Below, piece by piece: positions 1 to 64,000 of a DNA stretch of 64,000 nucleotides (positions are counted from its first letter, which is position 1; every line of letters starts with the position of its first letter). Position numbers and translations under genes: made by a program. The stretch lies in assembly GCA_040285855.1 (NCBI GenBank), contig JAUFOQ010000002.1:2604001-2668000 (forward strand), read 5' to 3'. Under the pieces are notes generated by a model that saw nothing but the letters and a program-made list of their open reading frames with translations, ran no database searches and had not been told where the DNA came from. The DNA is from Eukaryota sp. GEM-RC1 (Eukaryota).

Positions 1-8
1 TCCGCAAA

Positions 9-137
9 TGTTGTAGTTGTCGATTTGTGTAATTTCATATTAGGTTTTTATCTTCCCCCTTACATCTTTAGAGGTTCTTCTCCTTATAAAGGTTCTCCTC
101 TTTAAGTATGTACCATTTTAGTGCACAAAGACCAACA
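9..137 (+). repeat. 5' LTR
   Basis: TGTTGTAG...CCAACA; direct repeat of 6043..6171; contains TATAAA. Confidence 0.97.
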
Positions 138-1930
138 GTAATTACTGTGGGCAATCCCCAACAAACCAACTCACTTTCAGCTCCTCTCCTGAACGGAACA
201 TCCCGTCTGGAGTCTTGTAAGTTCTTGGAGGACCTCCAAGCTTACGCCGCTGCTCTCCAGGCTTCCGAAGCATTGTCCCGCCCTGCTGCCGCTGGAAGCC
301 GAAGAAGAGTTCGAGTCCGCAACCGAATCCGAAGGTGAAGACAATGAAGCCGTATCAGCCAGAGGTCCCGCCCCTCCCTCCAGAATTGTTCGCTCACCTA
401 TGCTACAGTTCTGTCCCGACCCATCCGAAGTCTCTGTCCCGCCAGAGATGAACTCCCTTATCCCTGTTATCCGACGCTTTATTAGCCCTCGACTTTTATC
501 CGCTATCCCTCTCCTCTGTCCCGAAGCTGAGGAAGACAACGAACAGCTTCTCGCGTGGATCTACTCCAACTCGCTCATTCATGATGAAGCTCTCGCCGAC
601 CGTCTACTTTCGAAGATCAGCATGAACCCCTCTATAAAAGAGTCCTCCATGCGCTTAGCAGACTACGTTCTAAGGTTTCCAAGACCTTAAGAAACAGATT
701 TCCCACTTGATTTTCAAAGAAGATCACTTCCTGTCCTCCTTTATCAAAGGCATCACTCCTTCTTCCGTCTCTTCTCGTGTCTTCTCTTCATTCAAAAACG
801 GGAGAGTTTCTTCTCTCGACGAAATCTTATCTCTCACCCGCCAACTCTTTGCAGCAATGCAACTCTCCTATTCTCTTGAAGAACCCCGTCCTCAACAACC
901 AGCTCCCAGTCGAACAACTAACCGACAACCCAGAACTCAACCTCGCTCTTCTAGACCCTCTCATTCTTCTTCTCACCTCACTTGCGCTTACTACAAGGAG
1001 ACGGGACATGTCAAAGCCGACTGTCCAGATCCCAGCTGCCGAGCGAGTTGATTTCACCGCCCCTTATCCACTCCTCAATACCCTGCCCAACAAAATCGAA
1101 GCCCTAGACCCCCTGCTCGAGAAAATCCCCCACGAAGCGTTCCAAGAGACCAGCCACGAAGTCAGCCTGTCCATCGCAGAAATCAAAGAGATCCTACCAT
1201 TAATCGCCGACCTAATACCCGTTCTTCCAACCAACGCCAAGTCAACGCAGTGGATACCACTTTACCTGCTCCAGAATTTGTGGATCACATTCCCCTTTGT
1301 CTACCTGTAGACCTTGGGATTGAATGATTCACAGAGCAACTCTGTTAATGCTATTTCTACTCACCTAACTTCAGACCCTTGTAAACTGTCCCACAAGAAT
1401 GACTTTTTAAAAATTAATCTTACTATCAATGGAGTACCTACTATGGGCACTATTGATACTGCCGCTAAGACTTCTTGCATTACCCAAGACATTGCCTCAA
1501 ATGCTAACATGGAAATTTCTGAAAAAAAATTCCAATCTTCCTAGCTAACCAGTCTAGAATTTACTCCCCCGGTCTTGCCTGTGGCTACCTTACTTTTCTT
1601 TTCGAAGGCCCAGCCAAGAAAGTTCACCTGAAGTCCACCTTGCCTATCTTACCAGGTCAAAACCAGCTCTTAATCGGTTGTGATATCCTGACCAAACTTG
1701 GTCTTATGGATGCCAACGGTGTGTATATCAAACTGGACGAAGAACACCGAAGATTTATCTCTGCTGAAACTGCTTTTGACCAGTTTATGACTGCTCCCCC
1801 CTGAAGTGTTTGCTACCAATCCTAGTTCCCCAATTAACTCATTTAAACAACAACTTGAACAGAAGAAAACCAGAATAGAACTTCCCCCGTCGAGAAAGAA
1901 GCCTTAATTAACCTCCTTGCTGAATTCAGC
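108..1930 (+). pseudogene. gag: Gag + aspartic protease region, frameshifted
   Basis: Degenerate zinc knuckle CAYYKETGHVKADC. Protease motif IDTAA (ORF 1314..1544) and LIGCDIL in a shifted frame near 1670. Frame breaks mostly at homopolymers; in-frame TGA at 1049..1051. Confidence 0.75.
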
Positions 1931-1933
1931 GAC

Positions 1934-4777
1934 GTGTTCAGTGATCTGCCACATCCAGATGGCATCGACTGTGAGCCTATGAGAATTCCCTTCGCCGATG
2001 AATCCCGAATAGTAAGCCGTCCGCCTAGGAACCTTAGCCCAGACAAGCTAGAAATTGCCAACAAAGAATTCGATGACCTCCTTAAGAAGAACTTTGCCGT
2101 ACCGAATGAAACTAAGTGGTCCTCTCCTATCTGTTTGGTGACCTACGCTGACAAAGCCCCTAGATTCACCGGTGATTTTAGTGGCAAGAATGGGATCAAC
2201 GACCTCTCACTCACTCTGGAAGCCAATTTACCAAAAATCGCTGACATTCTGCCCGTTCTGTCTAAGGCAAAATATATTGCTACTCTCGACTTACCTAAAG
2301 CCTTCTGGCAAGTCAAACTTCACCCAGATGACGTGAAAAAAGCTTCACTATCCATACCTGGACGTTCAATTTCTTTTACTCGAGCTGCTTTTGGACTGAA
2401 AAATGTCCCAGCTTTCTTTCAAAACTTGATGGTCTCATTCTTCGCCGATGAAGACATTTTTATTTACATCGATGACATAATCGTATGTTCGGAAGACATT
2501 TCAGATCTACTCGCTAAACTCAGGAAAATTCTATTGAAAGCTCGTGACAAACGAGTTAGATTTGGCCTTCGCAAATGTGATTTTATTACTTACAAGAGTA
2601 AAATCGAGATCCTAGGATGCATCTTCCAGAATTTTCAACGTTCGATTAGTCCAGATCGTATCAAAGCTATCTCACTCCCGCGACCAAAGACCTTATCAGA
2701 AGTTCGAAGTTTTGTTGGATCAATTAACTTCATTAGAGACTGGATTCCCAACCTTGCTTCCGTACTAGAACCAATTTCAAATCTGCTAAGAAAAACTAAC
2801 AAGATCATCTGGACCGCCGAAACCGAAACTTGCTTCAGAGAAATTTTGAAACTAATCTCCAGCAACATTCCTTTGAACTTGCCGGACGCCAAAGCTACTA
2901 TTCTGATTTCCACCGATGCCTCCGAAGTAGGCCTTTCCGGAATTATTTGGGAACAAACCGAAGACTGCCCGCCTGGAACCCCTCTTATTGAAAGGAAAAC
3001 CAGACCTCTCTGCTTTTACAGCAAGAAATTCACTGACAGCCAGAAGACCTGGCCCACAATTCAGAAAGAATTATATGCAATTCTCGCCACCCTAACCCTT
3101 TCTTCCTTATCTTCTTTCATTTTAACCAAACGGTTCACTCTATTTTGTGACCACAAAAACTTGTCTTACCTAATTTCAGCTCCTGAGAAGAACAGAATTG
3201 TTACCCGCTGGATCCCCATTTTAGCCAATTTTGAATTCGAATTAGTTCACACCGCCGGTGAAGACAACCACTTCGCTGACTTACTCTCACGCTGTTTCTC
3301 TGAACCTTCCGTCGTTAATTCTAGCATTCTGATGTGTTCGTCTACGGTGCCGGATGCAGTCGAGGGGAGACACATGATGGTGGAGGATAGTAGGTTATCT
3401 TCCCCACAGACTTCTCATCAACTCTCGGGACCTGTTTCAAACAGGGCTTCTGGAGCAACGTTCCAAACGTCGACACAGATGATGCGACAATTTGACAAAG
3501 ATTGTGAAGGACTCAGCCGAGAGGAACAAGTGCAGCTCTTCTGGGATAGAAAAGACGCCTTCATGGAAGCTCACGAACAACAACAGAAGTACATAGACGC
3601 CCTAGAAGCTGAAATCAAAGAATCCACTGACGAACAACTCCGCCTGCAACTGGAAAGAGATGCCGCTGTAGCCCTAGTTGAAGACGAAATAGAAGACCAG
3701 GAATTCCATGATCATTTGAGAGGAAATGGCCTCTTCATTGACGAGGATGGACATATGTGCCAACTGCCCTCCACCGACTCAGATGACGAATTCCGTTTCT
3801 ACATGACTGATATACCAGATCATATAGATCTCAGTAGCTCTGATGAGTCTCCCATCATCATCGTAGATGATGAGCATTCCCCAATGCTTGAAGACCTGCC
3901 ATCGATCGAAGCAATCGGTGCTAGCTACCGCCTTTTCCCGCATTTGATCCGTGACACCGCCGAATTCCTAAAAATCACGAACTCCGCTTCTACCTCTGCT
4001 ATAATTTCAGTCTCTTCAGAAGACGAAGATGACCTGTACGAGCAATTTCTCGGAGAATCGCCCAAGGATACACGGCTCTTCGACGACCTGGGCAATGAAC
4101 TGCCTGGCCCCTGGAACCCACCAATTAATATTAATATCAAGCCTAGAACCGACATTCCACTAGCTCCTCCGAACTTTGACCATGTAGGCATCCACGACAA
4201 CGCTGGATACTACAGCCCTTGTACTGACGCCGCTCACCCCGACGAAGGACCCTTTGATATCATGATTGCCACCCTTGATGACTCCCGAGCCATTGAACCG
4301 GAAATCGACGAGGACAACCTGTTTGCCGAACGGTTAACTATTGACCCCTTGTCCCACAACCCCCTTAGTAGCTCCGACAGTGATCTCCCTGAAGAGACCT
4401 CTTGGACACAGATCCCCGACCCCAGCCATGTGTTCAACGATTGGTTGAAACTACTATCCCAAGAACAAGAACAGGCTACTAAAGATAACGACATTACCAT
4501 GACCACCGACACAGAGATTATCTCCATGACCGCCAATAATAGAAATTTCGCGCTCACTTGGAACCATAGGAAGAAGAAGTTTGTAATTCCTGACTCCTTG
4601 AAACGACACTTGCTTCTGACTATCCACGGATCCACTAGAGCAGGGCACCCATCCAAGAAAGATTCTGTCTCTGCCCTAATGAGAAGCGATTATTGGTGGC
4701 CTAACTACCTTTACGATATGAAGTCCCATGTAAAGAATTGTATTCCATGCCAAAAGACCGCTCCTGCCCGGAACTGA
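1934..4777 (+). CDS. pol: Pol: reverse transcriptase, RNase H, acidic insert, integrase HHCC zinc finger
   Basis: LDLPKAFWQ, FGLKNVP, YIDDII (RT); TDAS, QKELYAI, CDHKNL, NHFADLLSR (RNase H); H..GH..CIPCQ. Confidence 0.93.
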   Translation: MFSDLPHPDGIDCEPMRIPFADESRIVSRPPRNLSPDKLEIANKEFDDLLKKNFAVPNETKWSSPICLVTYADKAPRFTGDFSGKNGINDLSLTLEANLPKIADILPVLSKAKYIATLDLPKAFWQVKLHPDDVKKASLSIPGRSISFTRAAFGLKNVPAFFQNLMVSFFADEDIFIYIDDIIVCSEDISDLLAKLRKILLKARDKRVRFGLRKCDFITYKSKIEILGCIFQNFQRSISPDRIKAISLPRPKTLSEVRSFVGSINFIRDWIPNLASVLEPISNLLRKTNKIIWTAETETCFREILKLISSNIPLNLPDAKATILISTDASEVGLSGIIWEQTEDCPPGTPLIERKTRPLCFYSKKFTDSQKTWPTIQKELYAILATLTLSSLSSFILTKRFTLFCDHKNLSYLISAPEKNRIVTRWIPILANFEFELVHTAGEDNHFADLLSRCFSEPSVVNSSILMCSSTVPDAVEGRHMMVEDSRLSSPQTSHQLSGPVSNRASGATFQTSTQMMRQFDKDCEGLSREEQVQLFWDRKDAFMEAHEQQQKYIDALEAEIKESTDEQLRLQLERDAAVALVEDEIEDQEFHDHLRGNGLFIDEDGHMCQLPSTDSDDEFRFYMTDIPDHIDLSSSDESPIIIVDDEHSPMLEDLPSIEAIGASYRLFPHLIRDTAEFLKITNSASTSAIISVSSEDEDDLYEQFLGESPKDTRLFDDLGNELPGPWNPPININIKPRTDIPLAPPNFDHVGIHDNAGYYSPCTDAAHPDEGPFDIMIATLDDSRAIEPEIDEDNLFAERLTIDPLSHNPLSSSDSDLPEETSWTQIPDPSHVFNDWLKLLSQEQEQATKDNDITMTTDTEIISMTANNRNFALTWNHRKKKFVIPDSLKRHLLLTIHGSTRAGHPSKKDSVSALMRSDYWWPNYLYDMKSHVKNCIPCQKTAPARN

Positions 4778-5598
4778 AGCTTCCTTCCTCTGGAAACCTA
4801 TGGTCAGACCGCCCTTTCCAATGCTTACATGCCGACGTAATTGGTCCGCTCGCCCCAGATTCAGAAGATTACAAATACATCATAGTATTTGTGTGCTCTT
4901 TCTCCAGGTTTTCCATTCTTGTTCCCCTGAAAATCCTCAATGCACAAGAAGTTGCTTACTCCATTCTCTGGAACGTAGTTGGAAACTATGGGATCCCTTC
5001 ACAAATCCTGAGTGACAATGGCCCTGAATTCGCTAATGCCGTCAACAAAAGTTTATGTTTATTTCTTAACATCGAAAAAAAGTTTTCAACTCCCTACTTC
5101 CATCAGTCAAATGGACTAGTAGAAAGAAGACACCGTGAAGTACTTCAAACCCTTCGCCGCCTGCTCATTGACCTCCAAGCCCACTCTAACTGGAGCACAT
5201 ACATACCCATCACCCAACTGAGCCTGAACACCAGAACCAGTTCAATTACTAATTTCACTCCCTTTGAGCTCATCTTTGGTTCGAAAACTGACCCTAGACA
5301 ACTCCCCCTCCAAGTAATCCAGAACTGTACTCTGGATGATCACTTACCGCAGAACTCATATGTTGATGCCTTGAAACAGAAAACTTCAACCATCTTAAAC
5401 AAGTGGAAAGAGGCAGAAAACTCCTCCAATCTCAAGAAAAGATCGCTCTCATCCAGGAACTCCGCCACAAACAAAAAACTCATAGATGACATCCAGCAAG
5501 GAGACTTCGTCTTGAAGCTCAGCGAACATCCCTCGAAGACCCATGGGAAGTGGACTGGTCCATACCTAGTCGAAGATGTCTCCTATCATCCCAAATAA
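4738..5598 (+). CDS. Integrase core (DDE) with GPY/F motif, frameshifted from pol
   Basis: HADVIGP, SDNGPEF, SNGLVERRH, WTGPY. Confidence 0.93.
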   Translation: MYSMPKDRSCPELKLPSSGNLWSDRPFQCLHADVIGPLAPDSEDYKYIIVFVCSFSRFSILVPLKILNAQEVAYSILWNVVGNYGIPSQILSDNGPEFANAVNKSLCLFLNIEKKFSTPYFHQSNGLVERRHREVLQTLRRLLIDLQAHSNWSTYIPITQLSLNTRTSSITNFTPFELIFGSKTDPRQLPLQVIQNCTLDDHLPQNSYVDALKQKTSTILNKWKEAENSSNLKKRSLSSRNSATNKKLIDDIQQGDFVLKLSEHPSKTHGKWTGPYLVEDVSYHPK

Positions 5599-6001
5599 TC
5601 TTATCACAGGTATCTCAGTAAGATGCTCCCTCTACCACGTCAAGAAGTGCCACACGAACCACTCCGAGAACGTGCTACAAGCCTATGCTGCTACTGATTC
5701 AGAAGAAGTTGTCATCGACAAGCTTATCGACCACGACTTGACCTCCCCGCAAGATCCTAAGTACCTAGTCCGCTGGCTGGATGGTACTACCACCTGGGAA
5801 GGTCGCTCAGTAGAGAATACCGCCGCCTACTATGCTTACCGCAGGAAGTACATTGATGAACCTCCTCAAGCTAGAGGTCCCGCAACTGCCCGTGCTAACT
5901 CTAAACTAGACGCTGCTTGGAAAGCCCAACACCATAAGTCCGCCCCTGTTGTAGCTCGAAATCAGCATCGTATGAAAACAAGAAATCGTATATCTCACTA
6001 G
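5576..6001 (+). CDS. Integrase C-terminal chromodomain
   Basis: VIDKLIDH...KYLVRWLDGTTTWE chromodomain pattern. Confidence 0.75.
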   Translation: MSPIIPNNLITGISVRCSLYHVKKCHTNHSENVLQAYAATDSEEVVIDKLIDHDLTSPQDPKYLVRWLDGTTTWEGRSVENTAAYYAYRRKYIDEPPQARGPATARANSKLDAAWKAQHHKSAPVVARNQHRMKTRNRISH

Positions 6002-6027
6002 TTTATTTATAATATGAATTACCCAAT

Positions 6028-6042
6028 AAGAAGAAAAGGCAG
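6028..6042 (+). other. Polypurine tract
   Basis: AAGAAGAAAAGGCAG immediately upstream of the 3' LTR. Confidence 0.85.
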
Positions 6043-6171
6043 TGTTGTAGTTGTAGATTTGTGTAATTTCATATTAGGTTTTTATCTTCCCCCTTACATC
6101 TTTAGAGGTTCTTCTCCTTATAAAGGTTCTCCTCTTTAAGTATGTATCATTTTAGTGCACAAAGACCAACA
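6043..6171 (+). repeat. 3' LTR
   Basis: 127/129 identical to the 5' LTR. Confidence 0.97.
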
Positions 6172-6820
6172 CAAAGAATTAAAATTACGAGATAATTCGA
6201 GAGTTAGTTCAGGCGGTAAACCACGTAAAAAGTGATTAACTTTACCACCAAAACAAACTTGAAGCATAGCAAAAGAAACTTGTTTGCCTACATCTAGATC
6301 AACGATTTGGTTAAGCTGCTGAAAGATACAATTATTCTTATGTGATAAAGTCTCCTTAATTTTGTCATCATTACCAATATAATTGCCCAAAAACTTGACA
6401 CATTCATCTGAATAATTGACAAATGGAATGGAAGATTCCCCAAAAATCAAATCAACTGAAGAACGTCCAATAACAAGACATTTCTGAAAATTAATTGACA
6501 AACCAATACTTGAAGACAATTCAACAAAACGAGGAAAACTCGATTTAATGACTTCCAAAGGGCCAACCAAAGAGGTATCATCAGCATACGAGTTTAATTT
6601 TAAACCTGGGAATTCGCTTGAGAATTTGCGAAGAATTCTTTGCAACGGCAAACAGAAAAGAAAAGGACCCAAAGGATCACCTTGTTTCACACCACGAGTG
6701 GATGAAATTGTATGTTCGTGAAAAATTAAAGAAGATGAATGATCATACATAATTTCAAAATAGGACAGTAATTCAGGAAACTGATCTAACAGTTCCAAGT
6801 GAATCTGTGAAATAAATACA
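6172..6820 (-). mobile_element. CRE-like non-LTR retrotransposon RT fragment interrupted by the gypsy element
   Basis: GVKQGDPLGPFLFCL, YADD, KFLG. Joining across the TSD restores FNSLR, as in the paralog at 16436. Confidence 0.88.
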
Positions 6821-7282
6821 CCAATCCACCGATTATTGTTCAAATTAGTTCAAATCTGAATAACAGAGTTGAAATCCTACAAGCAATGAATCTACTAATA
6901 ACTTTAAAGCAAATTTATTAATTAAGAACCACAGCTTTGTGACACAAATGCTATATACTGTATAATGTTTAAATTAGACAACTCATAAATACAATTTAAT
7001 TGAGATCACTCACATAACTTTGCAATACTACGAGTTTACCGACAGAAACAACTTCTTGGTTTCGTACTGTTTAACTACACCAATTGGCGCGGAGTTGTTT
7101 TCAAGATAATGTTGATTTAATACTTAGATGAATTATTGAAAAGGAAAAATTAGCAGATGATAAACCTAGATCAAACCACTTACAGTATGTCCAGTACTGT
7201 TATTGTAGAGGTAGTTCAACATTACAGACACAATTTTATATTGTACAACTTGATTTTGGTGTTGCCAAAATCAGAAAAGTCA

Positions 7283-7849
7283 TCAAATATCTACTTGTTG
7301 CCTTAATTCTGGTAACAGAGAAGGAAAGTTGTGTAAAAACTTAAACTGAGAAGCAGTTTGAATAGCTCGCTTACCACGATTGGATCTAACAATCTCTATG
7401 GCTCTATCAGGAGCAATAGAGCCATCTGATAGCAACATAATGAGACAAGCCACCACAGTTCCTGTTCGACCCAGTCCTCCTTGACAATGGATTAGAACTG
7501 ATTTGTCATTATGAAACAATGATACAAGAGATTGAAGAATTGTAAATGTCTGAGCTATAGACGGTGGAAATCCATCAACAATTTCATAGAGCTGACTGGA
7601 TATAGTGAGAGATGAGTATGCATCCTGTAGCAGTTCAACACGATAACGCCGCAGTTCAGATCGTTCAAGGAGGATAAGAACGTCTGTACATCCTGCTTTG
7701 TGGATTTCATCAAGGTCTTGATCAAGATTTCTAGAGTAACCAGTTCTCTGACATCCAGGAAGTTCCGATAGTATTAACCTCCAAGAGGCAAATCTGTCTG
7801 AAATAAAGGACAGATCGAAAGATGTTTGGTGAAGAGTGGGAGAGTTCAT
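7283..7849 (-). CDS. CDKN3: CDKN3/KAP-like dual-specificity protein phosphatase
   Basis: LPGC...RNLDQDLDEI, HCQGGLGRTG active site, AIQT. Confidence 0.8.
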   Translation of the reverse strand: MNSPTLHQTSFDLSFISDRFASWRLILSELPGCQRTGYSRNLDQDLDEIHKAGCTDVLILLERSELRRYRVELLQDAYSSLTISSQLYEIVDGFPPSIAQTFTILQSLVSLFHNDKSVLIHCQGGLGRTGTVVACLIMLLSDGSIAPDRAIEIVRSNRGKRAIQTASQFKFLHNFPSLLPELRQQVDI

Positions 7850-7888
7850 GATAGAGTTCTATTACAGCATTGTTAAATACTATCATCA

Positions 7889-7976
7889 CGGTCCCAATAC
7901 AAGCAAGGTTCCAATACAAGCGTAGTAGAGGGTGTGCTTGTATTGTTTCCGTTAATAAACTCAAAGTTTCCTTTAA
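7889..7976. mobile_element. Degenerate copy of the TTAA-flanked MITE at 9491
   Basis: Shares AATACAAGCAAGGT and the ACAAGC...GCTTGTA hairpin with 9491..9589; ends CCTTTAA. Confidence 0.5.
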
Positions 7977-8273
7977 ACAACGATGGATTTCGATCTAAAA
8001 CCTCAGTGGGATATTTTGCAGAAAATTTATAGATTTCGCTTTCAATTACTATGATCCACTCTGTGTATGTTAAATGTGTAATTATAAGCGTTGCTCTGTA
8101 TCAAATAACTTGCTGCACTAATTAACAAACAGAACCAAAAATAGACCGACACTATTGAAATACATCTTTTTTACTTGTTGTTGTTGTTTTCATCTTTTAT
8201 TAAATCAGATACATCTATATGTCGTATTATTGTCGTGTTGAACCGGTGTCGAAAAAGCTGCTTTTGCATACAC

Positions 8274-8913
8274 CAGGGATGTTAAAAAATATATTTAAAT
8301 AAATAAATTATTGTGTGGGCTTGCAATAAATATATTGATATTGTCGGGCATCACCAAGATGGGGAAGTAATAGATGAAGATTAGATTATACTACGATAGC
8401 AATTTTTCACTGCTTGATCATAAACCCGTTTTTTCTACATTATACCAGTACTAAAGTAGCAGCAGATAATATTGTCAATAAATACATTGATTTATTGTCA
8501 AATCTTGACAAGGATTGTGGAGGAGAATTCTTCGAACAGTCTCTTCATTCCAAAGTTGGGAGTTGTAGAGTAAAAGTAACTGTTTCTCAAGGCTTGAAGG
8601 GTGTAAACGTGATCGAAGAGCGCCAGTAGTAAGCATTGTACGACTGAACAAACTTTCGAACAACTAAAATCTTTAGTCATTTTGATTCATAACATTATGA
8701 TCAACTGTTTGTATCATATCTTACAAAATTGAGACAACGTTGAACGAGTTGTTTGAAGAAAGTTCGATATTTGCAAATGAATACACGACAATTTAGCATG
8801 ACAATATATTGTCATAATATTGAAATATATTGGTGATCCAACTATCGACAATAAATAAATAAATAATATTTATTGCAATAAATAAATAAAAAATATATTT
8901 TTTAACATCCCTG
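8274..8913. mobile_element. Non-autonomous hAT transposon (640 bp)
   Basis: 23-bp perfect TIR CAGGGATGTTAAAAAATATATTT. 8-bp TSD GCATACAC (8266..8273, 8914..8921). hAT dimerisation remnant ESLFS...RSRLHPSSLE in ORF 8475..8663 (-). Confidence 0.93.
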
Positions 8914-9490
8914 GCATACACCACAATTCAAGCACATTCAAAATGTTAGCTCTTCGATGTCGTCGTTTACAGCAGGAGTCTGTTATCCATAGTTAATAAA
9001 CTAGCATTCAATAATCCAAAGGTACAATTACAAATATTTATTTTACAGTCTCTATGCTGTCGATTGTGTAGTTATAGAGTGCTAACGTTAGTGATACGTA
9101 GAACACAATGCTAGCATTTACTGGAAATTCTGACGGACAAGTAGAGAATGTAGAAATTGTTATCGTTGTATGAAATACACGTATTGGAACAATGAAGTTT
9201 CGCAATTGCCGCAACAATTCTAAAAGTTCAATATAATAGACACTGGTCTTAGGGAAGTGACACCTTCTTGAAGTAGCTGTGGCAGATATTAATATATTTA
9301 AAGCCACACTTGTCTGATCAACAAATTGATACAGTAGCATATGCATGTTTTAGTGTTACAATGGATTAGTACTAAACTATCACGATTGACATAAATACCT
9401 AAAAGATAACTGATTGAAATTATACATCTTCAAATTCAATGTTGGGGTACTTATCCAGAATATTCTTCGATTATAGAAAGAGGGATTTAA

Positions 9491-9589
9491 AGGACCCTAA
9501 TACAAGCAAGGTCACAAGCATAGTAAAGGGTATGCTTGTATAGTTTTTAAGGTTGCTTGAATTGGAACCTTGTTGTGTATTACGGACCT
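9491..9589. mobile_element. ~99-bp MITE with AGG...CCT ends flanked by TTAA (Kolobok-like)
   Basis: Imperfect TIR AGGACCCTAATACA vs rc AGGTCCGTAATACA; TTAA on both sides; internal hairpin. Confidence 0.6.
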
Positions 9590-9895
9590 TTAAAACTCTC
9601 TTCTTTATATTCAAAAATTAATCATGTCATGATCACTAACATTGGAATGGATACTTAAAAAGGTCAATAATTGAAATTCTGTGCCATTGACCATGTTGAA
9701 GACAAGAAAGTTCTCCGATGTGAAATCGAAAAGAGCTTTTTTACTTGATAAGGAATAAAGAATGAGGTTCAGATTTGAGAGTTCGAGTTTTGAGTACTTT
9801 GTAGTTGCTGATGAAGGTGATTGTGATAGTGATGTGTAAATTATGTTTTTTTGACACATTAACTCGAACTGTCATTAAACCTTCCAATTTCATCA

Positions 9896-12800
9896 ATGTC
9901 TGACAACAGAAGCCACAGCACTCAGGCCGCTGGAGCTGCAACTTCAGGCACAGTCTTTTCTCGATTGCAAACTGACGTTTTTTCGTTGTTATTCAGATTG
10001 TCACGTTGCTTCCCCTCTCGTCATTCGATTTTGGCCCAAATCTGTTTTTATGTAGAGCTGTTACGTATGTCATCTTCCCTCGCTAACTCTTGAATTGTTA
10101 GGACTCGTCATCAATCCATTCCTGAAACCCTTTAATGATGCGATTGATCCTCGGTTTTTCCTTTTTCGCTTACTGTTTCCGTCAATGTATGATGACGTTT
10201 CAGTATGGGGCTTGTCGTTTGAACAACTGTCGGTGTTCTATCTCTCAATATCTTTTTGTTATTATCGCTCCTCAGTTATGGGTACTATTGTGTAAAGCGT
10301 GAAACGATTAGACCAATGGTGATGAAGCTTATCCGCGTAGTACTCGAAGGGTATTCAACTGTCCTGTTTCTTCCACTGATCCTTCATTTTTCGGTGCTAC
10401 TAAAATGTTCTGATGCCACTAGGTTCTGGCGAGTTTCATTGGACCGATGTCACATTCCCTCATCCATCATTTTCCGATTATTAGGTATTCTGACCCTACT
10501 GTTTTCTGTTTGTGTGAAGTTCATTCATTCCCTCTCCCAATTCCATCATTCTCCATCTCAACGAACTTTCTTTGGTCGTCCTCACTCTCGATGGCTTACC
10601 TTATTCAACCTTCTACGTCTTCTTCTTGTCTTCTCTCTTACTGTGCTCGATCATCTTCCTCTGGTGTTTGAAGTCTCCTATGTGATCATCGCCATCACTT
10701 CTCTTGTTACTTTTCTCTTCATGCATCCCTTCTTCGTCATGAAAGCTAACTCTCGAGTTGCCGGCTTCCTTGGTACTTGGGCTCTTACTTCATGCGTCTG
10801 GCTCTTGAAGGAAGTTAGTGATCGATATTATCCCCTCTCTTTATCAGGACTCCATATCTCTCTTATCTTTAACTCATCCATGGTCCTTGGTTTCATCATC
10901 TTCTACTTGACTTCCCACTTCCTTCAACGCCGTTCTCTAACCACCTTAATCCGCCTCAACTCTAAGTGTCTTGATGAGAACTCTGATGCTATTAACGATC
11001 AGGATATTGTCCTTCCTCGGGTTAGATCCCATTACAAGGCAGAGTTGCTCTCTAGATCGTTACTAACTTCTAGAGTTCCTCCGGTTGCCTTAGAGCTCAT
11101 AGTAAAGGCAATGTTTGAAAATTTAACTGAAAGTAATCCTGATATACCAGAATATTTAATTTCTCGTACTTATTTCGAATTAATCCATCTCAAGTCCCCT
11201 CTAACTGCCCTTGTCACTCTGAATTCCATCTCCACACTTGACGTCGACATTTCCCTCTTTGATGAATATCTCATCTTTGCCCTCAAACAAGAAGTTGAGA
11301 AGATGCGTCGAGCCCAGAACACTGGTCACTCAATTGACGCGGGAAGCTTTGTTATACTCCAACGACAACTTTCTGAAGCCAAGGATCTTTACAAGGATTC
11401 TTTGGACCATCTACGAGCCTTTTGGTCTCACTTATTATCTGAAAATGTTAACTTACAAGCACTTCCAGCACTCACTCAGAGGATATTCACTACTAGAACT
11501 CAATGTAATGAGTCGTTTAAGAAGTTGTTGAATAGCGGGAAAGGAAATATTGAAATATTATCTGCTTACATGGATTTTGTTAGGGATGTTCTTCAGGACG
11601 ATGAACTTTTACAGCACTTACAGACTCAGTACGACCTTCTCCAGAGTGATTCAGCCAATAATAGCTCTAATGATGGGAAGAGCTCACGGAACATGTCAGA
11701 AGCAGGGTCTACAGCTGGTCGATCCTTTACTTCTGGAGCAGTAAGAAGAAGGAAGAGAAAAGGAAAGACTATTGATTTATCAGGAGCACTGACTCAATCA
11801 TCTGGAGCTGAATCATCAATCAATTCACTCAATCAATCAATTTTGACTGCGTTTGTTGTTGTTCTCGTACTATCAGTTATCTCCTATTATGCGTGGTCTT
11901 CTGCCATGGACGAGGTTGAGATTTCTACCTTGCAATTCTTTGAGTCTGGTCATTTAGGCTACTTGGTTAATAGAATTGGACTCTTCTCATTACTACGTGA
12001 TGCAGTGATTCACCCTCTGGAATCTGTAGGAATTCCCGAGTTTTCTGTTGACATTTTGACCTCCTCAATAATTGACGATGCTCGTCACTTATTATTCCAC
12101 GTTCGTCGACTTTACTTAGGTTCTGAGACTGTTACTGGGGACACCTACTTATGCACTGGTGTTGATCAGGACACGTTTGTATCTCCAATGGTCAATTCCC
12201 CTCTCCAAGACGTTTTTGTCGGTGAGTCTATTCCAATGTTTGAAGCTACAATGACGATCCCTTCTTTGTCAAGCTCAAAAGTGGTATCATTTTGGGATGT
12301 TGTTCTGAGCTATTCTCAAATGGCAACCACTTTAAACAATGACGTGATGGAAAGTGGATTGACTGGACATACCGTCTCTTCCCGATTTATACAGGACAAT
12401 CAGTTTTCATTATATGATGGTGTTTATCGTCTCTGGCATTCTTTGGAATCACATAACAGCTCGTTTATCAATCAAATGACTGGGGTTGGAATCTTCGTTG
12501 CGTGTCTAAACGTGTTTTTATTATTTTGTTTAGGATACTTCCTATTTCGAAAAGCTTTTCAACGTATTTCAGCTGAACGGAACTACATTTTGAATCTCTT
12601 TCTGTACATTCCAAAGCCCGCGATTGTAAAAGTGTTATCTGAAGAGAAATTTTCGAAAAAGTCTAAAGTTTTCAATGCCGCTTCATATAGTGATTCTGAT
12701 TCCTCTGACGGCGAAGATGATAGTCACGTGGAGCAGCGCCAGATTGAAACGTCAACTTCCAAGGTTTCTGATTTGGTCTACAATTTAGACGAAGAGACCG

Positions 12801-15261
12801 CCTCTGAACAACGTGAAAACCCTGGTTGGAGTCGTCGTGTTATTCAATCAATTTTGATTGTCATTGTGTTTGTTGTAATTGGAAGTTCGATATCGTTTTT
12901 TGCTCTTTACAGTTCTCTTGGAGACGTTTCTGAGTTGAACTTGGATTCTATTGAAATTTTAGCTCTTGTTCAAAATTTAAATATTTTGCAGCGTGACACG
13001 TGTTACCTTCCTCTACATTATGCCCAATTTTCTGATATTCAAAGTTTTGATGATTATTGGAAGATAATCGGTTCAGGCAAACGTAATGTTCTCGTATCAA
13101 AATTAACTGAATTTATTGATGATTCTAATCTCATTGATATGCTCGGTCAAAATAACTACTACAATGATCTCCTTTTTTATTACGAAAGAGTTGCTCTCTA
13201 TTTAGCTACGATCGCTAATGGAGTTGATTTGTCACGATTCGATCAGTTGAGCTCTTTTGAGTATGATTTGGAAAGTGAATCACGATATCATCATAATTTA
13301 GTGCGATATCCAAATGCTCAAATGATGTATAATAATTCAAATTTTGATCAACATTTACCACCTGATCAACAACGTTTAATTGCTCGAGATTTAATGTCAA
13401 ATGAGATTTACGTTGATTATCGTCATAAAGCTCTTGGAGCTCTTCAAAATCTTGACCGTGACTTCAGCTCTTACGTATCAGATACTATAAATAGCGCCAA
13501 CGTTCAAGCGCTGTCAACTCTACGTTCCAATTTGATAATTCCAGTTTTTGTTGTGGTTTCTCTTGTTGCATTACTATTATTCTCTTTTAAAAAAGTTGGT
13601 GATATTTAGATTTAAGAGATCTTTGTTAATTCTTACTGTAATTATTGTTCTTCTTTCAGTCTTAATAATTGGTCTTACTCTGGGTAATCTTCAGTCAATG
13701 AATCTAGCTAGTGAAGAAATGGATCTAAAAGATGAAATTCTCTCTGTAATTCAACAAGCCGAAATTTCCAATCAACAGTTTAATTATAGGTCTGCTCTTT
13801 TTCCCAATTTGGATCTCAACTTCATTTTCTGCGTGCATTGGGGTCAACTGATTATTCACTGAGCTCTAATTTTGGAATTGCAGGGGTGGATTTCTTGGAG
13901 TTTTGAACCATTTACCACGCTTAATTTCAAAATTAAAAGAGTTTTTAGATTCTGAACACGATAGCTTTGCAATCACTGCCATGGGTCCCACTCTTAGTCA
14001 AGTGCTATCAGCTGAGCCCTTATTCAATCGATCACGTGAGTTAGAGTCCATTGCTCTCAGAATTGGTGCACATGGATTTGAATTTTCATCAGATTTAAAA
14101 TCTCATGTCGACCATTTCCAGTGGAACTTTACTGCTGAAGGCAACTATTATGTCCAACGTGAGCTTTATTCATATGTTTCTGAGGATAGACTGTACTCAA
14201 CTGATGAAGAGGACCTTTCTAAGTCACCAGAGGAGTTGCAAGTGCTTTGCCGTGCTGTTTTGTTTGGTCCTCAGTATTATGATGCGTGGACATCCACCAC
14301 TTCGCAACTTTCATCAATCAAAAATGATTATCTTCACCGGTTTTCTATTCCTTTTACCGAACTTTTAGATCGTATACGATTCTTTGTGTTTCTCTCCTTC
14401 ATTTTATCACTCATTTTATTATTATTCATCATTTGTTCAGTTTTCCTATTTTATTTCGCTCTGACCCCACCAACTACAGAAAGTTCTCATATCAAACAAC
14501 GAGTAGTTATTGACTTAGTGCAAATCTTGACTCGACAATATGTGTTATCCTTATCTATTATAGGTGTTTTACTAACCGTATTCTTTGTATTTGGACTAAT
14601 GTCCATTAGAAATACTTCTCATATTTCCTCTGAGATGAATTTAGCTGGTCAACGGCTATCTCAAATGCAGATGAGTGCTGCACATACCTTGTTGGCAATA
14701 TCAGAACCAGTTAATCGTCAGTTATACAGAAATGAGCTCGTCAATTGTCTTGATCAATTAGACTCAGTCAATTCTCGATTAGTCTTTGGGTCTGATGGAA
14801 AATCTGGTTCTGCAGGAAGAAATTCAGATCAAGACTTCTTAATGTTTGCATTTGATACTGATACTAATACTTCTATTGGTTTATCTATTCTATTACGCCA
14901 ATTCTTATCCTTAGGATATCAATTTGCAACGGCAGTTGAAGGATTAGAGTTTTCATTCAATTCTACTTTTGTTACTGATATCTTAGACTTAAGAAGTAGA
15001 CTTGAGGAGCAAATGGTAGAAAGCTTGTCTGTATATCGAGATGATGCCCTTCAGTTGGTTGGCACTCATTTGCTTTATATCAGAGTGTCCTTTGGGGTTT
15101 GTGTTTTAGCCACCATATTTATATTCTTTTCAGTTTTTAGAAAGATGATTCGAAGGTTAAAGAATGAGGAAGCAGTTACTTTGACTCTACTATCTAATAT
15201 TCCAAAGTCGGTGATTGCTGAAGTCCCTTTGATTGCCAATTATTTGATCGACAGGGATTAA
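9896..15261 (+). CDS. Large multi-pass membrane protein, TmcB/TmcC (tiny macrocyst)-like, with repeated sensor-like modules
   Basis: N-terminal TM bundle, helical TPR-like region (HLRAFWSHL, YMDFVRDV), repeated TM-loop-TM units ending LFLYIPK / LLSNIPK, and a PilJ/NarX-like MNLAGQRLSQ. Intron 10065..10101. Homopolymer frameshifts near 10250, 13590, 13800 and 13900. Confidence 0.7.
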
Positions 15262-15924
15262 TTGTCTATTTTCTTTTTAATTTTGGATGTGTTTATTGTT
15301 TAATGCTATAAAATATTATTTAATGAATATCCATTTTATTATTTTTATATTATTTTCAGCGTGCTAGAATGAGTTGTTTTGTCTCAAAAATACTGGTGAC
15401 CCGGAAATATTGAATTGATTGACATCATCAATGATTGGAAATTCCCATGTATCTAATAGCGTCATCATTGATTCAGTACTTGATATTTATGATTGTTTCA
15501 TTTTTGTTACTTCAAAGAGACCGAGTTTACGATCTTCACTCCCTTGTTGGTCTGTTCTTCCGGACACTCGTCAAACAACACAATGTTTTCGAGATGGATT
15601 CGTTAGTAATAGGAGCAGTTTTGACTGCACATAGAATCGATTCTGATACAATTTTTGATACGTTTCTGGGAGCACTAGTTTTTGATGAGTTTCTAGGAGA
15701 AAAATACTTGTATTTGGTGTTGAGAAACAAATATGTATGAGGATCGGCTAACGTGAACTGTAATGTGTCATCACTGTCATGACAATTCTCAAAAAAGTGA
15801 CATGCGCAAGTTCTTGAGTTAAAAAACGATACAATGCTGATAATTCGTCAACACCAAAAAATGATTTTATTGGAATTATCTGTAGTTGAATTATCATTTA
15901 TACATCATATATGAGCAACTGTTA

Positions 15925-16086
15925 CACTGGTCACAATATTTAGTTTCAGTGGAAAATTAGTCTCAGTTCAAAATTAGTCTCACTGAGACTAATGTACTAG
16001 TATGTTTTGCGTCCTTTTCGACATTTTAGAGGCAAATTCCGCTAGATGAAAATTAGTCTCACTGAGACTAATTGTTGTGACCAGTG
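15925..16086. mobile_element. Tc1/mariner-type MITE (162 bp)
   Basis: TIR CACTGGTCACAA/TTGTGACCAGTG, TA TSD on both sides, internal palindromic AATTAGTCTCACTGAGACTAAT sites. Confidence 0.85.
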
Positions 16087-16099
16087 TACTTGTTGGTGG

Positions 16100-17730
16100 T
16101 TGAGTAAAGATTGTTGCTGATGATGCTTCTTTAGTTGAATCTATTGATGATATATTATCAGCCTTTCCAGTATTTATAGAGCTTTTTAATGAGATTGGTC
16201 TTCAGTTGAATTATGAAAAATGTTTTCTGATAGGTTTTTCTCCTTTTGAGTTCATTGTTGAAGGGCATACTATTCCGTTTTGCAATTATAGTGTCGATGC
16301 AATTAAGTTTTTGGGTACTTTCATTGGCAATGGCGATCAAAATTTCCTGAAGTTGGATAATTCATTGGGAAAAATTTCTGTAAAGCTTAAACAAATTGGT
16401 CAGCTGAAAATTGGTAAGCATATTTTTTTTCCCTTTTGACGTCGTGTTTTGCGTCCAAAATCCATCACTTTCTGTGCCCAATCAATACTGAACTTACTAT
16501 TGATTTAGCCAGAAAATTTAACTCTTTGAGAACTAAGTTCTTAAGTGATCTTGTAGAGGTTAATGACTCGAAATTGCCTTATCACGCGTTTTCATCAGCT
16601 AATTTTGGCGGTGTGGGTTTTTCACGAGCTTCATACTTAACCAAAAGTGCGTTTATTGGTGGAATGAAGAATTTTCTATATGAATTTAAATCCAGATACG
16701 GCTTTTTGTTTAATGAAAATCTCATTCATTCTACTCCTTGGCTAAGTTCACTAGTCTCAGTTATTGACAATTTGGATTTGGATATTTGGAACAGCTGTTT
16801 TACTTCTCATTTACCCAGTGTTCCTGAAAAATGTCCATTGTCTCTCCCTTTATGTGTGGTCAAACTTCAGAATAAGCTGTTGAAGGCATTTGAAAACCTG
16901 GATTTTGAAAATCGTTTTTGTGTTACTAAAATGAATAATCCCGTCTTTGCTGCTTTCTTCAATGATATTAAGAATTCAACTTGTTTGATCACTCAACAAC
17001 CACGTCCTTTTGGTTTGCATTTGTCTGATGAGGCGTGGAAATTAAATATGCGATTGCGTTTAGGTTTGTTTCCAGCAGTATTGCTGAAAAATTCTGCATT
17101 CGTTTGTAGTCATCGTCGTAATGCAACTTTTAGACATGTAATTAATTGCCCCAAATTTATTCAATTTGATTCTGTTCTTCATAATGCTTTCAGAGATGTT
17201 ACATTTGAAATGTTTAAAGCTCATGGATTTCATACCAAAGTTGAACCTTTATTTAGTAAGTTGGGTCTTGATATAATTAATAATTCTCGTCGAGGTGACT
17301 TACATGGTCCTTTTGTTGATTCTAGTCAATTTATCCTTGATGTTACAACAGTAGATTTATGTGCGCAAACTAATGTTAATGGCTTAAATTCGGAAAGGTT
17401 TCAATCACCTAGAAACAGCTGAAAAACGGAAAATTGATTTGTAATCCAAAGATGTTGCTAAACTCAATCAAAATTTATATTCAAAATTTATATTTGTTGC
17501 ATTTGCTATTTCTATTTTTGTAGTGTTGGTGAAATGGCTTCCAAAGTTTTTAACTGATTTTGGATCTATGTGTAAGTCTCAGAATATGAGATTTAACTGA
17601 TCAATTTGGCATAACCGTTTGATTTTTTCTGTGTTCCGTTCGGTGCCTAAGTTTTTTAAATCAATTTTCACAAAGTTGTATAAAAACTGTGGAACTGTTG
17701 ACCAGGAATTGTCGGTGTCTAGTGTTTCAT
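16100..17730 (+). mobile_element. 5'-truncated CRE-like non-LTR retrotransposon (RT end, Zn knuckle, RLE endonuclease)
   Basis: ADDASL, KFLG, ANFGGVG, MRLRLG, HVINC, RRGDL...ILDVTTVD. Confidence 0.85.
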
Positions 17731-18113
17731 AGCTTTTATTATGATATGTATTTTTGTACCCCCCATCAATAAACTGTCTGTTGTTTATGAAAAGAAATCA
17801 GAATGTCCTCATCATTACATCTGATTACATTTTTGAAAAAACAAATCAGTCCTCTCTAACAGAAAATGAATCAACAGAATTAGGCTCGGTTAAGCTAAAC
17901 GCAATATGGTATACGTATCATTTTAATATAAAATGACAATCGCGTATACTTACACACTCATTACAAGAAGATGTCTTGAGAGGTTTGTCTTGGTGTTCTG
18001 GTCAAATTGTACATCTAGTAATTGAACAAGAAATAACCACGTTTATACTGTCTTACTAATAGAAAATTCCGATTGACAGTAACTAGATTTATGCAAATGA
18101 AGCTTTACTACTG

Positions 18114-19590
18114 TCATATACCTGCTTGATCTACTACAGAACCCTCATCACTACATGATGACGTAACTGATGACTTGTCTGATTGTTCAATACAAATGCT
18201 TAATCTCTCTGTATCACTGCTACTTTCAGGTACAACTAGAGGTGTCAATGCCTCCATCTCAGTATGTTTAGGATGTACATCCCTTCCAAGACGGGGAGCA
18301 CGTGATGAAGCGTAGGGAAACAAAAGACCTGCCACAAACAACAGGCAAGAGGTCAAAATCCACGGAGAAACGTGATTCACATCAAAAAGAAGCGAAGTAA
18401 TGAGTGGAGTAGCTCTTCCAGCAGCAGACACCGCACAAACATACCCCATAATCTTCCCTTTAGTGTTCTCCGTTGCCCAAAAGGAAGCCAAAGCAGTACT
18501 GGTCGACATCATTGCTGATTTTGCAACAGACATTGGTATAACTAGTACAGTTAGAAACGGTATTGATCCGGGAACTAGATACAAAAAGCCAATCATTAGA
18601 GAAATGACCATGTTCATATAACTAGCACAGGCTGCAGCTGTCCCTTCAGACTTAAAGAAGGCTAAATACTTCTTAATGAACTTCCATTGAAAGGTTACAA
18701 TTGTTATACCAGATATAGCCATCATCCCTGAGTAGTGAAGGGTCGTCCCATCTAGAACTCGTTGGAGAGTAAGAGGGAGGAGAGATTGCATGTTGGAGAT
18801 CATAATCCAATTGAATAGGGTGCAGAGTAAAACTATTTTGAATGCCTTCCAGTCGACATCTGTGGGCACGTCATCGATTGCTGATTTCGACCCTGATTGA
18901 GTTTTGACTGAATCTGCATTCTCAAACCACAAGAAAGCAACTGTAAAGGACAGAAACACAAAGAAAGACGCGACATAACAAGTTATTCGGAAATTGAAGA
19001 GTTCATAGAGAATTCCACCCAAAAGAGGTCCTACCGAGATTGCAACTCCCTGTGAAGCCCCTGATAGTCCAAGATAAGAAGATCTCTCACTTGGAAGAGT
19101 TACGTCACTGATATAAGCCTGGCAGACAGTGGTCAGACCAGCGAAGATTCCCGCGAAAGCACGGGCAAGAACTAGATGGAAAACAGAAGTAGCGAAGGAT
19201 GTTAAAACGATTGCTAGACTGAGTCCAGATAAGCAAAAAAGAAGGAGAAATCGACGACCAAATTTGTCGGACAACTTACCCTGAAATCAAAATAAAACAG
19301 ATAAAGATACATCATACGAGTAGCGGAGAGGCAAAGAATTGAGTAATGGCAAAGATGCCAATGACTAAACCGACATCAAATCCTCGATCAGAGAACTGGG
19401 CGATGTATTCAGGGGAATAAGGGGTTCACAACAGAGAACCCAAAGTAGGCAGCTGCAGAAGCTGCAAGCACAACAAAAATTCCCTTTTTCTGGAGTGCAG
19501 AGCTTGCGGAGAAAGAGTGGGTGTAGGAGTTACAGAGCGTATGATTTCCCCTGAGGGTAGACAATAGGAGTCTGATCTTGGGCGATCCAT
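18114..19590 (-). CDS. MFS transporter (TetA/MFSD-like drug:H+ antiporter family)
   Basis: Motif A GKLSDKFGRR, ARAFAG, GPLLGG. Intron 19281..19317. The 5' part has apparent indels; ATG at 19590 is inferred. Confidence 0.85.
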
Positions 19591-20550
19591 CTAGATGTGA
19601 GTTGCTTTCGTCTCAAAATTCTAGGGATAGGCTAAATACACACCCCCACGGATGACATTTTCTTTCTCGCACAACAATTCTTTTCCTTGGTTGCCGTTGT
19701 TCTCTCCATCTACTTTCCTTGCAAACATAGACTTTCCTTTATTGATATTGTTATACATTATGTTATCTCATCTGTTTCTTTCTTCTTTCCTCTGTAACAG
19801 TAATTGCTTATTGTTCTCACTATTTCCTCGTTGTTCTTAGCGGCATTCACTATTTCAGGTTTTGAACTCGTAAATTGAGATCCTACTTTTCTTCGACAAC
19901 AGCTTGATAGGTATTCCTAAGTGCCCCTGTGGATGATAGTCATCAGTAAGTAGTCAACAGCATGGCTAGGGCTTTTAAGAAACAAGCCTGACACATTTGA
20001 CGTACCGATAGACATCACTTCTCAAAAAAGGAAGTTATCAGCTTTCAATGGAAGACTACAAGCTTGAATTTAATAAATTGCAACGTACATCATAATTAAA
20101 GTCAGTTGTTGTACCTGGTGTATGGACAGTATGATCTGCATGATATAAGACACATTTATCTGCATCAATAAACAAAACATGTTCTACTCTTTCTGCTAAC
20201 TTCTCCATGAGTCAAATGTGGGAAGCAGGTGTCACAGGGCAATCTTACAGTAACTAGAGTATCACTAAATTTCCGTTGTCTTCTGATCATAGAGCGATAG
20301 GTCACAATGTCTGAGCTCTGGGAAAGAGTTGTAATAAAATGGAAGCCAATATATTAATGCTTGCTGAACACGTTCGCTTAAGTAAACACTGCTCCTAAAA
20401 AGAAAACACAGAGTGTAATGCATTGAGGAAAACATGTACGGGATAGATGGATTGAGATGAGAAGGAATCAATCAGGGGAAGAATTGTTGTATCAAGGAAA
20501 AATTGTCATCCGTGGGGGTGTGTATTTAGCCTGGACCAAATTCTATTGTT

Positions 20551-21513
20551 ATGGAGAGCACCACTTCTCACACTGGTGCTTTTTTCAAGTCTTCTCTTGC
20601 ATTTGCCACACTCTTACCACTTCTTTCTGTACTATATGTTGTTCATTATTACTTTGTCCGACGATTATCTTGCAAACCCTTCTTGCCCAAAGGATCTCTA
20701 GTGAGCTCCAATTTCAGTTCAATTGATGCTCTTCTAAATTCACCGGGTACTTTAGACATTTCGATCATCATTCCTGCTTTCAATGAGGAACGGCGACTTC
20801 CTGGAATGCTTGATAAAACAATTCCGTTTTTCCATGCCAAATACGGTTCAAATTTTGAAATCATAGTAGTTTCTGATGGCTCCAGTGATGGAACCGTTTC
20901 TTACCTTCAAAAAACTTCTGAAAAACATCCTGAAGTCCACTATATTCATCTGGCCCAAAACAAAGGAAAAGGGTTTGCAGTTAAGGTAGGAATCCATTTC
21001 TCCAGAGGGAAACGTATTCTGTTTGCTGATGCTGACGGTGCTACGAGTCTCGATTGTTTTGATCGTCTGAACAACAGCCTTTCATGTCACCTTTCTCAGT
21101 CCAAGGAAAGCGATATGGTTGCAGCGTTTGGTTCACGTGCTCACTTGGCTGATTCTGAAGAAGTCAAACGAAAGTTGTTCAGGGTGTTTTTAATGAAGTG
21201 TTTTCATTTCGTGGTGTGGTCAGTTATTGGAAATAGAGTTAAAGATACTCAGTGTGGGTTCAAATTGTTTACGCGATCAGCTGCAAGGCAAATCTTCCCT
21301 CAATTACATATCAATCGTTGGGCATTTGATGTTGAAATGTTGTATATAGCTAAGAAGTTGAACATTCCTGTTGATGAAGTTTATGTTGACTGGAGAGAAG
21401 TAGAAGGGTCTAAGCTCAATATTGCGAGTGATTCTGTACAAATGCTGAGGGATTTAATGTTTATTCGGTTATGTTATCTGGGCGGTCTTTGGAATGTGTC
21501 TCCAATTGTGTAA
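20551..21513 (+). CDS. ALG5: Dolichyl-phosphate beta-glucosyltransferase
   Basis: IIPAFNEERRL, NKGKGFAV, FADADGAT, DTQCGFKLFTR, WAFDVE. Confidence 0.93.
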   Translation: MESTTSHTGAFFKSSLAFATLLPLLSVLYVVHYYFVRRLSCKPFLPKGSLVSSNFSSIDALLNSPGTLDISIIIPAFNEERRLPGMLDKTIPFFHAKYGSNFEIIVVSDGSSDGTVSYLQKTSEKHPEVHYIHLAQNKGKGFAVKVGIHFSRGKRILFADADGATSLDCFDRLNNSLSCHLSQSKESDMVAAFGSRAHLADSEEVKRKLFRVFLMKCFHFVVWSVIGNRVKDTQCGFKLFTRSAARQIFPQLHINRWAFDVEMLYIAKKLNIPVDEVYVDWREVEGSKLNIASDSVQMLRDLMFIRLCYLGGLWNVSPIV

Positions 21514-21577
21514 ATTCATTCTAATTCATTTAATGATGTACAAACTAATTTATTACAAACTACATACAACTAACAAA

Positions 21578-22291
21578 CTAGAACACCTTACAACAAGAAT
21601 CACCATAACTGCTGTCCTTATTGTTATCGTTATACAAGAAGAGAAATAGATGGGATGAATCAAGATCGAAGTTGGGATCATATCCCGTCACCTTTGACAG
21701 TATTTCAACAGCAGCAGGGATGTGAAGGGATTGACAACATGCGTTAAGTGTGTGCATGACCAGTGGAATGGATGAAAGCTGGTTCAGTGTTTCGGTAGGT
21801 ATCTGACAAATCTTGTTGAAACACATTTCCTTCAAAACTTGTTGTTGTTTTGTTGTACAGATACCATAGTTATAGACCAACTGGGGCAGTAGTTCACTGT
21901 ACAACAATGATGGATGAGGATACTTTTCCCTGTAAGGAGACAACAATCGATAAACTGATCGGATATCATCAGTGGAGCAGGAATTACCAGTTAACTGTGC
22001 GAGAAAGTCAACACCAACCGAAATATCATCTCGAGAAGTGATTGCTGCAAGGATAATCACAACAGGAGCACAAACGACGTATTTGACAGATGGAAAGACG
22101 TTTGGAACTTCCAATAAGGTTGATAAGTACTCTTGAGCTAAGAAAAGTGTTTGGGATGAAAGATCGAGGAGGTCACAAGTTTCACACAACCAAGCGTTCA
22201 TCACATCTAGTTCACAATGACCATGATAAACATTGTGGTTCAAAGTGAGGGAACTGGCGACGTCTGAAGAGTCTTTAAGAATAGGAGTCAT
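21578..22291 (-). CDS. Divergent cyclin-box protein
   Basis: WLCETCDLLDLSSQTLFLAQEYL matches cyclin N-box helices. Confidence 0.55.
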   Translation of the reverse strand: MTPILKDSSDVASSLTLNHNVYHGHCELDVMNAWLCETCDLLDLSSQTLFLAQEYLSTLLEVPNVFPSVKYVVCAPVVIILAAITSRDDISVGVDFLAQLTGNSCSTDDIRSVYRLLSPYREKYPHPSLLYSELLPQLVYNYGICTTKQQQVLKEMCFNKICQIPTETLNQLSSIPLVMHTLNACCQSLHIPAAVEILSKVTGYDPNFDLDSSHLFLFLYNDNNKDSSYGDSCCKVF

Positions 22292-22588
22292 GAGCGAGGG
22301 TTGAAATCGAATCTAAAATAAGAAGGATGCGTTTCTGAAATCTTGACGTACATCTGTAGATGTTACTGAAGAAGAACCAAGTCCAACTACTGTATTTGTA
22401 CCCCATATATTTGTGCACTCATATTTGTCTGGACTAAAATGCTATTCAATCCAATGTATACACTTTCATGACGCAATGACAACAGTCATATTTCAAGATT
22501 GTAGTACAGTAATTCACAAGCACTGGATCGTATGTAAATAGTTAACACCAGAAATCCGTTCTTCAAAAACAGGAAATTTTGCCTGCAC

Positions 22589-25500
22589 ATGACAGAACCC
22601 TTCATAGATGTAATCTCCAAACTTCGTCAAATGCGTCAGTCTCAGTCTTTGCGTACAAACTTGTTCAACTCACCTCTAAACAAGAATGCTGTCTCCACTA
22701 ATTCATCTTACAAATTAATACGTCAACATGACTCAAATTCAGAACTGATCCACACTAATGAAGAGGATTACTCCAGTAACAGAACTACGTCCTTGACATC
22801 GACAAGTCCTGAAGCACACTTCCAATCATCAACTGACTCTAATCCATATGCGATCTCTAAAGTGGTACCAGCCAAGTATTCCAGCATTTTCCCCTTTCCA
22901 TCCTTTAATGAAGTCCAAAACACATGTTTTGATAAGCTCTTCAACACAGATGAAAACGTTGTTGTTTCAGCACCTACTGGTATCGTTCTTGCTCTAATTC
23001 ACTAACCACAGGTACAGGAAAAACCACTCTTTTCGAATTTGGAATCCTAAGACTTCTCAACAACTATAGTCCATCATCAATCCGGTGTGTCTACGTTGCT
23101 CCTATCAAAGCACTTTGTCAGGAGCGTGTTGCAGATTGGAAAAAAAGTTTTCTAAATTCAATCTTAAAGTATCTGAAGTAACAGGAGATGCTGGTGAAGA
23201 TTCTGATGCCACCACAAGCTCACTCATCGTTACTACTCCTGAAAAGATTGACTTTGTTACCAGAAGATTGCGTGGAGCTGCTTTCCACAACATTCAGCTT
23301 GTCATTATCGATGAAGTGCACCACTTGAACGAACAAAAAAGAGGACCAGTGTTGGAAGCAGTTGTTTCTAGATTGAAGCTTAATGCCTCCCCCAGGTTCA
23401 TTGCAGCATCTGCTACTATCCCCAACTGCCATGAAGTTGGTAGATGGCTTGGAGCAACTGCTGATTCTGTGTTTGAGTTTGGGGAGCAATATCGTCCAGT
23501 ATGTGTACAACTTCAAGCTAACTCCAGGTTCCTCTAGAAAAAGTCGTGATTGGAGTTCCATCGAAGAATAACAATGTGTTTGTATTTGACAAATTTCTTG
23601 ATTACAAACTATTTGATTTAATATCCAAGTATTCACCATCTAGGCCTGTTTTAATCTTCTGTTCTACTAGAAAAAGTGCTCAATCCGCCGCCACAAAGTT
23701 AATGAATGATTCACACGATTACTTTGTTTCAACTGCTACAAAGTCCCGTTTACAAACCCTAGCGAACTCAGTCCAAGACAAACACTTGAGTACTGTGTTC
23801 ACAAGTGGTATTGCCAGTCATTCAGCTGCACTTTCTCCGTCTGACAGAACTGCTGTTGAATCAGCCTTTTTGGAAGGTGTTATACGAGTGGTGTGTGCAA
23901 CATCTACTCTGAGTATTGGTATGTCAAATCATCTTATCATCTCATTACAGGTGTTAATCTCCCAGCTTACTGTGTGATTGTTAAAGGAACTCAGTTCTAT
24001 TCCCCAGGTTCAGGAGGTCAAACTGATTACTCTTCATTACAAATACTACAAATGATTGGAAGAGCTGGCCGACAACAGTATGTATAGAATCACGTCATGT
24101 TTAATTGTAGGTTTGACACAGATGCAGTGTCAATTATTCTGACAACACCGGATAAGTACAACCAATTTTCAAAACTAACTTCTGGAAATGAAATAGTTGA
24201 TTCTCAACTTTCTGATTATTTAACTGAACATTTAAATGCCGAAATTGCTGCCGGAATCATTACTCATAAAGAAGCCGCTTTCCAATGGGTAAAGTCAACA
24301 TTTTACTATCAACGACTTCTAAGTAGTAATGATGACGAGATCAATTCAATCGATCTAATGATTGACCGTGAAATCGAAAAACTGATTGAGGCTGGTTTGG
24401 TGTCACACTCTGATGGTCAGTTTATGGCTACGGAACTCGGTAAAATCGCTTCCAGGCAGTATATTTCTTTCCCTACTGTTTCAGCATGTCTTGGTTTATC
24501 AGAGACGGCAACAATCCATGAGCTATTACTACTATTGGCTGACTCTGATGAAATGAATGGGCATATTCTTAGAAACAATGAAAAGAAAGATTTGAATGCA
24601 ATTGTGGACAGAGATTTCGTTATATTTAAACCAGAAAAACCGAAAGTTCGGAGTACCGCTGAGAAGATCCTTGTTCTAATGCAGTGTGTAGCTAAAAGTC
24701 ACCAATTTGAAGCTTGGTCACTTAGACAAGATGGGCAAATAATTGTCCAAAAAATGGTAAAACTATTGAAAACAATTGCTGAACTATTCTTGGTTCAGTC
24801 AAAAACCTTTCCACAACGATTCCGACTCCTTTGTGAGCTCTACTCGGTGCTTAAAGGAGTTGATCGCCTCGTTTGGCCTCCCAAGAACACGGAATCCACC
24901 ACAACTGTGTGTGAATTACGACAATTGCAAGGTGTTGGGCCTGCTATATCATCATTATTAAATACTTCTGGAATTTTCACTCTTCAACAAGTAGCAGAAT
25001 CTGATCCTCGAAGACTTGAATTTATAACCAACAGAAATTCACCATTTGGTACTAAGCTAGTAGACGCAGCAAAGGTGTCCCGTCATTTGATCTCAAAGTG
25101 ACTAGGACTAATAGGCAAGTTGCCAATCATCAGACGGAAATTATGATTGAAGTTGTATTACATAATAAGATGTCAAAAAGTTTACTCATGATTGCGGATC
25201 GGGAAAGTAATCTCATTAATTGGAAATGGATCTCTGGAAGACAAAATCAAAAAATTGAGGAAAAAATCATCATTTCTTTATCGCCATCTACATATTCTTT
25301 AAAGATATGTGTAATTAATCAAGAGTGGGCAAACGTTGATAAGCAAATTATATTTGATGTACGTTCAAACACCACGCAACTCATGCCTTTTGCCATTGAC
25401 TTAGATGATACTACCACTAAGAATGTCTCCAAAACCAATTCCAGATCAGGAAAGACTTGTGCTCATAGATGTAAGGACAAAAGCAAGTGTCGGCATTCCT

Positions 25501-26015
25501 GTTGTAAGGTGGGACTACCCACAACAATACCAGAGGAGGACGATGACTTTGAATTTGACTTGAGTAAATCCCCAACACCGCCACCAAAGCCCAATCCTAA
25601 AGTGGAGGTAAGAGCAAGTCCTAAAGAAGAAAGACCAGTTAAAAAGGCAAGGATTGAACACAAAGAAGTGGAGATTCCACCATCTCCTTACAAAATCATT
25701 CAACAAAACAAGGCAAAACCTATATCAGAAATACAGAGACCGCAAACGAGTGCCTTGAAACTTCCAATGTCGAAAATGAAAACATCGAATACTAGCAAAC
25801 CGCTAATTAAAGGATTGTCTTTTGGGAAAAACAAACTAACAAGTAATTCTTTAAATTTAAATAATTTAAATAGTTCAAGATTGGAACAAAAAGTGACAAC
25901 AACTCCGATAAGAACAAAATTGTTAAATAATTCACCAATTATTCAAAGAACAGTGAAGGTAGATCAAATTTCAAGTAGAAACCCCATTATCTTACCCAGC
26001 ATTGATGACTTTTAA
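22589..26015 (+). CDS. HFM1: Meiotic DExH helicase MER3/HFM1 (Ski2-like, Sec63, C-terminal Zn finger)
   Basis: [52 protein letters not shown]. Introns 22980..23011, 23499..23527, 23919..23950 and 24078..24110. Homopolymer frameshifts near 23140 and 25072. Confidence 0.88.
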
Positions 26016-26056
26016 AAATAAATTATAATACAAAACCACAAACCCCTACTTTGCAG

Positions 26057-28033
26057 TTAAACTCTTCTTTTCTCAGGCTTTCTTAGTTTATCGTCGATTC
26101 TTCTAGTAACATTGTTTCTGGACTTCAACCTAATAGCTTCTTCTCGCTCTTTTTCTTCCCTGCGAGCCTGAGCGGCCATAAGATCTTTAAACTTTCTCTC
26201 TTCCACTGCTTGAGCTGAAGATCTGAGGGCAGCGGTCTTTCTAGCAACTGTTTCTTGCTCAGCTTTTAATTTTTGTAACTTTTCAAATTTTTCATTCTTC
26301 TTCCTCTCCAACTTATTAAGCAACTTGGCCTCAGCCTCCTCCTGCATCAACTGTCTATGAAGTTCCTCCTGATTCTTCTTCATTTGTTTGACTTCCCTTG
26401 ACTTCTTAGCGGCGTTTGAAAGCTGATTCCTACTTTTGGCAATCATTTCGGCCTTTTTCTTCAACAGCTCATGCCTACACTCTCTTTGTTCCACAATCTG
26501 TTGCCTCTTGAGTAACGTCTCCTTTTCATTCATCTCCTTTACCTTACATAATCGCTCCTTAAGCTCCATCAACGACATTTCCACTAACAAACCACATCCA
26601 GAAGACTCAGTTGGATCAAAAGGTTCTACAAACCCATCTCTAATCAAATCCTGAGCTCTAATACGTGCAATCAACTCAGCTCTCTCAGCAATCAATCTTT
26701 CATTTTCTAATGCCATTGCTCTTTCGTTTTCTTCTCTCTCCTTCCTCCTTTCCTGTCCTTCAACTTCCTTTTCCTTGGCAATTGATTCTTTTGCTTTTGA
26801 TGCATTTTCTCTAGATGAAATCACTTGAGCTCTTTGTTCACGTTTTCGGAGCTCCTCAGTGATTTTGCTTTCTTCTGCTAATTCTAACAGAGCATTCTTT
26901 TCTGATTTGATTTGCATAACTGTCAATCGATTGTCAAGAACGACGTTTTCAACTGCCTCTTTAGCAACTTCTTCAGATAATAGCACTTGTTGACGTAATT
27001 CAGCACGTTTTTTGAGCTTCTCCATCATTTCTGATTGCTCTCGTCGCTGAACTTCTTCATGGAACTCATACTCGTCATGGAGACACTCCTCATAATCATT
27101 GATTTTCGATAATTGTTCATCCTGAAGTTTCTTCAACGTCATTTCTTCCCGAAGTAAAGCAGTAGTGTTGATTCTAACAGGAATGGAAGGTGCCTTGATT
27201 GATTTCGACTGCGTGATTGACGGTTTAAACGTCATTTCTCTATTTTTCCTATCCTCCAATTCCTGCAAAACCACCGACTTCCTCAAAGGTCGAGTATCAG
27301 TACTCAGAGAGGGTTTAAATGACTTAGTTGCCTTAAACTCAGCCTTATGAGACTTGAGCTTTATAGGATGATAGGTAGTCTCTGGAATTGGATGGGCTTT
27401 CACTTGGGGAAAGTGTTCTTCCTCTGGGGGTGGGCGAGGTTTGGTTAGTGAAAGGTTGAACTCTTTGGTGATTGTGGTAGGTAGATTTGATTTGATGAGG
27501 GTGTGATTGCTTGATGAGGGTCGGAGTCGTGCTGGGTCAATAAGATCAAAATAATCACGTAGTTCTGAGCTTGCAGAAAGAAGAGGGGTAATTAAGTTGT
27601 CGTTCACGTAGTCTGATTCAAAGACTGTAAGCCAAGACTGTTTAAACTCAGTTTGTAGACGTGATTCATCGAGAAAAAACATGAAAAAAACGTGGATTTT
27701 GAAGGAGTCCTGTGATTTGAGGAAGGACAGAAAATTGTCCTTCCCCAGTTCTTCATATCGAAAGAGAGAAAGATAAACAAAGAGGCGGTAATAGGTACGG
27801 TCCGTTCGAAGGGCTGTAGGAACGTCATCGTAAAAGGATGTGATAACTGCATCAATGACTTTCTTATAACGTAGTGATCCAGTAAAGACTTCATAGAGAA
27901 AAATGACAGCATTCTCATCTCCAATGTTGTGTTTGAAAACGAATTGTTCTACATGGGCATCTGGAAGCATCCTTCGAGGGTCAAAGGAGTCATAGAGATC
28001 TTTAGTTTTCGACAGCAATTCAGCTGGTTCCAT
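26057..28033 (-). CDS. CFAP99: Cilia- and flagella-associated protein 99
   Basis: N-terminal FLYEVF..LRYKK, YLSLFRYEELG; NTTALLRE; FDPTESSG.GLL.EMSL.ELKERL; long coiled coil. Confidence 0.8.
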   Translation of the reverse strand: MEPAELLSKTKDLYDSFDPRRMLPDAHVEQFVFKHNIGDENAVIFLYEVFTGSLRYKKVIDAVITSFYDDVPTALRTDRTYYRLFVYLSLFRYEELGKDNFLSFLKSQDSFKIHVFFMFFLDESRLQTEFKQSWLTVFESDYVNDNLITPLLSASSELRDYFDLIDPARLRPSSSNHTLIKSNLPTTITKEFNLSLTKPRPPPEEEHFPQVKAHPIPETTYHPIKLKSHKAEFKATKSFKPSLSTDTRPLRKSVVLQELEDRKNREMTFKPSITQSKSIKAPSIPVRINTTALLREEMTLKKLQDEQLSKINDYEECLHDEYEFHEEVQRREQSEMMEKLKKRAELRQQVLLSEEVAKEAVENVVLDNRLTVMQIKSEKNALLELAEESKITEELRKREQRAQVISSRENASKAKESIAKEKEVEGQERRKEREENERAMALENERLIAERAELIARIRAQDLIRDGFVEPFDPTESSGCGLLVEMSLMELKERLCKVKEMNEKETLLKRQQIVEQRECRHELLKKKAEMIAKSRNQLSNAAKKSREVKQMKKNQEELHRQLMQEEAEAKLLNKLERKKNEKFEKLQKLKAEQETVARKTAALRSSAQAVEERKFKDLMAAQARREEKEREEAIRLKSRNNVTRRIDDKLRKPEKRRV

Positions 28034-28234
28034 TTAGGGATTGAAGATTTTTCGAGAATAAACCAACACAACCAATTTCTTGCTTAAATTGACTCAGATT
28101 TGCTTTATTTTGGACCACTATAGCTATAGTTTGACACAATAGAGGGCTTACCATTTGAATATATTTAGACTTACACTTAAACCTAGACATTCTAGTACTT
28201 GTAAACTTTTTTGTTAATTGACACTTTTTGATTC

Positions 28235-30318
28235 ATGTTGAAACTGACAACAATTCTGTTATCATTGCTGGTGCTTCAGGCTTTCGGAAGACTATGGAAA
28301 GCTGAAGACACAAAAGACCTTTACGTCTTGGAGGTAGTGCAATCGATCCAAACGGTCGCTTTATTGCCTACATCTCCACCCAATACTTCTATAAGGATGG
28401 ATCTGACGTTTATGGTTCTTGGTTGTCTCTTCAAGACCTTTCCACAGACCGTGTTGTTCATGTTACCAGTCCCAAACCTGGTGTTGGCCTATCTGACATT
28501 TCTTTTGTCAAACTGCCCAACAATTTCCATGCTCTATTCTGGATCTCTACCGAAAGCGGATCATCTCAAGTCTGGTACACTCTCGTATCATCTAACTACC
28601 AAACAGATCCCATTCAACTCACGGATTATCCTCTGGACATCGCCAATCTCAAAGCCAACCCTCAAGGAGACATGTTGGCCTTCTCAGCCACTGTTTTCTA
28701 TGGAATGAACATGAAAGAATCCAAGAAGGAAGAAGATCGAAGAGCCGGTTTGAAACACAAGGTTCGCGAGTTCACTGCCCTCAAGTTCAGACACTGGGCT
28801 CAGTGGGAAGTAGAAGAACAGTTTGACCACGTCTTCACCCAGTCAATCACCTTTTACGGGGGTAAGTTCCACCTCAAGGGAGATGCCTTTGATACCATGG
28901 AGAGAGTCCGTGCTCATTGCCCTACCCGTCCCTTCTCAGGATCTGAAACCTTCAACTTCCTAGCTGATTCAGATACCATTGTGTTGAACTATCAGATCAA
29001 GACTCAGGATGAAGCTTGGAACACTGACTGGAATGTGTACTTTGCGAAGGTTAACAGAACTGTCACTCATACTTGTATCACTTGCCAAAACCGTGCTAGA
29101 AAGCAGCAACCGGTATTCACTGATGACGGTCGTGAGCTCTATTATCTCACCATGGGCATTCCTCAAGCAGAAAGTGATAAGAGCAACCTTGTTGTCATGG
29201 ATCTCAAGACTCAGCAATCAAAGACTTTCTTGTCCACGTGGCATCTAAGCCCAGACCAATTCGTTGTAACTAAGAAACAGGTCTATCTTATTGCCAGTGA
29301 TCGTGGTACCATGAAACTCTTCACTCTCTCCCTTGACAGTGTTGCCAATACTCCTAAAGAGATTCCCTTTCAACATGGAGCAGTTCAACAAATCGTTGGA
29401 ATTGTTGGTGATGACGTTTATGTGGTTTCTTCTGACTGGAATAGACCTGCCGAAGTCTACAAAATGAACTCCAATGCATCCACTCAAGTCACTCATCTTA
29501 ACGGCAAGTTCTTATCTCAAATCGATGATACCATTGTTGAAGAGATGTGGATCAAGACTAGTGATGGTCTCGAAGTTCAAGGCTGGATTCTCTACCCTCA
29601 TAACTTAGATCGATCTAAGAAGACTCCTGCTGTGCTTACTCTTCATGGAGGACCACAAGGAGCTTGGAATAATGTCTGGAGTTACCGTTGGCCAGCAGCA
29701 GTCTTTGCAGCTTACGGATATCCCATTATTCTAGTTAATCCTAGAGGATCTTCTGGATATGGTATTGAATTCCAACGAGCAGTTACTGGAGATTGGTGTG
29801 GTAAGCCCATGGATGATGATTTAGAGTTCTTGGACGCTACGATTGAGAAGTTTTCCTTTATTGATGGGTCAGCTATTGGAGTTATGGGAGCTAGTTATGG
29901 TGGTTTCTCAACAAATTGGTTGGTACATACTGGAAGATTCAAGGCAGCTGTTTCTCATGATGGTCTTGTTGATTTCAAGTCCTTTTATTATACAACTGAT
30001 GAGGTTTTCTTTGCTGAGATGGAGTTTGGTGGTAAACCATATGATGAGCCACTTCCTGAATCTTATGAAAAGTGTTCTCCTATCAACTACATTGAGCAAA
30101 TTGAAGCTCCAATGTTGCTTATTCATGGACAGCAAGATTTCAGAATTGATTGGACTCAGAATATGATGTTGTTCACTGGACTTCAACGAAGAGGTATTCC
30201 TTCTAAGTTGGTTTTGTTTGATAGAGCTAGTCATTGGGTAACTAACGTCAATGATTGGTTGTATTGGATGGAGATCATTTTTGATCAAAAAGAAGGCTGG
30301 TTTGCAAAATATTTGTAA
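28235..30318 (+). CDS. Secreted S9 family serine peptidase (dipeptidyl-peptidase 5-like)
   Basis: Signal peptide; HGGPQG, GASYGG, DFRI, SHW triad motifs; 1-bp frameshift near 28320. Confidence 0.9.
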
Positions 30319-30539
30319 ATTTCAATTTTATTGAATCGTTATAATAAAATTTATTTCTAAGCATTTATTTATTGGAATACTACAGTATTTGATTGCAGGC
30401 TTGCTTTGAAATGATCACCTTCTGTCAACAAATGATGATAATCAACATGATTGATGATTGTTTCAATTATAATTGAGTAGTAAGTTGCCAAAGTAAACAT
30501 TAAACTCTCACTGTGGTTCTCAACTCAAATGGATATTCC

Positions 30540-30639
30540 CAAAGTACACAACTTTGTTAATTTTCATTTTGATTAGAGTATCGAAACCACAGACACTCAG
30601 TGAGCTAAGCCCACTTCGCTATGTACCGTTAAAAGTACA
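30540..30639 (-). ncRNA. Candidate Fanzor omegaRNA scaffold
   Basis: Three closely spaced hairpins directly after the Fanzor stop (30622..30639, 30599..30615, 30576..30598) and a fourth at 30540..30556. Confidence 0.55.
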
Positions 30640-32400
30640 CTAAAGTTCTTTACGAGAGACCTTCGTCTGCTGGACTGACTTTACGCTTCTTCTTTTAGGC
30701 GAACTCATTTCTTTTGGTGGATTCTTGCATGACCTTTTGTTATGACCTTCTTGGCCACAATTTCCACATGTATTATTCTTTCCTGTTGAAGTTTTGTTCT
30801 TTCCTGTTGAAGTTTTCTTCTTTCTGGTCGCAGTCTTCTTCTTCTTCTGGTCTCTCGCCAAAGTATCCTTACCACTCTCGAGATCTGTTGTTTGAGTTTT
30901 AGGTCTCTCGAGAGCGGATGGCCTACCTTGACCATTGATCGTTGCTTCAATGATGGAATAGATATTAATGGCAGAATTTAGGTCTCTATTCCAAAAAGTA
31001 CCACACTCAGCATCTGAGCACCTTACCAGTCCCCAGGGTGTGGATTTAGCTTCTTCTTCCAATGACTTCTGCTTCACCTCCCACTCTGCTTCCAAAATCC
31101 CGTTGGTTTAGAGGATCTTGTTTGTTTTTAAGCAAAATTTCTCTTCTTAACTTTCTCTTCTTCCTTCTTAGCTGTTTCTTACCTTTTGGACCAAGAACCT
31201 TTAGTTCTGAAACATTTTCACATTCTACGAAAGTTGATTTTTCCTTAGCACATTTGGAACAACACTTGCTTGTTCTGTATTCATCAACAAGAAATATTTG
31301 GTATCCATATCTTCTTAACATTCTACGGATTTCCACTGCTCTAACAGTAGAGGTTTTACCCTTTCTTGTTTTACCTTTTGAGCTCCAATCCCCATAGCCA
31401 ATGACAACGTCTTCTGGAGGTCCATATGTTAAATTGAAGCGTTCCAGCATGTTTTTCTCCGAACGTTGGTTATTTGAATAAATCTGGAATTTCCTTTTTC
31501 TAAACCAGTCATCTTCGTAAAAAGAACTCAAATATACGTTATATCGTTCGGCTTCTTTAATATATGTTCCAAATGTGTCACTGAAACACGACTTTCTTTC
31601 CCCATTTGATACAGCATTGGAGAATTGGTTAACGACATCTCTTCCTGTTACAAGTATCTCGTTAGGATTGGCAACCAAAAAATCTTGAAGTTGAGTTTCA
31701 TCTGGCAATTCTGAAGGAAAATCTGGAAGTTCATCAGTAAGAGTTTGCTCTTGTGAATCAACAGAAAAATCTCTGCGTTGCCTTTCAGTGACAGTTTCAT
31801 CTGGTGATTCGATAGAAAATTCTTTCAGTTTTCTATTTTCAGATTTACGATATTTTTTAGATTTCCTATCATAAGCTCTTTCTCCCGCTGTGTAATTAAA
31901 CTTCTTCCATTTGTGCTTAGCCTTTTTCTTTGATTTTTTTATCATTATTGGAATTTTTCCAATCTTGTAACTGTTTCTTTCTTTTTTTAATTCCTCCTCT
32001 TTTCTTACTTCTGATTTCTGAGGGTAATCGTTTTTTGAGTGGATTATTTTCAGAAATATCTTCTTTTTAGCTCATCGACTGTCTTTTCTGAAACACAATA
32101 CATTAAATCATATTCATTTGGATCAATACCGACAATTCTTTTTTCTTTCAATTGTAATTCGTGAATATTCTCATTTGATAAAGAGTGAATGTATCTTTCC
32201 GAAGTTCCAAGAGATTTAGCAGTAAAATCTTTGAAGGTATTTCCATCTTCATCAACCAAATCTTTTCTCATTAAAACCAAACTACAAGAAATTCCATCTG
32301 TCAGAATTGAAGAATATCTAAAGACAAATGATTTTGTTGGTGCCACAGCTTTGTCAGTAAGGACCTGATCAAAGACCTTTTTTCTTATTTCATCTGCATT
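30640..32400 (-). pseudogene. Fanzor (eukaryotic TnpB-family RNA-guided endonuclease); 5' truncated and frameshifted as assembled
   Basis: SILTDGISCS, RuvC-I GIDPNE, VIGYGDWS, RuvC-II LVDEYRTSKCCSKC, VRCSDAEC, RuvC-III WNRDLNSAINI across ORFs 32050..32346, 31046..31945 and 30640..31095. Confidence 0.9.
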
Positions 32401-32887
32401 TTATGAAACTCTCAGCATTTTCTGGAATGATGCGTACAAAAGAATGGATGAAGATGAATTGTGATTTATTAACATCGTCATTTTGTGAAGTAAGAAAAGT
32501 GTAGATCGAACTAACATTGAAATTCAGGAACAGTATATTGAAATATATTCAAATTCAAACGACCTTACCGAGGTAAAGGTCACTTAAGGTAACAAATTGG
32601 TCTCCATGTTTGAAGAACCGTAAGCAAAGATACCTTGAGAAAATTCTTTTGTAAAGAGACAGAATTAGCTAATGTAAGTAGTACCAGAACAATTTGTAAT
32701 TGTAAGATGATTCAAACCAGTATTGGTACAATGGGATTACTCATGACAAAAGTGAACAGTGCAATAACATCTAAAACTCTGAAAAAGAAGCTACTTCCGA
32801 GATACACAACAACAATATGTTCTACAATCAGAACTTGTTTTCAAAACTAACTCAATGAAACATGGATGGTTTATCAGTTCCATCATC

Positions 32888-34131
32888 CTAGTTGTCTAAA
32901 TTCAATTCCTCCATTTCTTCTTCTTCGTCGTCATCTTCCAATCCTTCATTGCTTTTAAGAACTTTCAACCCACGAGCAGTTCTAAACACAGAGGAAACCA
33001 AACGTGACATGGGATCAGATTCAATCAAACTGTCATCAGCAGCAATCAAACTTTTGATTGTCGGTTTGATCTTTACATAAACTTCTCTCTGAACCAACCA
33101 AAGTCTTTTGTACAAACTTTGGCTGGTGGCTCATCAATCAAACTGCGAATTGACGGATGATTTAAAGAATTCAGACAAATTAAAACATTGGAAGTACTTG
33201 GCAATTCAATGGTGGAAATACCTGCAAGTTTATCTCTGGAAATTGTAAAAGAATGTCGACAATCAATAATTTGATATTTCCGATTTTCAGGACTGTTAAC
33301 CAAATTGAGCCCTTTCAAGCACAAAAGTCGTCGCCACGGTCCATTTTTGATTGAATAGAAACGATCAGCAATCATTTGTCGTATTTGATGGCTTGATTGC
33401 ATACCTGCCCGATTAAGAAGGTCATAACGTAACCAAACCGGGGACTCTTCAACCAGCTCAAGAATTACTTTAAATCCAGAAAATTTAAAAAGTCGCTCTG
33501 AAGGTTCAGTAAACCTCGGAATTTTATCAGAAAGCAAATCATCAAAAGAAACGGAAACAGTAGAGACAGGTAGTGCACTTGAAAGTGAATCAGATGCAGC
33601 AGGAGCTGTAGAAGAAGAATCAAAGTTAGAAGAAAACAAATGTTCTGAAGAAGATTTCAGAAGTGTTGACCACATGGGTTTGTACACGTCACGATGACGT
33701 GACGAAGAGAACTTTGAAACAGCAAAAAAGACCTCCGTGGGATCCAACTCATGAGTCAGGGAGGCATCCTGGACAAGAGATTCTAAGGGGAAAGGTGGGG
33801 GAAGAACTTGGTAGTCAGAGATTGTTGGGAAAGTGTGGGTGGAGAGAACATGGCCAATGCAAGATATGTCGGTTATTGTAGCATCGTCAGTGTCAATTTC
33901 AACGAGCAAGGATGTGTTTGTATTGACCTTGCTAGTAATTGGGATTGTGTAGGGACAAGAGGGTCTAAAAGATAGATTTATTGGTGAATTGGCAGATAGA
34001 CATTCAGATAAATGTTCAGAGCCACCAAGACACTCCATTGCTTTGTCTTGATTAAGTACCTTTCCAGGAAACTCTACCAGATGAAAAGCAGAGACTTGAT
34101 TATCCGGAAGAGTGAAAGTATGAGAGGACAT
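32888..34131 (-). CDS. GTF3C5: TFIIIC subunit tau95 (Tfc1)
   Basis: VEFPGKVLNQDKAMECLGG, LSFRP, ISDYQ, PVW, GPWRRL, YQIIDCR, GWF; acidic tail; frameshift near 33085. Confidence 0.85.
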
Positions 34132-34217
34132 CAGTTGTTATAGAAGTGACCAATGGTGGTATTTGTGACTTAGATGAAGTGAAACTCTGGAGTTGGGAAA
34201 AACACACTAGCATAGAA

Positions 34218-34559
34218 ATGTCTACTCCTCCTTTAAAACGTACTAATACCACTGATAAACCATCTCCTACAGACATCAATGAGAAGATCGCACTTTACCT
34301 AACATCAAAAGGGAATTCTGTCGGTTGTGGATCAAAGTTCGGATCTGCATTTGGTCTTCTTTACAAAGACCAACATCGCAAGGGCCATGCTACTTCAGTA
34401 CTGCACCCAGTCAATGATCCTTACATGATCGACAATCTATCTCTTTTACGTAAAGCTAGATTAGCATCGTCTGCCAAGAAACAAGCTTCATTCATTCTAC
34501 ATGAAGACGGAGAACAGATCAAGGTTCTCAATATGTCTTATAAGTTCGTACCAACCTAA
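34218..34559 (+). CDS. Minimal tRNA-splicing endonuclease catalytic subunit (Sen2/Sen34-like)
   Basis: GSKFGSAFGLLY, GHA, RLASSAKK carry the Y/H/K catalytic triad pattern. Confidence 0.7.
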   Translation: MSTPPLKRTNTTDKPSPTDINEKIALYLTSKGNSVGCGSKFGSAFGLLYKDQHRKGHATSVLHPVNDPYMIDNLSLLRKARLASSAKKQASFILHEDGEQIKVLNMSYKFVPT

Positions 34560-34641
34560 CACGTGTTTTCTTTCCAGAACCAGTTTGCCGGCATCATTTT
34601 ACTTTCCCTATTTTTGTAAACACTTACAAACACTGGTTCCA

Positions 34642-35574
34642 ATGTCTGACTCTACCCGTGGCTTTCGCACCGCTCTCAAGGATATCACCAACATTTTCGG
34701 AAGCACTCGTAGAACTTATCGAAAGTCCTTCAAAACACCTCCTCATTCACGTCCCACAGCTGACTTCTTCCAAAACTCTGCGTCTTCCTTCAACTCTCTC
34801 TCACTTCTCTCTCCTAATAGGCCCGCTCTCTCTGCTGATGATCTTCTTTCTCCTCTTCATACACCTACTACTGGAACTGTATCAGATAACGAAGAGTCTC
34901 TCATGGATATGTCTCCTGTCCAAACCCCTCATGCCCCACAGTCTCTACAGGAACTTCTTCAGTCATTGGAACCTTCAGACTCACCTTCAGTAACCAGCTC
35001 AAAAGCAGTTAAATCATTAGTACTTACACTTGACGATTTGATTGGTGACGATTTGGTTGACAATCATTTCATTGGTGATGATGAACTCTTGATTGACAAT
35101 GATTTGACTGCTGACGATGATCTTTTGATTACTGACACACGTGATATGGATATGAACTATTTTGATTTTGACGTTTTCCCCCAGGAGCTTGCAGTTTTTA
35201 AACTTTTGAAGCTTGATTTTGACTGTTTTGAAAGTGAAATGAAGATGTTTAACATTCAATGTTTATCTTATCTGGATTTTGATTCTTTTCATGTCGTTTC
35301 TGATTTGATTGATGACGATTTCATTGACCCTCAATCAGACGATGACGTTTTAGGTAAGAGACTTACTAGTGATTTAGAATTAGAGTTTCCCGATTTTAAG
35401 AAATTGAGAATGTTGGAACGCAGATGTGGATTTTTTTCTAGTCCATTGACTTGCATTGCATTACCTGTCAAGAGCCTTCGAACGACGCATTCCTTAAAGC
35501 GTTTGAAGGTTACCACCAAACAACCAAAAGCTAAGGTTTCTTGGTTATCAGTTTATGATGACGTCATTATGTAG
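34642..35574 (+). CDS. Orphan acidic protein with N-terminal D-box and multiple S/T-P sites
   Basis: ATG at 34642; RTALKDITN; many SP/TP; Asp-rich centre. Confidence 0.65.
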   Translation: MSDSTRGFRTALKDITNIFGSTRRTYRKSFKTPPHSRPTADFFQNSASSFNSLSLLSPNRPALSADDLLSPLHTPTTGTVSDNEESLMDMSPVQTPHAPQSLQELLQSLEPSDSPSVTSSKAVKSLVLTLDDLIGDDLVDNHFIGDDELLIDNDLTADDDLLITDTRDMDMNYFDFDVFPQELAVFKLLKLDFDCFESEMKMFNIQCLSYLDFDSFHVVSDLIDDDFIDPQSDDDVLGKRLTSDLELEFPDFKKLRMLERRCGFFSSPLTCIALPVKSLRTTHSLKRLKVTTKQPKAKVSWLSVYDDVIM

Positions 35575-36130
35575 GTTGTGTTAATTAGTTTGTAATAGCT
35601 TGAAATCTTTCAGTTTTTTTTCAATTGTTTTGGAGATGCAAGGTTGTCTTAGGCAATTGTATGTGTGGTGCTTCGCTGAAAGTTTAATTGATTGATGCTC
35701 TTCATTTTTCTATTTTCTAGCAAATACGGTTATCGTTTTAGGCATTTTTAGGCGTTTTTGTTTTATTGTGGGATGATCCTCCTCGTTTCAATTATATTTA
35801 TAAATGTAGTAAACAACACAATACTAAGTAGAGATATCATTAAAACATCACCCATCATTGTCAAATATTCCAACAGCTTTGTCCTCATAAAAGGAACTCA
35901 CAGCTATTAAAGCTTTGAAGATGATCAGGAGAAACACTTTAAAAACAGCAAAAACGATACGAGTCAAGCATTTAATTCGTATACATGTACTTAAATATTT
36001 GTCTGTTTTAGAATCTAAGACGGTGTTTAACGTTAATAGAACTGGCCATGTCTTAAAATTGAACGTTATTTGTATCTTTTTAGGTTTGCATTTGCTCCCC
36101 TTGTAACAAAATCAAGACTGATTTGCAATT

Positions 36131-37118
36131 TATGTCTCACTCCGAATCTCCGTCAAAGAAGATTGTTCGTTCAACAAACGATGATTTATCAATGACTCAC
36201 AATGATGATGTGTCTGCTGAATCATTCACCTCTTCCTTACGATTTCAGCAGTCTTTGATCATTTTGATACACCTTCACTCGTTGCGACGTGTCTTAAAGT
36301 CTTCGCTTAATGTCAGTCAGTCTTATGTTCATCGTTCTTTCCTTAATTTGAAGGAAAGTTTACCTAAGTTCTTTGAGAAACTTGCATATGTCAGCCACAG
36401 TTTCTTTGAATCTGCTCTTCTAGCAGTCACTGTCTGCTTTAAAACAAGCACGTTTCATACAATTTCCAGAGACTTTGCTCCATTGTGTTCATTTGCTTCT
36501 CGCTTAGGAACAGAAGTAAAGTCTGTTTTTCTGCACGTAAATGGGACCTTTAAAGTTGAAGACTTTTTTAGTTTTTCTGATATTATTTCAGGGTTAGGGT
36601 TGACGATCAATCACCACGATCAGTTGGAGTTTCTCAACAAATCTTCCTGGCACTTTCCTAAACTGCAACAGCTTGATTTGATTGTGGATTCCGATTTCAA
36701 TGTGTCTTGGCCATTGATTGAGCTGTTGAAAGTCAATTCTACAATTACAAGTATTAATCTAAGGATCAACCATATCAGAGATTTTGGAGCTAGAGCATTG
36801 GCGGAGGCGTTAAAAGTTAATGTTACAATTAGAAGTGTTGATCTGAGGTTCAATTCTATTGGAGCTGAAGGTGCTAGAGCCTTGTCCGAAGCGTTGAAAG
36901 TTAATACTACAATAACTAGTTTTAATCTGGGAAACAACTTAATTGGAGATGAAGGTGCTTGTGCTTTGGCAGAGGCTTTACAAGTTAATACTACAGTTAC
37001 AGATGTTAATCTTTATGGAAACTCTATTGGAGCGGAAGGTGCTAAAGCTTTGGCAGAAGCATTAAAAAACAACAGTCATGTTAAAATAAGGGGAATAGAA
37101 CAACTCAATCCGAATTAA
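36131..37118 (+). CDS. RI-like leucine-rich repeat protein (NLRC3-type repeats)
   Basis: Four 28-aa repeats of the form NxIGAEGARALAEALKVNTT. Confidence 0.85.
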
Positions 37119-37999
37119 TGCTGAAGGTGTTGTCCTTGAGGACCCTGCCTTTCTACAACCTATTCAAAGATCAGATATACAGAATTAGTATAATTGATGT
37201 GCTCAAACTTAATTATCTACCAATGGTGAAAATGTACAAACGAGTACCTTATCTTGAAATTGAAAATACAGAGTATTTATTATGTGAAAAACAGTCCGGT
37301 GTAGGTACTTTGTTACGATTCATTTTTATTTTAACTTTAGTTCTATGAGCGATATTGAGTGCAAACAGACTCTTGAACAAACTTCAGACTATGACACTGT
37401 GACCGAGAAATATTTGTCCAAGTCCTTTGCAGCCGTTACCGTTGTAAGTTAGCACTGTTCATTACAACTTTAAGTATAATAGTAATGTTTATATCACTGT
37501 AGAATATTAGCTCAACCATTTTGAAAGCTGTGTTGAAAATACAATGAAATGTACTGCATGTGTGTTTTGTGTCTAGTCCCTCACTTCTATACTATTAATT
37601 TCGCAAAATGGTTGAATTTTTGCGCTGGTCCAATTAATGTCAAAATCTATCAGCCAATTATCACCACGTCTCTGTACAATTTCTCTGTACAATAGCTGTA
37701 AAGATGTTGATCAGGCATTTTCTGTATCTAGTGTCTGGTAGATTTTTTTTGAGATGTAATGTTGTTACATTCATTCCTGAACTTTTATTTGCTATAATTA
37801 AAGAAAAGAACAACGTATTGATTTTCCAAAAAAAGAATAAAAAGGATGGAATTTTTGATAAATTGATTTGATTTGATCTTCACAAATGAATGTATGAAAC
37901 CAGATGCAGAGAAAACAGAAGTGAAGTTCATGCAAGGCAAAAGTACTGGTTAGGTTCTACTATTGTAGAAAAACCGGCGTTTATGATCAATCAGTGAAA

Positions 38000-38270
38000 T
38001 TATTGCTTTTGCAAAAAAAGTAATAACTTACAGATACTAACTAAAGTATGCAAATTATGATCCTTCTGTAATTCACCGAACAACTTACCTAAAATGGAAT
38101 TAAAATATTTGTGTATTGAACGAAACAGCGCAAGCGTTAACCTACTATAATACAAATTTTGATTTAAAACTTTACCGTACTCAGAACGCAATCTACCAAA
38201 ACAAGTGGAAAAACCCAGTGCAGCTGGTCCAACATTACCGTGTGTCGACATCGCAAATGGTTGTAACACA
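38000..38270 (-). mobile_element. CRE-like non-LTR 3' fragment (RLE endonuclease tail)
   Basis: PFAMSTHGNVGPAALGF resembles PFAISIYGRLGRDALCF at 49757..50014. Confidence 0.6.
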
Positions 38271-38346
38271 AAAGAATTGTTCCTGAAATATTGAACTAGA
38301 AGTAGAACACCTAGACTCCAAACTCCATTCATTGAACATTGAACCG

Positions 38347-39875
38347 ATGCCATCCTTCTCTGAACTATCCCCAAAACCCCAAGCTGAGTACACCCTTGTG
38401 CGAGCTAAATTTCTACTTCCTCTCTCTGATGAACTTGGTACTTCCACTTTGATTGAGGATGGCTTTATCCTTACCCACAACGACAAAATTATCAAATGCG
38501 GCCAATACGACGACAACATTGGCAGTGATATCCTAGGTGATCACAGCGACAAGTTGATTATTGTTGGTTCCAATGGCTCCAATGGAATCCCTCAACTCAA
38601 CGGTATTCTACTTCCTGGTTTTGTTAAGGCCCATGGACATAGCCATGAATCTCCTTTAATTGGTTTGGCCAAAGATGTTCCCCTTACTGAATGGTTAGAC
38701 AAAGCTGTTAATCTTTTTACCGGCATGCTTAACGAGGAACGTGAGCAATTGATAGAGATGTTTGATGGAAGATCTCCCAACTTAATCACATATCTAAAAG
38801 ATCGTCTTGATGATATCTATTATGGTATTACCTCTGCTGCTATCCACCATTGTAATCATAACAAAGTTTGTTCTCTTTCTACATCTTATTCCAGTACAGA
38901 GTTGAAGAAATAGTTCAAGCAAATGTCATGGCTGGTACCAAGATGACTGTTTGCGTTGGCTCTCAAGACCGAGCTTATGATGAACGTATCCTCGATATCC
39001 CCGCTTCCTTGGCTGTTGAGAGACTTGACAAGTACCATGAACTCTACGGAGATGCTCCAAGAACTACTATCGTACCAGGTCCTGACCAGCTTTTCTCCAA
39101 TGGTCCCGAAATTCTCAAGCTCCAGAAGCAATGGGCTAGAGAACATAACACTGTGCTTCATTGTCATTCTTCTGAGGAGCCAAACACAACCAAATGGTTC
39201 ATCTCCCAACATGGAATGACTCCTGTTCAGTACGCTGATTCCCTTGGCATTCTTGATGAGAATACCATCTTTGCTCATCAAGTTAACAACACTCAGGAGG
39301 ATTTGGAGATTCTTGCTGCTAGAGGTGTTAAGATCGTACACAATCCTCTGGCAAACACAATTCTTGGATCCGGTATGCCACCAGTTGTTGAAATGATTGA
39401 TGATCATAAGATTCCCGTCGCTATCTCTACTGATGGAAGTGGTTCTGCTGATAACCAGAATATGCTGGGTGCTGCAAAGTTAGCAACACAGTTCCAAAGA
39501 GGAAAGTTGGCCAATCCAAGAGTTTTGCCGGCATTGCAGTGTCTTGAAATGATCACACGTATTCCCGCCCAATTCTATGGCTGGAACACAGGTCAAATCG
39601 CTACTGGTTTTGATGCTGATTGGGTCTTGATTGATCTTACCAGACCTAATCTTTGCCCTTCCCATGTTCAGAATGTTGTCAACAACCTCATTTGGGCCGC
39701 TGATGGTAGTGAAGTACAGTACTGCATGGCCAATGGTGTCATGGTCAAGGACAACTACAAGATCACTACAATTGATGTCGATGGTTTAATGAAGGACATT
39801 CAGTTGTTGACTGATAACTTGTTAGAGTATATGAAGAATGCAAAGGAGATCAAGGGAACTGGAGCTCATCAATAA
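38347..39875 (+). CDS. Metal-dependent amidohydrolase (MTA/SAH deaminase, AtzA/TrzA-like)
   Basis: LPGFVKAHGH, HCHSSE, FAH, HNPLAN, STDG; intron 38866..38894. Confidence 0.88.
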
Positions 39876-40279
39876 GGTAGACTTTTGATTGTTGATTCAC
39901 TTATATAAAGTTCATTTATTTCACTTTTTTCTTTTTTTGTATTTACTCGTGTGTGTTTATAGAAGTATGAATTGCACAAACGGCTTTAAATCACATCATC
40001 GCTTAAAAAGAACTCACTGCTATATGAGGTAAAGCTTTCGAGACCATTAGGCGAATTGGTTAGAAATGATTAAAAGCAATATGATTCACTCACCCATACA
40101 TCCGATAAAGCATTGTTCATCCTCTTTTTTACGATTTTTTCGAGTTGTTTATAAAAAATCAATACACTTTATATAATATAAAAAAGTGGTTTATTCTATA
40201 AACTTACACTAAAATAGACAGATAAACCTACCCCATCACACAACCTTCTACACCACCAAACAAACTCTTCAAGATATCA

Positions 40280-41030
40280 TCAAAGCAATTGTTCATAGAA
40301 CGAAATAGAACAAAAACTAGACGATCTCTCCAAAAACCACTGTTGAACTTTTTTACCGAAATCATTACACAAATACGAAAACGAACATAAGAAGTTATTA
40401 CTAGTATCTACAGTACCATATTTTCCATATAAAGAAATTCCAAAAGGTGGAAAAACAAAAGCATTGTGTCTTTGAGAGTTTATCTTTTCAAAACAATCCT
40501 TGTATCGAAGGATGGTCAATGGCCGAAAATTTCTCATTAAGTACTTATTTGGTAAAAGTAGAATTATAAGAATCAACTGTATTAAAGACAGTACAATTTC
40601 TTGAGAATTTCTCCAAGGTCCAATTAAATCTGTTCAATTAATTTTGTTCCGAATTACGAAGTATAATATGTGATAATTCATATTCGACATGCTTGATTTA
40701 GCTGGATGCAAAGCATAAAGTTGGATTTTATTTGACTATTTGTATTTCTCTAGTTGCCTAGTTTAATACAACAAAACGAGTATTGAGAGATGTTTATTCG
40801 GCACCCGGAACCCGTTTATTCGGAAAATTTGTTCTAATAGAATTAAATTTCTTGGCAAATGTTTCAGTAATGGAATAGTCTAATGAACGTAAAAAATGAT
40901 TAATTTTCCCAGAAAAACAGACCTGAAGCATAGCAAAGGAAACATGTTTGCTCACATCTAAAGACGAGTATTGTGATTGATACATTTGACATAGACAAAC
41001 CTGAATATTTTTTTCGAGAAATTGGCCAAA
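40280..41030 (-). mobile_element. Two CRE-like non-LTR fragments
   Basis: FAMLQVCFSGKINHFLR is near-identical to the ORF at 6136..6843; PFGISLYGKYG is the RLE tail. Confidence 0.7.
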
Positions 41031-41175
41031 CCAAATTAAGATGAAGTGGGTGGCATGCCTTCACACTGAATGTGACACTTTGGTTAAGTTGTCTGAATGT
41101 GGATATTCACACTAATTCAGGTTCTAAAAGCAAATCGCGTAAAAACACTCAGAAAAACGTGTTTGTCAAATGCCC

Positions 41176-42573
41176 AATGTCAGTGTATAGCGGCGATTTT
41201 AGTCCTTCTCGACGACGGCCTAGAGCCAGACCAGCCCCAATTGAAGATACTTCGTCCAACACAACAGATCCGCCCCCTCCTCTTTCCATAAATACTAGAA
41301 CATACTCACATACCGCCAGCGACTCCTTTTCTATCGCTGATCCCGCTCGCCTTGATGATTTCCTCTCTGACAAACAATCTGAGCATCCATCTGAAACTGA
41401 CTCTCTCGTTGGCTCTGTTCCTCAATCTCACACTCTTATCACACCTCTTACTCCTCCCAATGAGCCTGAATCTGCTAGTAACCTCCACCAAAAGGTCACA
41501 GCTCTCCGCCGCATGTTTCAAGCCGAACGATCAGCACGATCTGCTCTCGAAGAAGAACTCAAGTCAATGCGTAGTCAATACCGTCTCTTAGAGAAGAACT
41601 ATGCTGACAAGGATAGTCTCTGTGTGTCTTTATTCCGAGAAAAGGAACTTTTGTCTGAGAAACTTGTACAACTACAAACCGAACGTGCTGCTGAACTTGG
41701 AAGCAGAAAAAGGAGATTATAATTCTGGAGGAAATCTCCCGGTTCGTAACAAGAAGAAACAAATAGAAATAGAATATGCCAGACAATCGGTTGCTCTGAA
41801 TCGTGCTGAATCACGTATTTCTGACCTCGAAGAGTCACTCAACAATCATCAATCAATGCTGGATGCAGCAAGATCTCAAGCTCGAATCCTTGAAGAGCAA
41901 GTTCGAAGGCTGTCTTCTGAGCTAGATGAACGAGATTTAATTAGTGAAAAAATAGAAGTTGAAAAAAAGAACTTTTAGAGAACGTTACAGGCGTCTACAA
42001 GCTGAGTTGAGTGAATGTCTTGATGGCAGAGCTGTTCAAGACGAGATTATTGATGAACAAAAGAAAGAAATTCAAGAAATTTTAAATGAAGTTGAAGAGT
42101 ATCGGCTTGAATTGCTGAATGAAGGTAAGAAAGTTAAAGAAGTGGAATCGAATTTGAAGCAGAGAGACAATGAGAATAAACTGCTGGCCGCTCGATTGTT
42201 TGACCTTCAATCAAAAACTCAAAAGTACCGATTAGAGATCAAAACTTTCAAAGTCGTACATCTTTCCTCTTTTGGAAATGCTGATGGTGTTATTAATGTC
42301 TGTAAAAATCCTAGAACGAGGGAACTGATGTTGGAGATTTCTTATGGTTCGACGTTGAAGGTGTTTACTTTATCTTCAGTTATCAGAATTGTGGAACTAA
42401 GTTCAGATTCATTTAAAATTGAATATTCTGAAAATGATTATGATTGTTTTGCCACACAAGATGCCAATGCGGATGTTGAAATATTAAAGGAATTTTTAAA
42501 ATATACGGCGGAAGAGGAAAGTCCTGCTTCAGCACGTGTTGCTGATGAATTATTTGCATTTTTGGGTCTTTAA
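41176..42573 (+). CDS. Coiled-coil protein with C-terminal PH-like globular region; frameshifted as assembled
   Basis: Consecutive coiled-coil ORFs 41072..41722, 41601..41978 and 41959..42573 joined at A/T runs. Confidence 0.6.
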
Positions 42574-42835
42574 TGTGGTGTGGTAGTTAGTTTCAAATTT
42601 ATTGATGAAATGTTTACCATTAGCGAAAGTTCTTTTACTGGAACTACTTTTTCAGATTGGAAAACAACTTTTTGACAAAAATGACTAGATGAAATTTTGT
42701 AAGTAAATGTACAGCCTTTAATTCCTGAGAATTCTGTGGCAAAAATGAGTAATTACTTGAAACTCGTATCCAGAATGTACACTATTAACAAACTTTTGCT
42801 ATAACTTACATTTTCAGTTACTATTAAGTTACAAA

Positions 42836-45800
42836 TTAAATAAAGTCCAGCATCAATTCAAACATATCCATACTATTAGTCTCAATTTCTGTCGTCAACA
42901 TGAAATTCGCGGCAGTTTCTTCAACAAATGGCATTGTACTCAACATCTTTGGAGATCCCACAATAAACTGTGGTCTGAAACCATTGATAGCTATTCCACC
43001 CCTAACGACCATATTCATAACTTCACACTCATTCTCAGCATCAAGACCTCTGTTAGCTTCATCCAAGATTCTGACTGGACATGAAGCAATTGACTGAAGA
43101 GACAGTAGAAAGATTAACACAGCTAGCGAACGCTCACCTCCCTGACTGACGAGCGTTGTTTAATTCAGCTAAAGGAGCTCCAGCTCTGAATGAACATTTG
43201 ATGGAGAGTTTAGCATTAGAAGCAAAGGTGGTTTCAGGAATTTCCAGAGTAATGGTACCATTAATTCCTAATTGAGTAAAATGATGGGAAAACGTTCTTG
43301 AAAGTTCTTCATAAAAAGGTTCAATAAGACTTTGAAAGAGTGCACGTTTCTCAGTAAAGGCTACGTATTGGGCTTGAAGTTGGGCCTGTTCTCCTTCGAT
43401 TTCTCGTTCTAAATCCTTCAGAACTGCTGATTTCTTCTGATATTCTCTGATTTGGGAGGGTGACACGTCAGCAATTGCTCTCAAATGAGCATCAGCTCGT
43501 TGTATAGAAGCTTCAACTTCCACTAAATCATCTGTTAACTCCCCCAGCAACTGCTCAATGGGTTCATCAGGGTAAGAATCACAAAAGGCTTGATGATGCT
43601 CTTGAAAGGACGTATGAGCGTGTCGAAACGACTGTTTACACCGTTGGATAGCTTTCTTGGTGTTTTCAATCTCAGCTGTCAATGAATGAATATGATGATC
43701 TAAAGTCCTTAATTCCTCAGCCACTGACCTATTCTTAGCGTCTAACTCTAATATCTTCTCATTGATCTGCTCCATTTTAACTCGAAGCAATGTGTGTTGT
43801 TCAATCAACTCATTGACTTCCAATGTCTTTTGTTCGACTAATTGATCCAATGGTCTGAGCTCTTCTTCGACTCTTTCAAGGTCTTTAACTGGAGCTTCAG
43901 TCAAGGAAGAGAGGAAACGTTGGATGGCAGAGATTTGGGTAGGGATGGTTTGATGAAGTTTAATTAAATTGATAATTTCGCGTCGTTTTTCGTTTAATTG
44001 AGACATATCATCTTGCGTCTCTGTAAACAATTCTCGTCGTTTTTGCAGTAAGAGCCTCTTTTCCTCACGCAAAGTTTCAAGTTCATCATGAACACTTGAT
44101 TCTTCAGCTCTAAGCTTGTCCAATTGAGCTTGCTGTTGCTCGTCTGCTACTTTAAACAATCTCTCCTTTTGCGCAATACTTGAACTTATAGTAGATATCC
44201 CTGCAGAATATCTACTGTGAGAAAACGAGATTTGTTCGTCTCTGCTGAACATTCTAGTGAAGTTCTTATGTCTACGGCCAAAGAATTGATCATCATCGAT
44301 TAACTTAAGAATTCTAGAATTACCTATAGCAAATCTATTAAGGTCTGAAAAATCCAACAATGGACACAGAATCTCAGCTGGGGCATCAAAGACATCAATT
44401 CCATAACAATAGATGGCTTGACTTCTCTGAAATTCTTGAGAAGCAGTGGGAAAATTTGTAGGGATTGAATCACGGAAGTTTTGAAGCTGATTCAAACCAC
44501 ATCTCAAAATTTTAAATCGTAAATTACTACGATCAGCCAATCCTTTCAATACCGATTCATCTTCATTAGACGTCACAAAAAAAGCTGTCTTAAACGACAT
44601 ATCCAAAGCATTCTCCATTGCATTACAAATATCATCAAACACTCCATCATTAATCTCCCCCTTGAATTAAAGGCGAAACTCTTGAGAAAAGCTTTTGTTT
44701 AGAGAATGAGGCCTCAACAAACATGGGACCAAAGACTTTCCCTTTAAAAGAGCTCTGATTGCGGTCAATAATGTCTCTCAACTGGAGTGCTTTTGATAAA
44801 GGACTGTTTTGTCGTCGAATTCGATCCAGCTGTTGAGCATCTTTGCCATCACATTCACGTATTTTTTCCTTGATTCCGTTGAGCTGACCTTGTTTCCTAT
44901 TCAGAGAGCGTTCGAGTATGTCTATTTCTTCCTTTGATTGTTTCCTGTCACTTTCATACTTGTCAATAGCTTCAGTCAGTTGATCCCTAACAGGAATTAG
45001 ATCTTCTAGAGGTTCTAGAGAGTGAAGTTGTTCTTCTAGCTCACGTTTCTTAGCAATTTTAGCACTCTTTTCATTATCGATTTGGCGTATTTTGCCTTTT
45101 AACTCATCCCTCTTCTGCTGTAAATGCTGCTTCCTTCTATTAACTTCTGACATTTCACGCTCCATTCGAATCTTCTTATCACCAACCTGTTTAAGCTGCA
45201 CAGAGCATTCATTTCTACTTTCAACTAACTTTGCCTTCTTCCTCTGAGTATCACTTGATTTGCTCTTCTTCTCATACTCCTTCTTAACTGTCTCTAGACG
45301 TTGGCCAAGTTCAATAACAAGAGCTTCTCCTTGGGTGATGTCTCGTTGGGTTTTTTCTCTAGTGAGTTGCATGCATCTTATACGTAGTAACTGTTGTTTT
45401 CTTTTCCAAATTTCTTTGTTATGAAAGCGTTCTACTGCTGCTTCTAGAGGAGCGATTTCATCTTTAAGATTGGTGACGTCACCCATTTTAGAGTCAAGAG
45501 AAGTCTTGCTACTCGTGAGTGATCCTTCTAAATTGACCAATTGATCATAAAATTCTACAGCACTAATTGAGCCAGAATCTGCCTCAACATCCACAACATT
45601 TGTCCTTTCGACCTCATCTTCGCTCGATATCACTTCGATGTCCCTTCTTGGACGAGTCAGTCTCCGTTTACTCGTATGACGTCGTTGTCTAGAAGCAGGA
45701 GACAGTGGAGAAGGTAGTACAAGGGGAGGTAGAAGTTGTAGAGTCTCGTGGAAAAGCTCTTTAGGACTCTTCTTAGTCAGTTCTTCCATCTTAAACTGGG

Positions 45801-46272
45801 GAGTGAACTGAATGAGAGAGGACAGGTCAATTTTAAGGTTGTCTAAAACGGAGTAGAGGTGAGATCGTTTGGTGAGTTTCTTTCCATCAAAAGAGCAAAT
45901 GAAAGTTCTGGGTTTGTTAGGATTAAGTTGTCTGTGGACTCGAATGTATGAGCCTTTGCCGTTGGAGAGAAAAACTGTGATTTCAGCGGGATGGGGGGAA
46001 TTGTTGGATACATAGTCCATTTCTGAAGAGTTGCGTCCAATTTGAGTGGGGGTAAGGCCCAGGCAGAGACCAATGGCATCTAAGACTGAGCTTTTGCCGG
46101 AACCGTTGCTGCCAAGAACCCATGTAGAGGAGGAGCCGAAGATAATGGTGATGGGTTTGTTGTGCTTTCCATTACACACAGTAAAATTACGGAGTTGTAC
46201 AGCCAATATGGAGCCGGCATGATAGTCATTAAGGTCCACAAGATTGAGGGCTTGACATGCCAGTGGATGCAT
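42836..46272 (-). CDS. SMC5: Structural maintenance of chromosomes protein 5
   Basis: Walker A GSNGSGKSS, IQFTPQ, hinge VFGP, signature QSG(G)ERS, Walker B ILDEANRGLDAENE; G-run frameshifts near 44660 and 43141. Confidence 0.88.
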
Positions 46273-47000
46273 TCAAAAAATGCCGGAATTATGTTTTCTA
46301 TGTTTTCTAACAAGCTGTTTGTAGATTCTAACTGTCTAACTAAGAACCGGTTTTGTGAACGGTGTACAAACGAATAGTGTTGTAATAGTGGCAATCAATC
46401 AATTGTGTTTTATCATCAACCGAAAAAGCGGTCATCGACATTTACTACTATCGGAATGATGTACCCCGATGATAATCTATGGTTGAATATTATAGTTTTT
46501 ACTGTATTTAAAACAGAATAAGACACACATATTTACACACCCTAAAGTATTACATAGCAACTCAATAAGGTAGTACCAGTAAGTGACGAAGATTCGTTGA
46601 TAAACTGTGAGGAAATACAAAAGTAACACATGTCAATGAGCTGTTAGTTACCACACTCTGAAGATGTCGAATATCAAGCTGTAAGTAGTAGTTCTATTTA
46701 AGTATATATAAGTGTACTGTACACTGCAGTAGAGTCATTTGAAACCTCTTACATAGAAAGGCGAAGTACATGTTTGACTCCGACTCCGCTTGCCCTTGAA
46801 GAAATTTGAAGTCAGACTCTTGTAGAGTGTGTTCAATATGTGACATTGGATTGTAGGTATTCACATTATGAGAATCTATGACCAATCAAAAAGAATTTTA
46901 GTCTAATCAATTAAATAATGATTAATCAACAACTCTAAACATTCATGTTGATTAATATAAATAAACAATTAACATCCAGTTAAAATAAAATCAACCACAA

Positions 47001-48329
47001 TCAAAGAAAGGGAATTCCTACTGAAAACAGTTTCTGGTTATCATCATTAAAGAGCTCAACACAAACATTTGATTCTGAGCTTCTAATTTCATCCAATGAG
47101 TCTTCAGAAGTCAACAGAACCACGTCATGACAGTCGTTAAGTGACGTTTCAACGCCAACTCTCCACAAAAGAGGATTTCCTGTTACCTTTGTAACAACCT
47201 TTGCTTCAGTACAAAACAATTTAAAGTTAAATATGAACATTGATTCTTCATGTTCAAAGTCTCTATTAGAGAAAGATATCGAATAGTTGTTACAATGAGC
47301 TAAAAAGGTTGGAAAGACACGGGGAGAAAAGTCCTGGTTAATAAAATATTTGTGAAAATCTAAATTATTGGTGAGAATTGCATTCGAAAAGTTCACTGCT
47401 GACAGCTCAAAATGAGACTGGCTGTTAGGTAATTTAGAAAGGCTCAGAAAACTGTCAATAACGATTGATTGACCTTCAACCTCACCAGTAACGTAGCAAT
47501 GAGGAATGACGTCATCAAATAAATACAAATCACAAGAAACCAGTGACAAATCTAAAGAAAGAGAATTGTTCAACAGTTTGTGTAGGTGGCTATTAATTGA
47601 TGAAAAGTCCTTGGTCTTATCCTGGTGATTTAAACAGAGATCAAACAAGTAAATAAACACAAGAGACTCTACAGCAGAGGAATCACCGACTGACAGAAGG
47701 TCAATCAGTTCAGAACAGAGGTCACCACCTTCCGAAAAGAGATTAACATCACGAGAAGCAAGATCTACAACTCTTGACAACACAGAGTGGGAGCATGACT
47801 CTAAATGCGAGACTATCGAGGTAAGATCAAAGGGAAGTAGACGTTGGCATCCGGGACAAGAGAAGGAAGGGTTTTTGGAGATACATGATCTGATATGATT
47901 AGCCAAGGGTTTTTTAACGTCAGAGAGACAAGAAGAACATTGAACCATCTGGGTGGTGGGGAGAGATGAACAGGATTTGAAGTAAATATGGTCTAGTGCT
48001 TGGTCAGAAGAGATAGTAGAGGAGCAGTGTGGACAGACTGTAGGCAAAGGGAAAACAAGAGAGGACTTGACATTGGAGATTTGTTTCTTAAAGTCAGAGA
48101 TGGTGATGGCATTGAGACGAGCAAAAGCATTGTTAAAGTCCTTGGGTGTAAGAGTCATGATTGAGCGAGGAGAGAAGACATTGGCGACTAACCAAGTGTA
48201 GAATGAGAGGTCTGTAGTATCATCGATGTCAAGGTCTTTCAACAAAGCGAAGAACGCATCGGAATATACCATCAACTCACTGATGGGAGAAAACTGGCTG
48301 TAGTAGGAAGCTGATTCGTTGGGATGCAT
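47001..48329 (-). CDS. Hypothetical protein: DCN1-like N-terminal segment plus C2HC-type zinc fingers
   Basis: LLKDLDID...WLVA..F.P..IMTLT..DF...F..L resembles DCN1; three CxxC...H...C motifs. Confidence 0.55.
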   Translation of the reverse strand: MHPNESASYYSQFSPISELMVYSDAFFALLKDLDIDDTTDLSFYTWLVANVFSPRSIMTLTPKDFNNAFARLNAITISDFKKQISNVKSSLVFPLPTVCPHCSSTISSDQALDHIYFKSCSSLPTTQMVQCSSCLSDVKKPLANHIRSCISKNPSFSCPGCQRLLPFDLTSIVSHLESCSHSVLSRVVDLASRDVNLFSEGGDLCSELIDLLSVGDSSAVESLVFIYLFDLCLNHQDKTKDFSSINSHLHKLLNNSLSLDLSLVSCDLYLFDDVIPHCYVTGEVEGQSIVIDSFLSLSKLPNSQSHFELSAVNFSNAILTNNLDFHKYFINQDFSPRVFPTFLAHCNNYSISFSNRDFEHEESMFIFNFKLFCTEAKVVTKVTGNPLLWRVGVETSLNDCHDVVLLTSEDSLDEIRSSESNVCVELFNDDNQKLFSVGIPFL

Positions 48330-48421
48330 GTTAAAGGAGGTCTAGGTGGGTTTAGTCCAAAAAAACCCAACACAGACTCTACTACTAGTAATAGCAAAGG
48401 CTTCATCTACCTTCACTTCTT

Positions 48422-48979
48422 ATGGGAACGTACAGCTTCGCTTATGCTCATCGGAACTTGACTTCACTTCAGCCCATCATTGGTCAGTTGAAACGTCATC
48501 TCACTGAACTTGACCTCTCAAATAACAACATATCCGACTTGTCTCTACTTTCACAGTGTCCTAATCTGAGTGTCATAGTCCTTAACAACAACAAAATCAC
48601 AGATACCTCCACTTTTCCTCTCTTACTTAATCTGAAAACACTGTGGCTGGCTCATAATTCAATTAACAACATCCACCGACTTCTTACCTCCTTAGAGAAA
48701 AGCTGTCCTAATCTAACGGATCTACTTCTTCTTGGAAACGAGTGTTGTCCGTCCTACCTCAATGCCCACACCAAACGTGAATATACAGAGTATCGACATT
48801 TTGTTTTGAGTCGACTGTCTTCTCTAAAAGTCTTAGATTGTCAAACTGTTACTGATGAAGAACGGTTTAATGCTATCAAGTTTAGTTGTTTTACTCAAAA
48901 ACCAAGAGCTTCAGAAAGAAGACGCGATCGCCCGTTGTTATCTTTACCATATTCCCCCCTCTCTAACATCTCTTCATGA
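48422..48979 (+). CDS. SDS22-like LRR protein with LRRcap (LRMDA/C10orf11-like)
   Basis: LDLSNNNI, LWLAHNSI, LLGNECCP, YRHFVLSRLSSLKVLD. Confidence 0.8.
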   Translation: MGTYSFAYAHRNLTSLQPIIGQLKRHLTELDLSNNNISDLSLLSQCPNLSVIVLNNNKITDTSTFPLLLNLKTLWLAHNSINNIHRLLTSLEKSCPNLTDLLLLGNECCPSYLNAHTKREYTEYRHFVLSRLSSLKVLDCQTVTDEERFNAIKFSCFTQKPRASERRRDRPLLSLPYSPLSNISS

Positions 48980-49110
48980 TTCTTTTGATGCCATAGCTAG
49001 TCCGCGTTCGGTTGAAAAAGCAACGGTGACGACACCGACTGTTAAATATCAGTCGTAATTGATTGATTTTTAGTCTTTCAACTTTTTTTGCTTCGGTTGT
49101 GTTAATAAAC

Positions 49111-49270
49111 TACTCTTAAGTGATTTATTGATACTAATTATGAATGTCCAGTGAAACAGCACCAAACAATAATTACTCTGATTCAGACTAATTACTGATT
49201 CAGAGTAATTAATGACCGGAAAAATTAGTCTGAATCAGAGTAATTATGAATATTCATATTTAGTCTGAAC
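49111..49270. mobile_element. Degenerate left end of a Tc1/mariner-type element
   Basis: ACTAATTATGAATGTCCAGTGAAA...CCAAACAATAATT shared with 56854..56950; AATTAGTCTGA(A/T)TCAGA palindromes. Confidence 0.6.
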
Positions 49271-49599
49271 AAATATCTTAAACAAAAGGAATTCCTTGAC
49301 CATAAATTGTTGTTTTGTCTTCACAAATGTTACATTGAACACCACGATCGTTGTTGGTACCGTCAATGGTTGTTTTAGACCGAGGAACTACAGAAACTGG
49401 ACTGGTCTGCTATTAGATTGCCTCTTCAAAATTGATTAGTAACCGAATTGTCCTTCAAGCAAGTGTGAACAGTGTGGGACGAGGTTTGTATACGTCAATT
49501 CAAACAGTGTCTAGAGAAAAAATGAAAAAAATGGACTGTTTAATACCATTTTACTGAAATATATTTTTAATTTGATATTTGTTTATGGAACAAAAACAC

Positions 49600-51909
49600 T
49601 AAGATAAACACAAATACTAGAACTCAATACCATTAAAGCAACAATCATTACCATTAAAACTCACATCAGCTTTTTCTTCATAAAAAACACTGAGAGCTAA
49701 TAGAGCTTTTGAAATCATGATAGGAATTGTTTTAAATATTGTAAAAACAATACGATTCAACCAAAATTGAAATCAAATTTCTTGTTCATTCTTTTTTTGA
49801 CCACTTTCTCAAAACCAGAGAGAAAACAAAGAGCATCTCTACCAAGTCGACCATAAATTGAAATTGCAAAAGGGCATAATTTGTACTCAACATGTCTAAT
49901 ATGTTTGAGAGCAGTCAATGGTTCATCATATTTGTTTCTCTTGTACTGTTCTGAAGAATTTAGTGGAGAAACTTCATTTTTAGCATCCTTGAATGCACTT
50001 TTTTTTGCAAACATCCACAGTAATCACATCAACAACCGTTAGTTCATCATTGACTGATGGAACTATGACATCAGCTCTTCTTTTACCAAAAGTCTTATAA
50101 GAATCACTATTTTTTTAATTATTGATTTCCAGTGATCTCAACAGTGGCTCAACGAAAGATTCGATTTTGTAGGACTTACACATGGTATGAATTTGATCTC
50201 TGACAGCATCATGAGTACAAGTTCTATAAGTAATGAAACGATTGCAACTCAAAAGGTGAGAAAAAGTAACTAATTTACCACATTTACATTGAAGATCATT
50301 AGGTAAATTAGAGGGCCACAAGAAACATCGAAGTCTGAATGTTGTAGTCCATTGATGATCTTTCAACAACAAACCATAAATCTGAGGAATTTGGTTAATG
50401 AAAGCAACAAAAGAACTTTCCTTCAAATCGATTAAAAAATTTGCGAACGCTGGATTTTTTTCTTTGGCCGAGCCAAGTCGAATGTTAAAATCCAAACATT
50501 TAAAATGTTTTAAAAAAGTGTTTTTGGAGTTTCTTAAGAGCGAATTTTAAAGAGGTGACACATCGATCTGGTATTTCACAAATATCCGCTGGAAAACAAG
50601 TTTGCCAGAGGTCAGGAGAAATTAGCGACAATTCTGATCTGAAATTTACCAAGGAAAAACTACTGGTTGAAACAAGAAGATTTTCTTGACTTGGGTAACG
50701 TCTACAGAACTCAAAGACAAAACTCTTACCACCACCAATGAAAGCAGATTTGGTCCACCATTTAGACGAAGTGAAACCAATACCACCAAGATGAGAATCT
50801 GAGAAGATGTTTGTTCAATGCAGGAGCATCCACTGATAACAAAAATGCAAGAAAGTCAGTACGAATTTTGTTAAAGCTTCTACAGAAGTTATAGGTAAGT
50901 ACAGGGGGTAGAGAGCGAAGCAGATGAGTAACTTATCATGAATAGCAAATTTTTAGCATGAAGAATTTGAGATGTTTTTCCAATTGCCATTCCTTAATTT
51001 GATCTAATTCTTCTCGCATTGAATCCAAATATACATTCAGATCTTTAACAATGTTGTCATGTGAACCAAGAAAGCAACCTAGAAATCTAAAGCTTGAAGA
51101 TAAGTAGTTCACAAAGGGAACCTCTAAAGAATTAACAATTAAAGTTACAGGTACCTTCTAGTTGGCAATCAAAAACATTTTTGCACATTTAATTGAAGTC
51201 CAATTGCATCGTACAAATGAGCAGCCTGATTCGCAATAATACGAAGAGTTGACATAGGAGCAATAAACGAAATGTCATCCATATAAGCTACAATTTCTAA
51301 GTCTGCATGTTCTACTGTGAGTTTTTTCATGATTGGACGAATAACGAAACAAAGAAAGAAGGGACCAAGAGGATCTCCTTGTTTAACACCAGAAACAGAA
51401 TTAAGAGCAAATGAATTAAAAGCCAAGTCAGAAGAGTGACCATAAAAACAATGAAAAAGGTTCCTAATTCTGAAAAACTCTTTTCCAATTCAGAACAAAT
51501 GGCAGATCGTTTAACAGAATTAAAAGCATTCTTAAAATCCAAATTGAAAATGCAATTATTTTCAACTGCATTGGAGAAAACATCAAAAGAAAGGGCAGCC
51601 ACAGAAGCTCCATCAATGGTCTTAATACCATGTTGGTAAGGTGAAAAAAATCCTTGGCTTTGTTGGAAATTCTTCCAAAGACAACAGAAGCAAACAGACG
51701 ATAAATAGCTTCACCGACAGCAATAGGACGGATTTTCATATTAGGCATAATCAGTGCAACCAATCGAGAAGCAGACAACTCTTTAGGGGGAACAACCTTC
51801 GATAACAAAACATTGTTGAAAATGAGACATAAATCTTCAACAATAAGTGAATTTTGACGTGAAACAGAATTGAGCATAACTGAAATATGTTGAACATTCC
51901 TAAAGTGAT
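49600..51909 (-). mobile_element. Degenerate CRE-like non-LTR retrotransposon (RT, Zn knuckle, RLE)
   Basis: IRPIAVGEAIYRL, LDFKNAFNSV, GVKQGDPLGP, YMDD, CKCG...HLLSC, HDAVRD, PFAISIYGRLG. Confidence 0.9.
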
Positions 51910-51970
51910 CAAACAATAATTAGTCTGATTCAGACTCATAAGTGATTCAGACTAATTGTTGTGAAGAGTG
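51910..51970. mobile_element. Right end of a Tc1/mariner-type element
   Basis: ...CAGACTAATTGTTGTGAAGAGTG followed by TA; reverse complement of the end at 56854. Confidence 0.75.
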
Positions 51971-52049
51971 TAGCATTAGTACATGTAGTAGTACTACTAG
52001 AAGTACTACACTGTACATCTGGGGTTCTCAAAATTCGTGCACGGGGGGG

Positions 52050-52545
52050 CAGGGATGAGGTAGAATATATGGCCGTAATACGGACTCTGATTTTTGCATT
52101 GCCGCAAATTATTCCGTACTTTGGATATATTCTTTCCGTACATTTACCAAACAAAGGATGACAAATCTTTATTAAATGAATACAAACGACAACTATTAAT
52201 CAATTATATGTACTTCTTTTTCTTCTACGACGGGTTTCAAAATCAAAGCTTTACGAATAACTTCTTCATCCCACAACTTTTCATTTGATCTGAGAAAGAG
52301 TTCCATTGCCAGTGTTTCAGGAGTTACCCTGTGTCTATTTGAACCCAAGCGGTGCTTAGCAATACTTATCCATATGAATACTTGTTTATTGGTAGGGGTG
52401 GGGGTATTCATAGAAGAAGAAACACTTAGGAAAGTACGGAAAATATTTTCTGTCCGTACTCCCGTAACAAAAAGAGAAGCTGTACCGTATTCCCGTATAT
52501 TATACGGGAATTATTTTCACTGGAATAATTTTTACCGCATCCCTG
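52050..52545. mobile_element. Non-autonomous hAT element
   Basis: Imperfect TIR CAGGGATG(A/C)GGTA. hAT dimerisation remnant RHRVTPETLAMELFLRSNEKLW (52196..52411 -). TSD degenerate (CGGGGGGG / CCGGGGAG). Confidence 0.75.
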
Positions 52546-53482
52546 CCGGGGAGGTGGGAGTCCCACACCTAGACCATGGGACCCACTTCACTTTCCACCA
52601 CCTTAATTTTCCACCACCTTAAAAACACGTCTTTAACACGTTATCCGTCTTGGACTTATGGATGTTTACATCTCTCTAACATAATCGATGCTTACTTAGA
52701 GTTCATCATGTGTTGTTCTGGATGGGATTCATTAGGAATGACTTTTTGTGAGTTTCCACCTTCTTTCTGTGCTTGTTTCCGTCATGGATATCCCATGAAG
52801 CTGCTGAGTGGGATGTTTTTTATGAAGGCGTCATTTAAGATCACATGAAGAACTCGATTAGTGTTTGTTTCCTTTATCTCAAATGTCTTGAATGTACTTC
52901 ACTCGTCTAGAAACTGCTTTTAAGCTCACGCCTTCACCAGTTTTCAACAATGATTGTGGATCTATGCGCTGTGTATCGATAGCTTTATATTAGATGTAAG
53001 GTCTTCGAATAAAACAACTGCTTTAGTCCTTCAGACGAACGCAAGACAAACAAATGTTGAAATCTATGATACTGTCACATAGAGCTAAGCAGTTAGATGT
53101 GCTCCGCCCTCAAACAGTATATTATTGTACACACACTCTTGTGACCGGTATTCGTCTGATAGATGGAGAAAACAACAACATGATGAATATTTTGAAGGGT
53201 TTGAAGACATGATATTGATATGTCGGGAAGGGAAGGAACGCAGCAGACAAAAAGAGGAGACAAGATTTATAACGTACAGAACGAACAAAAACTAACAATA
53301 TCATCCAAGAAACTAGGGAGTACATCGTAGAAAGTACCTAGCGAGGATGAAGGCGATCAGCATTCAGAGGTGTGTCATGAATGGAGAAAGAGTTTGAAAT
53401 TGGGTAAGGATGTTCAGCTAAGGTGTGGGATAGTGCAAATTCATTGAAAACGACAGACTACAGTAGGATCTACAGTTCTATT

Positions 53483-54659
53483 TAGGGCTGTCAATTTCTC
53501 CCATTTCTCCCAACTCCCACCCAACTCCCATCTCCCATGACCCTTGGGAGTGGGAGTGGGAGCTTCAGTAGCAATTTTTGGGAGTGGGAGTGGGAGTGGG
53601 AGCTCTCCGTTGGGAGGTGGGAACTCCCAAAATCTCCCATCTCCCATTTACAGACACAACTCTAACTTCAATTTAAAACAGAAACAAGCTAGCTAGACAA
53701 ATACAGTTATAATTTTTCTAGAATATTAATAGGACTAGGTGTATTACATTTTTACTGTCTTTGTTTTGTTTTATTTATTTTCGTTTTATAAAGAGCGTGG
53801 TTGTTTATCTGTAAATTTCAACCAATGTCATCGCTTGATTTATCTGAAGATCCTGAAAACTCTGGTCTGTTTAAACATCCTGATTTTATTGAATTTGTTT
53901 CCTCTCTTTCAGTTTCAAAATTCCAAAAAGAACCACGATAAGAAATGATATGTTGAATGTTTATGAGTCATTTAAAGGATACTTGATAGATAAATTCAAA
54001 AATGTGTGTAATTCTTCTAAAGTATCTATTAGGATTGATAGATGGACATCGAATACAAACAAGCATTTTAATGGGGTAACAGTTCACTGTATTGAAGACT
54101 GGAATTTAAACATTTACAATGTACGTCCACGGTTTTAAGCACTTGAAAGAAAACCACACTGCCATCAACATTGCCGATGCTGTGGAAGAAATTATTACTG
54201 AATTTGGTTTAAAATACAAAATGTGTTGTGTTTCAACAGGTATTCACGACTATCCGCATACATTGTATGCTAAGAACTTTATGACAACACAAGCCTCATC
54301 AGTTCCAAGTGAACAGTTATTTTCTCAGGCAGGGTGTGTTGTTACGAAGTTACGAGCTTCCTTGAGTAGTGATTCTATTGAAGTAGTCCTTTGTTTGAAA
54401 TCATGGTTCAAAGGTCGGGAGATGAGAGAGTTGTTCATGAATCAGAGATAGAGTTAGTGATTGTTATGTTTATAAAGTAAAGTGTCATTGTACTAGAAGA
54501 TACAAAAATGGGAGTTGGGTGGGAGTTGGGAGAATTTGTTGGGAGTTGGGAGTTGGGTGGGAGTGGGAGTCTCACCTATGACAAGTGGGAGGTGGGAGTG
54601 GTAGTGGGAGAACACGTGTTGGGAGTGGGAGAAACTCCCATCTCCCATTAACAGCCCTA
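53483..54659 (+). mobile_element. Internally deleted hAT transposon (1177 bp)
   Basis: TIR TAGGGCTGT/ACAGCCCTA. Perfect 8-bp TSD GTTCTATT. Subterminal GGGAG(T) repeats. Transposase remnants IDRWTS, ENHTA, ASSVPSEQLFSQAG..R.SL...IE..LCLKSW. Confidence 0.95.
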
Positions 54660-54700
54660 GTTCTATTAGATGTACAGTTCGAAATCTTCTCCCCCCAATT

Positions 54701-56425
54701 ATGGCATATGAAATTGATCGTCAAGTGTCACCTTATTGTTTCAGCTCTTCAAGTCGCGCAGTCTCGGAATGTATGGACATCTTCGGTTGTGAGGTTCTAG
54801 AATCTAATATTGAGACGTTTTTCCGTGATGTTGCTCATGAATCGAGTGATTCCTCAACTCTAAAAGTTCCAGACACAGACACTGAATTAGTAAATTGGCT
54901 ACAGAACATGCTTCCTTCCTTTGGATTTCTTGGAACTGCGAAAGTTCATAATGGGGATATCATGTTGTCACACAGGGTACATCTACTGCATCTCGGCACT
55001 TATGTGGACCACATGATAACTCTATCCTCTCGTTTTGGTTCTTACCTACTTCTTCCTATTGAGAACAAGGGGTCTTTATCTGGACAGCCACAGGGTGTGA
55101 GACAAGTTACCATCGAATGTGCCAATGCTATTGTGTCCAATTCTATAATGCTAGGAATCCCCCAAGATCAACCCCTATTTGGACTTATGATTATTGGAAC
55201 AAGGACCACTACACTACGTGTGGTTCGTGTTCAGAAAATCAATCATAGAGTCAATCGCTTTAGAGTTGCGATCTCTCCTGAACTCTGTACCACTGAACAC
55301 ATACTAAAATCTACCGAGAATGGTCAGAATGCATCTCCTTGGATTTCACGGCTTTTGGCTGCTGTCACGGCCTATGGTATGATTTTAGAAACAAAACTTC
55401 AAGAACAAATCCTGAGTAATCAATCTTTGACTCTCACTCACTTATGTGCTTATGATGAATATGAGTATCTTTTGAATATTCTTGAAGATACAGACAAATG
55501 GATTGTGGTCAATGCTACTCCTTGTAAAGCAACTGTGGTGAAGCTTGATGAAGATGGATCTCCTGTTAAATTTGGTTGTGTTCATTTGGGTGGTCCTATG
55601 CTTAGAATCATCAAGCATCCTAGAGAACGAGGTCCTCAATGGACTATGGTATTTCCAAAGTTGTTTGCAGTTGCAGATCCTGGTGGGGTAAACATTCTAA
55701 AGTTTGACACGTCACCACATCCAGTTTCTATTCGTTTGGATCAATTTGTTCTTTTGGCGCTTGAAGAAATCCTAGATGTTCAACAGTTCGACAATGCTGA
55801 TCCCTTTGTTGAAAAAGTTATTCACGGTGATACCAGATTGCCCAATTTCTTGTTTAATTTGGATTCTGAACATCCCTCTCTTTGTTTGATTGACTTTGAG
55901 TATTCTAGTTTGGAAGATTCCAGACTAGCTTGGACTACTAGAGCTCGGGCAGATAGCCCTCAAATACCTCCTCCACTTCGGTTCCAAAGAGGAAATGCCA
56001 TGGTAGCGACTCTGCCGTCTGATGATTTCTATATGTTTCTCTACTCGTTGTTGGTAGAAATTGAGTGGTCTACTCCGCAGAGTGTCATCAGAAATAACAA
56101 TGAGTTTGGATATCAAGATTTTTCATGCAGTATCAGACAATTATCTGAGATTATCTTAGATGATGCACAACGGAATTTGTTTGTAGAACTTTTAGAGCCA
56201 ATCGCTCCTAATCCTCCTCCTGAATATCAATCGTTTAGAAAACAGAGCGAACGTCGTGAGAACTTGCTTTTATATGAAGATCAGCTATACAACACAATTC
56301 GTAGTCACTGTGAACGAATTCGAAGTGGTGAGTTTGCAGATTTGTCGTTTTATGGTCACCCATCTGAACTCTTTGTTATTAAGAGATATATGGGCTCTAG
56401 AGTAATGAGGAAAACTGTATCATAA
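54701..56425 (+). CDS. Restriction-endonuclease-fold + protein kinase-like protein (Crinkler/RHS-type architecture)
   Basis: D...IENK...Q..IE...LFGLMIIGT (PD-(D/E)xK-like) followed by IHGDTRLPN and LIDFEYS. Confidence 0.65.
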   Translation: MAYEIDRQVSPYCFSSSSRAVSECMDIFGCEVLESNIETFFRDVAHESSDSSTLKVPDTDTELVNWLQNMLPSFGFLGTAKVHNGDIMLSHRVHLLHLGTYVDHMITLSSRFGSYLLLPIENKGSLSGQPQGVRQVTIECANAIVSNSIMLGIPQDQPLFGLMIIGTRTTTLRVVRVQKINHRVNRFRVAISPELCTTEHILKSTENGQNASPWISRLLAAVTAYGMILETKLQEQILSNQSLTLTHLCAYDEYEYLLNILEDTDKWIVVNATPCKATVVKLDEDGSPVKFGCVHLGGPMLRIIKHPRERGPQWTMVFPKLFAVADPGGVNILKFDTSPHPVSIRLDQFVLLALEEILDVQQFDNADPFVEKVIHGDTRLPNFLFNLDSEHPSLCLIDFEYSSLEDSRLAWTTRARADSPQIPPPLRFQRGNAMVATLPSDDFYMFLYSLLVEIEWSTPQSVIRNNNEFGYQDFSCSIRQLSEIILDDAQRNLFVELLEPIAPNPPPEYQSFRKQSERRENLLLYEDQLYNTIRSHCERIRSGEFADLSFYGHPSELFVIKRYMGSRVMRKTVS

Positions 56426-56853
56426 CGTCAAGTTTTAATATTATTCACCAATATAACAGACTTTTAGACTTTTAAATAAACTGATGTGCGTTCGTTCAAT
56501 CATGTGATTCATGGTCTTCTTTTGTACTGTTGACATTGTGCTGAAATCGCGTTCATTGAGTGAAACACTGTTGATTAGACTAAGTGTGACAATTGCAGTG
56601 TTGCGCCATAACCAAAAATAAATTTGCCACTGATGTTATGGATGTTGGCACCGTCAATTGTTGTTTTAGACCGAGGAATTGATAAATCAATTAATTCATT
56701 GATTTATCATAAACCTAGTTTTTAAGTCTGATACTAGTATGTAGTGGTGGTTAAACTGTTTGGAAAAATCTAATTATAGAAGCAAGACAATTCTGTTTAC
56801 CAAAAACGCTATTACTGAAGCAGCTGTCAATCAAAATATTCGCACAACAATCT

Positions 56854-56950
56854 ACACTCTTCACAACAATTAGTCGGAATCAGACTAATTATGAATGTCC
56901 AGTGAAATGGTACCAAACAATAATTAGTCTGATTCAGACTAATTACTGAC
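56854..56950. mobile_element. Solo left end of a Tc1/mariner-type element
   Basis: TA|CACTCTTCACAACAATTAGTC...; contains AATTAGTCTGATTCAGACTAATT. Confidence 0.7.
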
Positions 56951-57328
56951 TGTGTAATAGCAGTTAATATATGATTGACAGGTTCTCGACAGTTCTTTTA
57001 ACATTTCGGAATTTCAGAAAACCAGATGAACATTCGATCCCATTAGATCACACTCGATGGTCAAGTCTGAACATTTTAATTGGAGAGCGTTTTGTTAGAA
57101 ATGTTGATAACCAGTCTTATATGCAATTAAAATATTTGAATCAACGCTGTACAGTATTACTTATGACAAAATTCGACCGTAGTGAATCTTTGTTAACAAT
57201 AGTTTCCTTTAAAGTGAACAGAACTAACGAAATACAAAAATAGCACTGACAACATAACAAAAAAACCCATTAGAACTACAGTAGATAAACAACTAGAACT
57301 TAAACTGATTTAGTTTCTTCCCCAAAAA

Positions 57329-58939
57329 ATGTCCTCCACCAACAACCTCTCTCTACGAGGAAGAGGTCAGAGTACTTCTGCTCAATCTTCTCGCCGACCT
57401 CGCACTGCCAACACCTTTGGCGTTTCCAATCCACAAACCACACGTCGACCTTCTACTTCTCGAACTGCCAGACAATCTCGTCCTATCCCTGAAACTCACC
57501 CTTCAGCTGAAGTGGTTGATGAACTTTACGTCAAAAATCTTCAAGATCAAATTCAGTTTCTAGAGCTCGAAAACACTCTGTTACGTGAAAAACACTCAAA
57601 AAAGTCCAAAGCCAACACATCCAGAGGCACCACTACTCATGTTGACCAACAAGACGTCCAAGCAGAATACATCCAGGACTTGGAAGAGACAATTCGACGA
57701 TTAGAACGAAAGCTCTCAAGACAACAAAAAGACCATACTGAAGAACACCAATCTCTCATCAAAACTATAGAGAAGTTGGAGTTGGATTTATCAATTAAAC
57801 ACGAAGAGCACTTGTCACTGAATGTGGAGGTTGGGGAAGTGGAGGAGAAGTATAGTAGGAAAGAGGATGAACTGAACGCGGTTGTACGGTCTTTAAAGGA
57901 GGATATTGCTCAAAAAGATCACGATATTCTAATTCTTCAAGATGAAATCAACGATATTGAAGCTAAACTTACACAGTCTTTAGAAACTCAACAAACTCTC
58001 TGTCAGAAACTATCAGATTTAAATTCTGAAAAATCTGCTGTTTTTAGAAAGTTTACAGGCGAAGAACAACGCAACGAGCACCTTCAGAAAAGAATTGACT
58101 CGCTGGTCGATGAAGTGGCACACCTGGAATCAGAACTTCAAATCAAGATGGAGGAAAGTGTCAATGAACAGTTGAAATCAGAACGTGATGATTTACTTAC
58201 TAAAATTGATGAATTCAAGAGAAGTCAAATAGATGCCGAGACAGTTGCCAGAAGTGCTGAGCTCAAAAGGGATCAGTATGAGAAAATGGCGGTCGCCTGT
58301 CAGGATCAGATCTCAATGTTATCACGGTCAAATTCTGAGCTGTCACAGCAAGTGTCAGACCTTAATAGGCAGGTCAAGAACTTGAACGTGAGCAGTGAGA
58401 ATGTTTCCAATCAAATTAATGATTTGAAATCTAAAAATTTAAAATTGAAGGAAAATGTCACGACTTTGAATCGAGATCTTGAAGTCTCGAGAAGTCGTTA
58501 TTCTGATCTTGAGAGTGAAACTAATAGTCTTTCATCGGACAAAACTGGACTTGAGTTGGAGATTTCTCGACTTAATGATCGTGTAACTCAACAGTCGAAT
58601 GAAATTCAGGGATTCTTGGACAAATTGAAAAATTCTGATATGAAGCAAAAGGAAATGAAATCAATGATTGCTAGTTTACAGTCAGATTTGGATGCTAGTC
58701 AGCAGACGGCCAAAAGTGAACGTGAACAGGTCAAAAGTCTGAAGTTGTTGTTGTCGAAAACCCGCGGTGAACTAAATTTGGCAAGAAAGTTTAAAATTAT
58801 TGCTTCTGAATTGGAAGCTGTTAAGGGAATTCTGTCTGTCCACAAGAATCTGTCAGAAAAAGTCGGGACTTTGATTGAAGAAGTCGAGAATTGTGCGGAT
58901 AACAGTGATTACAACGACAGCGATTATTCTGACAGCTAA
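57329..58939 (+). CDS. Long coiled-coil protein (probably cytoskeletal or basal body)
   Basis: 536-aa intact ORF; R/S/T-rich N-terminus followed by heptad repeats. Confidence 0.75.
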   Translation: MSSTNNLSLRGRGQSTSAQSSRRPRTANTFGVSNPQTTRRPSTSRTARQSRPIPETHPSAEVVDELYVKNLQDQIQFLELENTLLREKHSKKSKANTSRGTTTHVDQQDVQAEYIQDLEETIRRLERKLSRQQKDHTEEHQSLIKTIEKLELDLSIKHEEHLSLNVEVGEVEEKYSRKEDELNAVVRSLKEDIAQKDHDILILQDEINDIEAKLTQSLETQQTLCQKLSDLNSEKSAVFRKFTGEEQRNEHLQKRIDSLVDEVAHLESELQIKMEESVNEQLKSERDDLLTKIDEFKRSQIDAETVARSAELKRDQYEKMAVACQDQISMLSRSNSELSQQVSDLNRQVKNLNVSSENVSNQINDLKSKNLKLKENVTTLNRDLEVSRSRYSDLESETNSLSSDKTGLELEISRLNDRVTQQSNEIQGFLDKLKNSDMKQKEMKSMIASLQSDLDASQQTAKSEREQVKSLKLLLSKTRGELNLARKFKIIASELEAVKGILSVHKNLSEKVGTLIEEVENCADNSDYNDSDYSDS

Positions 58940-59136
58940 TTTGTAGTATAATGTAATTTGATTTCCCATTTTGTTATTTTTTTGATCAAAGAGGCAAGAA
59001 CTCATTTGGAATACTTATAGAATTGCCACGCTTCCCAATTGAACAAACAAATTTAAAATTTTGACAATTGAAGCAATTGATTAGATAAGGAAAAAGTTTA
59101 TTCAAAAATAAATATGTATACAAAAGTCGGGGTTTG

Positions 59137-59788
59137 TTAGCCACAACTACATTTTGAAGAACTGTTAGTTTGTGGCACCATGACTGTATTTGATGGTTCT
59201 TCCTGTTGAGTTGACATCTTTTTAGATAGCTTAGAAGCCACGCTATAAAACATTTCCCGAACACCCGTTCCGTCCTTAGCAGAGACCTCAAAATGATCAA
59301 TGCTTCTCTCCTCAGCAAATGCTTTGGCTACAGATTCAGAAACAGCCCTGTCGCTGGCCATATCTGTTTTGTTTCCAACTAGGAAGACAGTGACTGAATC
59401 ATCAGCATAATCTTTGATAGTCTGAAGCCACATTTGACAGTTGGAAAAAGAAGAAGGTTTGGTGATATCATATACTAGAATAATGCCTGCAGCACCTCTT
59501 ATGTAGGCTCGCGTTATGCTAAGGAATCTTTCCTGCCCTGGGGTAAGGGAGAAAAGAGGGAACAAACCAGCTGTGTCCCAGAGTTGGAGCGGTACCACCT
59601 TGTCGTCCACTTTAACTTTGGTAGTCCTAAAATCCAGCCCAATAGTGGACATAAAAGAGGGAAAGAACTGATTATCTACATAACGAACGAGAACAGATGA
59701 TTTTCCAACAGTATAAGGTTAGAAAGAGTAGAAGTCGAGATCATACAGTATCACCAATAAGAAGAACCTTAAGTAGTTCCGAGGTCAT
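59137..59788 (-). CDS. Rab family small GTPase (Rab1/Rab8-like)
   Basis: IGDT.VGKS, STIGLDF, WDTAG|QERF, GNKTD, EVSAK, C-terminal CSCG; introns ~59713..59746 and 59538..59567. Confidence 0.92.
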
Positions 59789-60199
59789 GAAGAAGTAGAG
59801 AGATTGAGCAGAAGTGGATGAGAACGTGAATAGGGTTCTTTCCAGAAGTTTCCCATTCACAATCCTATTGTTATAATGTCGGACTCGTGATTCTCATAGT
59901 ATTAATGAGTTTACAACCTCAACCCATCTCAACCCAATGGGAAAAGGGCCTTTCCTGAAGCATCTGTACAAATGGCCAATCCAAAGCTAACAAGAAGTTA
60001 TACATGTAATATGTATACCTCTTTGTTTCTATGAAGTATATACTGTTTCTAGATAAAATCTATGAACGAGTAAACAGAGCCAATTCCGAGTCAACAACAC
60101 CACAGTCCTTGTACAAAGTTCATGTAAATTGGTCAGACTTCTCAGTTTTGAATTGATTTTAGGTCTATGTGTAGCACTCTTTTTTATAAACCTTTTTTA

Positions 60200-60880
60200 T
60201 TCGAAACTAAAAAGAAGATGATCTAATACTCAATGTCATCAAAACAAGATTCCTTCGAATCGAACCTTGTTGAAGCTTTGTCTTTATAAAACACACTTAG
60301 GGATAACAAAGCTTTTGAAATCATTGTGGGAACTGCCTTTAGAATCGTAAAGACAATTCGGTTCTGCCAAAAGAACGATCAAATACTTTGTTGGTTCTAC
60401 GAGCAACAACTTTTGCAAATTCATCAAGGAACTTCAAGGCCAATTTGCCTAATCTACCATAAACGGAAATCGCAAATGGGACAAGTGAATATTCAACATG
60501 GACAATGTGTTTCTTTCAAAGGATCAGCATACTTTCTTTGCTTGTTATTTTCAGCAATGTCTAAAGGTGAGATTTCCTTTGTAACAAACTTGTTACACCT
60601 TTTTGCACACATCCACTGAAACAACATCAATAACTGTCAGAGATTCAGAAGATGAAGGTATAATCAAGTCAGCTCGTCTTTACCCATAAGAATTTTCTTT
60701 TTTGGAATGTTGATTGATGTCAAGAGATCTCAGCAAAGGTTCAATGAAGGATTCAATGTTGTAAGATTTGCACATAGCATGTAGCTGATCGCGTACAGTG
60801 TCATGGATAGCAGATCGATAAGTTATGTAATGCGAACATGAAAATGTATGAGATAACGTTACCAATTGTCCACATTTGCA
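60200..60880 (-). mobile_element. CRE-like non-LTR 3' fragment
   Basis: CKCGQLVTLSHTFSC...HDTVRDQLHAMCKSY.IESFIEPLLRSL, highly similar to 50115..50495. Confidence 0.85.
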
Positions 60881-61849
60881 TAATAAAAATAGAAACAGCA
60901 AATGAAATAGATGTATAATTCTGTTTTAGATTTTTGTTTGTATGAAGATTATAAGTTATAACGCTCTCTTTTTCGAATACTATTGGTCCCAACTCTATTT
61001 TTGGTTTTTTTTCAAATTATTTTGGGTGTTTAAAACCTTTTGGAATTATGCTGTTAACAAAAGTTTAGCGGCACTTTGATAACGTAAATTTTGTCGTTTA
61101 AAAACATTGTTTAGGTATTTTGATTCGAATTTAAACCGTCGCTTAGAATTGAGACAAGAATGTGAGCGGAATAGAGGTATTGGTACCCCTTTTGTTAATA
61201 TGGAAAATATATTTCATTTATAATTGTAAATAAAACAGAGAATGAGCTTTCTAGTACTATGTGACCGAAATTGAATTTGATATTGCCAAAGAACATTGAC
61301 TGTAGAACCTTATAGAAAAAGGGGTTTTAATGGAAGCAACAATACTTGTACAGTCGTTGCTCAGTTTAGTGCCAGTGCATGGGCCTGAACTGAAAAGAGA
61401 GAAGATTGTATGTAAAATTTTCTATAATGTACCTATTTTTGGTATTAAGGTTTTTGTTGAAAAACGTAATCTTTTACCGGACAGGGATGAAGTCGTTGGA
61501 GTTTAGTCTTATTATTATTTGTTTGTTTTTACAAATTCATATTTTTGTGAAAATGTGGTTTTTTGAGCCGAATAACAATTTGGTTAAGTTGTACATTTAT
61601 ATGAGTAAATTAGTCTTAGTGATATTCATTTTTTTTCTTCCAAGTAACCCAAAACATCCGAAACATGATCTCAAAAACGCATTGACTGGGAGTTCCTTCT
61701 GCGCTGAAATGTGATATGAGAGTGCTTCTTCTTCTTGTTGTTGTAGTAGGTTCATCAAGTTTTGGTATGACAAAAATGAATTATAGATTTTGTATGAAGC
61801 TGTGCAATTCCAACTATAGTATTTTATTCTCCATCATAAATAGCCCAGA

Positions 61850-62026
61850 TTAAGACTTCTTCAGACTCGGAAGCTTGGATGTGAATGACTTTTTGGAATG
61901 TAGTTTTGCAGATGCCTTTTTGCTAAGGTGTTTCATGTCATCTTTCCTGTAGTACATCATGCCACCAACCCCCAACATTGAAGCGGCAGCAACGGTTCCA
62001 AATACAATAGCGCGGTTATATCTCAT
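61850..62026 (-). CDS. Small (58 aa) single-TM basic protein, below the ORF-track cutoff
   Basis: MRYNRAIVFGTVAAASMLGVGGMMYYRKDDMKHLSKKASAKLHSKKSFTSKLPSLKKS*. Confidence 0.35.
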   Translation of the reverse strand: MRYNRAIVFGTVAAASMLGVGGMMYYRKDDMKHLSKKASAKLHSKKSFTSKLPSLKKS

Positions 62027-62187
62027 TCTTCAAAAAAACTGAATTATACAATGTATTCCTGGTGAAAAGGCTGGTTCGCAGATATCAACTGTGATCATAT
62101 CACAATCACGTCAGCTCAATCACTTCAGACTACTACTACACAACAAAACCTCTCAAAGCAATAAACAATAATAAATATGTACAATAA

Positions 62188-63534
62188 CTACAATGATCTT
62201 TCAATATACTTTGAAACAATACTAGAATAATCCTGCTTGGAAACCTCCAGCTTACTATAAACCTCGAACAGTTCCAGTTCATCCACTTCTCCTATCCTTT
62301 TAATAGCTCTCAAAGCAATCTCGAACTCATAGAGTAACTCCTTTCGAATTAAAAACAAAATACTTAGAGCAACCCTATACAAAACAACATCGCCATCGAG
62401 AAACCACAAATCCCATATACGTGAAACACATTCTAGTGAGAGACATCGTGAATATACCGTGTTAAACCAATCATGAAGGAAAAGAGAACAGTGCAGATCA
62501 ATTGATTTCAGATGACTTGCCTGTCTTGGAAGGAATTGGTGCAATAAATGGTCAAACACGTTGTAAAACACTTCAATTCGCTCCTGATTAAATGTGTAAA
62601 AAGAATTTAAAATAGGATTGTTAACAATCAAATTGGAGAAACAAACAAATGCCGGAAGAGTTTCCAAAAACAACAACAGAATAGCACAAATAAAACTCAT
62701 CCCCTGTACGTACCCAATGTCCAACCTATACTCAACAAAAGCCTGCAAACAATCATGTAAAGCCTCTTTCCAAGGACCATCTGAAAAGAAAGAAAGAGAG
62801 GGAAAAGTTCGAGGGATATCAGTAACAATGAGCTTTTGGCTATGTTCATTGGCAACGAAACTATCCAATGGTTTCTTCTCAGATTTGTCCAATAAGGCCT
62901 TGAACAGATCTTCTGTTATTCCGAGTTGATTACCAACGGCTAATGGCCAGATGTGTTTCTTACATGAAGACGGAATTCCCTGTCGCCATAGTTTAAGTAC
63001 TTTTTTAGAGTGAATGATGTCTGGGAGGTTAGGGACAACGTCTTTGTTCCAAATGCCCAGTCTTTTACTTCGATCCTTTTCTTGTTTGATTCGAAGTTGT
63101 TGTTTGCGTTCTTGAAGTTTGGCCTGTTTTTTAAGCGACTGTTGATGTTCTTTCTGAAGTTTGGCAAAATCTTCCAAGTGCTCTGTGGTTTCTTTGGTTG
63201 ACTTTGAAGGATAAGACGTACCGTCAGGTTTCAGGATACTGTCTCTGAGAGAGAAACAGTTAGGAGTGAAGAAAGCGAGGGATTCCGGGGGGAGAGATTC
63301 AGTCAGTTCTGGAGTGTCTTCGAGATTGAGAGAACGTATTTGGAAGAGTTCTGTAGGAGGGCAAAGATCAGATTCCTGCTTCAAACGGTCATGACGACAA
63401 GGCGGAGGAACAGGTGGAAGTTCATTTGAAGAGGACATGTTCGGTTGAGATAAATCAATGTCTTGTCTGTAAGATGGAGGACTTGTAGAAAGATCGTCCA
63501 CAGTAGTAGAAGACGTGGAAAGAAGTATTTCCAC
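62188..63534 (-). CDS. TBC-domain Rab GAP (TBC1D12/14-like)
   Basis: WRQGIP, IVTDIPRTFP, GYVQGMSF, SRIWD; true start probably the ATG of MSSSNE. Confidence 0.9.
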   Translation of the reverse strand: MEILLSTSSTTVDDLSTSPPSYRQDIDLSQPNMSSSNELPPVPPPCRHDRLKQESDLCPPTELFQIRSLNLEDTPELTESLPPESLAFFTPNCFSLRDSILKPDGTSYPSKSTKETTEHLEDFAKLQKEHQQSLKKQAKLQERKQQLRIKQEKDRSKRLGIWNKDVVPNLPDIIHSKKVLKLWRQGIPSSCKKHIWPLAVGNQLGITEDLFKALLDKSEKKPLDSFVANEHSQKLIVTDIPRTFPSLSFFSDGPWKEALHDCLQAFVEYRLDIGYVQGMSFICAILLLFLETLPAFVCFSNLIVNNPILNSFYTFNQERIEVFYNVFDHLLHQFLPRQASHLKSIDLHCSLFLHDWFNTVYSRCLSLECVSRIWDLWFLDGDVVLYRVALSILFLIRKELLYEFEIALRAIKRIGEVDELELFEVYSKLEVSKQDYSSIVSKYIERSL

Positions 63535-64000
63535 TAAAAAAAAGATTATGACCTTCCAAATTTGATTTTGATTGATGAAGTGTAGACCAAAAAGTACCCA
63601 AATGGTAGACTACTTTAGTTAACAAATTTGTGGTCAATGTAATTGACCAGTAAAGTAAGGTTAAGAAAGATGATTCTTTATTCGGCATCCAATAAGGAAC
63701 ATAAATTTTCAAGTCAGGATGAAATAAGCTTAGTTTTTGTATCATCATACATACCAAAAAGGAAAACGTAAATGAATTGTGACATGATTCCAAACCAATA
63801 TATTTTGAGATCTCATTTTTTCGTCAATATGTTGCGAATTAAAAGTAAGTAAAATGATTACTGTATGTTTTGAACAATAGGGTTCATCATTAGTGTATTT
63901 TTAGAAAATGGTATAAGACATAACCGGTTCAAAAAATCTAACCAAGTGTATAGACTGAAGTTGCTGAACGAATTCTATGTAACAACACATATATCCAACA

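Follow-up and report, generated by a model that had tools for sequence, protein, structure and literature searches.

Fanzor1 nucleases and their omega-RNAs are already established. The class is recognised by a RuvC D-E-D triad with an alternative glutamate six residues before the zinc finger (PMC13565253, PMC10530073) and by a TDG motif in the WED domain (PMC10711439); in SpuFz1, the RuvC-I motif contains D-x-N (D383/N385; PMC10432273). PMC11423790 reports that Fanzor1 requires REC and WED for TAM recognition and REC for guide binding, and that the three solved omega-RNAs are 75-150 nt long with a 7-bp first stem, while a three-stem shape is described in PMC10711439. DNA is cut 14-21 nt from the TAM, and ghost or partial Spu-1 loci provide omega-RNA although they make no protein (PMC10432273). 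For the Fanzor1 elements CRe-1/2/3 of Chlamydomonas reinhardtii, the passages of PMC3627910 on these elements describe 5'-truncated copies with target-site duplications (TSDs) of 7-19 bp after a fixed tetranucleotide, and full-length copies without TSDs; separate DEDDh nucleases are presented there as accessory genes of P and piggyBac elements. The homing experiments listed in the pertinent part of a 2026 review concern only prokaryotic TnpB and IscB (PMC13565253).

The locus described here lies in a window of 64,000 nt, the whole stretch of DNA that was analysed, from Eukaryota sp. GEM-RC1. It is a truncated remnant and not a complete nuclease. Our preferred reading, to which we give slightly more credence than doubt, is that it represents a 1,892-bp copy, truncated at the front and enclosed by 12-bp direct repeats, of a multi-copy Fanzor1 element. 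In this reading, the copy likely yields no active nuclease and likely continues to encode an omega-RNA; its most probable origin is the aborted homing-type repair of a Fanzor-made cut. The window is gene-dense and eukaryotic, with short GT-AG introns, and the genes on either side of the locus encode Tau95 and an S9 peptidase. A search with the middle open reading frame (ORF) retrieved 14 proteins, including 10 from Eukaryota sp. GEM-RC1, one from TZLM1-RC and one from TZLM3-RCL (NCBI names). GEM-RC and TZLM3-RCL belong to Skoliomonas, anaerobic free-living metamonads, and the assemblies of the named relatives are Nanopore-based (PMC11316075). Eleven gene models and one further protein are 87-98% identical to the read-through translation of the window copy, so that the family is multi-copy and young. 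A sister subfamily comprises 13 records and an RCL subfamily 12. The relatives were drawn from a set of 191 fetched proteins (P numbers below), which included the best 150 of 1,110 matches from one search. No second copy or ghost end was found elsewhere in the window (2 matches versus 0.98 expected). A metagenome locus scan with the middle ORF yielded 135 pattern matches and no confirmed relative, and scans of viral contigs confirmed neither the single match obtained with P0037 nor any of the 62 obtained with the exonuclease alignment. A weak match of P0037 and P0031 at 33563-33402 (E 0.004-0.02) overlaps the Tau95 gene in a different frame and was rejected as chance.

The coding sequence lies on the minus strand in four pieces, not in the three consecutive ORFs counted in the earlier note; the motifs which that note had listed were all recovered, far beyond chance, and their positions were read in the sequence. 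Piece 1 (32068..32402) contains the end of the WED domain with TDG (32301-32293) and RuvC-I with GIDPN (32130-32116). It is 96.6% identical to P0043 over 88 aa and begins mid-protein, at residue 383 of P0043 and residue 713 of P0037. Piece 2 (31939..32066), between breaks 1 and 2, carries a basic insertion after RuvC-I in the third frame. This frame is 91.7% identical to the sister proteins P0006/P0042 over 48 aa (32066-31923), and because the sister proteins match it, the listed middle ORF is out of frame over approximately its first 45 residues. Piece 3 (31094..31930) comprises a helical region, an acidic insertion of about 29 aa that is common to P0042 (about 31779-31693), GYGDWS (31399-31382), RuvC-II with the start of the zinc ribbon (DEYRTSKCCSKC, 31285-31250), and a basic insertion within the zinc ribbon. 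Piece 4 (30640..31089), after break 3, holds the second zinc pair, RuvC-III and a basic tail of 113 aa, and the motifs CSDAEC (31020-31003) and WNRDLNSAINI (RuvC-III, 30993-30961) were read there. The tail includes a CCHC zinc knuckle (30768-30727) that is common to ten relatives, and the stop codon is at 30642-30640. This knuckle, the direct repeat and the structured 3' RNA were all absent from the earlier note.

The three acidic RuvC residues are present (in GIDPN, DEYRTSKC and WNRD), as had been claimed. The RuvC-II glutamate in DEYRTS stands six residues ahead of the first zinc pair; counted in the printed alignments, it aligns with E541 of SpuFz1 and the aspartate of WNRD with D606, while GIDPN carries D-x-N as do D383/N385 of SpuFz1. 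The locus thus has both the D-E-D triad with the alternative glutamate and TDG in WED. The assignment to Fanzor1, and the match to Fanzor profiles or structures that the earlier note had proposed to look for, were borne out by the PDB search with the middle ORF, where the only three matches at E<=1 were SpuFz1 (1.1e-8), PpFz1 (8.3e-8) and GtFz1 (0.0058), all Fanzor1. NCBIfam returned nothing for the three window ORFs. With piece 1 alone, surface-layer proteins (E 2e-4) ranked above SpuFz1 (E 0.27); these proteins are unrelated and the matches were taken as chance. The long insertions proposed after RuvC-I and within the zinc ribbon are reflected in the spacings. The distance from the RuvC-I aspartate to TS is 280 residues in the X-bridged read-through, versus a median of 172 in 45 relatives outside the family, and the two zinc pairs are separated by 76 residues, versus a median of 31 in 50 relatives. 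Because of the insertions, the locus falls outside the Bao-Jurka spacing D-X(125,275)-TS; the distances are 241 in P0024, 254 in P0037 and 281 in P0047.

Three frame breaks were located from the sister proteins at about 32066, 31935 (A7 run at 31940) and 31092. The third lies between the two zinc pairs, and the idea that the C-terminal half might be intact does not hold for the sequence as assembled. All three breaks are likely assembly errors. Similar breaks that are not introns occur in short runs of two host genes, an SMC-family gene and the S9 peptidase gene, which makes such an origin plausible for the Fanzor breaks. The SMC-family gene (43090-46272, minus strand), which presumably resembles SMC5, has two breaks at G-runs, one of them within the ATPase signature, which we take to be QSGGE, and the S9 peptidase gene has one intron-free break at an A-run. 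The broken SMC-family gene is a marker of assembly indels left uncorrected. Introns were rejected as the cause of the Fanzor breaks, as the sister proteins are continuous, offset by single codons, and the breaks cannot be matched to short GT-AG introns; the helicase gene in the window, unlike the Fanzor locus, has real short introns. At break 3, P0052 shifts like the window copy, and P0007 and P0010-P0012 pass via another frame. In the sister subfamily, four of six records shift at the matching A-run and two read through. These patterns are suggestive only, because the records are gene models, some with predicted introns.

Fanzor homology ends at 32402, and the copy lacks some 700 residues at its N-terminus, with the REC lobe among them. 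The read-through corresponds to residues 713-1146 of P0037 (1,182 aa), and the 96.6% identity to P0043 holds from codon 32400 on, with nothing upstream. The lost segment corresponds, in alignments, to the REC region of the solved Fanzor1 proteins, and the locus lacks the REC1/REC2 lobe and the N-terminal part of WED. None of the 191 fetched proteins, among them the best 150 of the 1,110 matches, gave a family match wholly upstream of the junction, and an exonuclease profile matched nowhere in the window. The earlier note had seen neither an N-terminal REC region nor an associated transposase upstream of about 32400. The former is accounted for by a genuine truncation, which lies at 32402 and is bordered by a direct repeat; a transposase ORF was not recognised beside the locus. 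Because the REC lobe is absent and is needed for TAM and guide binding, the copy should be inactive whatever the breaks. The usable nuclease locus implied at the outset is not supported: even with the breaks mended, the protein would start at residue 713 of P0037 without REC, and the copy would likely be unable to cut DNA. The fallback reading, a dead relic, fits this copy with its N-terminal truncation and lost REC.

The left copy of the 12-bp direct repeat, a candidate TSD, is located at 32403..32414 (minus strand) and abuts the start of the homology. The right copy (30499..30510, minus strand) is identical at 11 of 12 positions and would constitute the first 12 nt of the guide; the insert between the two copies is 1,892 bp long. 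Among 3000 random 12-mers from the window, three matched the 321-nt right region with at most one mismatch; when six registers of slack were allowed, the frequency was 4/1000. Two further matches to the repeat with at most one mismatch occur elsewhere in the window. Removal of the insert restores a stop-free host frame of about 90 codons on the minus strand, composed of 44 codons on the left (32415..32548) and 42 codons on the right (30369..30498), in phase across the repeat; among 5000 shuffles, 29 contained any stop-free frame of this length. Three separate signals, namely the repeat, the reconstituted host frame and the RNA stem, agree on the same two ends. Pfam recognised no family in either half of the interrupted frame (32415-32860 and 30369-30498, minus strand), which is possibly a small or decayed lineage-specific gene. 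A Fanzor-like resemblance of the host frame before the junction was discarded, as the repeat marks that sequence as target DNA. No terminal inverted repeat of at least 9 nt was detected at the truncated copy and no poly(A) or simple-repeat tail at 30511, and the bases preceding the left repeat are not T-rich. An identical 7-mer is found before the left repeat (32421-32415) and at the start of the insert (32402-32396), both on the minus strand; it may be a trace of microhomology or of template switching.

At the 3' end of the element, a candidate omega-RNA scaffold of 132 nt with three stem-loops was predicted at 30511..30642 (minus strand). Its first stem has 7 pairs, and its last stem closes on base 30511, the final base before the repeat. 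The fold scored z -4.10 (0/200 shuffles) within bounds that were set after the repeat had been seen; fixed sliding windows over the region reached only about z -3.1, and 6 of 247 background windows had z<-3. Rfam gave five weak matches, none near its gathering score. A second structure, a strong hairpin in the coding tail just past the canonical Fanzor1 end (30859..30930, minus strand; z -6.1 and z -5.25), folds more strongly than the candidate omega-RNA and could belong to a longer RNA. 

Full-length relatives from Skoliomonas-type metamonads (1,182-1,473 aa) consist of a PolB-type 3'-5' exonuclease fused to Fanzor1. Exonuclease and RuvC core occur together in 7 of the 191 fetched proteins, which include the best 150 of the 1,110 matches; RuvC matches of at least 550 aa were found in 107 of the 191, and 100 of these have no exonuclease. 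The search profiles for both domains were built from family members. Pfam PF03104 scored above its cut-off in all seven fused proteins. All seven fall into a 16-row clade that also holds the window copy (SH-aLRT 99), in a quick tree of 81 rows chosen for an intact core motif plus either 550 aa or the family label. The motifs of DEDDy exonucleases are D-x-E (Exo I), N-x3-D (Exo II) and Y-x3-D (Exo III). Five of the seven proteins (P0001, P0024, P0027, P0029 and P0047) have kept all three; P0025 starts after Exo I, and P0037, the fused protein nearest to the window copy, has lost the exonuclease motifs. In P0024, P0027, P0029 and P0047, the exonuclease motifs and the RuvC triad are encoded in a single frame. 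For the subfamily of the window copy itself, the position in the tree suggests an exonuclease, and this can only be inferred because no full-length protein of that subfamily was found.

Structure comparison placed both parts of the fusion. The exonuclease part of the relatives matches Pol delta and other family-B polymerases (fold match E 8e-8); the ESM Atlas score was 0.94. The model of the exonuclease was poor (pLDDT 56.8), and in the joint model of P0024 the exonuclease was left unfolded. When the P0024 model was compared with the PDB using Foldseek, all seven chains at E<=0.001 were Fanzor1 (E 3e-16 to 3e-11). The VIA Z scores were 16.4-21.8 for Fanzor1 versus at most 12.7 for all others, with the best value for PpFz1 (Z 21.8, rmsd 4.5, 567 residues aligned); the aligned counts within residues 1-466 are unreliable because these residues are mostly below pLDDT 50. 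The P0024 model thus has the whole Fanzor1 fold, including REC. Membership in the Fanzor2/IS607 type was rejected, as Mimivirus Fanzor2 gave E 0.18 and Z 9.8, compared with Z 16-22 for Fanzor1. A 2A-like motif near the N-terminus, defined as D(V/I)ExNPGP following the abstract of a 2A/StopGo study, is present in P0001, P0027, P0047 and P0126 (4 of the 191 fetched proteins, including the best 150 of 1,110 matches) and absent from the window; in these four relatives it is a candidate ribosome-skip peptide. In P0126 and P0068, a degenerate exonuclease is preceded by a region that resembles the cysteine protease Ulp1; in P0126 this region (PF02902, 21.9 bits versus a cut-off of 20.7) lies between the 2A-like motif and the exonuclease. 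A literature search turned up neither a fusion of a PolB-type exonuclease with Fanzor nor any Fanzor from a metamonad, and the word 'exonuclease' occurs 0 times in the main texts of PMC3627910, PMC10432273, PMC10530073, PMC11423790, PMC10711439 and PMC13565253; supplements could list fusions. The domain layout was thus not found described and appears to be new.

The most likely origin of the copy, inferred from this one locus, is an interrupted homing-type repair. With a guide that starts at 30510, the target would be the empty site, and the TAM would directly precede 32414 on its 5' side. An intact family member, together with an omega-RNA whose guide equals the right flank, would have cut this site at a distance of about 14-21 nt downstream from the TAM. 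The distal end would then have invaded an occupied copy, with synthesis entering the element from its right end and halting after 1.9 kb, and the new strand would have been end-joined to the TAM-side end still bearing about 12 nt of target. This would leave the 3' end intact, the 5' end lost, and a duplication from TAM+1 to the trimmed cut. The repeat of 12 bp is shorter than the published cut distances, so that trimming must be assumed. Speculatively, the fused exonuclease, where active, might trim the 3' ends of the cut and thereby hinder clean re-ligation.

Truncation of the 5' end together with a TSD of variable length is also the usual product of target-primed reverse transcription. A co-resident non-LTR retrotransposon might have copied the RNA of the element from its 3' end and stopped early, which we regard as possible, if on balance unlikely. 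The window does contain a non-LTR reverse transcriptase remnant (RVT_1 at 6139-6849), and the 2A-like motifs in four relatives point the same way, since among retroelements such motifs occur mostly in non-LTR-like elements, according to 10.64898/2026.09.24.754024. However, the lack of a tail at 30511 argues against it, and the insert stops precisely where the last predicted stem closes and carries no donor flank, whereas Fanzor transcripts extend 14-15 nt into the flank (PMC10432273). One-ended, Helitron-like transposition, with a transposase acting in trans that placed the 3' end and with repair resolving the 5' junction, appears improbable. In its favour, the element ends in a hairpin, and the same bias towards the 3' end in the Chlamydomonas CRe elements was interpreted by Bao and Jurka as rolling-circle replication starting at that end (PMC3627910). 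Against it, the Helitrons in that study leave no TSD by themselves, neither a Helitron-type nor any other transposase ORF could be recognised beside the locus, and a terminal inverted repeat of at least 9 nt is lacking. That the repeat reflects chance or misassembly, and the locus an intact or simply eroded Fanzor gene, is very improbable. Uncorrected indels in host genes and the Nanopore basis of the relatives' assemblies would be in favour of an artefact, but the repeat, the host frame and the RNA stem concur on two ends.

The window also contains other mobile elements. An LTR retroelement (9-6171) has 129-bp repeats (9-137 and 6043-6171) that are 98.5% identical, suggesting a recent insertion, and encloses reverse transcriptase, RNase H and integrase zinc-binding domains. 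Decayed fragments of non-LTR type were found at 6136-6849 (Pfam RVT_1), 16104-17422 and 50115-51919, the last two by eye. Short palindromic dispersed repeats (49133-49400, 51910-51973 and 56640-56950), a remnant of a hAT dimerisation domain (54110-54448, within 53500-54654) and a segment at 53501 with a strong predicted fold (z -5.9) are probably MITE or hAT ends. The helicase gene (22538-26015, plus strand) has several introns of about 30 nt and presumably resembles MER3/HFM1; if this is correct, it is a meiotic gene and bears on whether homing between homologues can occur.

The repeat predicts the right end of the family, its omega-RNA, its guide and the position of its TAM. If many truncated copies showed a duplication from TAM+1, this would represent genomic evidence for homing by eukaryotic Fanzors in vivo. 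The full-length relatives extend Fanzors to free-living metamonads, and P0024, P0027 and P0029 are, by their motifs, candidate natural nucleases that would be guided by RNA and would also trim the ends they create; engineered nuclease-exonuclease fusions exist, and their layout is similar. More broadly, a skoliomonad two-nuclease Fanzor can be envisaged, in which an RNA-guided endonuclease and an active 3'-5' exonuclease, released from a leader by the 2A-like peptide, would need no transposase of their own to spread, since they would cut empty sites and trim the resulting ends; truncated copies such as the present one would be homing scars that keep supplying new guides. We put this picture forward tentatively and consider it rather unlikely in its full form.

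Compared with the described systems, the locus resembles the Fanzor1 nucleases SpuFz1 (8GKH), PpFz1 (9CF0) and GtFz1 (9CER) in TDG, in the D-P-N of RuvC-I and in the RD of RuvC-III (PMC10432273, PMC11423790), in the position of the RuvC-II glutamate, six residues ahead of the zinc ribbon, and in a predicted structured RNA directly after the stop codon; its relative P0024 matches them over the whole fold. In contrast to them, the locus lacks REC, half of WED and the inverted repeats. The family differs from Fanzor1 as described by its N-terminal PolB-type exonuclease, by about 70-110 extra residues after RuvC-I and about 45 in the zinc ribbon, and by a full length of about 1,182-1,473 aa versus 590-726 residues in the solved chains, and some subfamilies, unlike the solved proteins, have a C-terminal CCHC knuckle. 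Only the relatives resemble the exonuclease of family-B DNA polymerases (PF03104; Pol delta, 3IAY), in Pfam, in fold and, in five of seven, in the three Exo motifs, but Fanzor and not a polymerase domain follows the exonuclease; the window itself lacks the exonuclease domain, which has degenerated in the sister subfamily. Like CRe-1/2/3, the locus is 3'-intact, 5'-truncated and flanked by a short duplication. The CRe ends resemble Helitron2 ends and follow TTTT, whereas no Helitron link was found for the locus, and the description of CRe in PMC3627910 reports no fused exonuclease. The locus is also like the ghost or partial Spu-1 loci, which are dead as protein genes and have kept the 3' RNA region, but ghost Spu-1 loci keep both inverted repeats (PMC10432273), whereas the locus has lost its left end, and the copy should therefore not move by cut-and-paste.
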